DNA from: Massalongia carnosa
Taxonomy: Eukaryota
Length of the DNA: 64,000 nt
Direction: 5' to 3'
Assembly (NCBI GenBank): GCA_965645245.1
Contig: OZ287078.1
Location: forward strand, 744,001-808,000
Shown: one piece after another, positions 1 through 64,000 of the stretch
Position numbering within the stretch: position 1 is the stretch's first letter
Layout: every line of letters begins with the position of its first letter
Notes under the pieces: model-generated
Told to the model about the DNA's origin: nothing
What the model saw: only the letters and a program-made list of their open reading frames with translations
Database searches by the model: none
Made by a program: the position numbers and the translations under genes

Positions 1-808
1 TCAACCTTTGAAAATGTAGATATGGGATCGGAAGCACAGTAAATCATAGCCTTAACAGAGGGATCCTCAATAAGTTTTTCCACTGCACCAGCTCGAAGGG
101 CGATCTTCACGTCGAATTGGTCTCTTGTAGCTTCTCGGACTACCGCTTCAGTGATTAATCACGGATGTCAAAGAATGAAACCTTTATATGGGTGATTGCA
201 AGTAGAACCAACCTTTGCATTCCATTACCGATGTCAGCGGTTCGAGTATAGAGTAGAACGGACTGTCCTTAAACAAAATGTGTGCTGGATCCTGTCAGTC
301 TAATGATAACCGGTGTACAAGCAAAGAATCATACGTGGTCCATAAGCCGGGGATGTTACCGTTGCTGCCAAGACTGACGGCCGTGCAAGACCTTTTGGTA
401 ACGTATATTGGGGCTGATTTGAACGTGATGACATGCTTTTGGGTAGATTTTGCTGGTTTGCGGGCGATATTGGAACCTGACCGTCCGGATTGTTGATTAG
501 AGCTCTGAGGTAAGTGTAGCCTCCGATATTCCTATCATTTACGTATTGCTCAATTTCTGCGGTCCCAAGGATATATTAGCCCACATGCCCGAAAGTGGCA
601 GAAGAGATAGAGCAATGCTTAATTTGGTAAATATCACAGCAGATTTCTAAAAAGAGGACTTACGTGTAATGATACGCTCTTGCATGGCAGCCTTCACTCC
701 AGAAACCGCGAGCCCTTCTTTTTTCAGGACAGACTTGAGTTGTGCATTGATAAGAATTTTCACCTTTGCGATTACAGTAGGGGCGTCATGGAATCCGGGT
801 GAAGCCAT
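1..808 (-). CDS. SIZ1: SIZ1/PIAS-family SUMO E3 ligase, 5' part (SAP + PINIT regions), multi-exon, runs off the window
   Basis: Manual minus-strand translation from ATG 808: MASPGFHDAPTVIAKVKILINAQLKSVLKKEGLAVSGVKAAMQERII (SAP-like), then a GTAAGT intron. Later exons give FKDSPFYSILEPLTSVMECK and AMIYCASDPISTFSKV (PINIT-like). Confidence 0.8.
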
Positions 809-1196
809 CTCTTTAAAATTCTTGGAAGGTCTTAAATGTTCTTCTCGGAAAGAACCAAAAAGTGTTTAGGGGACCTTAATAGGCTTGAGAAATCGCCTTG
901 ATGTCGAGTAGAAACATATACTGGATGCGATCACAATTCCAGTTCTGAAACATTGAGTTTGATACAGTACTTAGATCCATGTGATGTTGGGCGCATTTTG
1001 AGCGTAATACGAAGAAGAGAACCTAGCAGGTGAAGCAGCGACCTCGGAAGCCTGCTAATACGCATTAAATGGCCGTGTGATAGACGAATCTAATCGTCAC
1101 GTTTGCTGATCACAGAATTACCAAAAAGACGACAGATTTGTAGAGGGGGAGGAATTTATGGGGTTATCTATGCGGTTGCTAAAATTGACAGCTCTG

Positions 1197-1222
1197 TACT
1201 CCGTATATATTATGTGACGTCA
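1197..1222. promoter_or_regulatory. Candidate motifs in the divergent SIZ1/DUF2423 promoter: TACTCCGTA (1197-1205) and CRE/ATF-like TGACGTCA (1215-1222)
   Basis: Exact motifs seen between two divergent ATGs. TACTCCGTA recurs in the MSW1 promoter. Function is inferred. Confidence 0.35.
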
Positions 1223-1384
1223 GCATGATCTAGGTGTAGAGTATTGAACTCATTTATAGACTGTAAATTTATGTTTTAGTGTTCGTTTTGACACTTAAAT
1301 CTTAAAACATATCAACTCTTGCCCGTCTCTCAATGTGAGTAGGATTTTTACGACCTTCCTTCCGCAAATCCTCTTTAGCTCAGG

Positions 1385-1902
1385 ATGGCGAAAGGTCTAC
1401 GATCGAGCAAGAAGAAGGTCAACAAGTTGGCTCTACGGCATAGGGTTTTTGGTCCCGTAGAAGATGCAAGGAAAGAGAGACTCTCCACAAAACTGCTAGA
1501 ACTGGCTTCGAAGCCAAAAGCAAGGATTGCAGAAGAAGAACAAGAAGAAGAGGACATGAAGGTGGTCAATAGTGATCAAGGTTGGGGAAAATCATTTTTT
1601 GTTAAAGACTGTTCCGAAACTAAATACTATTGAATAGAATCTACAGAGCAGAAGACAAAGGATACCCACACGTTAGCTACAATTTCTGGTGAAGGTTTGT
1701 CTTGTTGTGTGGATCTCATTCTAGTCGGATCGTGCGAGTTATGCTAATTAAGACCTTGGTTTGTCATACAGACATGGAGGTTGATGAACCTAGAAATGCT
1801 GCTGCTTCGGCACTGAAGAAGTCAGGACGACTACAAAAACGGGGGCGTATGAAAGCAAGGGTTAGCGTGGTGTTTCCTCGCTACAAAAAGGGAAAGAAAT
1901 GA
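1385..1902 (+). CDS. DUF2423 (YBL028C-like) small basic protein, about 3 exons
   Basis: MAKGLRSSKKKVNKLALRHRVFGPVEDARKERLSTKLLELASKPK N-terminus and a basic C-terminal exon ending VVFPRYKKGKK*. GT..AG introns at about 1581-1637 and 1695-1772. Confidence 0.75.
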
Positions 1903-2662
1903 GATCAAGTTGAAAGCACTGGAAACAACAACAAGTTTCGTCACCCTACAACGATTCCAAGAATCCTGTTCCTTCTACTAGCGGCAGCCATTGAGTTGGT
2001 TAGCAATCTTTCATGAATTATAAGTTCCCAAACTTCTGTCCAGAGATCTACATTTACGTGCATTGGATTTTCATTCGGTTTTTTATAACCGAGCAGTTTT
2101 GAATAAAAAATTTGGGTGTGCTTTATATGTGTTCCTCGAAGAGTTAAAGAACTTATTCGGCACCCAAGCTCATAAAGATTAAAGTTTCGGCCAAGCTATC
2201 TATCATATAGCGATCTGGTGCGGAGTTACGCAACTAGAGGTTCATCCCTTAGAGTCTATTTATCAAATAGCTGAGAGCTTTGCAGCGGGGACTTTGATAT
2301 TGCTGCAAGATATTATGCTAGGTGCACACTCGAGATCTTCATATGCAACATTTGTTAGGACATACCCGCCTTGGCCCTGCCATGAAAATCCTTCGACTAA
2401 AGTCCATACACCACGAACGCTGAATTAACACTTGCATATCTCTCACGCAACAGAGCAGGCGTAGTTAGCCTAACAAGAAGTGTGATCAGCTAGTATTAGC
2501 GTTGTAATCTCCAACCGTGCTTACGATTCCAAAAGCGAGCGATACATAACAGAAGCTCATCTTGAAAGTGTAGACAAACATCTTACTCCTTACGATTAGC
2601 TCCATAGCCAAAGAAATCTTGTTGAACTTCCCTTGGGTTTAAAGTACGAAAGATCCAGAGGA

Positions 2663-5651
2663 TTAGTAACCATCATAACTTGACTGAGGATAACCTCTAG
2701 GTCTTTCATAGGAACTACCAGGATAGAGATGATTCAAGTCATTCTTGATGTTGTGATGATCGTAGTCGAGGTCATATGCATCCTCCATTTCCGCGAGACG
2801 GGTTCCTCTATCATACTGCGAGCGCCGACGTCGTTGCTCATCTCGAAAATTTTGTCCAGCCCTCGGAGCGAAGAGCCCTGCTCAGCAATCCTATTAGCTA
2901 GAGTTGATTAGAGTAGGGCAAAGGTCTTCACTACTCGCCAACATGTTCGGCGTTCTCAACGCTGCGTCGCATCTTTGACGGGTTATCTGGTCCTGGAAAC
3001 TTGTCCTCGGTGCCTGATAGGGAGCCTTGACCAGTGTGAAATATCTGTATCAATTTAGCTATTGGCCTAAGAAGTCTGACTTGGGTAACCATTACCTTTG
3101 GCCGGAACGACGGATGCTCCAACATGACGGAGCTGTTGCGGAATTTTTGGACGAGGCAATCTCTACCTTGAATAGCTGAATATTCAATAAGTAGAGCACG
3201 TAAGTTGTGGCAGTGGTGGGCTTACTAGCATAGGAGACTTCGGCGACCTTGTCACTATTGTAGCGATTCCTGATATCAGATTAGCAGGACTTTCACCGAA
3301 TAGTAACGTTTCTATCCAACCAGCGATGACCTGCTCGAGCAGTGACGAACTGATTTCATTTAGTCTATGAGTTTGGATTTGTGGCACCTTATACATACGT
3401 CGATAATGTCAATCGGCTGCTCTACATTAACGGTTTGCCAAGTAACAAATAGGTTCAAGACAACATACATCCTCAAAATTAATGAAAGCATAGCCAACGC
3501 TGAGAATATTAGCCAAGCACGACCTCAGACCTCAAATTTTCTTCGGGCAAAATCATACTTGCAGTTATTTGCGAAATCTATTACATCACCGTTAATAAAA
3601 ACCGACCATTGCTGCAACTGAATCTTACATACCAATTCGTAGGTACATGAAGTCATATTTGCCGAGGCTTGTCTCGTCAACAATATCCTTCAGCATTGCC
3701 TTGCAAGAGGTATTAGCTTGGAAAGAACAAGGGATCCACGGGATGAAATGGTTATGCGACTCACTTGATCAATCTTGTTCGGTATATTGCGTAACATAAT
3801 CTGCCGTTTTTGTTCAGTATAAATTTAATCATCAGGTTTGAACCCTTACAGTAGTGCGGACGTCTGTCCCCAGCCGAATCCGCTCAACGTCTACCACATT
3901 ATGATGCCCAGAAGAAAAATCGTGACTTTGACGCCCGGCGGACTTTCCTGAGGATCTTTGCTGGTGGACATACTGCCCAGAACGTGCTTGTGGATAATGC
4001 GGAGATCCACGCTCCTGTCCTACAGCTCCAGGATTTAAAGCTGCCCACGGCGAATGCGGTCCAAAATCGGAGTAGGGGCTATATCCAGGGCTCCAGGGCG
4101 AACTTTGGCTAGAGCTCCGGGGGGTAAAGCCTTGTCCATGTTCTTCTGGGGATGGTATTAATTGCCCGCTCTGAAACTCCGAGCGGCAGCCCAGGGATCG
4201 ATCAGCAGAATTAGGGTGGAAGACTGGTGAGGCCAACGGAGATGTTAAGTATTCTGCATTGTAGATTCCACGGCAGCTACCAAGAGTAAGATTTCCGAAT
4301 GACCTCACTATGGTTGAATCCGATTCCCCAACGATAAGGGGACCATTGCTTTTGAAGCACCCGAGGGAGGAACGAGCAACATCAGGCGTAAATCGCATAA
4401 TAGTAAGAGTGCAGCCCTTCAAATATTAGCGACCTAATGTACTCCCGAGATTCGGAATACATACACCAATTTTGAAACCGCTCAGATACGCCAGCGCGCT
4501 ACCTGCTGCAGTTGTATCGTAAAATTCAGCTCGGTAGATTCCAATTAGCTCGTTTGCTGTATTAGCCTCAAAACCCATGAGCTCCCCATAATTCTCTAAG
4601 AGCTCTTTGATCAGATAGCCGATGGTCCCAGCATCAAATCGCTGACGAGGCCCTGTGAACTCGGCCTTGATTACCACTTGACCACCATACATTGATAACG
4701 GAGTGTAGTTCAAACTCTCGGCTTGATACTTTAAGCCCCCTTTTGTCCCAGCAATATACTGCACACTCCACTCTATATGAACGCTCCGGACCTTCGCATA
4801 TGCTTTGTGTGCATCACGAATGTCAGTAAAATTGACAAAGATTGTCCCATTAAGGCTCAACTCCGCAAGAGCTAAATGCTTTAGCGAACAAAACGTATCT
4901 GTCTATAAGGGGGTTAACGACCAGATGGCTGAAGAGTTCAAGGACAGCATACACTAAAGAATGCATCAACATCCTGAACAGAAGTCTTTCGAGGTATTTG
5001 ACTGATCACTAAAGATCTCGAAGTCTCGCCCTCAGAAGAGAACTGGCCTATCTTGATGAGATCCATTTCAACATTTCCGTCACCTATAGATGGCACGACC
5101 GAGTTTGGTCGAGTAACAGTAGATGCTGGGAATTGAGAGCTAACAAAGCTTGTATGCTTCTCCAACCCACAATTTATGGAGGGAGAGACAGCGCTCGACA
5201 TAGAGATAGTATGACCAAGGTATAGAGTGCTTGTCTGAGCTTCAGACTTCTGGACAGCAATCTTTGAATTGTTAGGGATTGTACCGGTAAGTGCATGGCC
5301 CTGGTATTTGAAGGGTGTAAAGCTAGAGGCAACTGGAGACAGTTTGGGTGCATCATTAGGACCTCTACTGCTAGCTTCAAGGCTAAGGTTCGTAACGAAA
5401 GGATCTTGAGAGGCACTGAGAGTAAGGTTTTGCAGTCTGGCCCGCGGGCTGGACCTTGCATGGTGATGGCCGAGGGAGAAAGCTGGTGGGAGATTCGATC
5501 TAACAAGCCCATATTCGCTGGCTTTTGGCTGAGTTTGACCATCTTCCGGAGAGAAGGCACTCAGTTTTGTTTCTGGGGTGCCGTGAGGAGATTCCATCTC
5601 CTCCGATGAGTTTGGGCTGCTAGAGGCAGGGCGTTGCTGGAGGGAGTCCAT
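2663..5651 (-). CDS. mei2: Mei2-like RNA-binding protein (C-terminal RRM_2), many introns
   Basis: Spliced exons give VDVERIRLGTDVRTTIMLRNIPNKIDQ..GKYDFMYLRIDFANNCNVGYAFINFED..NSDKVAEVSYATIQGRDCLVQKFRNSSVMLEHPSFRPK. ATG 5651 (MDSLQQRP), stop TAA 2665-2663. Confidence 0.88.
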
Positions 5652-6630
5652 TGTTGCTACTACGATTTGCTCTCGATAACTTAACATCAAAAAATCTAGT
5701 ACAGGAAGAAGTAATCAAGCTTTAGAGCCGAATTAGGCACCATATGATGGTGGGAATCTATGTTGTATGCAATAATGGCTGAGCTGCTAGTAGAGGCCAA
5801 CAAATGGGTGTTGAGGCTTGGCCGAGGTTAGATGAAATATGAAGTCTCGAAAGAAATATGATAGGATGGCCGGACAAAGAACGAGGAAAGGCGTTGCAGA
5901 ATACGAAGCTAGAAAGGTACCGATTGGAATAGGCATCCTGTCTAGATCTAATATGAACCTGGTATCTAGGTACCGACGCAAATGTGTATGAATAAGGTAG
6001 GTGGCTAAAGGTACAAACGGTAAAAGGACGGTTGGAATACTCGACCAAGCCCTAATTCTTACCCGTTAAGGCTAGGGAGGTTAGGAAAGCTGTACACAAA
6101 CATCTTAGAGTTGAACCATGGTACGGAACCTTGAGGCTAGAATTAACGAGATAACACGAACAAAGAGAAAAGATAAAAGGAGGTACATGACGGCGGCCGC
6201 TACAGCTTTCGACGTTACGATTTCTCGGGTTAGAGAGGTAGGTAGATAGTCGTAAGGCGCCGTTCAATTTAAGAAAGATCTAGTTAAAATACCTAACTCT
6301 TAATGGACTGATAAGAACATTTAGTTCAGTCCTTTCAGATCATCGCATAAACAGAAGAGCGACAAGTCATCGACTGATTATCATGTTTCCAAACTGCATC
6401 GTTACTTGTCGTACTGTACCGTTATCATAGCTGAGGATGAAGCAGTCATACCGATGTCTGGCGGGTAAATAACTAACGGGTCGAAGTACCTTGGACTAAC
6501 TAGCCGCCCTCAAGCGAAAATCCCTGAATGGCAGCTTCATAGTGCTCATGTAGCTAGGTGAACATATCATTTCCTCAATCTTGAACTTCCTCAGTATTCC
6601 AGATTTAGTAGTTAGACCTAACGTTACAGA

Positions 6631-9600
6631 ATGTCATCGTTTGTTTCAATAACATCCTTACTTTTTGCGAATATTCTAACGCCGGTGGGACTTTTGATTT
6701 TCGCTACAGGCTTTTTTCCTTATAAACCTTTTCTTCCTGGCATCGCAACCTTTGATCATGTATCAAATAATGAAAGAATAGTGCCGTTGTTTGACAAGGT
6801 CATCTTCATGGTCGTTGATGCGCTCAGAAGGTTGATACAAAGTGTTTTGATTGGCGTCGACTATCACTAAGTGTTCTCCAGTGATTTTGTCTATTCGCAC
6901 AACTCCGGGTTCGCCTTCACTCAAAGGTGTATAAATCAAGCCTCACAGGTTTCGAGCTAGAGACTGATGTAGTTCCTTTTAGTTTGATAAGGTCAGGCGA
7001 AGCTATACCTTTCACTGCCCATGCAACTTCACCCACCATTACCATGCCTCGAATAAAAGCAATTACAACTGGATCTATCCCTTCTTTTCTTGATGTTATC
7101 CTCAATTTCGCCGAATCAGATACAACATCAAACCTGACATATCAAGATAACTGGCTGGCACAGCTCAAAGCCAAAAAAGGGGGTAAATTAGTCATGTATG
7201 GCGACGATACATGGTTAAAACTATTTCCTGAAGTCTTTTCACGGAAAGAGGGGACTTCAAGTTTTTTTGTGTCGGTTAGTGAGTCCAGCATCGGGATCTA
7301 TAACGTCACAGTCACTAAAGTGTTATCAATCAGGATTTTACTGAAGTAGATAACAACGTGACCAGACATATTCCTGGGGAACTGAAGCAAGATGATTGGA
7401 ATGGTATGATCTTACACTATCTGGGGCTTGATCATATTGGTCACAAGTCCGGTCCAAGAAGGTAGGAGGAGTCGAATGGAATTTTATATGATTGCTGCTA
7501 ACTGACGGACAGCCCGAACATGATCCCTAAACAGCATGAGATGGACCGAATTGTCAAGCAGATTTATGAAGCCATTGAGAGCGAGAAGCACCTTCAATCC
7601 ACACTCCTGGTGCTTTGCGGCGACCATGGGATGAACGATGCGGGAAATCATGGGGGCTCTGCCGAGGGTGAGACCTCTACCGCGTTAGTTTTCCTATCTT
7701 CGAAACTCAAACCTATTTCCAAAAACCCACAGTGCCCCCAAGCTCTGCCGGAAGGGGGTTTCCAATATTATGATATGGTTGAACAGTCCGATATCACGCC
7801 GACCCTTGCTGGCCTGCTTGGGTTTCCCATACCATTGAATAACCTCGGAGTTTTTATCTCTAATTTTCTTCCTCTGTGGAGCGAAGGTGTGTGAGGTTGG
7901 ATATGATGTGAGGAATTGTTGATCCTGCTGACATATATAAAGAGAAGCAGGCTGAAATAATGCTACAAAATGCTTTGCAAATCCGTTCAATTGTTAAGGA
8001 GGTATCTATAGACATGGAGTCTAGAAATGGAACCGATTTAGATTGTGGGGAAGCAGGATCAGAGGCAGGGGTCATGGACTGCAAATGGTCAAAAGTTTCC
8101 GCAATACTCGAGACTATGGGCCGGCAATCTCGGTTAAAATGGCTAAGAGCTACAATTGAGGTATGTGCCATATCTGCTTGGTAAGAATAATTATTCTTTT
8201 AGGCTGACTCCACCCAGTTCTCGAGATTTGCACAGGCCCATCTAAGTAAATCAGCGAGCAAATACGATCTTTCAAGACTATATTGCGGGATTTGTGTTGT
8301 TTTGATTGCAGTCACGGCAGCAATTGTACCATTCGCAATGCGGATGGGATACTCCAAGCCCGCGCTCTTTTGCATATGTTTTCTCGGACTCCTTTACGGC
8401 ATCATGATGTTTGCCAGCAGCTATGTGGAGGAGGAGCAGTATTTCTGGTATTGGGTTGCCTCAAGCTGGTGCGGATGGCTGTTCTTCAGAGGGTGGGTGG
8501 CATGAAGTCTCTGCTTGCCTGTCGTTGAAGTTGACGACTCAATAGCACCGGTGCCAAGAATGGCGTGGTTCATGGTGACTTTCCATCACTGATTCTGCTA
8601 CTCCTAGTTCGTGTGCTTCGCAGGTGGAATCAAACCGGCCAAAAACATGCCGGGGCATCTGATATTTCCCAACAGATTCTGCCCAATCATACCTTCTCAT
8701 TGTGGTTTCTCGTCGTGGTGACATATTTGGATATCGCACGGCGCTTAACAGGAGCTAAATTTTCTGTGCTCCCTCGCAATATATCTTTTCCTGTGTTCGC
8801 CACCTTGTGCCTGGCTGCCTTGATTTTCAAGGCTGCTTTTACTCACGCCGATGCCCCGGAGCTTTTGTTTGGCATTCCTCAGCCTCTTATTGGTTTATTG
8901 GGGAAAATATCATTGGTGGTCCAGAGTAGGTTATTATTTTTAGGTATTGGAACGGCCGTCTGTTTAGCGATCTTTACAAAAATCTTTCACACAAGAACAT
9001 CGAACAAAGGCAATTCTACAAGTAAGTGGCAATCCTAAACATTCAATATACAGCCTGAAGAGTGTCATAGCGATTTCAACCCATCTCCACGACCTGCTCG
9101 CGCTTTTCCTAATCACCCAATCGCGGCTCACCAACATCCCCCTATTTCTCCTCTTCAACACATTCTATCACGTCCTCGCAGCTATCGACGCCACGGTCAC
9201 AGAAACCACGCTGACGTCCCTAATCCTCCAATACACGAGTTTCTTCGCGTTTGGCGGGTCCAACGCTATCTCGTCCATTGACCTTTCCAACTCGTATAAT
9301 GGCGTGGATACGTATCGTGTTATGGCGGTGGCAATACTGGTATTCTGCTCCAATTGGGCAGGACCTTTGTGGTGGATGTCTGCCACGATGATGCTTTTAC
9401 TGAGGAAGCGCGAGCTAGGAGAGGAACATGTCTTGCGCCGGCATCTGTTGTTGCTGACCGTGTTTAACGCTGCTAGTGTTCTGGCTATCATGCTCGCATG
9501 CACCGCGTTAAGGACGCATCTTTTTATATGGAGTGTTTTTTCACCTAAGTATTTATATAGTATTGCATGGAGTGTTGGGCAGCATCTCTTTGCCAATGTG

Positions 9601-9639
9601 CTATTTGGGGGATTTCTATTCTGGATCGGAACTGTGTAA
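6631..9639 (+). CDS. GPI7: GPI ethanolamine-phosphate transferase 2 (GPI7/LAS21/PIG-G), multi-exon
   Basis: FATGFFPYKPFLPG, FDKVIFMVVDALR, SPTITMPRIKAITTGSIPSFLD, YGDDTWLKLFP, HYLGLDHIGHK, LCGDHGMNDAGNHGGS, SSYVEEEQYFWYW, LRTHLFIWSVFSPKYLY. Confidence 0.93.
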
Positions 9640-9740
9640 GCAAAAAAAAGATACCAAGATGCAATAAATACAGCCATCGAGTTAACAGAATGAGATTACT
9701 ATGATTGCGAAATTGACTTTGGCCATCTTAGGAAATATCT

Positions 9741-11160
9741 CTAAGAAGAGATAGACTCCAAACCCACTGCATGTCTCACTTTACCCATGGTGATGTTTGC
9801 CTTTTCTCGTGCCCGTTTTGCACCTTCGAGAGCGATAGACTCGAAATAGCCACTGTTCTCAACTTCCATGAGACTGTGATAATTTTTCCTAATGTCTGCC
9901 AGGCCATCCACTACTATTGTAGCTACCTTCTCCTTAAACTCGCGCATCGTTAAATCGCGGCATGATCGAGCAAGGTCTTCAACTGAGCCATGCTGTGGGT
10001 TCATATATGCCGCTATAGCCAAAAGGTTAGAAACACCAGGTCTTTTAAGCTCATCAAAAGACACCCCTGATACTGAATCGGTCAGTGCAAGTTTGATCTT
10101 CAGACTGATATCTTCTGGAGTATCAGTAATGAGTATCCGAGACCGGTCATCGTCGTGAGACTTGGACATCTTCAAGGACGGTTCCTTCAGAGACATAACA
10201 CGCTTTGCCGGTGCTAGCACGCCTATCAGCATCATCTCTCGGGACTCACCGACAAGCTCCGGACGTACAAAGCATTACTTCTGGTTTCGATAATACTGCA
10301 CCATGCAGAGCATTGAAATTTATTGCACATTCTCGGGCAAATTCTATGTGCTGGACCTGATCCTGTCCTACAGGAACGTGCGTAGTCCTAAGATAAGAGA
10401 TTTAAGTCCCCGTTTCTCACAGATCAGACCCCAAAACCCACCCGTAGAGTAGTATATCCGCAGCTTGCAACACAGGGTATGAGAATAGGCCTAGTTTCAG
10501 AACTGCTTTTGCGTTGTGATCCAGCAACGAAGCTTGGTGGGGAAGTGCAAGTTTGGACTTCCAACTATCAATATTTGGGTAACCTTAATCAAGCCCGTTG
10601 AGTTTTCAAGGCTCACCTTCCACTGTGTCATTCGGGAAAGAAAGCCCGCAGACGCCGTACAGCTAAGAATCCACATCAGCTCGGCATGAGCTGGCACCTA
10701 GATCCACAGAAAAGTAAATTCAATATGCAAAGTCCATAGTCGCAGCCTCCCATCGTCGGATAGGCCATACCGAAGACTGGAAAAAAACTGTCGAACGCGT
10801 GGGGTCAAGTCCCGCCGCCAGTAACGTCGCAAGAGTCTGACGCTTCCATTTCCGTAGCTGCATCGCATCTTGATTAACTGTGATGGCGTGAAGATCCACA
10901 ATGGAGAAGAGAAGCTGGGTGGTGGGTGGCGCCTCATTTTGCAATCGAACCCATCGTTGCACAGCGCCAAAGTAATTGCCCAAATGAGGAGCGCCGGTTG
11001 GCTGAATGCCGGAGAAGATGATAGATGGGGAAATAGAAAAAGTGGAGTAATATTTCGAGGGCGAAGAAGAGCGGATGGTTCGATAAAGCTTGTTAAACTT
11101 AAGTTTGGTTAATGAAAAAGGCAGTGAGCTTCTGAGTTGAGGGTTGAGGTTTGAGAGCAT
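9741..11160 (-). CDS. MSW1: Mitochondrial tryptophanyl-tRNA synthetase, multi-exon
   Basis: Basic Ser-rich presequence from ATG 11160, FSGIQPTGAPHLGNY (HIGH motif), IVDLHAIT, VPVGQDQVQHIE, KMSKS, RPGVSNL. Converges on GPI7 with a 101-bp gap. Confidence 0.92.
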
Positions 11161-11197
11161 TACAATTGAATAGAGATAGCAAACGTTAGTCAAAAGA

Positions 11198-11213
11198 TAC
11201 GGAGTACTCCGTA
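11198..11213. promoter_or_regulatory. Perfect 16-bp palindrome TACGGAGTACTCCGTA in the MSW1 proximal promoter
   Basis: Directly visible. Two overlapping copies of the TACTCCGTA motif also seen at 1197. Confidence 0.45.
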
Positions 11214-12728
11214 CTCACCACAGGTTAACTCACTAACGTCTTAGCCACCATTCGGGCCAGCCACCCAATCGGGCCACCACTCGAAATCTAGTAGCTGAAT
11301 ATTAATCTTTTCCTTCCAATCCACCATCATCACTCCTTTATCGATAAACTATATATAAAATGCCAAAAAACATACCCGTACATGACTCTGCTACTAGATT
11401 ACAGTTGGCCATTGAAGAAATACGCAAAAACCCGGGCATTTCGCAGCGGGAGATAGCGCGCATTTACGGAGTTTCCCGATCGACCTTACAGGCCCGTCTT
11501 CGAGGCACAAAAACTTCTTATGAGGCCACTCAAAGACTATCAGTAAAAGAAGAACAGGGCTTGATCACGTGAATATATCGGACGACTGCATGGGGTTGGC
11601 CACCTAGTTATTCAACACCTTGAGGGCATGACCAAAAGTCTGCTGAAAGCAAAAGGGGACTCAGAACCCCTAGAACATCATTGATATAAAAATTTCATGA
11701 ATAGACATCTTCAATTCAGAACTAAATTTAAAAGAAACTTGGATCAATTCAGAAAAGACGCAAGTCATCCCAAAATCCTAAAGGAATGGTTTGAACTGTA
11801 TATGATCACTCGAGCAAAGTATAGAGTCGTAGATGAAGATATTTACAATATGAATGAAAAGGGTTTTGCCATGGGCATTGCGGATAGTTCTAAAGTGATA
11901 GTCAAGAGGAAAACATTTTCATTTAATATGCATCCAGAGAATAGGGACTGGGTTTCTTTAATCGAATGCATATCCTCTCGCGGAACAGTTCTCCCTGCTT
12001 ATATCATTTTCCAGGATAGTCAGATTCAAAAAGATTGATTAGAAGTCATTGCTGATCCTTTGGCCACTCTGCAAGTCAGTCCTAATTGTTGAACGGATGC
12101 AGAGATAGGTTTTCATTGATTAGAACATGTCTTTCATCGGCAGACAAAACGCACACAGGGGATTTATAGAATGTTGATTGTGGATTATCATGAAAGTCAT
12201 ATATTCATGAACTTTATTAAGTTCTGCGACCAGGAGAAAATCATAGCCCTTTGTTTGTCACCTCATTCTACTCATCTATTGCAGCCATTAGATGTGGGTA
12301 TTTTTGGCCCGCTATATAAGGCTTATAAGACGCTTGTTTCTGCGCGGTCTTGTTACGGGGCCGTAAATGTCTCGAAACTGGAGTTCCCATACCTTATTCA
12401 GGAGTCTAGAGAGCAAGCTATGACGTTCATCAATATCATGAATGCATGGCGGGGGCAGGTCTTATTCCATACAGTCTCGAGTGTATTTTAGGCAAATTGC
12501 CTAGATCTATCATTCCTTCACCTCGCGACATCGTCATCACTACCCTCACAACGAACAAACCCATTCAGGTAGCTAGCGATGCTTTGTTAACTCGTGTACA
12601 GTACTAGGACATAAGTCTCCGCGAAAGAGGGGTTTACACCAAAACCCATCATGTTCACACACCGATAAAATTGCCTTTTCAGTCTACAAATTCGTTGGAA
12701 TTAAAACGTATTATGAAGAATCAGTTGA

Positions 12729-15223
12729 TAGATAGATAGATATAGTCTTACGCCGATATGTCACCGGCCGAAGGCCGGCCCATGCGGGATGGACTACTAT
12801 GCTACAGGAAAACCTTTAAGAGGAATAAAAACCCATTGCCAACGCTGCGCGTACGAGGTCCCAACGATCTCCAGCTGTGCTGCTCGTGTGCTTTTTTGAT
12901 GAGTCCCTTGAATGAAAAGAAAATTATTGCTTGTATAACAAGCTTGCCGATAAAGAAAATTGCGCCAAAACGCCAGCTTCGATAATCCATCTCGTTACCT
13001 GCTTCAATGTTTTGGATGTTTCGAGTATCGTACGATATTCGTTGGTATTTATACGCCGAAACAGCTCTTGTCTTCCCGTCATTAATGGGCAGTGCATGAT
13101 TACGTGTTTGGCCGTTTGCTGGGGCCAACCACAGCTGCAGGCCGCCGTCGTCACGTTGGGAACTCGTCGTTTAAATAGAAAACTTGCCAGACCTATTTTT
13201 TCCGTGCGAATTTGGGTAGCTAACGCGCTTTCCGCTTTTGCCAGATTGTCGTGGATTTTGATTCTTCCTTTGGTTAAGGAAGCGCGCTGTGCTTCGGTGG
13301 GACAGGGTACGCGATCTTGATATGCTTTCCAGGTTGTCTGCCATTTCGTTTTGTAATGCGCTTTTGTGGCTTTCGTGTGAGCGCTGCGACTCATCCTTAC
13401 TGCATTGGCTGTGAGCATGTGTTGCTCCGTAGGCGTGATCCAGGGTGGGTGCGTGGTTGGGGCTGTGGTGGGTATGGCGCTGATCACTGTGTTTTTGGCC
13501 CATTCGTGCTTGAGCATTCCTGGGGTCAGTTTCGGCGATCTTTTCTTGCCCGCTTTTCCGCGCAACTTGTGTTCTATCTCCTTGCAGAAAGACGAGATGA
13601 GTCTCTTTTGCCCGGCGGTTCGTTGGCGATATCTCGCTTTGACTTGTAATTCTTCTAAATGCGATTCTATAGACGTCATGTGCGTTTCGGTTTCCAATAC
13701 TGGAAGCGGGGTGGCCCGAAATGCACCCGTTATTGTTCGCAAGCACTTGTTTTGCATGACCGCCAGCTTGCTCGTCGCGGCTTTGCTTTTCCCTATTTCT
13801 TTCGGTGTGTGCCATACGGCGGATGCATAAGTCATTGCCGGACGAACGACCGCAATATAAATCTGTCTGGCCTTCGAGAACGAGGCTCCCCATATGGACG
13901 CGGAGATCCTGGTCAGTGCACACGATTGTTTCGTCATTTTTTCTTGAGTTTTCCGTACATGGGCTCCCCATCTCAGTTTGGTGTCGATTTGTAGACCCAG
14001 CACCCTGATATCCGGTTTGGGTTCGATCGTTTTTGTGCTTATCCTGATGGTGGCCGTCATGTTGAATTTTTTCGGGTTTCTGGACAGATGAATAAGCTCG
14101 TATTTGCTCGGGGCAAACACGGAGCCGTGGCGTAAGGACCATCTCTCGCATTCCTTGTGAATTCTTTCTAGCGTTCTGCAGTTTTCCTCGGTGCTTTTGC
14201 CGTATGCCAGAACGTTGACGTCGTCTACGAAGCCCAGTGAGCTTGTATTCGTGCCTGGTCTTTGACATATTTCCAGCAGGTCTGCGTTGTAGAATAAATA
14301 TAGAATCGGGGAAATGGGAGAGCCCTGGGGGATCCCTGTTCTCACATCGAATACGTCGGTGGTGCGTCGTTGGATCGTAAGCGTTGTCCTTCTTTCGCTC
14401 AAGAAGCTCTCGGTCCAATCGGTAATCCATTTGGGAATCTTTCTCTTTCGCAGATTGTGTATCAATCTTTGGTGAGATACGGTATCGAACGCTCCTGCTA
14501 CGTCCATGCTGAGCAGGGTTGCCACCTTGTCGTTGCCCTGGCCCCAGACCGTGTGCACCTGTTCCGTGAGAAGTTCCAGTGCCGATTCGGTGGATCTTCC
14601 TCTACGAGCCCCCATCTGCATGTCGGGTAGCAGGTTGTTGCTCTCGGCCATGTGGGTGATTCTTCTCGCAATCACTGCTTCTAGTAGCTTGCCCATTGTG
14701 TTCAATAATGCTATCGGTCGATAGGCTTTCGGGGTCGTGTAATCGTCTTTGCCCGGTTTTTTCAGCGTGATTGTGTTTGCGATTTTGAAGGCTCGAGGAT
14801 GGTACGCGAGCGTTACGCAGGCCTGATACAGTGGGGTGAGTAGGTCCGTTAGCTTCTCGGCGCATGCTTTTAGGATTCTGTTGGAAATGCCGTCCGGTCC
14901 GGACGCCTTGTCCGCACTGAGTCGTTGGATGTTCGTAAGAACCTCTTCTCTCGTTATTCTCTCTGGGCATTCGATTTCGGCGGGATAGAACGCTCCGGGT
15001 ATGTCGCGTAGATCCGCCGGGGGCGGTGCTGGAAAGAAAGTGCTCTTAAGCATTTCGGATTTCTCTTCGAATGTGAACGCTTTTTGATCGTTGAATTCGA
15101 GCGATGGCATTTTCGGTACTTCGCGGCCTGCATTGCTCTTGTTTTTGGCCCATTTGGCGAGTTTCCAGATTCCCTGGGGCGATTCGGTGGCGCGGCTTAT
15201 CTCTTTACGAAACGAGAGCGTTT
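12729..15223 (-). mobile_element. 5'-truncated Tad1-clade LINE (GC-rich family) with (TATC)n tail
   Basis: 11-bp TSD GAATCAGTTGA (12718-12728 and 15224-15234). 3' hairpin CCGGCCTTCGGCCGG and microsatellite tail. Confidence 0.88.
12924..15110 (-). CDS. Non-LTR reverse transcriptase (ORF2 fragment: RT + C-terminal CCHC; no RNase H seen)
   Basis: KASGPDGI, YRPIALLNTMGK, DVAGAFD, GIPQGSPISPILY, FVDD, CSCG..QTAKHVIMHC. Uninterrupted. Confidence 0.92.
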   Translation of the reverse strand: MPSLEFNDQKAFTFEEKSEMLKSTFFPAPPPADLRDIPGAFYPAEIECPERITREEVLTNIQRLSADKASGPDGISNRILKACAEKLTDLLTPLYQACVTLAYHPRAFKIANTITLKKPGKDDYTTPKAYRPIALLNTMGKLLEAVIARRITHMAESNNLLPDMQMGARRGRSTESALELLTEQVHTVWGQGNDKVATLLSMDVAGAFDTVSHQRLIHNLRKRKIPKWITDWTESFLSERRTTLTIQRRTTDVFDVRTGIPQGSPISPILYLFYNADLLEICQRPGTNTSSLGFVDDVNVLAYGKSTEENCRTLERIHKECERWSLRHGSVFAPSKYELIHLSRNPKKFNMTATIRISTKTIEPKPDIRVLGLQIDTKLRWGAHVRKTQEKMTKQSCALTRISASIWGASFSKARQIYIAVVRPAMTYASAVWHTPKEIGKSKAATSKLAVMQNKCLRTITGAFRATPLPVLETETHMTSIESHLEELQVKARYRQRTAGQKRLISSFCKEIEHKLRGKAGKKRSPKLTPGMLKHEWAKNTVISAIPTTAPTTHPPWITPTEQHMLTANAVRMSRSAHTKATKAHYKTKWQTTWKAYQDRVPCPTEAQRASLTKGRIKIHDNLAKAESALATQIRTEKIGLASFLFKRRVPNVTTAACSCGWPQQTAKHVIMHCPLMTGRQELFRRINTNEYRTILETSKTLKQVTRWIIEAGVLAQFSLSASLLYKQ

Positions 15224-15298
15224 GAATCAGTTGAATTGTCTTTTGATCAACTCAGATTTATTTTATATTATTAAGTAGTAATGTTATAACTGTGTAAT

Positions 15299-15357
15299 GT
15301 TTGATTTGATTTGATTATTCTTACGCCGTTGTGTCACCGGCCGAAGGCCGGCCCATG
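15299..15357 (-). mobile_element. 59-bp LINE 3'-end stub with (ATCAA)n tail
   Basis: Matches 12747-12784 (CTTACGCCG..TGTCACCGGCCGAAGGCCGGCCCATG). 8-bp TSD TGTGTAAT (15291-15298 and 15358-15365). Confidence 0.8.
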
Positions 15358-15372
15358 TGTGTAATTTTTATA

Positions 15373-17983
15373 GGGTTCGGATACGGGGACACCGGGTAGA
15401 ATGCATGTACACCGGGCACTTGATGCATGTATACCGGGCACTTGATACATATACACCCTCTTCCCAAAAAGGTAAAGGGCCGGCACATTTCGCACCACTT
15501 TACCTTTCTTGGTTAGCAGATGAAAAATCAGATGAGATTTTGAAATTTTCAATTGATGCATCATCTTTCTCAATCATTCTCAAATCATGCCTCTGGCTCC
15601 TCCTCACGATGACCAGGTTTTTTCCACCTTGGAAGAACTCATTCTCAGCGTCAATACTCACGCCGGCTCAGAAGGATACGCGGTGGTCACAGCTAGATCA
15701 AAGAAATCAGATCTTGGCATCAAGAGAAAAGTCTGGTTGCGCTGCGACAGGGGAGGTAGCAATCGAATACTTCGAGGCAGAGATAGACGTCATACCAATA
15801 CTCGAATCATCGATTGTCAGTTCAAGGTCACGGCGGTGCGAAACAGAGTGGATGGAACCTGTTTATTGGAAGTAATCAACCCATTCCATAATCATGAAGC
15901 TACAATTGCTGGATCGCATCCAACGTTACGCAAAATGGCTATGACTGAAGAGATTAAGAACGACATCTCTAGACAATTGACCGTGCAAACAGCTCCTTCT
16001 AAGATTCTCTCCACCCTTCGTATTGACACCGATAACAACAATCCGTTATTCAAGCCTCGAGATATCTACAACATCAAGGCACAGCTGAGACGAGATACTC
16101 TAGGTCCTTTAACCCCGGTTCAGGCATTGATGCAGGAACTTGATCAAAACGACTGGACGTACAACTATCAGAAAGACATTCGCAATCAGATTACCTACTT
16201 ATTCTTCGTGAGAGGAACATCCCAAACTCTACTGAAGGTCAATCATGAAGTTCTGGTCATGGATTGCTCCTACAAAACCAACAGATATAAATTTCCGTTG
16301 CTGATCATCAGCGGGCAAACGGCCCTACATACTAATTTCTATGTCGCGTTTTGCTTCATGGCAAAGGAGAAGCAGGTAGCTTATGAGTGGACATTGGGAC
16401 AATTGAAGTCGTTGTATGCGCAGTTGCAACTTCCAGATCCGGTGGTTGTTGTGACCGACATGGAGCGTGGGTTGATGAATGCCGTGCGATTGATCTTTCC
16501 CAATACGAATCATCTGCTCTGTTTTTGGCATATAAACAAGAATGTGACGGCAAATTGCAAGAAGGACTTCAATACCAAAGAAGAATGGGATGACTTCATA
16601 TCCGCCTGGACTTCTGTTGCATACGCCGCTTCCAGAGTTGATTACGAGCCGGCGTGGCAGGGAATGAATGACACCTACTATCTAACGCATGGAGAACGTT
16701 TGGATTATCTGCGAGAAACGTACATCATGTCCTTTCATCGTCGCTTCGTGAAATTTCAAACCGATCAGGTGTTACATTTCGGAACCACAACTACTTCTAG
16801 AGGTGAGGGGGGGCACGCAGCTCTTTAACGTCATCTCGGAGTATCAACAGGTAATGAGTACAACCCTAAGAAACATTCAATACTGACTGAGCTGTAGGAG
16901 ATTTGAAAACAGTTGTGGATGGCATCAACCTACTTCTAATCAACGAGCGACAAAATTACATGATAGCCTTTGACGAAGCGAAGATGCGATACCCTATGGA
17001 TCTTCGAAAACCAGTTTTCAATCGCATCGCGGCGTTCGTAACCCCATACGCATTGAGAAAAATGGATGATCAATACAGACTGTTGACGGACCAAGCAACG
17101 GCAGTCAATCGTTGCACTGGAAGCTTTACAACTACTACTGGATTACTATGCAGTTACAAAATGCAGGAACGTTTATTCGGACCTGAGGGATGTCTGATTT
17201 TGGAAGATGTCCATCCTCATTGGAGGTTTGAAAGATCTTCCTTACCTGATCCAATCAATGATCCAGCTCTCGATCCGCTACTTCAGGTGGAAGAACCAGC
17301 AGTTGTCCAACCTCGAGGACGTCCTACAGGGGCGGAGAATCGTAGACAAGCATTGGACAACTCCACCTATCGGAATCCAACTCAATTCGAAATCGTTGAA
17401 GGTGAAATAGCAGAGCAACATGGGAATGAACTGCCAGCGGATATCGAACGAGTTCTGGCAAGAGCCGAGGCTACACCAGCGGGACGCGGGCGCGGGCGCG
17501 CGCGCGAGCGACGACGAAATGAAGGTGAGGTGGCAGGCACTCGTGCCTCATCCAGGCCTGCGACTCAAGCAGCAACTAGGGCGGGCAGGGCGGGCAGGGC
17601 GGGCAGGGCGGGCAGGGCGGGCAGGGCGGACAAGGCGGACAAGGCGAAAAAGGTCGGCGAGGCGGGCAGGGGGGGCAGGGGGCAAGGGGGGCAGGGGAAG
17701 AAGGGGTAGGACTGACGAGGCAATTGCGACCGAGTAGCTAGAAGATGTCATCTTATCAATCTTGATGAGATGCAACAGATCAATACTGAAAACTTCATTG
17801 CCGCATAGTTTTCAAATCACCATCTGATTTTTCATCTGCTGACCAAGAAAGGTAAAGTGGTGCGAAATGTGCCGGCCCTTTACCTTTTTGGGAAGAGGGT
17901 GTATATGTATCAAGTGCCCCGGTGTATATGCATCAAGTGCCCGGTGTACATGCATCCTACCCGGTGTCCCCGTATCCGAACCC
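15373..17983 (+). mobile_element. Mutator-like element (MULE) #1
   Basis: ~170-bp TIRs starting GGGTTCGGATACGGGGACACC with internal CCGGG(G)CACTTGAT repeats. 8-bp TSD TTTTTATA. Confidence 0.9.
15587..17709 (+). pseudogene. MULE transposase (FAR1-like + MULE DDE + Gly/Arg-rich tail), one nonsense codon, one intron (16851-16897)
   Basis: CDRGG, HNH, MDCSYKTNRY, TDMERGLMNA, LLCFWHINKN, TTSRGEGGH. TAA at 16826 where MULE #2 has Lys. Splicing restores STGDLKTVVDG. Confidence 0.85.
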
Positions 17984-18338
17984 TTTTTATAACATTTGAA
18001 AATCGTGATTTTCGCTTGAATTTTGCGGGGAAAATCTACATTTTCAAATTGTGTCATATTTACTTTACATCATCAAGAGCAATTTATAAAATAAAACAGT
18101 GTTTGAATTAGATTATGATTGATTAATCGATTGTTATTAACATATTGAAATCATAAAAGATTCACAGGCTGCGAAGACGAATCAATTAATGTGTAAACAT
18201 TACGGGTTTTGTTTTAAAACCCCCCTCTCGCGGAGACTTATGTCCTGGTACTGTAACTTCATCTCTTCGCGCGCATGATGAATTACTTCAAACAACCGCA
18301 TTGAATGCTGTGGCTGATAGAGTTATCCTACGGCATAT

Positions 18339-18741
18339 TATGGTAGGGCGAGGTGTACTACCCTGAGATGATTGGACAAGGGGCTGTTTCCAGTGTCTCT
18401 GCGCGGGCCGAGCAATTTCGAGTCATGTGACACTCCTAAGCACTAAGCTTATATTCTCGGTCGCTCACCTGTCGACACAAAAACAAGGGCAACATACATT
18501 CATTTCATCGCCATCTGTTCACCTTCTGCTTCTTTTAGCCCTTCGTTTTCTAGTCAGTCCGTCTGTCAGCTAGAGAGCCATATAGTCAATGCAGTTGTCG
18601 CCCATCTAGCTGTCATGATGTGACTGACCTCCGTTTCGTATCGTTCTTTGATCATCATTATCTTCGACCCAGTCCTGTCCTAGCAACAACGCCATTGATC
18701 TATCACGATCAGCACCGCCTTTCACCCACTACCCCTCTTCA
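18339..18741. mobile_element. Solo LTR (403 bp) related to the LTRs of Gypsy #2
   Basis: TATGGTAGGG...ACTACCCCTCTTCA versus TGTGATAGGG...ACTACCCCTCTTCA. 4-bp TSD ATAT. Removal restores pogo HINQEL. Confidence 0.75.
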
Positions 18742-19494
18742 ATATCAATCAAGAACTAGTTGAAAAACAGGCTTAGCGACGTCAAAAGGCGTCTAGAAAG
18801 GGGTGTGATAAAGTGAGGGTGCTAACTGTGAGTGAGGGGCTGGCTAAGATCGAAAAGAAACAGCAAAAGAGGAGGCATTAGGCAGAGAAAAGGAGCGATA
18901 TGATGCTTTAAAGCAAAGGCCGTCTGGAGTATGAATAGCGATAATTTTAGTGTAATACGGATGGCGCTAGAAGGATACGTGATCGCCTACGGCGGTTGCG
19001 GGATTAACTAGCATGAGCCAAGCCGTAGTACTTAGTCGCACAGCCGTCGAGGTTGACACGACGCCACCTTACCACACAACTCCGTGTTACGGTCTACCTA
19101 GAGGCTAGTCATAGGGACGCCATGAACGAAAAAAATAAAGATAAAGAGGAAAGAAAGACTCGAAAGGTCGGACTCGCCCCTATAAAGCAATGCTTTCCCT
19201 AGTCCCCATGCAGTAAGGTCGCGAAAGAGTTTCCCGCGCTATCTCGTGACTCCCGCCAGCCGGCCAGCAACCGTTTCCGTAGGTGCTCGATTAGGCTTAG
19301 TTCCTAAAGGCAAAAGGTAGAATCGTGACACTACCCCCGCTTTAGATCGCGAGTCACCTGGCCGCGATAAAGTCCGTGTTGTTTCCGGGTTCTAATAGTC
19401 GTTCTGATAGTCGATTTGATTGCTTAAGAAATTTAGCGCGCGCGCTAAAAGTATTAAGCAACCGATGCGGTTAGACTGCATGAGATTGTCATCG

Positions 19495-22400
19495 CTTATC
19501 GTGGTTTGTTAGGGTGTCGTCGGTAAAAGTCCTCCACCAATTCTTCTGCATTCTCGAAGCCGTCAGCATCATACTACGTCAGGTCTTCGTCAATTCCTTT
19601 CCACTTGACCTTGTACTGGACCTTCCGATAGCGTTTACGAGCGTCCAATATGTCGTCCAACTCCCATTCATCGTTCCCTTCGACTACTACCGGTGGGGGT
19701 GGCTCGTTTATCTGATCAGGAAGAGGGTCGTCTGCGGCTTTTCGGAGCAAGCTGGTGTGGAACACATCATGTATTTTCATCGAGAGTGGAAGTTCCAGTT
19801 GACAGGATGATCCTATCAATTTCTTGACTCGATAGGGGCCGATCATCTTGTGATCTAGTTTCTTACATGCCCGTTCTGTCTTGATGTTTTTCGTGGATAA
19901 CCATACCATGTCCCCTTCCTCGTAAGAGACTTCCGTTCGGTGTCTGTCGGCTGCTGTTATTTGTCTTTCCTGAGCTCTTGTCATGTTCTCTCTGACGAAG
20001 TTCCAAACTTTCTTCATGTCATCGGTGATGGCTCTAGCTTTAGCATTGGCTAGCCTCTCCCTGGTGGAGGAAGCAGTCAGCTCTACCGGGTCGAAGCTCA
20101 TTCGGGGTTCGTATCCCTTTGTGGCCATAAACGGTGACAATCCAGTGGTGGCTGACGGTGCACTGTTCGCGGCGAATTCGGCCATCGGAAGCAGGTCCGC
20201 CCAGTCATCCTGGTTGTAGTTGGTGAAACTTCGGAGATGACGTTCCATTTCCTGATTTGCTATTTCGCTTTGTCCATCGGTTTCGGGGTGGTAAGCCGTC
20301 GACAGTTTCGCCGTAATTCCAAGAATCTTGCACCAGGCTTTCCATACAGCTGACACGAATTGGGGTCCTCGATCAGAAAGCATGCTGTTTGGAAGTCCGT
20401 GATAGCGCCAGACGTTGTCAATGAGTAGCTTCGCTGTGGCCTCCGCTATCGTTCCTTCGTCACTACATGTGCAAGGAATGTAGTGTCTTTCCTTTGACAT
20501 CCGGTCTACTACCATCAGGATGGCGTCGTACTGTTCCTTGCTCTTGGCGAGTCCTGTCACATAGTCGAGGGTGATGTCTGACCATGGCTTGTCGGGTATG
20601 GGCAATGGTTTCAGTAGCCCGTTGTATTTATCCCTAGGTGCTTTTGCCCGCCTGCAAACGTGACAGCTGCGAACGTAACGGCTAACGTCTTTGCCCATGG
20701 TTGGCCAGTAATAATTCCGGGAGATCGTCTGAATGGTCCTGGCTATTCCGGGGTGTCCTACTACTATTTGGTCATGAATCTGTCGTACGACTTCGAGAAT
20801 TGTACCTTTGTTGTCCGGAACCCATAAGCGTCTTCGGTTATATAGCAGTCCATCTTTTATTGTACGATTCTTTATGTTTGGCAGGGTGTTGTCCGAGGGG
20901 GTGTCGTCGTCTTCCAGCGCTTTTCTGATATTTCTGCAGAGTTCATCTTCGAGATTTTCTCGTTTTACCTTTTCGTCCAAAGTCTGTAGGTCGAGATCAG
21001 TGGCGGTTTCATTCGGTTCCGTCGCTTCTTCGATGGGCTGTAGTTCCAGTCTTTCCGGGGGCAACAGTGTTTGAAGCTGATGCTGCTGTCGTTCGTCTTC
21101 CTCGTTCTGGGGTTTATCGTTGGGCCTTCGGGTCAGGGCGTCTGCCTTTTCGTTTTTCTTGCCCGGGCGATATGTGATGACGAAATTGAACTCCGAGAGG
21201 AACTCCGCCCAGCGAGCCTGTCTTCTGGTCAGCTTTTTGGTAGACATGAAATACTCCAGACTTCGATGATCAGTGAAGATCTTCACTGGTAAATCGGTGC
21301 CTTCCAGTTCCGATTTCCATTCTTCGAAGCATCGGATGATTGCCAGCAGTTTCCTTGTCGTAGATTTCGTAGTTGCACTCAGCAGGGCTCATGTTCTTGG
21401 AGAAGAACGCTACCGGATGAAGTTCTCCGTCGTCCCCCATTTGTGAGAGCACGCCACCATTGACGTGGTCAGATGAGTCCGTTTCCAAGTAACACTGCTT
21501 GTCCCGATCGAAGTATATTAGAATTGGGGCTTCGCCGATTCGTTTCTGCAGGGTCCGAAATGCCTTTTCACATGCTGAAGTCCATTCAAATATCCGTTCT
21601 TTCTTTGTCAGTGCGTTCAGGGGTTTGGCGATTTTCGAGAAACCTCCGATGAAACGTCGATAGAAATTGCAAAAACCAATGAACGACCTGACCTCGCGTA
21701 AGCAAGTTGGGATTTCCCATTCTTGAATGGCCTTGCCTTTAGCTGGGTCCATGCGAATGCCATCAACGCTAATGATCAGTCCCAAGTACTTGGTTTCGGT
21801 TACATGGAATTCGCATTTGTCAACGTCTGCTTGCAGTCCCGCTTCCCGAAGTTTGACTAAAACAGCCCGGACGTGCTCCCGATATTCCTTCAGAGTCTTG
21901 CTATAAATCAGGATGTCGTCCAGGTAAGCTGTGCAGAATTTGTCCAGGTAGTCGAATAAAACGTCGTTGATGTAGTGTTGCCAGGAAGCTGGTCCGCCGG
22001 AAAGGCCAAACGGGAGTACCTTATATTTATAGGCACCAAAACGAGAGTTAAACGTCGTCAGGTCTTCAGATTCTGTGGCCATTCTGAGCTTATGAAACGC
22101 TTGTCGAATGTCAATCTTCGAAAAGACCTTGGCCTCCTTCAGCTGTGCCAGGGTTTCTTCTATCAGGGGTATGGGATAGCGGTCTTTCTTTGACAGCTGA
22201 TTCAACCTCCGATAATCGACACAGAAACGCAGGCCTCCGTTCGGCTTTTTGGCCAACAAAATAGGAGAAGCACACGCAGCATGACTGGCCTCGATGAACC
22301 CTTTTCGAAGGTTGTCCTCGAGGTATTTCTTAACGAACTCTAGTTCTTTCTGTGACATGCTCCGGAGCGGAGTATGTCCATGGTCTTGATTTCCTTCCAG

Positions 22401-23305
22401 GATGATTCGATGATCATAAGTTCGATGAGGTGCCAAAGTGTCAGACGCGGCCTTAGAAAAGACATCCAGAAATTCATGATACTCTAGAGGTACTACCGTC
22501 TTCGGGTCGGTGGGTGGCCGGTCTTCCTTGCTCAGCTGATACTCGATGTCTTTCAAAGAAATGGAGAACAATTCGACATTCTTTTGCCTGGACAGTAGTC
22601 GGTACGCGGCGGCCCTATCATCGACATTTCTATCGGCTTATCTTCGAGAGTCGGCTTGTCCTTGATATCAGAGTCTGATAGTTTTCCTGATAGTCCATCT
22701 ACGGTTTCCGTAGACGATGCCGAATTTATCCGTTCTTTCGGCCCCGTTCTGATTTCTTCTGACCGTTTCAGTATCTTTGTGATCGTTCTGACCTCCTTCG
22801 GGGCTTCCGTCTTTTCGTTCTCTGATAGCTGGGGTGCACCGGGATGGGAACAATGGCCTGGCCAGAAAGTTATCTTGTCTGTGGCCATGTCGATAATCAC
22901 TCCATGCTTTCTCATCCATGGTTTTCCTAGAATCATCTTGTGTTGTCCAAGCTGTGTGATTAGAAGAGGGGCTACCGTTTCCTTATGGTCTTGTACGGTC
23001 AGGGTAGGGTAGATGGCATGGGTGATGTCTTTACCTCGTTTACCATCAAAACCCTTTACTGGTTTCGGCCGAGTCAGTCTTTGAGGAGAGATCTGAAGCT
23101 TTTCACAAACTTCACGCGCTGTTGATTCATCAATAAAAGCATGTCCAGTGGCGCCTGTGTCCAATAGACTCATCACTTTCATTTCTTCGCTATTGCCCGG
23201 TTTACATTGTATTACCAGGGGTTCATCCGTGAGCAAATCACCAGGTAAATAGCTTGACAAAATCAACACTGGTTCACCTCCATCTGCGTCTTTGATGGAG
23301 GTCAC
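19495..23305 (-). pseudogene. Gypsy #1 pol: PR-RT-RNaseH-IN-chromodomain, two frameshifts and a nonsense codon
   Basis: LLDTGATG, LRFCVDYRRLN, YLDD, ETDSS, TDHRSL, HPG..CHVC, SDRGPQF, EWELDDILDARKRYRKVQYKVKWKG. Breaks near 22600 and 21350, TAG at 19576. Confidence 0.9.
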
Positions 23306-24558
23306 GCTTTTCCCGAGTCAGCAATCTCAGCGATTTCCTGCACTTTCGCTGGCCGACTCTTCTTCTTCAGCTCACAATCTCTGGACAAATGTCCATACTC
23401 CTTACAAAAGAAACAACGACCTTCCCTGGTCAAGAGTTCCTTTTCTTCATCCGTCATGTAGTAAGAGGGCCTGGGGGTCGAGGCGCTGGTGGAGGGGCGG
23501 GGAGGAACGTTGGTCTTGGTGATAGAGGTGGTGGTCGCCGTGGTCGGAGCGCTAGGAGTCGAGGCAGTGGTGCTGGACCTTTTACTTTCCGCGTAACGGT
23601 CCATACTGGCCTTGCTTCGGTCCGAGTCCTTGAGCTCCTGATACAAGCGCTGACACTTGTGCGCGAACTCATACAGGTCGGTCGGTGCCTCGGCGCCGGT
23701 GGCCAATTGCCGGTTCATTCCCCAAGAGAGCTTGTGCTTCAACTCACTAATTAGCGTAGCCTCGTTGTGATCCAGCTCAGCTGCCAGACGCTGAAACTCA
23801 GCCCAAAAGGTGTTGAAGTCCTTGCTTCCTTGCCGAAGGGACCGAAAGTCGTTCATCGCGGTTTTTTTCCGATTGGGATCGCCGTACGTGCGTTCCAACT
23901 GATCAAACATTTCCTCGGCCGTCAGAAAGGGCTTCATCGCACCTTTCCGAAGTCGGGGCTCCAGGTGTCCCATTGCTTCTCCTCCTACCCGGTTCTCCAC
24001 ATATGCCTTCTTGAGCAGTTCCGTCGGCATGTGGTCATCATTGGCCACTAGTTTACTTCGCATCTTTGTCAGCCAGTGATCAATGGAAATTTCCTTTCCG
24101 TCGGTGAAGATGGGTGGATCAGGCAGTTTCATCGACCTCTTTCTACCGTCGTCGCTGCGACGACTGCTACGGGAAGGAGAGGGGGTTCGCGGGCGGGGCG
24201 GCTCTCGTGTTTGTTCTCGGCTTGATTCCGAGCTGGCCTCCGGGGCCCGTCCTTGTAATTCTCTTATCTCTTCCTTCTGGTTGGCTACCACGCCGTCCAG
24301 TTGGTTCATTCTGGTCTGGAATCCTTCGGCCATATCAATGGCTCGGTTGCCTCGTTCCACGGAGTCGTTGTATGCTTCCTTCAGGTTTTGGAGCATGTCG
24401 GACACGGCCTGAGGGTCATGCATCATCCATGCCTTCAGCTGTCGGAGATTTACAATCATCAGAGGCTCCGTTACCTCTAGTTCGTCGTCTGTCTCTCTAG
24501 TTTCGGGGATTATCGAGTCTCGGTGTCTTGGGACCTCGGTCCCAGTTGATCGTGCCAT
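23302..24558 (-). CDS. Gypsy #1 gag with CCHC knuckle; ends at a G GGA AAA -1 frameshift site (23314-23308)
   Basis: KLPDPPIFTDG, LRQG, CFFCKEYGHLSRDC. The pol frame is -1 relative to gag at the heptamer. Confidence 0.85.
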   Translation of the reverse strand: MARSTGTEVPRHRDSIIPETRETDDELEVTEPLMIVNLRQLKAWMMHDPQAVSDMLQNLKEAYNDSVERGNRAIDMAEGFQTRMNQLDGVVANQKEEIRELQGRAPEASSESSREQTREPPRPRTPSPSRSSRRSDDGRKRSMKLPDPPIFTDGKEISIDHWLTKMRSKLVANDDHMPTELLKKAYVENRVGGEAMGHLEPRLRKGAMKPFLTAEEMFDQLERTYGDPNRKKTAMNDFRSLRQGSKDFNTFWAEFQRLAAELDHNEATLISELKHKLSWGMNRQLATGAEAPTDLYEFAHKCQRLYQELKDSDRSKASMDRYAESKRSSTTASTPSAPTTATTTSITKTNVPPRPSTSASTPRPSYYMTDEEKELLTREGRCFFCKEYGHLSRDCELKKKSRPAKVQEIAEIADSGKA

Positions 24559-27500
24559 ACTCCAGGCTAGTGTCTGGGATCTGGTGTCTGTTGTCGTTTC
24601 GTCTCTTCGGCGGCGGGTTCTAGGTGTCGGTATCAATATCTGGTGTCTTCGTGTTTGTCAGGTGAATTCTTTTATATCCTTCACATGGGATAGCAGATTG
24701 AAGTCGATCTTTATTGTTATGTTACGGTCTACCTAGAGGCTAGTCATAGGGACGCCATGAACGAAAACAATAAAGATAAAGAGGAAAGAAAGACTCGAAA
24801 GGTCGGACTCGCCCCTATCCCTTCGTCTGGCAATTTGGCAGCCATTTAGGTAATATTCAATTTTACACGCGCCGTCTCCGGGTAATGACTAATAACTTTA
24901 ATCTGGCCAATCAGATTTTCCCTTTTCAACGATAATGGGTACAACACCTCAATCACCCCTCATGATCTATGTAAAATTTCCCAACATGCCTCCTTTTTGC
25001 AACATGGTCCACAGCTCTTACATTGCCATCTGGTCTGACTTGCACGTCGTCTTTTGGTGCAATTTTCATCAATTTCCGCAAGTGGTCGGCGTCGTTTGAG
25101 TCTTGGCACTTGCCTTTTGCAGGCCAAACAATAGTCCTTCTTATTCAAATGCTCCCATTTGCAAGTTGACTCGACGTCTTTATTAACGTCTTGATTAGTA
25201 GTAACTATGACATCTGTCGGACGTTTCCGTAGGGCACCGGCTTGATTGGATAGTAGGGCATTTACTATTTCTTTTTGAAAGTCCAAATGGCTGAGTGTTG
25301 AATTCGGATACAGAATTCTCCACAATTTGAAGGCATTTAGAACGGCTGCATCCAGAAGAAAGATGAAAATTGACCACCAGTAGCGACGATCAGATCTTTG
25401 AGATGAATAATATGTTCTTTGCTGAGCATTCCCATCTGACCCGCCCATGTGCTGGTTATATTCCACGATGGGCATGGGAAATGGAAGCTTTTCTTCTTCA
25501 TCATCAACGATGACTCTGGAATTTGCAGGAATTCCATGACGTCGACGGGAATTCTTGTAGAAAGAAGTCTTCAAACCCTCAATTGTATGAACCGTGGTCA
25601 TGAATTGCACGGTGTTTAAATCCACCCATGCCATACACAGAATGTCCCCGTCATTAATGTTTGATTTTTTACTTTTATTTGCAGGTACCGTCATCAATGC
25701 CTTCTTTCCCCAGTCCTTATTCTTGGTTGCTGCAACCCTCAGACGTAGAAGATCAACAGGAAAACCGCATCCTGATTTAGCCGTCCCACAGGCACCAATT
25801 CCAATGGTTTTCAGAGCTTTGAATAGCTTCGTATTTGTGAAGAAGTTGTCCAGAAAGATGACGTATTTCAATCATTCATCAGACGGTAAACTTCGAGCCA
25901 GTTGAATGACGACTAGGGAGGAAGGAGACAAATCCCATTTGGTTGTCGGAAATTTCAATTGTCCAGGCGTTTTTAACTCACTAATTTTGGACACCTGTCT
26001 TGCAATTAGTACGATGCAAATTGAGGCCTTTTCTACTCACCTTGGAGGTAAATAAGAAGTCAAAAAGATAATTTTCCTGACATAAACTATAGATTTTGAA
26101 GCCTACACCAGCCGCCTTGGTGGCTATTTGCATAGTATGGCAGCTCCTACCCCTGAATAAAATCAATTGCTCGTCAACTGACACATGACTTCCAGGAATC
26201 CAGTATTTCTTTGATGCTTTTCGAAAGTCTGTGGCCAATGGTTCCAGCTTTTTCCACCAATCAGGGCCTCGAGTATCAATGATCTCATCTTCGTCGGGGT
26301 TGGATATCTTAAAAAATCGCTTGAGTTGCTCCCATCTTCGAAGACTCATGGCTTGAATCACCATGTCATGTATGGCAAATTTAGGAGACGTGTTCCAATA
26401 GTCAGTAAGACGTGGCATCAGTGTATACCCCATATATAACAGAATTCCCAGAAAAGTTCCTACTTCAGAAGAAGAGGTGTCATGCCATTGACGTCTCTTG
26501 ATGTCGTTTAGGGCATACTTCTTTTTCGCTTTAAGATTGGTGTTTTTAGCTATTGTGATAGGGTGAATAGGGACAAGGGCAGGTGCTGAGGGGAGGGGGG
26601 GGGGATTGGTGTGGACGGAGCGGAGGGGAGGTTTTTCCGGGGCTAAGGCGCCCATTTTTCTATAGATAGGGGAAGTTTCACCCTCTAGACAGACAGGCAA
26701 TCAACATTTTTCTTTCCTTCAGAGTCAGTATTCGTGTCCGAGTGACAGTGTCAGAGTGGCCGAGTCGTCACCGCCAACGTTCTGTTTGTTGTTTTCACGT
26801 GTGTTCCTTGTTTGCTTTCTGCTGGTCTTCTCTCCTTGAGGTCATCACGTATGCACCACCCACGACTACCCCTCTTCATTGGCGACCACGGTGCGATGAC
26901 CTTTTGAGGCTATTCGGTAGAAGCAAGAGTCTAGAGAGATCAACGAGTGCAGATTCGAACGAAAAGAGAGTGGGAACGCGTTTGACCCTGAAAAAGCCAA
27001 GAGTTCAAAAGGGGCGGGGCACGGATCGTGAACTAACCTTTAGAGTGTTTCTTATTTCTTTGTTTGATAGTGGGATCGAGTTCGACCTTGATGTTCTAGA
27101 CCGAAGGCGGTGACCAATTGGAAGTCTAAGAAGCAATCCGCGGGACGACGCAAGCCATACTTTACCCTTTTTGGAAGCATCGTCGGGTTTTAGCGAGTGG
27201 CGAATCCCGAAAAACCTCAATACTGGTGGCAGCGGCCTATGCGACGGCGCGTCTCGACTAACGAAAAATGGTTACTATTTCACTACAAGTTCCCGATTCC
27301 ATGCTGTTATGGCTCGGCAAAAAATATCTCCAAGAGGTCCGAGACATGGAGCCATTGTTCCGAGAGTACTATAAGACTGAGCCTTTCGGCCGCGTAAAGA
27401 AGAGACGCGACAAAAAGACAGAGAAAAATCAGAGAGTGAGCAGAAAAGAAAATTCGAAAAAAGTTCATCGTTCTGTTATTAGAAAATCGAGATCCCGAAA

Positions 27501-27701
27501 TTTTCCTTGTGTTTCTTACCCCCCCAGTTTAGTGCCTCATTCCTTGGAGCAATTGGGTACAGTATACGACAAGTCTTACAGTGAGCTGATCATGTCCAAT
27601 AGTGACCCTTTAGCCTGCGACCGGAGACACTCGAACAAAAATCCGAAGACTCTACTCCTGACGCCTCCATACGTTCAGAAAAAGCTCCTGCCGGTGAGCC
27701 T

Positions 27702-30143
27702 GTGTACCAACCGACGGCGGAATTGCCACCACCTCCTGCTATAGGACCGTTCCCGATGGACCCGCGTTTTTATATGGCCTTACCTCACCCTGGTTCCCCT
27801 GGAACGCCCTTTTTCACGGGAGGAAATGTCACCGATTTCCTGGATCGCTATCTTCTTATGTGTCGCGACTACCGACTCGCCGAAGATCAAATTATTCCAC
27901 GTTTGCCCTGGTACTGTGAGAACCTGATAGGCCAGAACGTCAAGTCTATGATCGAGTTTACCTCTGGTGATTGGGACAGCCTAGCCAAGGCAATGCGCAA
28001 GGAATACCGTCATAATGACACCTCGCAACAAGTCAACTCTCGAGCTTTTCTGGAAGCACTAAAGAATAAGCCTCGCATGGAGGAGGATGACATACCGCTA
28101 TATTGTCGTCGTTTTGTGGCTATTTGCAGGCAGCTTCCTGGCGGCCAAAGGCTTGACAATTTCACTCAATGTTCATGGTTTGTTCAAGGTTTACCGGAGA
28201 AATTATGTTCGGAGCTATTCATGCGATATGATATTGACCTAGAAGGCGACGAACCCCTGATGCTCGATACTTTGGTCCAGTACACTATAACTCTGGCTAC
28301 CTCAAGTCAGCGCCTGAGAGATCTAGTACGAGGAGATAAGGAACAAGATAAGATTAGTGCCTTGGTGGATGATTATGGACGGGCAGCGAGCAAGCAAAAA
28401 GCCTCTCCTCCTAGTTCTTCTCTTACACAAGCGCCTATAGCCCCTCCGGTGATAGATACCAGGGCTATTATGAATAGCGCTATCGAGGGAATTACCCACG
28501 GTGTTAAAGATATGATGTTGTCCACTGTGACTGCGGTGACCTCTAACATACAGAGCAATGTGATGCAAGCGCCCCTACCGGGCCCACGACCTTACCGACC
28601 GTATCAGCCTCCCCCACTTCAGCAAACTTTCCAATCTGCCCCTACTGTAGTGCCAGAACAAACGACGTCGCAGCCTAGAAATGCACAGCCATCTTCTTCT
28701 CTGATCCCTCCCCAGGCACAAACGAACTCTGCTGGTGGCAATTACTCATCTTCGAACCCTCAACGTTGCAACTATTGTTGGTCTACTGATCATAGAGGCC
28801 GCTGGCAGTGCTCTGATTATAGGGCTGACCTCTCCAGCAATCGTATACATTTAAACTTCGAGGGTCGGATATGTGTAGGACCTCCGAACCCAGGCGCACG
28901 TCCCGTACAGATGAGGCTGGACCGTTCTCAAAGACAGTGTGTGGCAGAGTCCGAACGGCTTCGCTATTCTGCCCCTGCGGCCACGGTTGAAGCTAATACG
29001 GTGCGTGTTGGAGAGCTCAAACCTGATGAGTTGTCTAGTGAAGATGAGAGTTGGGACGACAAAGCTTTTGGCCTTTGCATTGTGGAACATCGCACGGATA
29101 GTACCAAGGAGGCAATAGTAAACGCCGCCCGAGTCAATGAGAAGCCGAAGAGTACCGCCAATTTTCATGAGCCAGTTCGCCGGATATTGAAACGAAAAGT
29201 TGAGAAAGAGGAAAAGCTTCCTACTCCAAAGAATACGAGATTTGGTAGTTGGCAGCAAGTGACTGTGGAAGATGCGACAGAAGATACTGACATGGAAGAA
29301 GTTGAGGAGTTTGTGACTTATCCAAATGGAACACCGGAGGTTTCTTCTACGAAGAAAAACGTGACTTTTGCGGACAATAAGAAGAAAGCTATAGCCGATA
29401 AGAAGGAGACTTCGTCTGAGCCTAAAGTAGTGGAAATTGATGAGGCCAAGGAGAAGCCTCCTCGAGCTCTCCGTTTGCCAGAGCTGACAAAAATCGACAT
29501 GGATGATGAAACACTGATGAAAAAGGTGACTCAAATACCGATAACCATGCCCTTGTCCGAGTTATGGTCCATATCCCCTCGGGTGCGAGAGCTCTTTTCC
29601 AAGCCTATAAAGCATCCTAAACCTCCGACCGCGCATGTTAGTTCACTGGGCGTTAGCGATGAAGCGATGATGGGTAGCGGACAGATTCCGAAGCTTTTGT
29701 ATTCCTTATCCACTCCTAAGGCTCCTGTTCGATTAGAAGGCTTTCTCAAAAGTGTAGCTCTTCTAGATTCTGGCGCGGAAGTCAATGTGATGACCTCTAA
29801 GCTTATGCATCAAGCTGGACTATCCTGGAGACCGGCTCCTCACTTGGGTTTGGTTTCTCACACCGGGCACCGAAAACACTTCGATGGAGTATGCGAGAAT
29901 GTTGAGATAAACATTGGGGGTCTAAAGAGTTTTCAACAGGTGTTTGTACTGGACTCCGCGGATCATCAACTGGTCCTGGGTGCGCCTTTCTTGTTTATGG
30001 TGGAGCTGCAGTATGAGTACCGTCCTCAGGGAGCTTTTGCGGTCATCAAGAACTGTACTGGTCATAAGTCCGTCTTGTTCCGAGCTATTGATTATCAAGA
30101 CGAAGGCAACCGGCAGGAGGAGGACATTTTTCCTTTAAACTAG
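27702..30143 (+). CDS. Gypsy #2 ORF1: Gag plus aspartic protease
   Basis: PFFTGGNVTDFLDRY, CNYCWSTDH..C knuckle, LLDSGAEVNVM, LVLGAPF. True start uncertain. Confidence 0.8.
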   Translation: MYQPTAELPPPPAIGPFPMDPRFYMALPHPGSPGTPFFTGGNVTDFLDRYLLMCRDYRLAEDQIIPRLPWYCENLIGQNVKSMIEFTSGDWDSLAKAMRKEYRHNDTSQQVNSRAFLEALKNKPRMEEDDIPLYCRRFVAICRQLPGGQRLDNFTQCSWFVQGLPEKLCSELFMRYDIDLEGDEPLMLDTLVQYTITLATSSQRLRDLVRGDKEQDKISALVDDYGRAASKQKASPPSSSLTQAPIAPPVIDTRAIMNSAIEGITHGVKDMMLSTVTAVTSNIQSNVMQAPLPGPRPYRPYQPPPLQQTFQSAPTVVPEQTTSQPRNAQPSSSLIPPQAQTNSAGGNYSSSNPQRCNYCWSTDHRGRWQCSDYRADLSSNRIHLNFEGRICVGPPNPGARPVQMRLDRSQRQCVAESERLRYSAPAATVEANTVRVGELKPDELSSEDESWDDKAFGLCIVEHRTDSTKEAIVNAARVNEKPKSTANFHEPVRRILKRKVEKEEKLPTPKNTRFGSWQQVTVEDATEDTDMEEVEEFVTYPNGTPEVSSTKKNVTFADNKKKAIADKKETSSEPKVVEIDEAKEKPPRALRLPELTKIDMDDETLMKKVTQIPITMPLSELWSISPRVRELFSKPIKHPKPPTAHVSSLGVSDEAMMGSGQIPKLLYSLSTPKAPVRLEGFLKSVALLDSGAEVNVMTSKLMHQAGLSWRPAPHLGLVSHTGHRKHFDGVCENVEINIGGLKSFQQVFVLDSADHQLVLGAPFLFMVELQYEYRPQGAFAVIKNCTGHKSVLFRAIDYQDEGNRQEEDIFPLN

Positions 30144-33100
30144 AATGCAGGCGAGCTGTCGGGGGTTTGTCTGCGGCGTGGAGTTCGAATAGCCCGAGGA
30201 AGAAAGAAAAGCGCGCTAGTCCCAATGCGTCACTTAATCTTGGATTAAGTAACCGATTAGGCCTAGTGCACCGTTCTGACGCTAAATCCAAAGTAGCTGC
30301 AGCTTGCATCCTTAGCGGAAGGCTTAGGGTTGGAACATCCACTAGTCCGCATTGGGTGGTTGTACCCAGTTTTGATATTGGGCAGGAGTTTCGGTTATCA
30401 CGCAAGTTTGATTTATTTTCGGTTTCGCAAGCAAGAGATAGAGATAGGGAGTTTGTTCGGGTTGATGGAGCATACAAGAGAAAGGGTGATAAAGTGCGCC
30501 CGGCGGAAAGATGGATTTCTGACGGTTCAATGCCTGGGGGGATGCCTGATTGGAGAGAAAGAGCTTTGGAGAGGGAAAGAGCGATGCCTAGGTTGCCCAA
30601 CGAAAAATATCCAGGGTGGTTGATACCGAAATTCTCACGTATGGCGCGAGGAGCACGATTGACTCCAGAAAGATTGCAAAAGATTCGAGTAGGGGATGGG
30701 TTGTCCATGGAAGAGAGAGACCTTTTGGCCGAAGTCCTACACGGTAGGGAAGCTGCACTCGCTTGGGACTTTTCAGAGATGGGACTGGTCCGACCAGAAG
30801 TGGCGCCTCCGCAGGAGATCCGTACGATCGAGCATAAGCCTTGGCAGCATCCTGGTTTCGCTATTCCAATATCACTACAGGAGAAGACCATCGAAATGGT
30901 AAAAGAGCGATCGGAGCAATAGAACCTTGCCATGGTCATTATCGCAATGCTTGGTATGTCATAGGGAAAAAGGAGAAGGGAAAATATAGGCTCATCAATG
31001 CCTGCATGGAAATGAACAGAGTTACCTTGCGGGACGCCACTTTACCTCCTATGGCGGACGATTTTGCTGAGAACTTCGCGGGATGTTCGGTAGCGTCGTT
31101 GGTGGACTGGTTTTCCGGATATGATCAAATTTCGCTAGAAATCAAGAGCAGAGACTATACAGCTTTTCAGACGGCACTAGGACTCATGAGGATGACTCGA
31201 CTTCCTCAAGGAGCCACCAATTCCGTGGGACAATTTGTTAGGATAAATAATCAAATCCTGCAGGCTCAGATACCTCATAATGCGGAACCTTTCGTGGATG
31301 ATGTGGGAGTCAAAGGGCCCAAGACAAAGTATGACAATGAAATGGTCGCCCCTGGTATCCGCCGATTTATAAAGGAACATCTTCAGGCGCTGGACGAGGT
31401 TCTAGCCGATTATGAGAGAGCTGGTGTGATTATCTCGGGGGCAAAATCACAATTTGCCATGCCTGGGATCCGTATTGTTGGTTATATTTGTGACTATGAC
31501 GGTCGACATCCAGATACTGCCAAGGTCATAAAAATTGTTGATTGGCCTCCTTGTCAGGATGTTACCGGTGCACGAGCTTTCATCGGTGTTTGCGTGTACT
31601 ATCGTATATGAATCTTTGAGTTTGCCATCGTCGCTGAGCCTATCTACCGTCTGTTCAAAAAGAAGATCCTTTTTGTTTGGGGAGTAGAGCAACAGGAAGC
31701 CATGGATAAGCTGAAACTTGCGTTGACTACCTCTCCGGCACTGCGGTCGCTGGATTATTCGATAGGAGCTGGGCTCATCATTTTGGGAGTGGATTCGAGT
31801 GGTAAGGGATGGGGTGCCGTCTTGATGCAGGAGTGGGAGGGCAAGCGACACCCTTCGCGATATGAAAGTGGTATTTGGTCCGACACCGAAAAGTCCTATG
31901 ATGCGACGAAGAGAGAGTGTAGAGGGGTCTTGAAGGCTCTCAAGAAGGTCCGCAACTATCTTTATGGAGTACATTTCTTGTTGGAGACAGATGCTTCGGT
32001 GCTTGTGGCTCAATTAAATCGTGGAGGGACGGATTTGCCAGGTGCGCTTGTTACCAGATGGATAGCTTGGATTCAGCTCTTCGACTTTGACGTGAAGCAC
32101 GTTGCGGGTAAAAAGCATACAGCAGCAGATGGACTGTCTCGTAAACCCCCTACCGAAGACGATATACGGGAGAGAGAGATGGAAGAAGACATAGAAGATT
32201 TTATTGATGCAGAATTAGGCTCTCTAAGAGTTGCCCCTATTTCCGTTACAGACGAACTGCCCTTAGAGGAGAGTTATTCAGAAAAATCTCAACAAATCGC
32301 TGCCTATCTTACGAGTTTACAGAGACCGGCCGGCATGGGAAGGAAAGAGTTTTACAAGTTCAAGAAAGAAGCGATGAGATACTGTGTGCAGGGGAGAAAG
32401 CTGTTTCGACGAAACAACAAAAATGTCCCCATACGAAGAGTTGTAGATGACGACAAGGAGAGACAGGAGATTATGGAAAAACTACATGATGAGAGTGGTC
32501 ACAAAGGGAGAGAAGGGACCTACCGTAGGATTGCTGACTGCTACTGGTGGGAGGACCTTCATGCTCATGTAAAGGCCTACGTACGAAGTTGCGAGAGATG
32601 TCAAATGCGGGACCCTACACGGCAGGAAGAAGCTCTACATCCTACCTGGATAAGTCTTTGTTGGGCCAAAGTAGGTCTGGATGTTGTGTACATGCCTTCA
32701 AGGGAGGGCAAGAAGTTCCTGGTGGCTGCTAGAGATGATCTTTCAGGCTGGGTAGAAGCTCGGGCAATAGGAAATGCCAATTCGTTGTCGGTCCCTAGGT
32801 TCCTTTGGGAAGATGTCATCTGCCGTCATGGTTGTTTTGGCCGCTTGATTGTAGATAGAGGGCCGAAAAACAAGGATTTAGTTGAAGAACTCACAGCGCG
32901 ATACGGAATTAAGAGGGTCCAGGTGTCTTCTTATCACCCACAGGCCAATGGTATGATCGAGAGGGGCCATAGACCCATTGTTGATGCACTGTCCAAGATG
33001 ACCGATGGAGGGTTGGGAAATTGGGTCGAGAACCTACCCGCTGTATTATGGGCTGACCGTTCCACTGTCAAGAGTACCACCGGCTTATCCCCATATTATG

Positions 33101-33660
33101 TGACCTGTGGCAGTGAACCTGTTCTACCGATTGAGTTGGAGGTACCTACCTGGCGTATTCTTCCTTGGAGTGAGGTTCATACAACTGCCGAGCTATTAGC
33201 TATGAGAGCTCGTCAGCTTCAGAGGCGGGAGGAGGATCTTGAGGAAGCTGTGCATCATTTACAGCGCATGAGGATGGAAGGAAAAGAGGAGTTTGATGAT
33301 GCGCACCTAATTAGAGCCAAAGAGCTAAAGAAAGGAGACTTAGTACTGCTCCATGACACCAAGAGAGATGCGGTGATGTCTACCTCCGTCAAACTGGCCT
33401 ATCGATGGTTGGGACCATACAGGATACATGAAGCTAAACCCGAGAAGGGGACATACCTTCTAGCAGAATTGGACGGGACGGTCTTGGCTAACACCTTTGC
33501 GGGCAATCGGTTGAAAGAATTCCACCCCAGACAAGACCTTACTCGTATTACGACTCCGGAGCATGACACAGAAGAAGTCAACATTGATCCCAGACAGCAT
33601 GCAATTCCCGAAGGTTGGCCGTTAGCGGTAGTTGTTCCTCCGATCTCCGGCATAGCATAG
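30134..33660 (+). pseudogene. Gypsy #2 ORF2: RT-RNaseH-integrase, entered by -1 frameshift; small deletion near 30915 and TGA at 31609
   Basis: DWFSGYDQ, LPQGATNS, FVDD, GVDSS, ETDAS, H..GH..CERC, RDDLSGW, YHPQANGMIE, WLGPY. Confidence 0.9.
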
Positions 33661-33940
33661 ACCGAGTGTGTGTGTGTTTCTGACTGTAGTCGCTCTTTCA
33701 TGATGATTTTCCTTTGTATAAGTGAAGAAGTGAGAGTTTCCTTGGATTTGAACTTCACGTATTGACCAATTTCCTCCCTCACCTAAAGACGTAGCCATAA
33801 GAACTCCTCACGTCTTGTGTTCTCTCCTTCCTCAGCTTTCATATTTTTATCAATCATCAGCAAAACCTTTACACCTAGTACAACTCCTCTCTTCTCATAT
33901 TTACATCTGCCTTTCCATAACCTGATTGTGTGTTCCCATC

Positions 33941-34468
33941 ATGACCTTCTCTGAGTTCCAGGTGGTCAAGATACGGGCCGGGGATAGAGAGTTCCCCACC
34001 CTAGATAGTGCGATTGCCTACCTGGGCACATTACCACCACCAGTACGCCTTCAGGTACAGGAGTTAGTGGCCGGGTCGCTAGAAGAAATGGGCGCACATT
34101 TTGAGGACACTGTAGCAAAATTCTGGGACTACTTAGAGTCCGATGGAACCATGAATGAACTGGTTACGGGGCGGAGTGGCCTGAGGGAGAGATTCGGATA
34201 TGTGAAGACGGAGGCCGGGGAGTTGTGCGCCGGACACGGGGGGAAAGATACTCGGGGAAGCGAAGAGACAAGAAGAGGACGAGAGATGCGCATGCACGGC
34301 ACCAGAAGAGTGGGTAGCAGACCTGGAGGGGGAGGGGGAGGGGGAATCGAGCTCCACCCGGAGTATCGAGCTCCTCTCCTTCCATCAGTATGGATCCATA
34401 GGTTTGTGTGTTCGTCACGTGAATATGCTTGCTGCCCTATTCGGACTAAAAACTCCTATCGAACCTAA
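33941..34468 (+). CDS. Putative ORF3 of Gypsy #2, unknown function (3' part possibly frameshifted)
   Basis: ATG follows a pyrimidine-rich leader. The first ~90 aa look globular (FPTLDSAIAYLGTLPPPVRLQVQELV..FWDYLESDG). Confidence 0.4.
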   Translation: MTFSEFQVVKIRAGDREFPTLDSAIAYLGTLPPPVRLQVQELVAGSLEEMGAHFEDTVAKFWDYLESDGTMNELVTGRSGLRERFGYVKTEAGELCAGHGGKDTRGSEETRRGREMRMHGTRRVGSRPGGGGGGGIELHPEYRAPLLPSVWIHRFVCSSREYACCPIRTKNSYRT

Positions 34469-36511
34469 GGAACAGGTGAGGCGGTTAACAAGGTTGTAGG
34501 CAGAAAGGAAGAGAGGGGTGGACCGCTTGCGGTCCATGCCCGAGACGGACACGTGGTGGGACTTGGGAGCGCCGCCGACTGGGTGGGCGGATAGTACAGG
34601 CAGACATTGATGCCAGGGGACGGCATCAATGGAGGTCTGTGGGTGTGTGATAGGGTAAATAGGGACAAGGGCAGGTGCTGAGGAGAGGGGGGGAGATTGG
34701 TGTGGACGGAGCGGAGGGGAGGTTTTTCCGGGGCTAAGGCGCCCATTTTTCTATAGATAGGGGAAGTTTCACCCTCTAGACAGACAGGCAATCAACATTT
34801 TTCTTTCCTTCAGAGTCAGTATTCGTGTCCGAGTGACAGTGTCAGAGTGGCCGAGTCGTCACCGCCAACGTTCTGTTTGTTGTTTTCACGTGTTGTTCCT
34901 TGTTTGCTTTCTGCCGGTCTTCTCTCCTTGAGGTCATCACGTATGCACCACCCACGACTACCCCTCTTCACTATGATTTCAAGCATTTCAAAGCTAAAAA
35001 AGAGGCTGAATAAACTGAAAGGAGTCTGATTTATCAAGCGCAACGTCTCGTCCGGCTGTGGTTTTCGAAATGGGATCGAAATTAGACAATAATTTGATGA
35101 CGGAGGGGGCATGGAGTCAATTATGCTTTGTACGCTGGGTATATTCTTTTTGGCCTGTTCTTTCAGAATTGAGGGGGGCAAAGCGTCTGATTGGTCAGGA
35201 ACTTCTATCTCAATGCCTCTCATGATTATTCTAAAGAAATTGTAGATGTTTTAATGATTTTCAACTGATGTTTACCTTCTTATTTACAAAAAAGGGGAGA
35301 ATGTTTTGAAGTTCGCGACTCAGCCCTACGGTATCTCACTAAGCCTATTTAAGGTGGCTGCCAAATTGCCAGACGAAGGGATAAAGCAATGCTTTCCCTA
35401 GTCCCCATGCAGTAAGGTCGCGAAAGAGTTTCCCGCGCTATCTCGTGACTCCCGCCAGCCGGCCAGCAACCGTTTCCGTAGGTGCTCGATTAGGCTTAGT
35501 TCCTAAAGGCAAAAGGTAGAATCGTGATACTCCGAATTAGTTGTTACTACGTTCTAGACTGCTTACAGATCAAACACCTGTCGAGGCCGTCGTGGTAGAT
35601 TGCCATGGAGTAAGGCGATCTCCTGTGGAGAAGCCGTGAACTCTATATGGAATCTACTGGCCTACTCGGAGCTACTCGATCTCTTGATGGATCAAGAGTT
35701 GTAGCAGGAGGCACGGCTAGCTGGACGCAGCTTGAGTTCGGCCTCCCCGGTGTAAACTTCAGCTTCAACCTTTATTGCTACGTTGGTAATGATGTCGGCT
35801 GAATGAACCTACATGACCTTGTGGTCTAGACCTTGGGTCCAGAGGCAGGTCCGCAGTGTAGATAGAGATTCAGTCGGAGGTAACCTTCTATCGCTACGTT
35901 AGTAGTGGTGACGGCGAAATGAAGCTACATAGCCTCGGCGTCTAGACTTTATATTTAGAGGCAGGCTAGCAATGTAGTAAGGGATCTAGCCGGAGGTAGA
36001 AGTGTTCTACCTTGCAAGGGAAGGTCTAGAAGGCTGCTCGAGGCTGACTAGATGATCAAGCGAACGCTGAGTTCGTAGATGGATCTTGACGGATGGTTAG
36101 ATGTAAGGCGATAAGGTCAGAAGTGGGTTGCAAGGCTCCTAAGGTTCCAAGGCTCCCAAGGCTATAGGCTTGGGGTGAGTAGGATAAATACCAGAACAAA
36201 TCCTGTAGGATTCGTTAGCAATTAGTCTTTATTCTATGAACAACCTACGTTTGGGTCTCGGACGAGATCTCTTGGTCTAAGCACTTCCACATCCATTAGT
36301 TCTTTGGATCACATATACTCTCGGAGACCAGCACGTACTAGCTATCTTCCACCTCTCACGCTGAGCATTTCCCCTTTCGAGATCAGTGTCGCTCGTGATA
36401 AGCTTACTGGTCTCGTAGCCCATTACATTTAGTTAATTTTGGGAATAGTAGAAGCATCGTAGTGATGTTGTTTTCTTTCTGATGGAGGGATAGTTGGCCT
36501 GGATATTTTTA

Positions 36512-39129
36512 GGGAACGGATAACAGGACACCACTTTGGTTAGATAAACACCACCTCCGGTTAGGTAAACACCGCTAGCCCAGGTAGGGTAGGTTCCTCG
36601 GCCCTGCCCGCCTCTTCCCCTTTTTGATCTAGCGGTTGAAACTCCCACATTCTACGTGCACCTTATCCTTACACTCATATTTCACATTTGATCTGCAGGC
36701 ACCCTGCCGCTGCCACGTCGTCATGCCGCTTCGACCTCCCGAAGATAGTTAATCTTTTGCCTCACTAGAAGACCTGTTGCTTAGAGTCAATGAGCATGCC
36801 GCCCCCGAAGGCTACGCCGTGGTGCTTCTTCGAACCAAGAAAACCAAGCTGGGAGTGAGAAATAAAGCTTGGTTAAAATGCGACCGAGGTGGAAAAGTCA
36901 GAGAACCGCAGGGTCAGGATCGTCGGCACACCAGCAGTCGACTAATTGCTTGTCCATTTGCCCTGACAGCCAAAATGGACGACGAGGTATGGTTTTTGGA
37001 GGTGGTAAATGGGACACACAATCATCCGTCCAGTCTTGCTAGCTCTCATCCTGCCTTGAGAAAAATCGCTCTGACCGGTATAAAGGATGACGTTACCAGA
37101 CAGTTAACAGTATAAACGTCGGCGTCAAAGGTTTTGTCTAGTCTGCGTGTTCCCGATGTGAATGCAGATCTCAGTCCTCATGATCCCAATACCGAGATCA
37201 TTGTGAATCCAATGTTTAAACCTCGGGTCATCTACAACTTAAAGGCGCGGATGAGATGTGATATCATGGGACCATTGACTTCTATTCAGGTATTGATTCG
37301 TGAGTTTGACGAAAAGGATTGGATGTACAACTTTCAACAAGACATTCATCAGCAGATTACGCATCTCTTCTTCATCAAGGGCAGTTCCCAAACTCTTCTG
37401 ATAGATAACTATGAAGTTCTCATTATGGATTGCACGTACAAGACCAATCGATACTAAATGCCTCTTCTCGTCATCATCGGACAAACCGCGCTACATACTA
37501 CCTTTTATGTCGCCTTTTGCTTTCTGATCACGGAGACAGCAGAGGACTACATCTGGGCTTTACAGCAATTGAAGGAGGTGTATTCTCGATTGGAACTTCC
37601 TGATTCGATTATTCTCGTGTCCGACATGGAGAAAGGATTAATGTTGGCATCTTCTATAGTCTTTCCAAATATCAATTATTTGCTATGCATCTGGCACATC
37701 AATCAGAATGTGTTGACAAAGTGCAAAAAATCTTTCGACAATGAGGAATGGAGGATCTTTTTGTCAGATTGGAAATCAGTGATCTATGCAGCAACCGAGC
37801 CTCAATTTTGGAAGCTATGGGAGCAGTTTTCTGCTACCTGTATGACTTCTCATGAAGATTGTATTCGATATTTGAATTCCACCTACATTGATAATCATCG
37901 CGATCGCTTCGTGGCATGCTACACCAACAAGGTGCTGCATTTTGAGACAACGGTAACGTCGCGAGGGGAAGGCGCACATGCAGTATTAAAACGTCAATTA
38001 GGATCATCGACCGGAGATTTGAAGCTGGTAGTTGACGGCATTAATCTGCTACTAAAAAATCAGTATCATGATCATCTGATTGCTTTTGAAGAAGCCAGAA
38101 CACGTTTTCCACTTCATCTTTGCAAAGTTATCTTTCAGCAACTGAGAGCATTTATCAGTCCCTATGCCCTGAAAAAGATTCTACACCAATACGAGTTATT
38201 AACAGGAAGACCGACTGTTATTCCAGCTTGTACCAACGTCTTTACTACCATCACCGGCTTGCCTTGTAGTCATCTGATTCAGCAACGATTATTCGAGAAT
38301 GAAGGAAGTCTGAAATTGGAAGATGTGCACCCGCATTGGAAGTAGGTTATTGTCATCTGATCGATGGTCAGCGATCAGCTACTAACAACAGTTCAAGGTT
38401 GGAAAAGCGCGCCCCTCCGATTGCTTTGATTAATCCTCTTCTTCTAGTGAGGGAACCGGAGATAGCCCGACCTCGTGGTCGCCCTCAGGGAGCGGAAAAC
38501 AGACGAGCGGAGGCATTTGACAATTCCACTCATCGATTACCATCTCAATTCGAACGGGTTGAAATGGAAACAGCTGATGCAATAGCTCCGGAGGTGGAAC
38601 GAGCTATTCATCGAGCCAATACTACACCAGGCAGTGTAGGACGTCAGGGGCGAGGGCGAGGGCGAGGACGAGGGGGAGGGAGAGGAGGGGGAGGGGGGAT
38701 TGGTGAAAGAGCTGAGACAAACACAAGGACTGGCCGAGCTAGGGCTAGGGCTAGTCGAGGCAGAGCTGGTCGAGGAAGGGGAGACGGGATTGGCTGGGAT
38801 GCAGCAGATGGAATTGGCGGGGATGCAGCGAATGCGGCTCCAATCAACTGATTTGCATTACTAAGCTTCAAATAAAGGGTGCGATTCATGAAGACAGTGC
38901 CAATCGACAAATCCAATGTCTAGTAATCGATGGTTGAAAGCTGAATTGAATTTTTTCTTGAGGTGTCAATGTTGGGATGTGGACTGCTAGACCTAAAAGA
39001 GGAAGAAGGCGGGCGGGGCCGAGGAATCTACCCTACCTGGGCTAGCGGTGTTTACCTAACCGGAGGTGGTGTTTATCTAACCGGAGGTAGTGTTTATCTA
39101 ACCAAAGTGGTGTCCTGTTATCCGTTCCC
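36512..39129 (+). mobile_element. MULE #2 with decayed transposase (36723-38851)
   Basis: TIRs GGGAACGGATAACAGGACACCACTTTGGTTAGATAAACAC (~130 bp), 8-bp TSD TATTTTTA. CDRGG, MDCTYKTNRY, LLCIWHINQN, TSRGEGAH. Several stops, intron from 38342. Confidence 0.9.
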
Positions 39130-39216
39130 TATTTTTAATAGGGTAGCCCGATTGGGTAGCTGGCCCGAATGAGCGGCTAATACGTTAGGCAAGGGGACTT
39201 AATACAGTCCTAGGAC

Positions 39217-41650
39217 TAGGGCTAGGATATGTATTAAACATGTTTATTGACTAACCCGATCGGGAAGTGTTTAATACGTGTCAGTTGGCCCAACTGACAG
39301 ACACAGGGATTAGCTACAGGGGGGGAGGGGGGGGGGCGGAAGAAGCGGGAAGATAGAAAGTGGGGAAAAGATACTTTATTTTGTTAGCAATTTGCGTACA
39401 ATTTTATGTATCTCCTACTCTACTAGCTAGGTGTTTATCCAAGCTCTCGTCGCATCACCAAATATCGTTTGACTCGCCGGTCTTTTCGATAATGAAATGG
39501 GCGTATCAGATAAAGAGATCTCTTCTTGCAGAAGTCTATCCTCCATCTCACAAAGATCCGTCTCATTAATGTCGATGCCAGCAAACTAAAGCTTGCTTTT
39601 GAAATCTGTTGGCCGATTAAGAGTACGCTCATTCATGTAAATAAACATGAGTTTATCGACATTGATGGAATGTAGAGAGTTCCGACTTTTGGTCATGATC
39701 AAATTCATGACCGACCAATTTCTTTCTGCCAGCACCGAATTAGCAGGCAGCATTATTACCTTTCTAGCTATGTTGCTGAGATCAAAAGCAAAGCTTCTGG
39801 AAAAGTTCCAAAACAGCTCCGAATCCGTTTGATATGTCCAGCATTCGGAGACAGGATAAAAACCGTCTTCTTGATTTCGAAAAGAAAGCTATTGCTTCAT
39901 TGCCGAATTTGCTTCTTCAACGTTCAGATATTCAGCAAAGAATCTATGCATGATAGAGAAAAATGCCTGTGACGTGGATACTCCAATCACCTGAATGTTT
40001 TAATTCTGAGGAACCAACAGAGCTGTTACCACATGAAGTTCAGTTATTTGACTGAGATAGCGATCTTCACAAACTATCTCTGCAATGTGATGCAAATCTA
40101 TCTCAGAATCTTCATCCTCTTTGGCCATTGTATATAGGTGTGATCGAAGCCTGTTCCAATTAGCAGTCACCGTGTACAGTTTATACCCCTCGGCCTCGGA
40201 TATGTATTGTGCTTTATATATGGGATCAAGAATTTTCTGTACGATGGCCAGCTTTTTCCAAAACGAGAAGTCGTTGACGAATGTTCCTAAAGGATGACTT
40301 CTGCCCTGATCAATGCCCGGAGCATTTTGCTGAAAATAATCCAAAATTGCCTGCTTGCTTTTTAGCACCGAGTTCAAAAGGCCTACAGTCGTACCCCATC
40401 TGGTCAAAACGTTGAGAATCAGTGATTGATGTTGATTGTATGCCTTTGAAAGTTATAAATTAGCAATGACGTTTTGATGCCGCATTGAAATTTCATTCCT
40501 ACTTACCTTCATCTGAAAATTCCATAGAATGGCCAATTCTTTATTCGATCCACAAAAAGCTTTCACTATCGACTGAGCTTTTTGCATGATGTCTGCAAAA
40601 AAAGGAAGCTTCAAAATATCTCCCAAAAGAAGCTGTAAACCGTGACTGTCGCAAGGAACGAAAAAGACGTGTCTCATCTCAGGAAACTTTCGAATTTCAG
40701 ACCACATGGCCTTCATAGTAGAGCAAGTATCTGTTCCTATACAATTAACTCTCCAGAGCTGATTATTGGTCGATTCTCTACAGCCTTTTATCATTTACTC
40801 AGCTTGAACAGCTGCAGTCATCGCCTCAGCGATGCCGGTTATTGCTTTTAAATAACAGCCCCCCCCTCGAGAGGTAGCTGATGAAGGGACATGATAACAG
40901 ACATTAATAACCCGTTCCTTTTTAATATTGACCGTTTCGTCGGTAAAGAAGTTGAGATAACTGCAGTCATCTAACTACTGATTTACTTTCAGTTTAACCG
41001 TCTCATAGGCGTCGTCCAATAATTTCCCGCCAACGAGCTTATGATATGGAGGTTTATATCCAGGATGCAGTGCTTGATGATGAGCAATCACATAGGGATT
41101 TTCGAAGTGGTTAAACGGAAGATTGGTCATAAAGACGGACATTGCAGCAGCGCGATAAGCATGCGCAACTTAAGCTTGATTTAAGGGACGAATCAAAGGG
41201 GTGATAGGCAATTGAATTAAAGATTTGCTGCTCCTAGAAGACGTCTCTTGCTGTCTTCTTTCTTGCACTTCTTGAAAGGCATTGCATGTCTGCAAATGCT
41301 GCTGACCCCTGGTAGCAACTTTGGCAGAGTGATATCCGCAATGCGTACAACGATGCTGAGGGTATTTCATGCCTTCAATGATGATATCAACGAAATTCTC
41401 ATCTACCAATGCATTTTTCGGTCGACCGCCAGAATGTCCAGATTGTCGAGACATGATCAATGTATGTATAGAGATAATAGGAAGGTACCTCAAATTAGGT
41501 AGAAATGTCTAGTAATTTCAGGTATTGATCTATGAGAAAGATAAATTTGACATGCTTAAGTAATATTATACCAAAAAGACAGGGTCCAAGTCTACACGTG
41601 ACGTATAATACGTGTCAGTTGGCCCAACTGACGTATTTTTCCTAGCCCTA
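39217..41650 (-). mobile_element. hAT transposon with decayed transposase (41454-~39435; BED finger, DUF659-like core, dimerisation domain)
   Basis: TIR TAGGGCTAGGA..TCCTAGCCCTA and subterminal GTCAGTTGGCCCAACTGAC at both ends. CTHC..HLQTC, FTDET, VPCDSHGLQL, TRWGT, PANSVLAERNWS. No matching TSD. Confidence 0.82.
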
Positions 41651-41721
41651 CTCGAGAGTTAGATCCGAAGTAGCTAGGTCGATAGTCTGGTACCGAAAGT
41701 AGTGTCGAGTAAAACCGTGAC

Positions 41722-44700
41722 AAATTATATCACAGTTAGTCGAAGAAACCGGACGCTGGCATCCTATCGCCTTTTGGTCAAGGAAAATTGCTCCAGCTGA
41801 ACTCAATTATGGAGTGGGCGAAACTGAGATGTTAGCGATCGTCGAAGCATGCAAGTAATAGCGACACTATCTTGAAGGGGCATTGCATCCCATTCGTGTG
41901 ATCACCGATCACTGCAACCTTCGTACGTTTCTCACCACTAAGAATTTATCGCGAAGAGAAGCGCGATGGTGGGAGAGACTCTCTAGTCTCGACTTGGTAA
42001 TTAAATACCGACCAGGGCGCTATAATCCTGCGGACGGGCTATCAAGGCGTCCAGACTATGCTGGAAATAAACCCAACTTGTCTCATCAAGTCGGTACAGT
42101 AGTTTCCAGTGAAGCAGGGGAGCCTCTGGGTATTCAACAGGGGACAGAGAAACTCGAAGAAAAGTTCGAGACGAAGAAGTGGGTGGTTGCGTCGATAACC
42201 GGCATCCGTGTAACTGCCCCTAGGGGAAATTTTATGGAATGGGAGCCCACAATTGATAGCACAATTGTGAATTGATTCATAGAACCTGAATCTGTTAACG
42301 GAACTGATTATGAATCAGGGGACTCTTCCGTTGATGAGACCGAAAATGGTCCAAGCGCGCGTTCCTTGCTAGCTACTGAAGGGACTGAGAATGAAACTCT
42401 CGAGGTTCTTGGAGCAGTAAGAAGGATTAAGGAGAAGAGAAAGTCTTCACCTAAACTGGACAAGGAAAGGCCGATTCGAAGCCTACAGAGTTCCAACTCG
42501 TGGAGACATCCTAGAAGGAGTCTCGAATTTCTCTAGAACAATCAAAGGAAGTTTCAGAGAAGGACTCAGCCTTTGCTGCTCTACCGCTCGAGTTACGCAC
42601 CGTCCTTCTGGCACTGCAAGAGTCTGATCAACTTGCGCAGCAGAGACGGCCCCTTGCCGCTTCGTCGGCACAGTGGGAGCAACACAAGAGGGAGAGTTTG
42701 TATGGAACGCTGAAGTCAACAAAGGTGTCTAAAGTTACTCGCAGGTAGATACCCTGGCATTGGAAGGGAAACCGCGGGGAGATAATAAAGACAAAGAAAA
42801 CCTTTAGTATATAGAAGACGGCCTTTTATGCAAAGACAATAAATGGTACGTACCTTCAGGCATATTGAGAGAAGCGTTACTGTGACAGAATCATGACGAT
42901 CCCAATGCGGGCCACTTTGGAGTTAGGCAGACAGTGGAATTAATTCAAAGAAAATACAACTGGCCTAAATTGCGAAGAGACATCAAAAGTTATGTCGAAA
43001 CCTGTACTCGTTGTCATCAGGTCAAGGCTCCAAGACATAAGCCTTACGGAGAATTGGTGTCGTTGCCAATCCCCCAAGGACCTAGAAAAAATTGGACAAT
43101 AGACTTTATAACTGACCTTCCGCCAAGCATTCGGCGGGGATTGTAACAGATCGGGGAAGTCTTTTCACCTCCAAATTCTGGTCGCACTTCTGTTATCACC
43201 TCCGAGTACGGCTCAATTATAGCACAGCCTTCTATCCTCAAACCGATGGGCAGACGGAGAGACAAAACCAAACCTTAGAACAGTACCTGAGGTGTTATGT
43301 GAACTATCAGCAAGATGACTGGTTAAATTGGTTACCAATGGCTGAGTTTGCTTACAATAATAGCTTGCACAGCGTTATCAACATGACACCGTTCGAAGCA
43401 ATGTTTGGGGAAGCCCCAAAGTGGGAAGACAGTATTCTCGAAGCAAGCGAGAGCAAGACCCCAGTGGCTCGCCTTCGAGCGGTGAACATGCTGAAACAAA
43501 GAGAAAAGTTGCGGAAACTTCTCAATGAGGCTGTAAACTCTCAAGCTAAGTTCTATAATGAAAACAATATGCCCAAGACATATAAAGTAGGTAAGAAAGT
43601 CCTGCTGAGCGCTAAAAATATCAAGTCTACTAGGCCATCCAAGAAATTAGATTATAAATATTATGGACCATATGAGATAATAGATCTCGTGGGGAAGAAT
43701 ACTTACCGCCTGCGACTGCCAAGCTTACTAAAGGGAGTACATAATGTATTTCATGTCTCCTTGTTAGAACCCACATTATAGATCCAAAAAGAGGATCAGA
43801 AGAGCCTCCCGCAATAGAGGTCGCGGGGGAAGAGCAGTAGGAAGTAGAGAAAATCCTAGACTGTAGGATTGATTATGGTAAACTCCAATACTTAGTGAAA
43901 TGGTTAGGCTACTCAGATACAGATAATCAATGGTTACCATTCGAAGACATGGAAGGATCTCAGTACCTGATTAGAATATATCATCAGTAATATCTAGCAA
44001 ATCCTGATGATTCTCACATCAAGAAAATGTGACGAGAAGGACTCAATGAGATAAGATCAGGTGGTACGAAGTCTTTGCTATATGTAGGCTATCGGTTATT
44101 TACAAGACGTTCGACAAGGAAGAAAGAAAATCTCAACAGCGAAAGCAAAGATATAATCTTTCCGTTGATCTCGCTAACCATGCTGAGCCTAGCCCTCGCT
44201 TATCATTTAAGCCTTAGCGCCATGACTCGATTCTGGTGCTAACGAGGCAGTACCGTGACAGAAAATATGGAAGAGGAACAAGAAATGAGAGCAAATCAGT
44301 CCTTATTAACCTTGTAGCTATCAAGGTCAATCCCCTCCTATTCTTCCCAAGTATCCTCGTGAGGAGGGAAGGCAACACCGCGCGACCCGCGAGAGGCCGA
44401 AGAATGCACGGTGGGGGGAGGAGCCACACGGGAAGGAGACGCACGCACACCATCTCCTGAAGGCCCGCGATAGGCCGGCGAGCCCGAGGCAGAGCGCGAA
44501 GCCGAAGTTGACCCTCCCTCTATATAAAATCCGGACGAGCTCTCACCACCCGACGAACGCCCACTGGGTTACAAAAAACACAGAAGGCCGACCGGAACGG
44601 GAAGGAAGCGACCGCAGGGGCGGAGGAACCGGGGACGGAGGAGCCGAGGACGGCGCAGAGCGAGAAGAAATTGATATGGCCTTACCAACCGCAAGAGAAC

Positions 44701-45642
44701 GAGCTGAAGACCGAGCAACAGAAGGGGAATCGCCAGGAACACGTACTTTCCTCAGACCAGAAGGCGGAAGACGTCTTCCACTACAGCGAGGTAGTGGGGA
44801 ATCCCCGAGCTTATCAGGGGACAAGGAAGGGGCTGAAATAACACGGTGTTCTGGAGTTTTAGGCATTATGATTGTGCTTGTAGAAGGGAGAAAGGAAAGA
44901 GAACGATGGGGAGTTTTATGAGAAGTGGGGGATTATTCACACTTTCTTTACGAAACCTCACTGGAATTCACTACACTGGCCGATAACTCACCAGTTCTAC
45001 TAGAGATATGACTCAAACGACATAAACGTAGATTCTGGATGCAGAGATTGAGTCGCATGTGCGAGACTCTAAAGGCAAAAGCATGAATCATGTTCGGAAT
45101 ATCAAAGGACTCATAACAGGGGTCTCGACGGGGGTTAGGCTGAGGATAAATTGAGACTGTATAAAACGCGACAGCAAGCTCATGAGGACATGAGCCCTAG
45201 GAGGAGGGTACTGTCAGGATAGCTTCCTACAAGACATGAAGCGGTCGCACCCTTCTGCAGGGGGTGCGCGGGAAGACACCCATGCGATAGTCTCAACCGG
45301 TCTAATCATGTAATAGTAATTAGTTTGACGAACGTGGCCTGATCAAGGTAGGGCCATCGGATAAAGAGCCCTTTGCCCACCTCTTTCGGAGGGCCACTGA
45401 TCAATCTATTGATTACACTCCACCTACCTCTATTCTATAGCGACTCCTATTCTATTGTCCTACCACTACTGTAGAGCCATATAGTCACACTGTTCGTACT
45501 TCGCCTCACATAATACTTAGTCCGCAGACCAAGCTCTATTCTACTACAACTAGGACTCCTGCTATGTTCGCTGTAGGTCCTGCCGTCCGCACCACGCTTG
45601 GTCGAACCGTTAAACTACCGTCACCGCACTGAAGCAGCAACA
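41722..45642 (+). mobile_element. 5'-truncated, decayed Ty3/Gypsy chromovirus #3 (RNaseH-IN-chromodomain, PPT, 3' LTR from 45212; LTR end uncertain)
   Basis: [92 protein letters not shown] marks the PPT/LTR boundary. Confidence 0.82.
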
Positions 45643-47922
45643 GTAACGTCGATTTTGATACTCTGAAACTTTCGCATTAGATTCTAACCATCTTTCTTAT
45701 TCATTTGAGCCTATCTTGAGCAATAACGCACCAGAATTGGGTATGGTAGAGCTCCTTCAAGGCTCTTGCAGAGTTTTTCTGCTGGTCGCATCCATCCAAC
45801 TCACTCCAAAAAACGCCCCCTAAAAATTACAAAAAACAAAAAATATCTACAATTCCGTCAAAAATTGCTCAATTTTCGATATCTCTTCGATTTCATTGTC
45901 GCATAAACCTCATATATTATCACCGAAATCATCAACAAAAAACACTCACTGTCGCGTTACTGTACACCTGTTGTCGTCGCGTCAAAATCTTTGAAGTTTA
46001 TTTTCATATTTACGGTTTCTGGTACCTGCGCAAGCAATATATTTCTTGCATATTTAGTGCATATATCGTGCATAACTTTATTTTAGGTTTTCTTGTTCAT
46101 CATCGAACGGCCAGACCAACAATCTACTTTCGGACATCCATTTCTCAACATTGGACGGCCCGCTGAAAGGAAGGGGAAAAAGTCTGGAATAGGGTTACAC
46201 CGAAGGCCCTGTTTCAGGCAAATCAGAATAGGAGGTCCCTATTTTCTAAATCGTACTTGATTTTATTTTTGATTAAAAAACACTAAAATTATCCTATTTG
46301 ATCAAAATTTTCATTATTTTCAACTACCGTAGTGTCTGGTAAAGGGTTAAATCAGACTTATTGCCTAAGCGAGGAACGGTCTACTTTAACCCGATAAGGA
46401 TATATTTGACTTGTTATTGTCAATTAAATACGGATAGGAAAGAAAGAGTTATTTGACCAGTAAATTGGTGTAATATCTATTTTGACTAGTACGTCTGGGG
46501 AACGTCAGAATAAACTATTTGGTGGTGATAAAAGGGATATAGAAAAGGAATTTTCAACCAGGTAATCAACCCGGTAGCACACTCGGCACTCCCTAGAACT
46601 AGGCGATTTTTGGCGAGACCACCCCTTTAAGGCCCCCCACCTAGAAATTTATCGGCCCGCCCAAGTACCCCCCCGGGTCCCCCCTAAAACGACTCTCCCG
46701 CGCCATCTTCAGTAGCCATGATAGGGAGCTCACCCCCATCAGATGAGTTTATAGAAGCTATAGACCAGTCAGGGAAATTTTCGTCCGCACCCTCCATACC
46801 GACCCCTAAAGCGAAAGCCTTCATTTCTCTATCTGGTGAATTTACTTCCAATTTACCTATGCCGTTATTACATTCGAATATTGGACTAAGCCCGCCAATC
46901 AAACGCAATAAAAGACGAACATTCGACGAGTATTCGATTGAAAGTCAAGAAGTCATCAATCGAACGAAATCAATTCAACTACTAAATAGGGCTAAAAACG
47001 CACTATTGGAGTCATTCGTACTAGATCAAAATCCCGAAACGGCTATTGTCATTGTGTAACAGGGATGGAAATAAGTCAGCTAAGCCACTGAGTCAAAAGG
47101 CTACTATTGTAGTTCTCCTATAGAGACACTACCGCTTATTACACTACATAACGTATTTACTAGCCAATCGGGCCAGCTACCCATTCGGGCCACCCACCAA
47201 AACCAACACCAAAATTTCAACTTTTTCGCCTTGCATCTTGTACCACACCACCATGGCCTCATCAAATGAAACTATCATTGATGTTAATAGTTCTGATACT
47301 AGAATAGAATTAGCTATCGCTGAGTTGAAAAGAAATCCTGCTATATCTCAGCGTCAATTAGCTAAGGAGTATAACGTGCCTAGATCTACCCTTCAAGCAC
47401 GTATTCACGGTCGGAAATCAGCCAAAACCTATCATGAAGAGTCTCAACGATTATCAGTAATTGAGGAAAGGGCTCTGATTGGCTGGATAGAACAGATGAC
47501 CGAGTGGGGCTGGCCCCCACGCATACAACATCTAGAAAGCATGGCAAAAAATCTTCTGAATGCGAAGGGCGATAGCGAGCCTTTGGGTCATTGTTGGTAT
47601 CAGAATTTTTTAAAGAGACACCCTGATTTCAAGTGCAAACACAGTAGAAATCTGGATCAAGTCCGAAAAGATGCTGGAAACGTTGATATCATAAAAGACT
47701 GGTATCAATTATACTCGACTACCCGAACGAAGTATGGAATAGCCGACGGAGATGTATACAACATGGATGAAAAATGGTTTGCCATGGGCATCGCCGATAG
47801 CTCCAAAGTGTTAGTAAAAGTCACTGAAGCTGAAGCATTCAACGTCTATTCGGGTAATAGGGACTGGGTTTCAATGATTGAATGTGTTTCGTCTTTGGGA
47901 TCCGTTTTACCAGCTTATTTTA

Positions 47923-50262
47923 GGCTATTTTGAATCGGACTTCGCTCAAAATACTCTCTCGACCCCTTGAAGCGTACAAACTTACACTGAACGAGTAAAT
48001 TCAACGCTTTCTCCGCGATTTGTGTTTCAGCATGAGACTGCTTGAGATGTAGCTGAAAAGTGCAGTCGGCATCCTACCGCTTTACCTTGACGGAACATAG
48101 GTCAGGTCATGGTGATCTTCGAGAAGATTCTCAAACCTATTGAAAACCCTCGGAAACTGTTGTTCACTACTACTCCATTCCGTCCTTTGATTTTTCGAAT
48201 GTGGTTTCAGAACAGGGTTTCATTGAGAGTATTCAAGGCTTGCATCGACCGACTATGGTGTCTTTCTGAGTTTATAATGTGCCTTCCCTCGTGATTGAGC
48301 AGGCTTCAGGTCTACGAGATCCAACGATCAGCTTGCCACCTTCTCCACTCTTATGATACAATGGAAAAGCTTGATAGTAAACGATCTTGCACTCGAGAGC
48401 AATGCAGTTAAATATCATTTCCTAAACAGTGCTCCTGATATTCTGAGCTCTTTTCACCGCTGAATATCAGAACTCGATACAGATAAGACTCGAGACGGAC
48501 GAGCCTACACCATCGGTCCTCCTCCTTCTACACCATCGGTCCTCACCACGGAGACGCCAAAGGCCTCACCGTGGGGCGACCGTCAAACATAGATTTGCTC
48601 CTATCTCTTCGCATCAAAACAATGCTAATTTAACGCGTTCACACGCGTCGCAGACGTACGTACGGAAGAGGATACGAAGGCCAACCGCCGGGGGGTAGAA
48701 TGCACGCGTCCCTGCACCATGCTTCTAAGGGTTCAAGTCCCTTCATGCAGTCATCAGCTGGAAAAAGATGTGGACCAAAGGAGCCGCATCATCCCCCACC
48801 CGGGCACAGTCGACACGCGTTCTAGCTCCTGAGAGTTCAAGTCTCCCCATGCAGTCATCAGCTGGGATCAACAGAACGCGTAAAGGCACCGGGGCGAATG
48901 CTGTCACCTCAAGAAAACTCCATCTCGGAGCAGAATAACAATATCCCATTTAATAGGCCCGGCCTGTTAAATAAAATCGAGGAAAACAAAGTCACAAAAC
49001 ACATAGTCATCAATCACACGTTGTACAAAGCACACAGTCACAAAGCACACAGTCACAAACATACAGTCACAAACACACAGTCACAAAACACACAGTCACA
49101 AAAAACACAGTCACAAACCAATAACACGTCCCTGTGAAGGGGGTTCTGCGGGGGCTCGTTAAGACAGATCTGCACCCCGTTAATATCGGAGTACATATTT
49201 TTAGAGGTTCAAGTCCTTTCTAGCAGTCATCAGCTGAAAATAATGTATTTTGACACGGGCATGGTGTGGATTTGACACGGGTAGACCTCGATGGATCACA
49301 AAACGAATGAAAAGAGTTCAGCGGAACTTCGTTAATATTGTTCTCGAAGACCTCGTTAATAAGATTTTCATAGACCTCGTTAACAACGTTCGGTCATACT
49401 CTTAAAGGTTTAAGTCCTTTCATGCAGTCATCGGCTGAGAGCTAAAGACGTACGACACGGGTCAGCTATGTCTATCACACGGGGTCTCCTTCGTCTACAA
49501 CACGGAGCCCTCCGGCTGAAAGAAATAAAACATATAGACACATAGTGTAGGGTCACACCCTACACGATACAAGGGATTTGGGTTATGAAAACCATCCGAT
49601 TGATGGCTACCGTGAGCAACACGGCCCGAACCGGAGTCGTACCGGGGATGGTGGAGGCAACCTAGTCATCAAATAGGACACCCTTGGGACAAGAAGAGGG
49701 CAATATACGAGGAACCCGTTAATTGATAACAGTCTAGGCCCTGAGCTAATAGACGAATTTCAAACGAGCACCCCTCCGAGTTGTCCTCGACTTGTTTTGG
49801 TTAGTAGGGGCGGAAAATCGATACTATACTGCCTGGTCAGGAGCATAGCTGTCGAAATCCCTGCGAGACATGGTCGGTTCATAAACGGGAGACCTTTATG
49901 AATAACGCGAAGTGGGCGTAAAAAACCCGTGAGGCGTGGTATGCAATGGCGGCCACCGTACGGAGACCGTCTGCATAGCCCGAGAGGACAGTATGCGCAT
50001 GTCGGTGTATATAGAGCAGGGAATGTCTATCTCGCTCGTAACGAGACCCCGTCGGTTCGCCGGCGCATGGGCTACGGCTAGACTCGCCCTTGATATATGC
50101 TTAAGGAGTAAACTGGGTTTGACCTGGGCGAAAGGGACGTCGTTCACCCCAATCGTAGAATTCATCAATAGTCTTGGGCCGTAAAACGCACCAGTGAGAT
50201 GAACGAAAACTGGGATAGAGACTTCACGAAAGAGATGTCAACTCTATTTTATCATTCTTAGC
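47923..50262 (+). other. ~2.3-kb non-coding, repeat- and structure-rich segment fused 5' of a truncated LINE inside one TSD pair
   Basis: 14-bp TSD ACCAGCTTATTTTA (47909-47922 and 52789-52802) encloses this segment plus the LINE. No ORF over 90 aa. Confidence 0.8.
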
Positions 50263-52788
50263 GCAGTAATGAACGTCGTTCATGATATCGAAATTGCGAA
50301 TCGAAATAAAAGCGTTTTATCCTGTTTATTACTCGATGTCAAAGGCGCATTTGACTTTGTCTCGATTAATCAACTGCTAAATGTCATGAAAAAGCTGAAA
50401 TTATCTCGCATAATAATTCAATGGGTCAAGCATTTCATGACAAAACGATCGATCAATTTGATATTCGATGAAAACAAAAGCAAAACATATTATGTCGAAT
50501 CAGGAATTCCACAAGGTTCACCAATCTCGCCTATTCTATTTCTGATTTACATTCGTCACTTGTTTCCGAAAATACGAATGAAATTTAATGCACATTCTCC
50601 CAGTTTTATTGACGATGTTGCAATATATGTCGAAAATAAAACTGCAAAACAAAATTGCAAAGAAATCGAAATCATAGTCAAAACAGCTTTTGATTGGGCC
50701 GCATCGAATAATGTCAAATTTGATGACGATAAATCCGAGCTGATTCACTTCGAAAAGACAAGAAATGTATCGAAAGACACATTGGAATTACCAAACGGGA
50801 CAGTACTAGAACCGAAAAATGTAGTCAAATGGTTGGGCGTCTGGTTAGACCGGAAACTGAATTTCAAAAAACACGTCGAAACGCGAATCTCTTCTGCGAA
50901 TCGATCGTTTTTTGCAATTCAGAATTTGATGAAATCCGAATGGGGTCTGAAACCGACCGCATGCAGACAGCTCTATTTGTCATGCATTATTCCTATTTCG
51001 GACTATGGCTCAGAAATTTGGTATAATGGTCAAAAGAAATATGAAAAACTATTTCAGAACCTACAAAATCGAATGATTCGAAAGATTTTAGGAACTTTCA
51101 AAACCACACCTATTCAGGCGATGGAAATTGAATCACATGTTTTACCAGTTAAACTTCGATTATTAATGAAAAATCAAAAATACGCAATTCGATTATTGAA
51201 GATTGCCGAAAATAACCCTATTTGTCAAAGAATTCCAAATACATATTCGATAAAATTCGAAAACATCGGTTTTGACACTAGTTTATGGAACAACAAATAT
51301 GCCGAATGGAACGAAGACGAAAAACAAACAAATAAACGACATCCTAGTCAGCTCATTCGCGTTCTTCATTCCGTTTCCGACATAGTTCACAAAACTGATG
51401 AGTTTGAACAATCAAACCATTTTATTAAACCTTGGAAATCGCCGTGCAAAATCGAATTTCAAATCGAAAATACAAAGGAATCTGCTAAATCAAGTTATTA
51501 TTCGACCTTATCCAAAATTCAATCAATGAACTCCGATAAATCCCGAGTTTTACTTTATACGGATGGATCAAAAATCGAATTTGCAACGTCTGCAGTCACA
51601 TTTGCGCCAATTATGAGGAATTGGAGTAGTATTATCAATAATTTTGATCGATTTATCGAAAAAGATTGTCTGATCAAGTATCATACGATTTCGAAAAGCT
51701 GGAAATTAAGCAAACAGTCAAGCATTAAAAATGCTGAACTGCATGCAATTTTACAAGCAATGAAATGGGTCTATAAATTGTCTAATACTAATATTTTATC
51801 GAACTTGGAAAAAACGATTTGGATTTTTTCTGATAGTATAAACGCGATAAACGAAATTCAGAACTTGAAAAATCATATTTTCGCAAGACAAATTCGAAAG
51901 CTCGCAAAACGCTTATTTGAAAGCAATTATCAGGTGATTTTGCAATGGGTTCCGAGTCATTCGAATATTACCGAAAACGAAATTGCAGACAAAATAGCAA
52001 AGACGGGCCATAATCAAATCCTAGTCGAGTCCTCGGCTATAACATTTGATTATGTAAAAGATCAAATAAATCAAAATATGCTAACCACATGGACGAATCA
52101 ATGGCAACAATGCAAATCAAAAGGCAAATACTACGAGAAATTCGAAATGAAACCTGGCATATCGAGATTTTATTATTTATCAAACAACTGTTCCAAATTG
52201 ATATTTGCTACTATTATGCAATTAAAATTCGGACACGGCTATTTTCGATCATATTTACATCGATTGAAAGATTATAATTCGTCAAAATGCTCAAATCGAT
52301 GCAATCAACGACAAACGCCAGAACACTTGTTATTGAATTGCATTCACTATTTCGATGAAATTCAAAACATGAAACAAACCATCGATACTACGATCAACTT
52401 GAATATGTTGTTTAATACAAAAATCGGAAATGACATTTTGATTAAATTCATTGTCAATAACAAAATCGCGAATAGAAAATGGATACTAGGTCAGCTTGAT
52501 GACGATATTTTCGAAACTGGAGGTTGGGGAGAGATCGAACAGTAAAATCAGAAACGATTTATGCTGAAACAGTTACGAACTTACAAAGATAAATTGTAAA
52601 ATCGATATTTTTCGATTACTATAGGTTGTTACTAACACGGAGTAAAAATGGGGAAAAATTGACGATACATAGATGGGTTATAAAGGGTTGATTTATTTGT
52701 AATATAGAAACATATCCTAAAATAGTTTAGTGTCATAACCTTAGGTTGAATACACTTAATGAATAAATAAAAAAAATTAAATAAAAAA
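50263..52788 (+). mobile_element. 5'-truncated Tad1-like LINE, subfamily A (open RT C-half + RNase H + CCHC, ORF 50269-52545), 3' UTR and A-rich tail
   Basis: DVKGAFD, GIPQGSPISP, FIDD, YTDGS, AEL, FSDS, WVPSH, NEIAD, QTPEHLLLNC. Closely similar to 58858-61378. Confidence 0.92.
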
Positions 52789-55544
52789 ACCAGCTTATTT
52801 TATATTTCAAGGAGTTCGAGTACAGCAAGCCTGGCTAGGTCCTATCAAGGATAATAGGACCACCTTACAAGTCAGTCCCAATGGATGGACCACCAACGAA
52901 ATAGCACTCCATTGGCTGAAAGAGGTGTTCGATTTGCATACTCGACATACGCAGGGCGTTTATAGACTTCTTATACTCGATGGATACGAAAGTCATGTAT
53001 CTATCGATTTTATGACTTATTGCGAGCAACATAAAATCATACAGCTTTGTTTGCCCCCTCATTCAACTCATCTATTGCAACCTCTAGATGTGGGCGTTTT
53101 TTCACCTCTAGCTAAGGCCTATAAAAAACGGGTAGCAAATCACTCTCGCTATAGGGCCGTCAACGTTTCGAAGATAGATTTGGCTAGAAAGGAGGCCATG
53201 ACTATTATCAACATCAGCTCTGCATGACGAGGTGCAGGTCTAGTACCACTCGATCCAAATTATGTTCTAGCTAAAGTATCGAGATCAAAACCTTTTCCGC
53301 GTGATATTAACGCTATCAGTACTCCGAAAACAATCAAGAAAATCAGAGAGACTAGTGAGAACCTTCTACAAAATATAACTCCGTCTCTTCGAGGGCCTGT
53401 TGAACAGCTGAAAATCATAGCTCTTAATGCTATTGCTGATAAAACCATTCTAACACACTCAAATCAGGAGCTTATTGATAAACAAAAGACTCGACGTACA
53501 AAGCAGTCTAGAAAGGGTTGTGAAAAGGCTAAGATGCTGACTGTGGGTGCAGCACGTACAATGATGGAAGAAAAGGAGAAGGCGGCTGAGGCAATATCCA
53601 ATCAAAAGGCTAGATATCATGCCTTAAACGGAAAGGTAAAATTTGCGAAAATAGTATATAAAGAGATGGGTATGGATATTGATATTTTCATGTAATTATA
53701 TTGGAAATAGATGATGATAAAATCATGTAATAATGGTTGTTAAGTTGATAAGATGATTTGGTCAAATTTTTGGTGGGGTGGCCCGACTGGGTAGCTGGCC
53801 CGTTTGGCTAGTAAATACGTTATAGGTGCCCCGCGCCCGGTACGTCATCGTACCTCCTTAGGCGCTCATGTATTGCGCCCGCTGGCTAGCAGTACTGAGT
53901 ACCGCTGTAACACATTGATAACATCAATTTTCTACTAACAAAGAAAACAATCAAGCCTATAGCAACGCTGGAAATGATTGATTGAAAATTGAATAGGGTG
54001 CTGGAACAAACTAGCAAAGTTCCAGAAACAACGGGACAATCGGTGCGACCTACGCAAGCAAATTCGAATGGAAATTCGAATTTGATTAAAAACGTCAACC
54101 AAGCCATCCGGAGGGGAACAGCCGGGGTCCCGGGGCCGCAGCTCAACGATTCAACTAAAACATGGAGTCAAATGCTCGGAATAGCAACTGCTAATTCCAA
54201 AAATTAGACTACCGTTTCTCGAACGAAAAAATCGAATAACAATTCTAACTCGAACAAATTCGATAATACGGAAGATTTCAACGCGATTAAATCAAGACGA
54301 TTAATAATTACACCGAAAGCTCAAATCGGCGACATCGATTCACTTTTTTTATTATTCATTAAGTGTATTCAACCTAAGGTTATGACACTAAACTATTTTA
54401 GGATATGTTTCTATAATACAAATAAATCAACCCTTTATAACCAATCTCTGAATCGTCAATTTTGCCCCGTTTTTACTCCGTGTTAGTAACAACCAATATC
54501 AATCGAATTTCGATTTTACAATTTGTCTTTGTAAAGTTCGCAAATGTTTCAGCATAAATCAATTCTGATTTTACTGTTCGATCTCTCCCCAACCTCCCGT
54601 TTCGACAATTTCCAGCTGGCAAGCATTCGTCAAACGCCAGCAGCAATAAGCCAACCCCCAAAATATCGGTACCCTATATTTTGATATACTGAAACTTTCC
54701 CAACTTATTCTCCTCATTCTTCTCATTCATTTGAGCCTACCAGAAGCTTAAACCCATCAGAATTGGGTACAGGAGAGCTCTTCCACTGCTCCTGCAGAGT
54801 TTTCCTCGCGGTCTGTCCGCCCCTTAACCAAAAAACGCGTCCAAAAAATCTACAAAATACAAAAACACCAACAACAACGTCAAAAATCGCTCGATTTTCG
54901 ATATTTCTTCGGTTTAATTGTCGCATAGATCTCATCTATTATCACAAAAATTATCTACAAAATATCATCACTGTCGCGTAACTGTACAACCTGTTCTCGA
55001 GACAACAAAACTTCTTGGTGTTCATTTGAAATTTAAGGTTACCGGTACCGTATACACTATTCCATTTTGGGTTTTTTCGATTTTCGTTGAACTGCCGACC
55101 AACAATCTGCTGAAACGAAGGGGAAAAACGTCTCAAATAGGGTTAAACCAAAGGCCCTGTTTCAGGCTAACCAGAATAGGAAGTCTCATCTCTCTCATTG
55201 TACTTGATTTTTATTTCTGGATCAAAAACATTTTTTAAAAAAAAAAAAAAATTTTTTCTGTTCGATCGTAAAATTCTTATTATATTCCATATATCGCAGT
55301 GTCAAGGTAAAGAGTTAAATAAGATCTATTGCCTAAGCGAGGAACGGTCTATTTTAACTCGACTAGGATTTATTTGACTTGTTATTGTCAAATAAATAGG
55401 GTTTGGAAAGCAAGAGTCTTTAGACCAGTAAATCGGTGTAAAAACTCTCTATTCTGACTATTACGTCCGGGGAACGTCAGAATAAATTATTTGGTGGCGA
55501 TAAAGGGGATATAGCAAAGGCAACATTGATTTATTTATAAATCC

Positions 55545-57127
55545 ATGTTTAACGCGGTAATGAACCGCCGGAATATACCAAGGACACCACCCCCAGCGGG
55601 TCCCGCCCCCCTATCGACCCCTTACCCGGCCCCCCCCCGACACTCCCCGGGACCATCTCCGGTAGCGTTGATAGGGAGCTCTCCCCGTCTTGAACCTATG
55701 GATCAAACTCGCGAATATGCATCAGCCCCGTCAACACCGACACCAAAGGCAACGAAATTCCCATCGGGTCCATTTTCCACTATCTTGCCGATGCCTTCAT
55801 TGAACTTAAACATTGGATCAAGCCCACCAATCAAACGAAATAAAAGACGCACATTTGACGAACATTCGAGAGATAGGCAAGAAGCGATCAATCGGGCAAA
55901 TTCAATTGAGCTTCTAAAGTCGGCCAAAAAAGCATTATTGCAATCATATGTACTGGACCAAATCCACAAACGGCTATCGTAATTGACAACGTTAATTCGT
56001 TGATTTCGAAAAAATCAATCAATTTACAAACATCCTTAGATATGATTAACTATAAAATGGGCATAGTACTTGATCAAACTAGTCATCTTTCCTCAAAAAC
56101 GTCACAACAACAAACGACTCCACTACAGAATGGTCCAAAAATCCAAAAACCTGTTGTTAAATTGAACGAAAATTCAATTATCGAAAATCAGACCATTCGC
56201 AAAGGAGCTACCGGGGTCTCTGGTAACAATGTTAGCACAACCGGTACATGGAGTCAAATGCTTGGAAAAGCAACCGAAAACTCCGAAAATTGGACTACTA
56301 TTCAAAGGAAAAGTTCGAATCATAATTCGAACAAAGTCGATCGATTTGATGCAATCAAGGCCAGACGACTCGTGATTTCACCGAAAAATCCTGACGCTCA
56401 AATCGACTCTATGAAGTTGCGTGATGAAATTAACGCGCTATTAAAAAACGCAAATTTAAACATCATCGTCAATACTGTTGAAAAGTCCAAAACCGGTCAG
56501 AATATCGTTCTCACCACTAGCCCTGACAACAATGCCGAAGAATTGTTGAAAAATAAATCTTCATGGGAACACATTTTCGAATCACAAAGAATTCGAAAAG
56601 ACGAATCCTGGTTTAAAGTCATAGCACACGGAGTAAATATCTCGTTATTCGATAATAACATGCAATATTTGCAAACCGAAATCGAAAAATACAATTCGAA
56701 TATGCAACTATGCGATTTACCAAGATGGCTTGCTCGGGATCGTCAAAACAAAGTCACGTCGTCGGTAGTTTTGACTTTCAATAATCAAAATCAAGCGTCA
56801 AACGCGTTAAGAGGCGTGAATATCGCGGGTAGACATTGTGACACGGAAATATTTGCTTCCGTTCGTCCAAACACGCAATGTATTAATTGTCATAAATTTG
56901 GACATAAGCATTATCAATGCAAAAGTCCGGCAAAATGCAATATATGCGCACAAAGTCATGAAACGCATAATCATGAATGCACAACATGCAAGTCTAAAAT
57001 CGCATGCGCACATGCAATTCTGAAATGCGTCAATTGCAACAAAAATCATCAATCGAACGATATAGGTTGCGAAATGTTTATCTCGCTAAATCCTAGAAAA
57101 TCGAATGATGAATTAATGCTTGGTTAA
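55545..57127 (+). pseudogene. LINE ORF1 (gag-like, C-terminal Cys/His knuckles), 1-nt frameshift near 55962
   Basis: CINCHKFGH..C, CNICAQSH, CVNCNKNH..C. The frameshift is evident against the 47 kb copy (DQNPxTAIVID). Confidence 0.85.
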
Positions 57128-60100
57128 TGGCGGGACAACATTCGTTGACAAATATCGAAAATACACAAAATGTCAAATTTATTCAACATAATTGTGCAAA
57201 GTCAACGAATGCAATGATTTCGTGTCTGGAATATGCATTATTAAATCGTGTTGATATTGTTTTATTTCAGGAACCATGGACGCGAGATCAAAAAACAATT
57301 TCCCATCCGTCATTCACATGTATTATGCCGAAAATAGCGACTTATCGGCCGAGAGTAGCTATATTCGTTACAAAATGAAATCCAAAATTACAATGCACGC
57401 CTAGAACGGATCTTATAAACGATACTGATCTGCAAATTATCGAAATTACAATTGATGAAGTTCGAAAAGTGCAGATCTTTAACCTTTACAATGAAAAAAG
57501 TCTAAACGATCGAGAAACATATACAATCGATCGACTTTTAGTTAAATATAAACCTATATCAACTGATCAATTTGTCATATGTGGAGATTTCAATGCACAT
57601 CATAGCTGGTGGAATTCGAAGATTCAAAATGCAATTCGATCAGAAAATCTAGTCAAATGGTTAAAATTAAACAAATGTAGTTTGATAAATACGCCTGATC
57701 TATATACATTTTTTACTCATTCAGGAAACTCTTCATCTATTATTGATTTAACATTTGCAAATTCTAAAATCGAAAACGCAATTACAAATTGGTCAATCGA
57801 TGAAAACGCAGTCACGGGTTCAGATCATGAAGTTATTCGATTTGAACTTATCGCGTCTTTCAAGAACTTGACGTCACACGCAACCGCATTATCGAATAAA
57901 TACAACTGTAATAAAGCCGATTGGGATAAATTCGCGAAGTTTCTAGACGAAAATGCAGTAAACTACGAGTCCCAAATACAAAGTCTATTGAACAATTATC
58001 AATTTGATGAATCAGCGTTATATTTGCAAAACGTTATCAAAAACGCGGCTGAAATGTTTATTCCGAAGACAAAAATATGCGCAAAATCGAAAAATTGGTG
58101 GTCGCAAGATTTATCCGGACTTCGAAAAATCATGTGTAGACATCGTCGAGAATGGAAGAATAATCCGTCCTATTTTAGTCATCAAACATTTAGACATAGT
58201 CGAATCGAGTACTTTCATGCAATTCGAAAAGCGAAACAGCAAACTTGGTTGGCTTTCCTCGAAAACGCAGCGAATAAAGACGTATTTACAGCTTATAAAT
58301 ACACTAAACCGCGCATGTTCGAAAAAATACCACCTAATCAATATGAAAATAAGTTAAATGTTCAATTCGATCACAAATGCGATGCGTTTGTGTCAGCAAT
58401 GTACCCAAAAAACCCGTTCACGGATGATAATATTGAAGATTTAACGAATCAAGACAGCGAAAATGACAACAATTGGCCGAATTTAACCGAAAATGAATTG
58501 CAAAATGCGATTAGTTTGTTTAATCCAAAGAAATCATGTGGACCTGATGCAATCAATTTCACAATAATTCAAAAATCGTTTCAACCATTGAAAAACGTGT
58601 TTTTTACTATTTATTCTAAGTTTATACAAATCGGTTTTCACCCGTTATGTTGGCGAACAGGACTCGGTGCTGTTTTAAAAAAACCTAATAAACCAGACTA
58701 CTCGCTGCCAAAATCATATCGAATTATTACCTTACTGAATTGTCTTGGTAAAATTGCGGAGAAAATAGTTGCTAATCGACTAGCCTACCTCGGCGAAAAT
58801 TCGAGCTTGTTAGATACCGAACAAATGGGCGGACGGAAAAATCATTCTGCAATCGATGCGGTAATGAACGTCGTTCATGATATCGAAATCGCAAACCGAA
58901 ACAAAAACGTTTTATCATGTCTATTACTCGATGTCAAAGGAGCATTTGACTTTGTTTCGATTAATCAATTGCTAAATGTCATGAAAAAGCTGCATTTATC
59001 TCGCATAGTTATTCAATGGGTCAAGCATTTTATGACAAAACGATCGATCAATTTGATATTCGATGAACACAAAAGCAAAACGTACTATATTGAATCTGGA
59101 ATTCCACAAGGTTCACCAACTTCGCCAATTCTATTTCTGATTTATATTCGTTACTTATTTCCGAAAATACGAATGAAATTCAATGCTCATTCACCTAGCT
59201 TTATAGACAATATTGCAATATATGTCGAAAATAAAACTGCCACACAGAATTGCAAAGAAATCGAAATTATCGTCAAAACAGCTTTTGATTGGGCGGCAAC
59301 GAATAATGTCAAATTTGATGACGACAAATCTGAGTTGATTCACTTCGAAAAGTCAAGAAATGCATCAAAAGACAAAGTGCAATTACCAAACGGGACAATA
59401 CTAGAACCGAAAAATTCTGTCAAATGGTTAGGAGTCTGGTTAGACCGAAAACTAAATTACAAAAAACACGTCGAAACGCGAATTGCTTCTGCAAATCGAT
59501 CGTTTTTCGCAATTCAAAATTTAATGAAGTCTGAATGGGGACTAAAGCCAACTGCATGCAGACAGCTCTATCTGTCATGTATTATTCCTATTTCGGACTA
59601 TGGCTCAGAAATCTGGTATAACGGTCAAAAGAAATATGAAAAGCTATTTCAGAATCTGCAAAATCGAATGATTCGAAAGATTTTAGGCACATTCAAAACC
59701 ACGCCTGTTCAGGCGATAGAAATTGAATGGCATATTTTACCAGCCAAGCTACGATTGTTGATGAATAATCAAAAATACGCAATTCGATTATTGAAGATTG
59801 CCGAAAATAATCCTATTTGTCAAAGAATTCCCAGTACCTATTCTGTGAAATTCGAAAACATCGGTTTTGACACTAGTTTATGGAACAACAGATATTCTGA
59901 ATGGAACGAAGACGAGAAAAAATCGAGTAAACCTCATCCTAGTCAGCTTATCCGTATTCTTCATTCCGTTTCGGATATAGTTCACAAAACTGATGAATTC
60001 GAATCAGTAAATAATTTCATCAAACCATGGAAGCCGTCTTGTAAAATCAAGTTCCAAATCGAAAGATCCAAAGAAACAGCAAAGTCAAGTTATTATTCGA

Positions 60101-61140
60101 CTTTATCAAAAATCCAATCAATAAACGCCGATAAATCGCGAATGTTACTCTATACCGATGGATCAAAAACCGAGTTTTCAACTTCCGCTGTCACATTTGC
60201 ACCAATTATGCGAAATTGGAACAATTTCACCGATAACTTCAATCGTTTTATCGAAAAAGATTGCCTCCTCAAACATCATACGATTTCGAAAAGCTGGAAA
60301 TTAAACAAACAGTCAAGCGTTAAAAACGCTGAACTCTATGCGATACTACAAGCAATAAAATGGGCATACAAATTGACAATTGCGAATATTCTCTTCAATT
60401 TGGAAAAAACGATTTGGATTTTTTCCGATAGCATAAACGCGATAAACGAAATTCAGAACTTGACAAATCATACTTACGCAAAACAAATTCGAAAATTCTC
60501 GAAATGCTTATTCGGAAACAATTATCAGGTGGTTCTCCAATGGATTCCTAGTCATTCGAAAATCGTCGAAAATGAAATTGTAGATAAAGCAGCAAAAGCG
60601 GGACATAGTCGAATCCTAGTCGAGTCTTCGATAATAACATTTGATTATGTAAAGGGTCAAATAAATCGAAATATGTTAGCCACATGGGAGAATCAATGGC
60701 AACAATGCAAGTCAAAAGGCAAATACTATGAGAAATTCGAAATGCAGCCGGGCAAATCGAGTTTTTATTATCTGTCGAATAATTGTTCGAAATTAATATT
60801 TGCGACTATTATGCAAATGAAATTCGGACACGGTTATTTTCGATCATATCTGCACCGATTGAAAGATTATAATTCGTCAAAATGCACAGGGCGCTGCAAC
60901 GAAAGTCAAACGCCAGAACACTTATTGATGAATTGCATACATTATTCAAATGAAATCCTAAACATGAAACAAAATATCGATACCACAATTACTTTAAAAA
61001 TGATGTTTAATACTAGGATCGGAAATAATATTTTGATTAAATTTATTGTTGATAACAAAATCGCGACTAGAAAATGGATGCTAGGTCAGCTCGATGACGA
61101 AAATATCGAAACGGGAGGTTGGGGAGAGATCGAACAGTAA
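57127..61140 (+). pseudogene. LINE ORF2: APE endonuclease-RT-RNaseH-CCHC; TGA at 57376 and RT motif FIDD>FIDN
   Basis: QHNCAK, QEPW, GDFNAHH, IDLTF, GSDH, YRIITLLN, GIPQGSP, YTDGS. ATG overlaps the ORF1 stop (TAATG). Confidence 0.92.
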
Positions 61141-62100
61141 AATTAGAAATGATTTATGCTGGAATATTTACGAGCTTTACAAAAACAAATTGTAAAATCG
61201 ATATTTCGATTACTAAAGGTTGTTACTAACACGGAGTAAAAACGGGGCAATATTGACGATAGATAGTTGGGTTATAAAGGGTTGATTTATTTGTAAAATA
61301 AAACCATATCTTAAATTAGTTTAGTGACATAACCTTAGGTTGAATACACTTAATGAATAAATAAAAATAAAAATAAAAGTTTCGACAATTTCGTCTTCTA
61401 GCTGACCTAGTATCCATTTTGTAGTAGCGATTTTTGTTTTGACAATAAACTTTATCAAAATATCATTTCCAATTTTGGTATTGAATAACATATTTAAATT
61501 GCTTGTCGTATCGGCAGTTTGTTTCATTATTTGAATCTCTTCAAAATAGTGAATGCAGTTCAGCATTAGATGTTCTGGTGTTTGACGTTCGTTGCTTCGA
61601 TTTGTGCATTTCGACGAATTATAATCTCCCAATCGATGTAGATATAATCGGAAATAACCGTGTCCGAACTTCAGCTGCATAATGGTAGCAAAGATCAATT
61701 TCGAACAATTGTTTGACAAACGATAAAAGCTCGATTTGCCAGGTTGCATTTCGAATTTCTCGTAATATTTGCCTTTTAACCTGCATCGTTGCAATTGATT
61801 TGTCCATGTGTTTAGCGTAATTTGATGAATTTGACTTTTTAAATAGTCGAATGTGATCGCTGAGGACTCCGCTAGGATTTGACTGTGACCCGATTTCGCC
61901 GTTTTGTCTGCAATTTCGTTTTCGATAATTTTCGAATGACTAGGAATCCATTCCAGAATTATCTGATATTTGTTTTCGAGTAAACATTTTGCAAGCTTTC
62001 GAATTTGCTTCGTATAAATATGATTAGTCAAATGTTGAATTTCGTTCATCGCATTTAAACTATAGGAAAAAATCTATATTGTTTTTTCTAAACTCGATAA

Positions 62101-64000
62101 TTTTTTTATTTATTTTTTTATTCATTAAGTGTATTCAACCTAAGGTTATGACACTAAACTATTTTAAGATATGGTTTTATTTTACAAATAAATCAACCCT
62201 TTATAACCCAACTATCTATCGTCAATATTGCCCCGTTTTTACTCCGTGTTAGTAACAACCTTTAGTAATCGAAATATCGATTTTACAATTTGTTTTTGTA
62301 AAGCTCGTAAATATTCCAGCATAAATCATTTCTAATTTTACTGTTCGATCTCTCCCCAACCTCCCGTTTCGGTATTTTCCTCATCGAGCTGACCTAGCAT
62401 CCATTTTCTAGTCGCGATTTTGTTATCAACAATAAATTTAATCAAAATATTATTTCCGATCCTAGTATTAAACAAAATTTTTAAAGTAATTGTGGTATCG
62501 ATATTTTTTAATCAAAATGTCATTTCCGATTTTTGTATTAAACAACATATTCAAGTTGATCGTAGTATCGATATTTTGTTTCATGTATTGTATTTCATCG
62601 AAATAGTGAATGCAATTCAATAACAAGTGTTCTGGCGTTTGTCGTTGATTGCATCGATTTGTGCATTTTGACGAATTATAATCTTTCAATCGCTGTAAAT
62701 ATGATCGAAAATAGCCGTGTCCGATTTAAGACATGGTTTTATTTTACAAATAAATCAACCCTTTATAATCCAACTATGTATCGTCAATATTGGCCCGTTT
62801 TTACTCCGTGTTAGTAACAACCTTTAGTTATCTAAATATCGATTTTACCATTTGTTTTTGTAAAGCTCGTAAATATTCCAGCATAAATCATTTCTAATTT
62901 TACTGTTCGATCTCTCCCCAACCTCCCGTTTCGATATTTTCGTCATCGAGCTGACCTAGCATCCATTTCTAGTCGCGATTTTGTTATCAACAATAAATTT
63001 AATCAAAATATTATTTCCGATCCTAGTATTAATCAACATTTTTAAAGTAATTGTGGTATCGATTTTTTGTTTCATGTTTAGGATTTCATTTGAATAATGT
63101 ATGCAATTCATCAATAAGCGTTCTGGCGTTTGACGTTCGTTGCAGCGCCCTGTGCATTTTGACGAATTATAATCTTTCAATCGGTGCAGATATAATCGAA
63201 AATAACCGTGTCCGAATTTCATTTGCATAATAGTCGCAAATATCAATTTCAAACAATTATTCGACAGATAATAAAAACTCGATTTGCCCGGCTGCATTTC
63301 GAATTTCTCATAGTATTTGCCTTTTGACTTGCATTGTTGCCATTGATTCGCCCATGTGGCTAACATATTTCGATTTATTTGACCCTTTACATAATCAAAT
63401 GTTATTATCGAAGACTCGACTAGGATTCGACTATGTCCCGCTTTTGCTTCTTTATCTGCAATTTCATTTTCGACGATTTTCGAATGACTAGGAATCCATT
63501 GTAGAACCACCTTTTTTATTTTTATTTATTCATTAAGTGTATTCAACCTAAGGTTATGACACTAAACTATTTTAGGATATGTTTCTATATTACAAATAAA
63601 TCAACCCTTTATAACCCATCTATGTATCGTCAATTTTTCCCCATTTTTATTCCGTGTTAGTAGCAACCTATAGTAATCGAAAATTATCGATTTTACAATT
63701 TATCTTTGTAAGTTCGTAACTGTTTCAGCATAAATCGTTTCTGATTTTACTGTTCGATCTCTCCCCAACCTCCAGTTTCGAAAATATCGTCATCAAGCTG
63801 ACCTAGTATCCATTTTCTAGTCGCGATTTTGTTATTGACAATGAATTTAATCAAAATGTCATTTCCGATTTTTGTATTAAACAACATATTCAAGTTGATC
63901 GTAGTATCGATGGTTTGTTTCATGTTTTGAATTTCATCGAAATAGTGAATGCAATTCAATAACAAGTGTTCTGGCGTTTGTCGTTGATTGCATCGATTTG
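62101..64000 (-). mobile_element. Head-to-tail array of LINE 3' fragments: B (62101-62506), A-like (62507-62724), B (62725-63511), A (63512-end)
   Basis: Each piece aligns to the reverse complement of 60527-61378 or 52230-52788. Junctions are direct, with 1-4 nt of microhomology. Confidence 0.85.

Follow-up and report, generated by a model that had tools for sequence, protein, structure and literature searches.

A probable MINE/WEIRD-like composite retroelement joining a conserved, structured non-coding RNA module to a truncated LINE in Massalongia carnosa

Introduction

SINEs, which combine a tRNA-related head with a LINE-derived tail, and SVA elements, which begin with CT-rich hexamer repeats, are mobilised in trans. 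LINEs themselves can have their 5' UTRs replaced, and some carry structured 5' RNAs, such as the 5' RNA and ribozyme of R2. The closest described counterpart of the locus studied here is provided by the MINE chimeric retroelements of Magnaporthe, reportedly described by Fudal and colleagues in 2005. In Magnaporthe grisea/oryzae, MINE fuses the full-length, 1.1 kb non-coding WEIRD RNA to the MGL LINE at 28 different join sites (PMC2104539, Gogvadze et al. 2007). That study gives target-site duplications (TSDs) of 10-20 bp, including one tripartite chimera with a 14-bp TSD, sets out the criteria (i-v) for chimeric retroelements that we use below, and states that no relatives of WEIRD were found in other genomes (PMC2104539). 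MINE/WEIRD has stood since 2005-2007 as the lone oddity of one fungus, built on an abundant non-coding RNA of obscure function with no known solo gene or relatives. The mammalian U6-L1 chimeras and other LINE-mediated chimeric retrogenes, attributed to template switching, similarly place an entire small RNA, its 3' end well defined, before a 5'-truncated LINE within one TSD (PMC2104539).

Here we analyze positions 47923-52788 of a 64-kb stretch of contig OZ287078.1 (hereafter, the window). This block is probably a MINE/WEIRD-like composite retroelement, generated when a reverse transcriptase (RT) jumped from its template to a structured RNA and resumed at the 3' end of the latter. Its likeness to MINE includes a non-coding 5' RNA (of obscure function in WEIRD) fused in the same sense to a variably truncated fungal LINE, the TSD range, the tripartite form, hot spots of junctions, and no known solo copy of the 5' RNA. 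The first-pass annotation of this DNA had drawn the comparison with MINE/WEIRD, which is apt (same-sense non-coding RNA, variably truncated LINE and TSD; PMC2104539), and had also proposed an undescribed system. With the MINE architecture in print since 2005-2007, this locus does not represent an undescribed kind of system.

Results

A TSD-bounded insertion in a pogo transposase gene

Transposons lie densely nested in the window. One of these, a pogo element, harbors the block within its transposase, bracketed by a perfect TSD of 13-14 bp; the length is given as a range because the first A could equally belong to the A-rich tail of the insertion.

47148-47202, no strand: left terminal inverted repeat (TIR) of the host pogo, a 94.6% inverted match to 53768-53823
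47909-47922, no strand: left TSD copy, ACCAGCTTATTTTA (read from the sequence; empty site in run X2)
52789-52802, no strand: right TSD copy, ACCAGCTTATTTTA (read from the sequence)
53768-53823, no strand: right TIR of the host pogo, an inverted match to 47148-47202

We recovered the corresponding empty site: contig record 10 of run X2 links 47910 straight to 52791 with one copy of the 14-mer, and is an insertion-free pogo copy or allele. The block is therefore flanked by short direct repeats of the kind required of LINE-mediated chimeras, in line with the TSD-bounded retro-insertion first annotated here (in "pogo #2"). Within this single TSD, its three parts, namely a 5' piece, a module, and the 3' part of a LINE, all lie in the same orientation. 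The first two parts together (47923-50262) are referred to below as the passenger. Neither passenger nor module has a TSD, TIR, LTR, or A-tail of its own at 47923, 48504/48505, or 50262/50263, and a search of the passenger termini for terminal inverted or direct repeats found none. The first annotation held a single target-primed reverse transcription event to be most likely; this copy may derive from a new jump or be the retrotransposed descendant of an older chimera.

A 5'-truncated LINE follows the passenger

The LINE part can be compared with a full-length member of the same family located downstream in the window.

50263-52545, plus strand: 5'-truncated LINE ORF2, beginning ahead of RT motif A, including RNase H, and ending at the stop, frame open throughout
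52546-52788, plus strand: LINE 3' UTR and A-rich tail
54677-61378, plus strand: full-length reference LINE (ORF1 ATG at 55698, ORF2 at 57379-61140)

Positions 50263-52786 correspond to 58858-61378 of the full-length LINE (86.7% identity over 2526 nt), and thus retain the 3' end, followed by the A-rich tail. The break falls at approximately ORF2 residue 494, ahead of RT motif A, and Pfam matches to RVT_1 and RNase_H were obtained in 50203-52545. This AT-rich LINE has its own 1 kb 5' UTR, unrelated to the module, and two of its window copies share one 5' terminus (54677, 45652).

The passenger is a composite of a low-copy piece and a high-copy module

The passenger, which has no second copy within the 64-kb window, was first annotated as a single unit, GC-richer than the LINE and without a credible ORF. 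The latter two properties were borne out: its GC content is 0.47-0.48 versus 0.33 in the LINE 3' part, its longest stop-to-stop frames under table 1 encode 113 aa (minus) and 103 aa (plus), and no long frame appears under table 4. The single unit was not, as the passenger consists of a 582-nt low-copy piece and a 1758-nt high-copy module.

47923-48504, plus strand: 5' piece, low-copy, non-coding, not unusually structured (depth, similarity, fold, and ORF checks)
48505-50262, plus strand: conserved non-coding module, WEIRD-like, high-copy (depth, contig ends, homologues, nhmmer)

The 5' piece is covered by single contigs (one at 48213), at a summed contig depth of 3.6-8.6k in X1 and 18-21 in X2, and by no contigs of X6 or X7. 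In X1 and X2, both the summed depth and the number of variant contigs rise sharply at 48505 and remain high until 50262, with loose contig ends at both positions and 15-54 variant contigs per listed site. Summed depth, which is not equivalent to copy number, reaches 260-511k in X1 and 130-550 in X2 along the module; in X1 this is about one-third to one-half of that of the LINE 3' part.

The 5' piece starts with GGCTATTTTGA and contains, as annotated, an 8-bp hairpin, TATTTTGA/TCAAAATA, at 47926-47953. Its reported resemblance to LINE 5' ends holds for 7-8 nt of TATTTTGA; beyond these, its similarity to the LINE 5' UTR, the module, and the rest of the window is no better than that of shuffled sequences. 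The many hairpins ascribed to the passenger do not extend to its first 580 nt, whose folding z is +1.44, with 96 of 100 shuffles folding as well.

The module has fixed ends and internal repeat arrays

The module starts at a fixed position, within tandem 23-nt units, and terminates at a fixed 3' end, ...ATCATTCTTAGC. Between these, it contains several repeat arrays.

48505-48550, plus strand: two 23-nt CT-rich tandem units at the module 5' end (repeat family D4)
48731-48760, plus strand: T-arm-like hairpin motif, copy 1 (a stem of 5 bp with the loop TTCAAGT, followed by CATGCAGTCATCAGCTG)
48835-48864, plus strand: T-arm-like hairpin motif, copy 2
48979-49133, plus strand: array of about eight 15-nt CACAGTCACAAA units, an expansion peculiar to the module version in the window
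49207-49236, plus strand: T-arm-like hairpin motif, copy 3, with a GTTAATA box before it
49408-49437, plus strand: T-arm-like hairpin motif, copy 4, with three CCTCGTTAA(T/C)A boxes before it
49541-50262, plus strand: large conserved structured RNA core (covariation, no codon periodicity, folding z -2.17)

The annotated motif arrays are thus real: the 30-nt hairpin motif occurs four times in the passenger, as opposed to zero expected from 100 shuffles, alongside about eight 15-nt units, two 23-nt units, and the GTTAATA units. The number of 23-nt units differs between copies, as seen in joints that "go back 34/40" and in 21 X1 contigs with extra units before 48505; the window copy has only two, and other copies have more. 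Analogous 5' tandem units are present in metagenome contigs L001, L005, and L007. Directly upstream of the first unit, L003 and contigs of X2 and X7 carry unrelated sequence. The window copy begins within the family's 5' tandem units and has the family's constant 3' end, with 582 nt extra upstream.

The hairpin, T-arm/B-box-like by comparison with the B-box consensus, is the only tRNA-like feature of the module. ARAGORN detected no tRNA in the window, and the unit is 1.2-1.8 kb long; the module does not qualify as a tRNA-derived SINE.

The module belongs to a family with a conserved RNA fold

Using the 30-nt motif, we retrieved seven metagenome contigs (L001-L007). Six of them contain module homologues, with blocks 68-76% identical to 49540-50176, and L002 holds only the motif. 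An nhmmer profile built from five of these contigs, with the window left out, matched 49135-50265 at E 6.7e-106, and its sole other match in the 64 kb was 48543-48866 (E 2e-15). Relatives were found in these six contigs, in runs of four organism labels, and in a lichen metagenome; contig record 16 of X6 is 99.2% identical across 48532-50262. Sequence comparison places the module in a family of predicted RNAs, 1.2-1.8 kb in length, from several fungal genomes and metagenomes. Its members share a layout: a CT-rich tandem 5' start, ACGCGT and GTTAATA boxes, two to four monomers each with a T-arm-like hairpin, a core of about 700 nt with a conserved multi-helix fold, and a fixed 3' terminus, ...TTCTTRGC.

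The predicted structure of the core (the 3' ~720 nt) comprises 187 pairs in 29 helices, with 94.7% of the alignment cells paired. Compensatory (double) changes were observed in 74 of the 187 pairs, compared with 31.4 +/- 4.0 in shuffles (0/500). Slid-alignment controls gave 11-19 compensatory pairs, a comparison that favors the core, as the seven sequences used for counting had also served to predict its structure. The core folds with a z of -2.17, and the module shows no codon periodicity. Several invariant G-U pairs in the core would be C-A mismatches if read on the opposite strand; these strand-specific pairs place the module RNA on the plus strand, like the LINE ORF. The annotated long structured non-coding RNA stands for the larger part of the passenger, the module, which is fused to the LINE in the same sense.

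Searching Rfam 15 yielded no module match at E <= 1 in window positions 45000-64000 or in the six module-carrying contigs, including no match to HDV-like or other Rfam ribozyme families; the scan of L001-L007 returned one unrelated microRNA match, in L002 (E 0.067). The 30-nt motif is also absent from a viral contig collection.

A constant module end meets variable LINE positions

All module copies end at the same 3' terminus, and each continues into a different LINE position, across two LINE families. In the window, the module ends ...CATTCTTAGC at 50262 and is followed by RT sequence before motif A, a direct, same-sense join with no filler at 50262/50263 and an overlap of at most 1-2 nt. In the X6 contig, LINE sequence takes over after the same end base, starting 14 nt ahead of the ORF1 ATG; about 800 nt more follow the module, and the 30 letters shown match the start of LINE ORF1. 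L004, L007, and L001 end ...TTCTTGGC, with LINE protein homology beginning 2-5 nt further on, at residues 340, 368, and 374. Their LINE is 43-53% identical in amino acids to the one at 12924-15251 (minus strand) of the window and 25-29% to ORF2 of the AT-rich LINE. L005 ends ...CTCTAGC and proceeds into a zinc-knuckle ORF, possibly ORF1 (a weak match, with pairwise E 0.002 and no Pfam match). An X1 contig weakly links 50262 to 50302 (one contig, 26-nt side), and in X2 record 13 the module end runs into sequence matched to nothing identified.

This amounts to seven or eight continuations (window, X6, X2, L001, L004, and L007, with X1 and L005 weak), and the first annotation's expectation that other copies would join at other LINE breakpoints is confirmed by the differing positions in the window, X6, L001, L004, and L007. 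Five junctions fall within ORF2-equivalent residues 494-639, in the RT region; such clustering would not arise from purely random jumps and suggests a hot spot or selection.

The octamer ATCATTCT occurs at 50251-50258 and in the full-length LINE at 58841-58848 (not 58842, as annotated). It had been singled out as a junction feature, but it belongs to the module's own fixed 3' terminus, which X6 has with a different partner and which reads ATTCTTGGC in relatives. Nor is it junction microhomology, because its LINE counterpart is set 9 nt back from the break, on the upstream side. The switch motif GCC*A/U, reported only for MGL (PMC2104539), is absent at the window break, which reads ...GCAATCGAT before it and GCGGTAATG after it.

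Discussion

In the composite retroelement that we favor, the low-copy leader (582 nt), the module (1758 nt), and the last 2.5 kb of a LINE with RNase H share one orientation. Target-primed reverse transcription by the LINE would have inserted this element into the pogo transposase gene. As it copied LINE RNA starting from the 3' end, the RT would leave its template, often within the RT-coding region, pick up again on a module RNA at its free 3' end (...UUCUUAGC), and copy that RNA as far as the 5' end. The extra 582 nt would preferably be explained by upstream read-through of a source copy (5' transduction), or alternatively by a second template jump, yielding a tripartite chimera. Such a chimera would carry the module's predicted internal promoter together with a LINE 3' end and could thus be transcribed and mobilised again in trans, which would explain the high copy number of the module. 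No solo gene or free RNA of the module turned up in the contigs and runs covered, none of the listed runs being recorded as RNA.

The most serious competitor holds that a LINE lineage uses the module as its true 5' UTR and internal promoter, instead of the 1 kb UTR at 54677, with the fold serving as a cis-acting 5' RNA that the LINE needs; the window copy would then be internally deleted, retaining the 5' leader and the 3' half. Short internally deleted elements do exist among other LINEs. In the X6 contig, which comes from a related run, the module lies 14 nt before the ORF1 ATG, as a 5' UTR might; this goes part of the way toward a case that the first-pass annotation had named as grounds for abandoning its reading, namely that the passenger is the 5' UTR of another LINE. 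Promoter-like arrays and tandem 5' units would also suit a 5' UTR, as would the LINE that always follows the module in the roughly five contigs reaching beyond its end, and a summed depth comparable in magnitude to the LINE's (in X1, the fraction given above) would suit a successful LINE subfamily with a module leader too. Yet this explanation requires deletions starting exactly from the module's last base in the window and in the relatives of X6, and from the homologous base in L001, L004, L005, and L007. Only one of the 7-8 junctions is near an ORF1 start (0 of 4 in the metagenome contigs), the others being internal; one module, conserved at the level of 68-76% nucleotide identity, is found ahead of two LINE families with ORF2 proteins only 25-29% identical; and the AT-rich LINE has a conserved 5' UTR and terminus of its own. 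We therefore consider a 5' UTR origin unlikely, though worth keeping in view.

Other explanations fare considerably worse. Assembly of the block by at least two independent DNA-level events, for example a truncated LINE followed by a later insertion or recombination exactly at its 5' junction, draws on the composite passenger and the dense transposon nest, but is very improbable given a passenger and module lacking their own TSD, TIR, LTR, and A-tail, three parts sharing one orientation and one perfect TSD, and a module/LINE joint at the family's constant 3' end. We assign a similarly slim chance to the random capture of a housekeeping RNA, such as telomerase RNA or a transcript from the rDNA spacer, or of an RNA of virus-like nature, neither being a dedicated partner for LINEs. 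A large conserved non-coding fold would fit, and WEIRD was itself proposed as a housekeeping RNA (PMC2104539). Against it stand the lack of Rfam matches at E <= 1 for the window copy and the six module contigs, the absence of the motif from the viral contig collection and of ORFs under table 1 or 4, the many variant copies with variable tandem unit number, and the recurrence of LINE fusion in distant relatives. Finally, since contigs break at each repeat border of this highly repetitive region, no listed short-read contig spans the joints, which leaves some room for an assembly chimera; but a misjoin would not yield a perfect 14-bp outer duplication matching an empty site, nor place the inner joint at the module family's constant end, and we regard it as extremely improbable.

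Returning to the RT jump, the composite differs from its known counterparts in several respects. U6 is a known essential RNA of 0.1 kb with solo genes, compared with the 1.8 kb of the module, and U6-L1 chimeras are dead ends, whereas the module family has a promoter-like 5' region and a high copy number. SINE and SVA heads likewise contain Pol III B-box/T-arm-like motifs or CT-rich repeats and precede a LINE-recognised tail; here, however, the LINE part is kilobases long and variable in extent, and the head is a large structured RNA, which the T runs inside it make an unlikely Pol III transcript. Replaced 5' UTRs and R2-type 5' RNAs share a structured 5' RNA before LINE coding sequence, or unrelated leaders within one LINE family, but the module joins LINEs at many internal positions and matches no Rfam ribozyme.

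The module is set beside WEIRD by architecture and not by sequence. It behaves like WEIRD, yet it has relatives elsewhere, whereas the 2007 study found none for WEIRD in other genomes (PMC2104539). The present analysis documents, as further differences from WEIRD, its conserved, covarying fold, its T-arm-like monomers, and its constant 3' terminus. It is also longer (1.76 kb versus ~1.1 kb), appears far more abundant, and partners with two LINE families, where MINE involves MGL. The relatives, fixed end, and fold make the nature of such an RNA approachable by comparative structure, covariance models, and end mapping. The locus bears on how LINEs acquire new, unrelated 5' leaders and on the birth of composite non-autonomous retroelements.

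We tentatively propose, as a plausible though far from assured extension, that filamentous ascomycetes harbor a widespread family of large, structured non-coding RNAs, of which the module is the first to be recognised, and that these RNAs live by capturing the 5' end of LINE cDNAs and do not mimic the LINE 3' end as SINEs do. Through the fold and the T-arm-like hairpins, a 3' end (...UUCUURGC) formed by processing, possibly by self-cleavage, would be positioned in the LINE RT as the preferred jump acceptor. Each jump would create a promoter-bearing, re-mobilisable chimera and occasionally, as in X6, a new LINE 5' leader. WEIRD may then be a diverged member of this family, which, if true, would explain why a solo WEIRD gene was never found; and if the fold directs RT template jumping or self-processing, the module would represent a new functional class of RNA.

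Insertion of a composite block into a pogo element

The block at 47923-52788 breaks a pogo-type element and lies within one target-site duplication (TSD), with limits exactly as the first-pass annotation had placed them. Inspection of the sequence finds the 14-mer ACCAGCTTATTTTA at both edges, its first A being ambiguous with the A-rich tail of the LINE. The pogo transposase frame is open up to the insertion and carries HTH_psq and HTH_Tnp_Tc5 domains (Pfam).

Features of the window referred to in the text
8968-9639: piece of a GPI ethanolamine-phosphate transferase
12924-15251 (minus strand): reverse transcriptase (RT) of the second LINE family
45652-47050: second LINE 5' end (5' UTR and start of ORF1), terminus ATTTTGATAC
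47148-47202 and 53768-53823: terminal inverted repeats (TIRs) of the pogo element
47909-47922 and 52789-52802: the two copies of the 14-mer
47923-48504: 582-nt leader, the 5' piece of the passenger
48505-50262: non-coding module, the 3' piece of the passenger, 3' terminus ...UUCUUAGC
50263-52786: 5'-truncated LINE
61378-64000 and 54344-54612 (minus strand): inverted LINE 3'-end fragments
54677-61378: reference copy of the AT-rich LINE family, with its own 5' UTR

We placed contigs from four public sequencing runs that contain the passenger (X1, X2, X6 and X7) on window positions 47000-53500. In one X2 contig (record 10), 47910 is joined directly to 52791, leaving a single copy of the 14-mer; this contig represents a copy or allele of pogo that lacks the block. 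Given this empty site, the whole block is therefore an insertion with target-site duplication. None of the listed run contigs spans the whole block or the joints 47922/47923 and 48504/48505. The LINE frame of the block is open from its joint to a stop at 52545, and the open LINE and pogo frames together suggest that the insertion event in the window is recent.

The pogo flank of an X2 contig has an 18-nt insertion relative to the window at 53181, and several single-base differences are fixed in X1 and X2, so that these runs represent close relatives and not the identical sequence. The second LINE 5' end stops about 100 nt before the left pogo TIR, and pogo may have inserted into, or beside, this LINE fragment. 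The transferase piece, the only ordinary gene fragment that we checked, is at most 64% identical to Pezizomycotina proteins, with lichen-forming fungi among the best matches. Otherwise, the window is made up of nested Gypsy, MULE, piggyBac-like, pogo and LINE sequences.

The passenger consists of two parts

Most of the properties initially ascribed to the passenger were borne out. It has no second copy within the window and no credible ORF, the longest frame under the standard code being 113 aa and no long frame appearing under the mitochondrial code (table 4). It is richer in GC than the LINE (0.47-0.48 vs 0.33), contains motif arrays, and starts with the hairpin TATTTTGA/TCAAAATA. Terminal repeats of its own, which would have pointed to an independent insertion, were looked for and none were found. 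The view of the passenger as one unit did not hold: contigs of X1 and X2 change sharply at 48505, dividing it into the leader and the module. Summed depth, which is not copy number and served only to separate “single or few” from “many”, was 3.6-8.6 thousand in X1 and 18-21 in X2 over the leader (below the pogo flanks), 260-511 thousand and 130-550 over the module, and 0.7-1.1 million and 460-1450 over the LINE part 3' of 50262. The leader is covered by single contigs in X1 and X2 (one contig listed at 48213) and by none from X6 or X7; the module is covered by 15-54 variant contigs per listed site. Loose ends 5' of 48505 run into more 23-nt units CTACACCATCGGTCCTCCTCCTT (21 X1 contigs) or into unrelated AT-rich sequence (X2, X7). 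This places the start of the repeated element at about 48505, where the number of tandem units varies.

The abundance of hairpins claimed for the passenger does not extend to the leader, which folds no better than its shuffles (z +1.44). The suggested likeness of the passenger start to the LINE 5' ends at 54677 and 45652 comes to 7-8 common nucleotides (TATTTTGA), but goes no further. Indeed, the leader showed no similarity beyond shuffled controls to the LINE 5' UTR, the module or the rest of the window, and its derivation from a diverged LINE 5' UTR was rejected, as local alignment scores fell within those of the shuffles. Our preferred explanation, to which we give about an even chance, is that the leader was read through from upstream of a source copy (5' transduction). 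Next in order, and somewhat less probable, is a further template jump onto a third RNA.

The module belongs to a family

A 30-nt motif occurs four times in the passenger (none expected from 100 shuffles). Written as an IUPAC pattern, it matched seven metagenome contigs (L001-L007) and was absent from the prokaryote genome contigs and viral contigs scanned. All of the seven except L002 are 68-76% identical to the window in blocks matching 49550-49688 and 49796-50176, and five can be aligned with one another (73-86% identity over about 1150 nt). A profile made from these five with nhmmer, leaving the window out, matched 49135-50265 (E 6.7e-106) and 48543-48866 (E 2e-15), with no other match in the 64 kb window. 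Peptides from spurious module ORFs, used as queries for the taxonomic spread of the module, were of little use: they returned 2 and 7 matches, with five of the seven at 86-100% identity in long ENA contigs. One module-bearing run is labelled as a lichen metagenome.

The family shares a layout that starts with CT-rich tandem units (immediately 5' of them, L003 has an unrelated AT-rich flank) and includes a TATATAGAGCAGT box, ACGCGT repeats and between two and four monomers built as GTTAATA ... GGTTCAAGTCC ... TTGCAGTCATCAGCTG, followed by a highly conserved 3' core. The version in the window is longer, at 1758 nt, with an additional array of 15-nt units and an extra helix in common with L006. 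This helix is an insertion in the core (49585-49632 in A2, our alignment of the 3' core; about 50028-50090 in the window) that is missing from the five other copies, a pattern that suggests two sub-lineages of the module. A single monomer, resembling a tRNA T-arm (see below), stands in an otherwise unrelated, AT-richer context at L002:1574-1653; this monomer may exist outside the module family. Conservation also extends to the ACGCGT palindromes, which recur in the 5' half of the module (window 48600-48900; L001, L003 and L007); they resemble MluI cell-cycle-box sites, a possible clue to promoter regulation.

A fixed 3' end joined to variable LINE partners

The LINE part of the block corresponds to 58858-61378 of the full-length LINE at 86.7% identity (window self-comparison). 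The ORF2 of the latter contains endonuclease, RT and RNase H domains, and the break falls at about residue 494, 5' of RT motif A. On the other side of the joint, the window module ends in ...ATCATTCTTAGC at 50262. An X6 contig (record 16) is 99.2% identical to the window over 48532-50262, and the match stops at the same base; its next 30 letters equal window 55684-55713, so that the LINE's own sequence is picked up 14 nt short of the ORF1 ATG (55698). An X2 contig (record 13) extends 5 nt beyond the module end, into sequence for which no placement was found, and an X1 contig joins 50262 to 50302, a weak case with a single contig and a side of 26 nt.

Similarly, the module ends in ...ATTCTTGGC in L004, ...ATTCTTGG(C) in L007 and ...ATCCTTGGC in L001, and 2-5 nt further on LINE protein homology sets in at residues 340, 368 and 374 of the second LINE family, respectively. 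The LINE parts of these three contigs are 43-53% identical in amino acids to the RT of that family, vs 25-29% to the AT-rich LINE, and the joints of L001 and L004 lie about 110 nt apart by nucleotide offsets. In L005, the module end ...CTCTAGC precedes a frame with two CCHC knuckles, which aligns weakly with the zinc-knuckle end of the window ORF1 (pairwise E 0.002, no Pfam hit). A Pfam search of the short LINE pieces in L001, L004, L005 and L007 gave no domain.

Overall, the last base of the module is kept while the LINE partner, from either of two families, starts at 7-8 different places, counting the weak X1 and L005 cases; module copies thus differ in their LINE breakpoints, as the first-pass annotation had proposed to check. 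Five joints fall within ORF2-equivalent residues 494-639, a clustering that points to a hot spot or selection. The octamer ATCATTCT, which the first-pass annotation had pointed out at the junction and just upstream of the LINE breakpoint, turned out to belong to the terminus of the module itself; its LINE counterpart stands 9 nt ahead of the break, so that it is not a microhomology at the junction. An origin of the joints by splicing was rejected: where the LINE template is known, at two junctions, the LINE reads GAT/GAC and TC just ahead of the joint instead of AG, and the module end is not followed by GT in any copy.

A conserved RNA fold

The alignment A2 comprises the last 720 nt of the module (49541-50262) and six relatives, and RNAalifold predicted from it a core fold of 187 pairs in 29 helices. 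In this fold 94.7% of cells are paired; sliding the 3' partners by 1-3 columns lowers the share to 36-45%. Both sides have changed in 74 pairs, vs 31.4 +/- 4.0 in 500 shuffles (none of which reaches 74) and 11-19 when slid, in a comparison that favours the fold over its slid versions because prediction and counting used the same sequences. Several core pairs are invariant G-U, which would be C-A mismatches on the opposite strand; the module RNA is therefore the + strand, in the same sense as the LINE. The window core by itself folds better than 20 of 20 shuffles (z -2.17).

Substitutions showed no 3-nt periodicity (p > 0.35 in 21 of 21 sequence pairs), and the conservation of the module is therefore not protein-coding. 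A mitovirus-like or other coding passenger was rejected on the same result and on the absence of a long frame under table 1 or 4. Rfam gave no family match at E <= 1 to any copy of the module.

The monomers contain a 5-bp stem with a loop, TTCAAGT, closed by G-C. In shape and in loop sequence this hairpin matches a tRNA T-arm, and it is nearly a Pol III B box; ARAGORN found no tRNA in the window. Across 20 monomers with 17 stem versions, 97 of 100 cells are paired, a count that is weak alone: since the arms consist of purine and pyrimidine runs, slid controls pair too (80-84 of 100 at shifts -1 and +1 to +3, and 61 and 41 at -2 and -3).

Origin of the insertion and comparison with MINE

The 2007 report (PMC2104539) describes MINE, the chimeric WEIRD-MGL retroelements of the rice blast fungus, in which a non-coding WEIRD RNA of unknown function, 1.1 kb at full length, is fused to MGL, a LINE, with 28 different junction sites among 33 elements. 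Their TSDs measure 10-20 bp, with one tripartite chimera having a 14-bp TSD, and the report records no solo WEIRD copy and, at the time, no relative in other genomes (PMC2104539). The accessions cited there for WEIRD/MINE sequences are EF585235-EF585237. The window insertion fits the definition of LINE-mediated chimeric retroelements given there (PMC2104539), and MINE are its closest match in architecture. Based on this fit, we read the window insertion as a MINE-like composite, which probably arose when the RT jumped templates onto the 3' end of a structured RNA. Priming at the pogo site, the LINE reverse transcriptase would have begun to copy the LINE RNA at its tail; within the RT-coding region it would have switched from this template to the 3' end of a module RNA. 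The window copy itself may be the product of a fresh jump, or may have been retrotransposed from an older chimera.

Alternatively, the module could be another LINE 5' UTR, with an internal deletion in the window copy. The X6 contig, where the module is placed as a LINE 5' UTR would be, is in keeping with this, as are the great abundance of the module and the lack of a free module RNA or solo gene among the data examined (DNA runs and contigs). However, the module ends on one and the same base in eight contexts, and any deletion would each time need to start there; the module is, moreover, common to two distantly related LINE families. We consider this origin unlikely and favor the template jump, and the two readings can also converge: a jump landing just before ORF1 can give a LINE a new leader.

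The architecture of the chimera is already known. Our literature search for subsequent work on relatives of WEIRD or MINE found only the 2007 paper (PMC2104539) and citations of Fudal et al. 2005. Against this literature, several features of such a 5' RNA appear to be new, namely its relatives across genomes and metagenomes, its nucleotide-constant 3' terminus, its T-arm-like monomers and large covariation-supported fold, and its partnering of two LINE families.

LINE families of the window

The second-family LINE, the nearest relative of the LINE segments in L001, L004 and L007, is GC-rich, with a 775-aa frame that holds RVT_1 only and a strong AT skew (-0.3); the window has no module upstream of it. 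The “full-length” AT-rich LINE is itself not intact. Read from the ORF1 ATG, its frame closes after about 95 codons. The long ORF1 frame (55910-57127) has a different phase, and the region 55698-57127 therefore contains a frameshift or stop near 55980. The several inverted LINE 3'-end fragments, 82-99% identical to 51796-52786, adjoin the tail and the 5' end of this LINE and form a nest of tail-to-tail LINE insertions.
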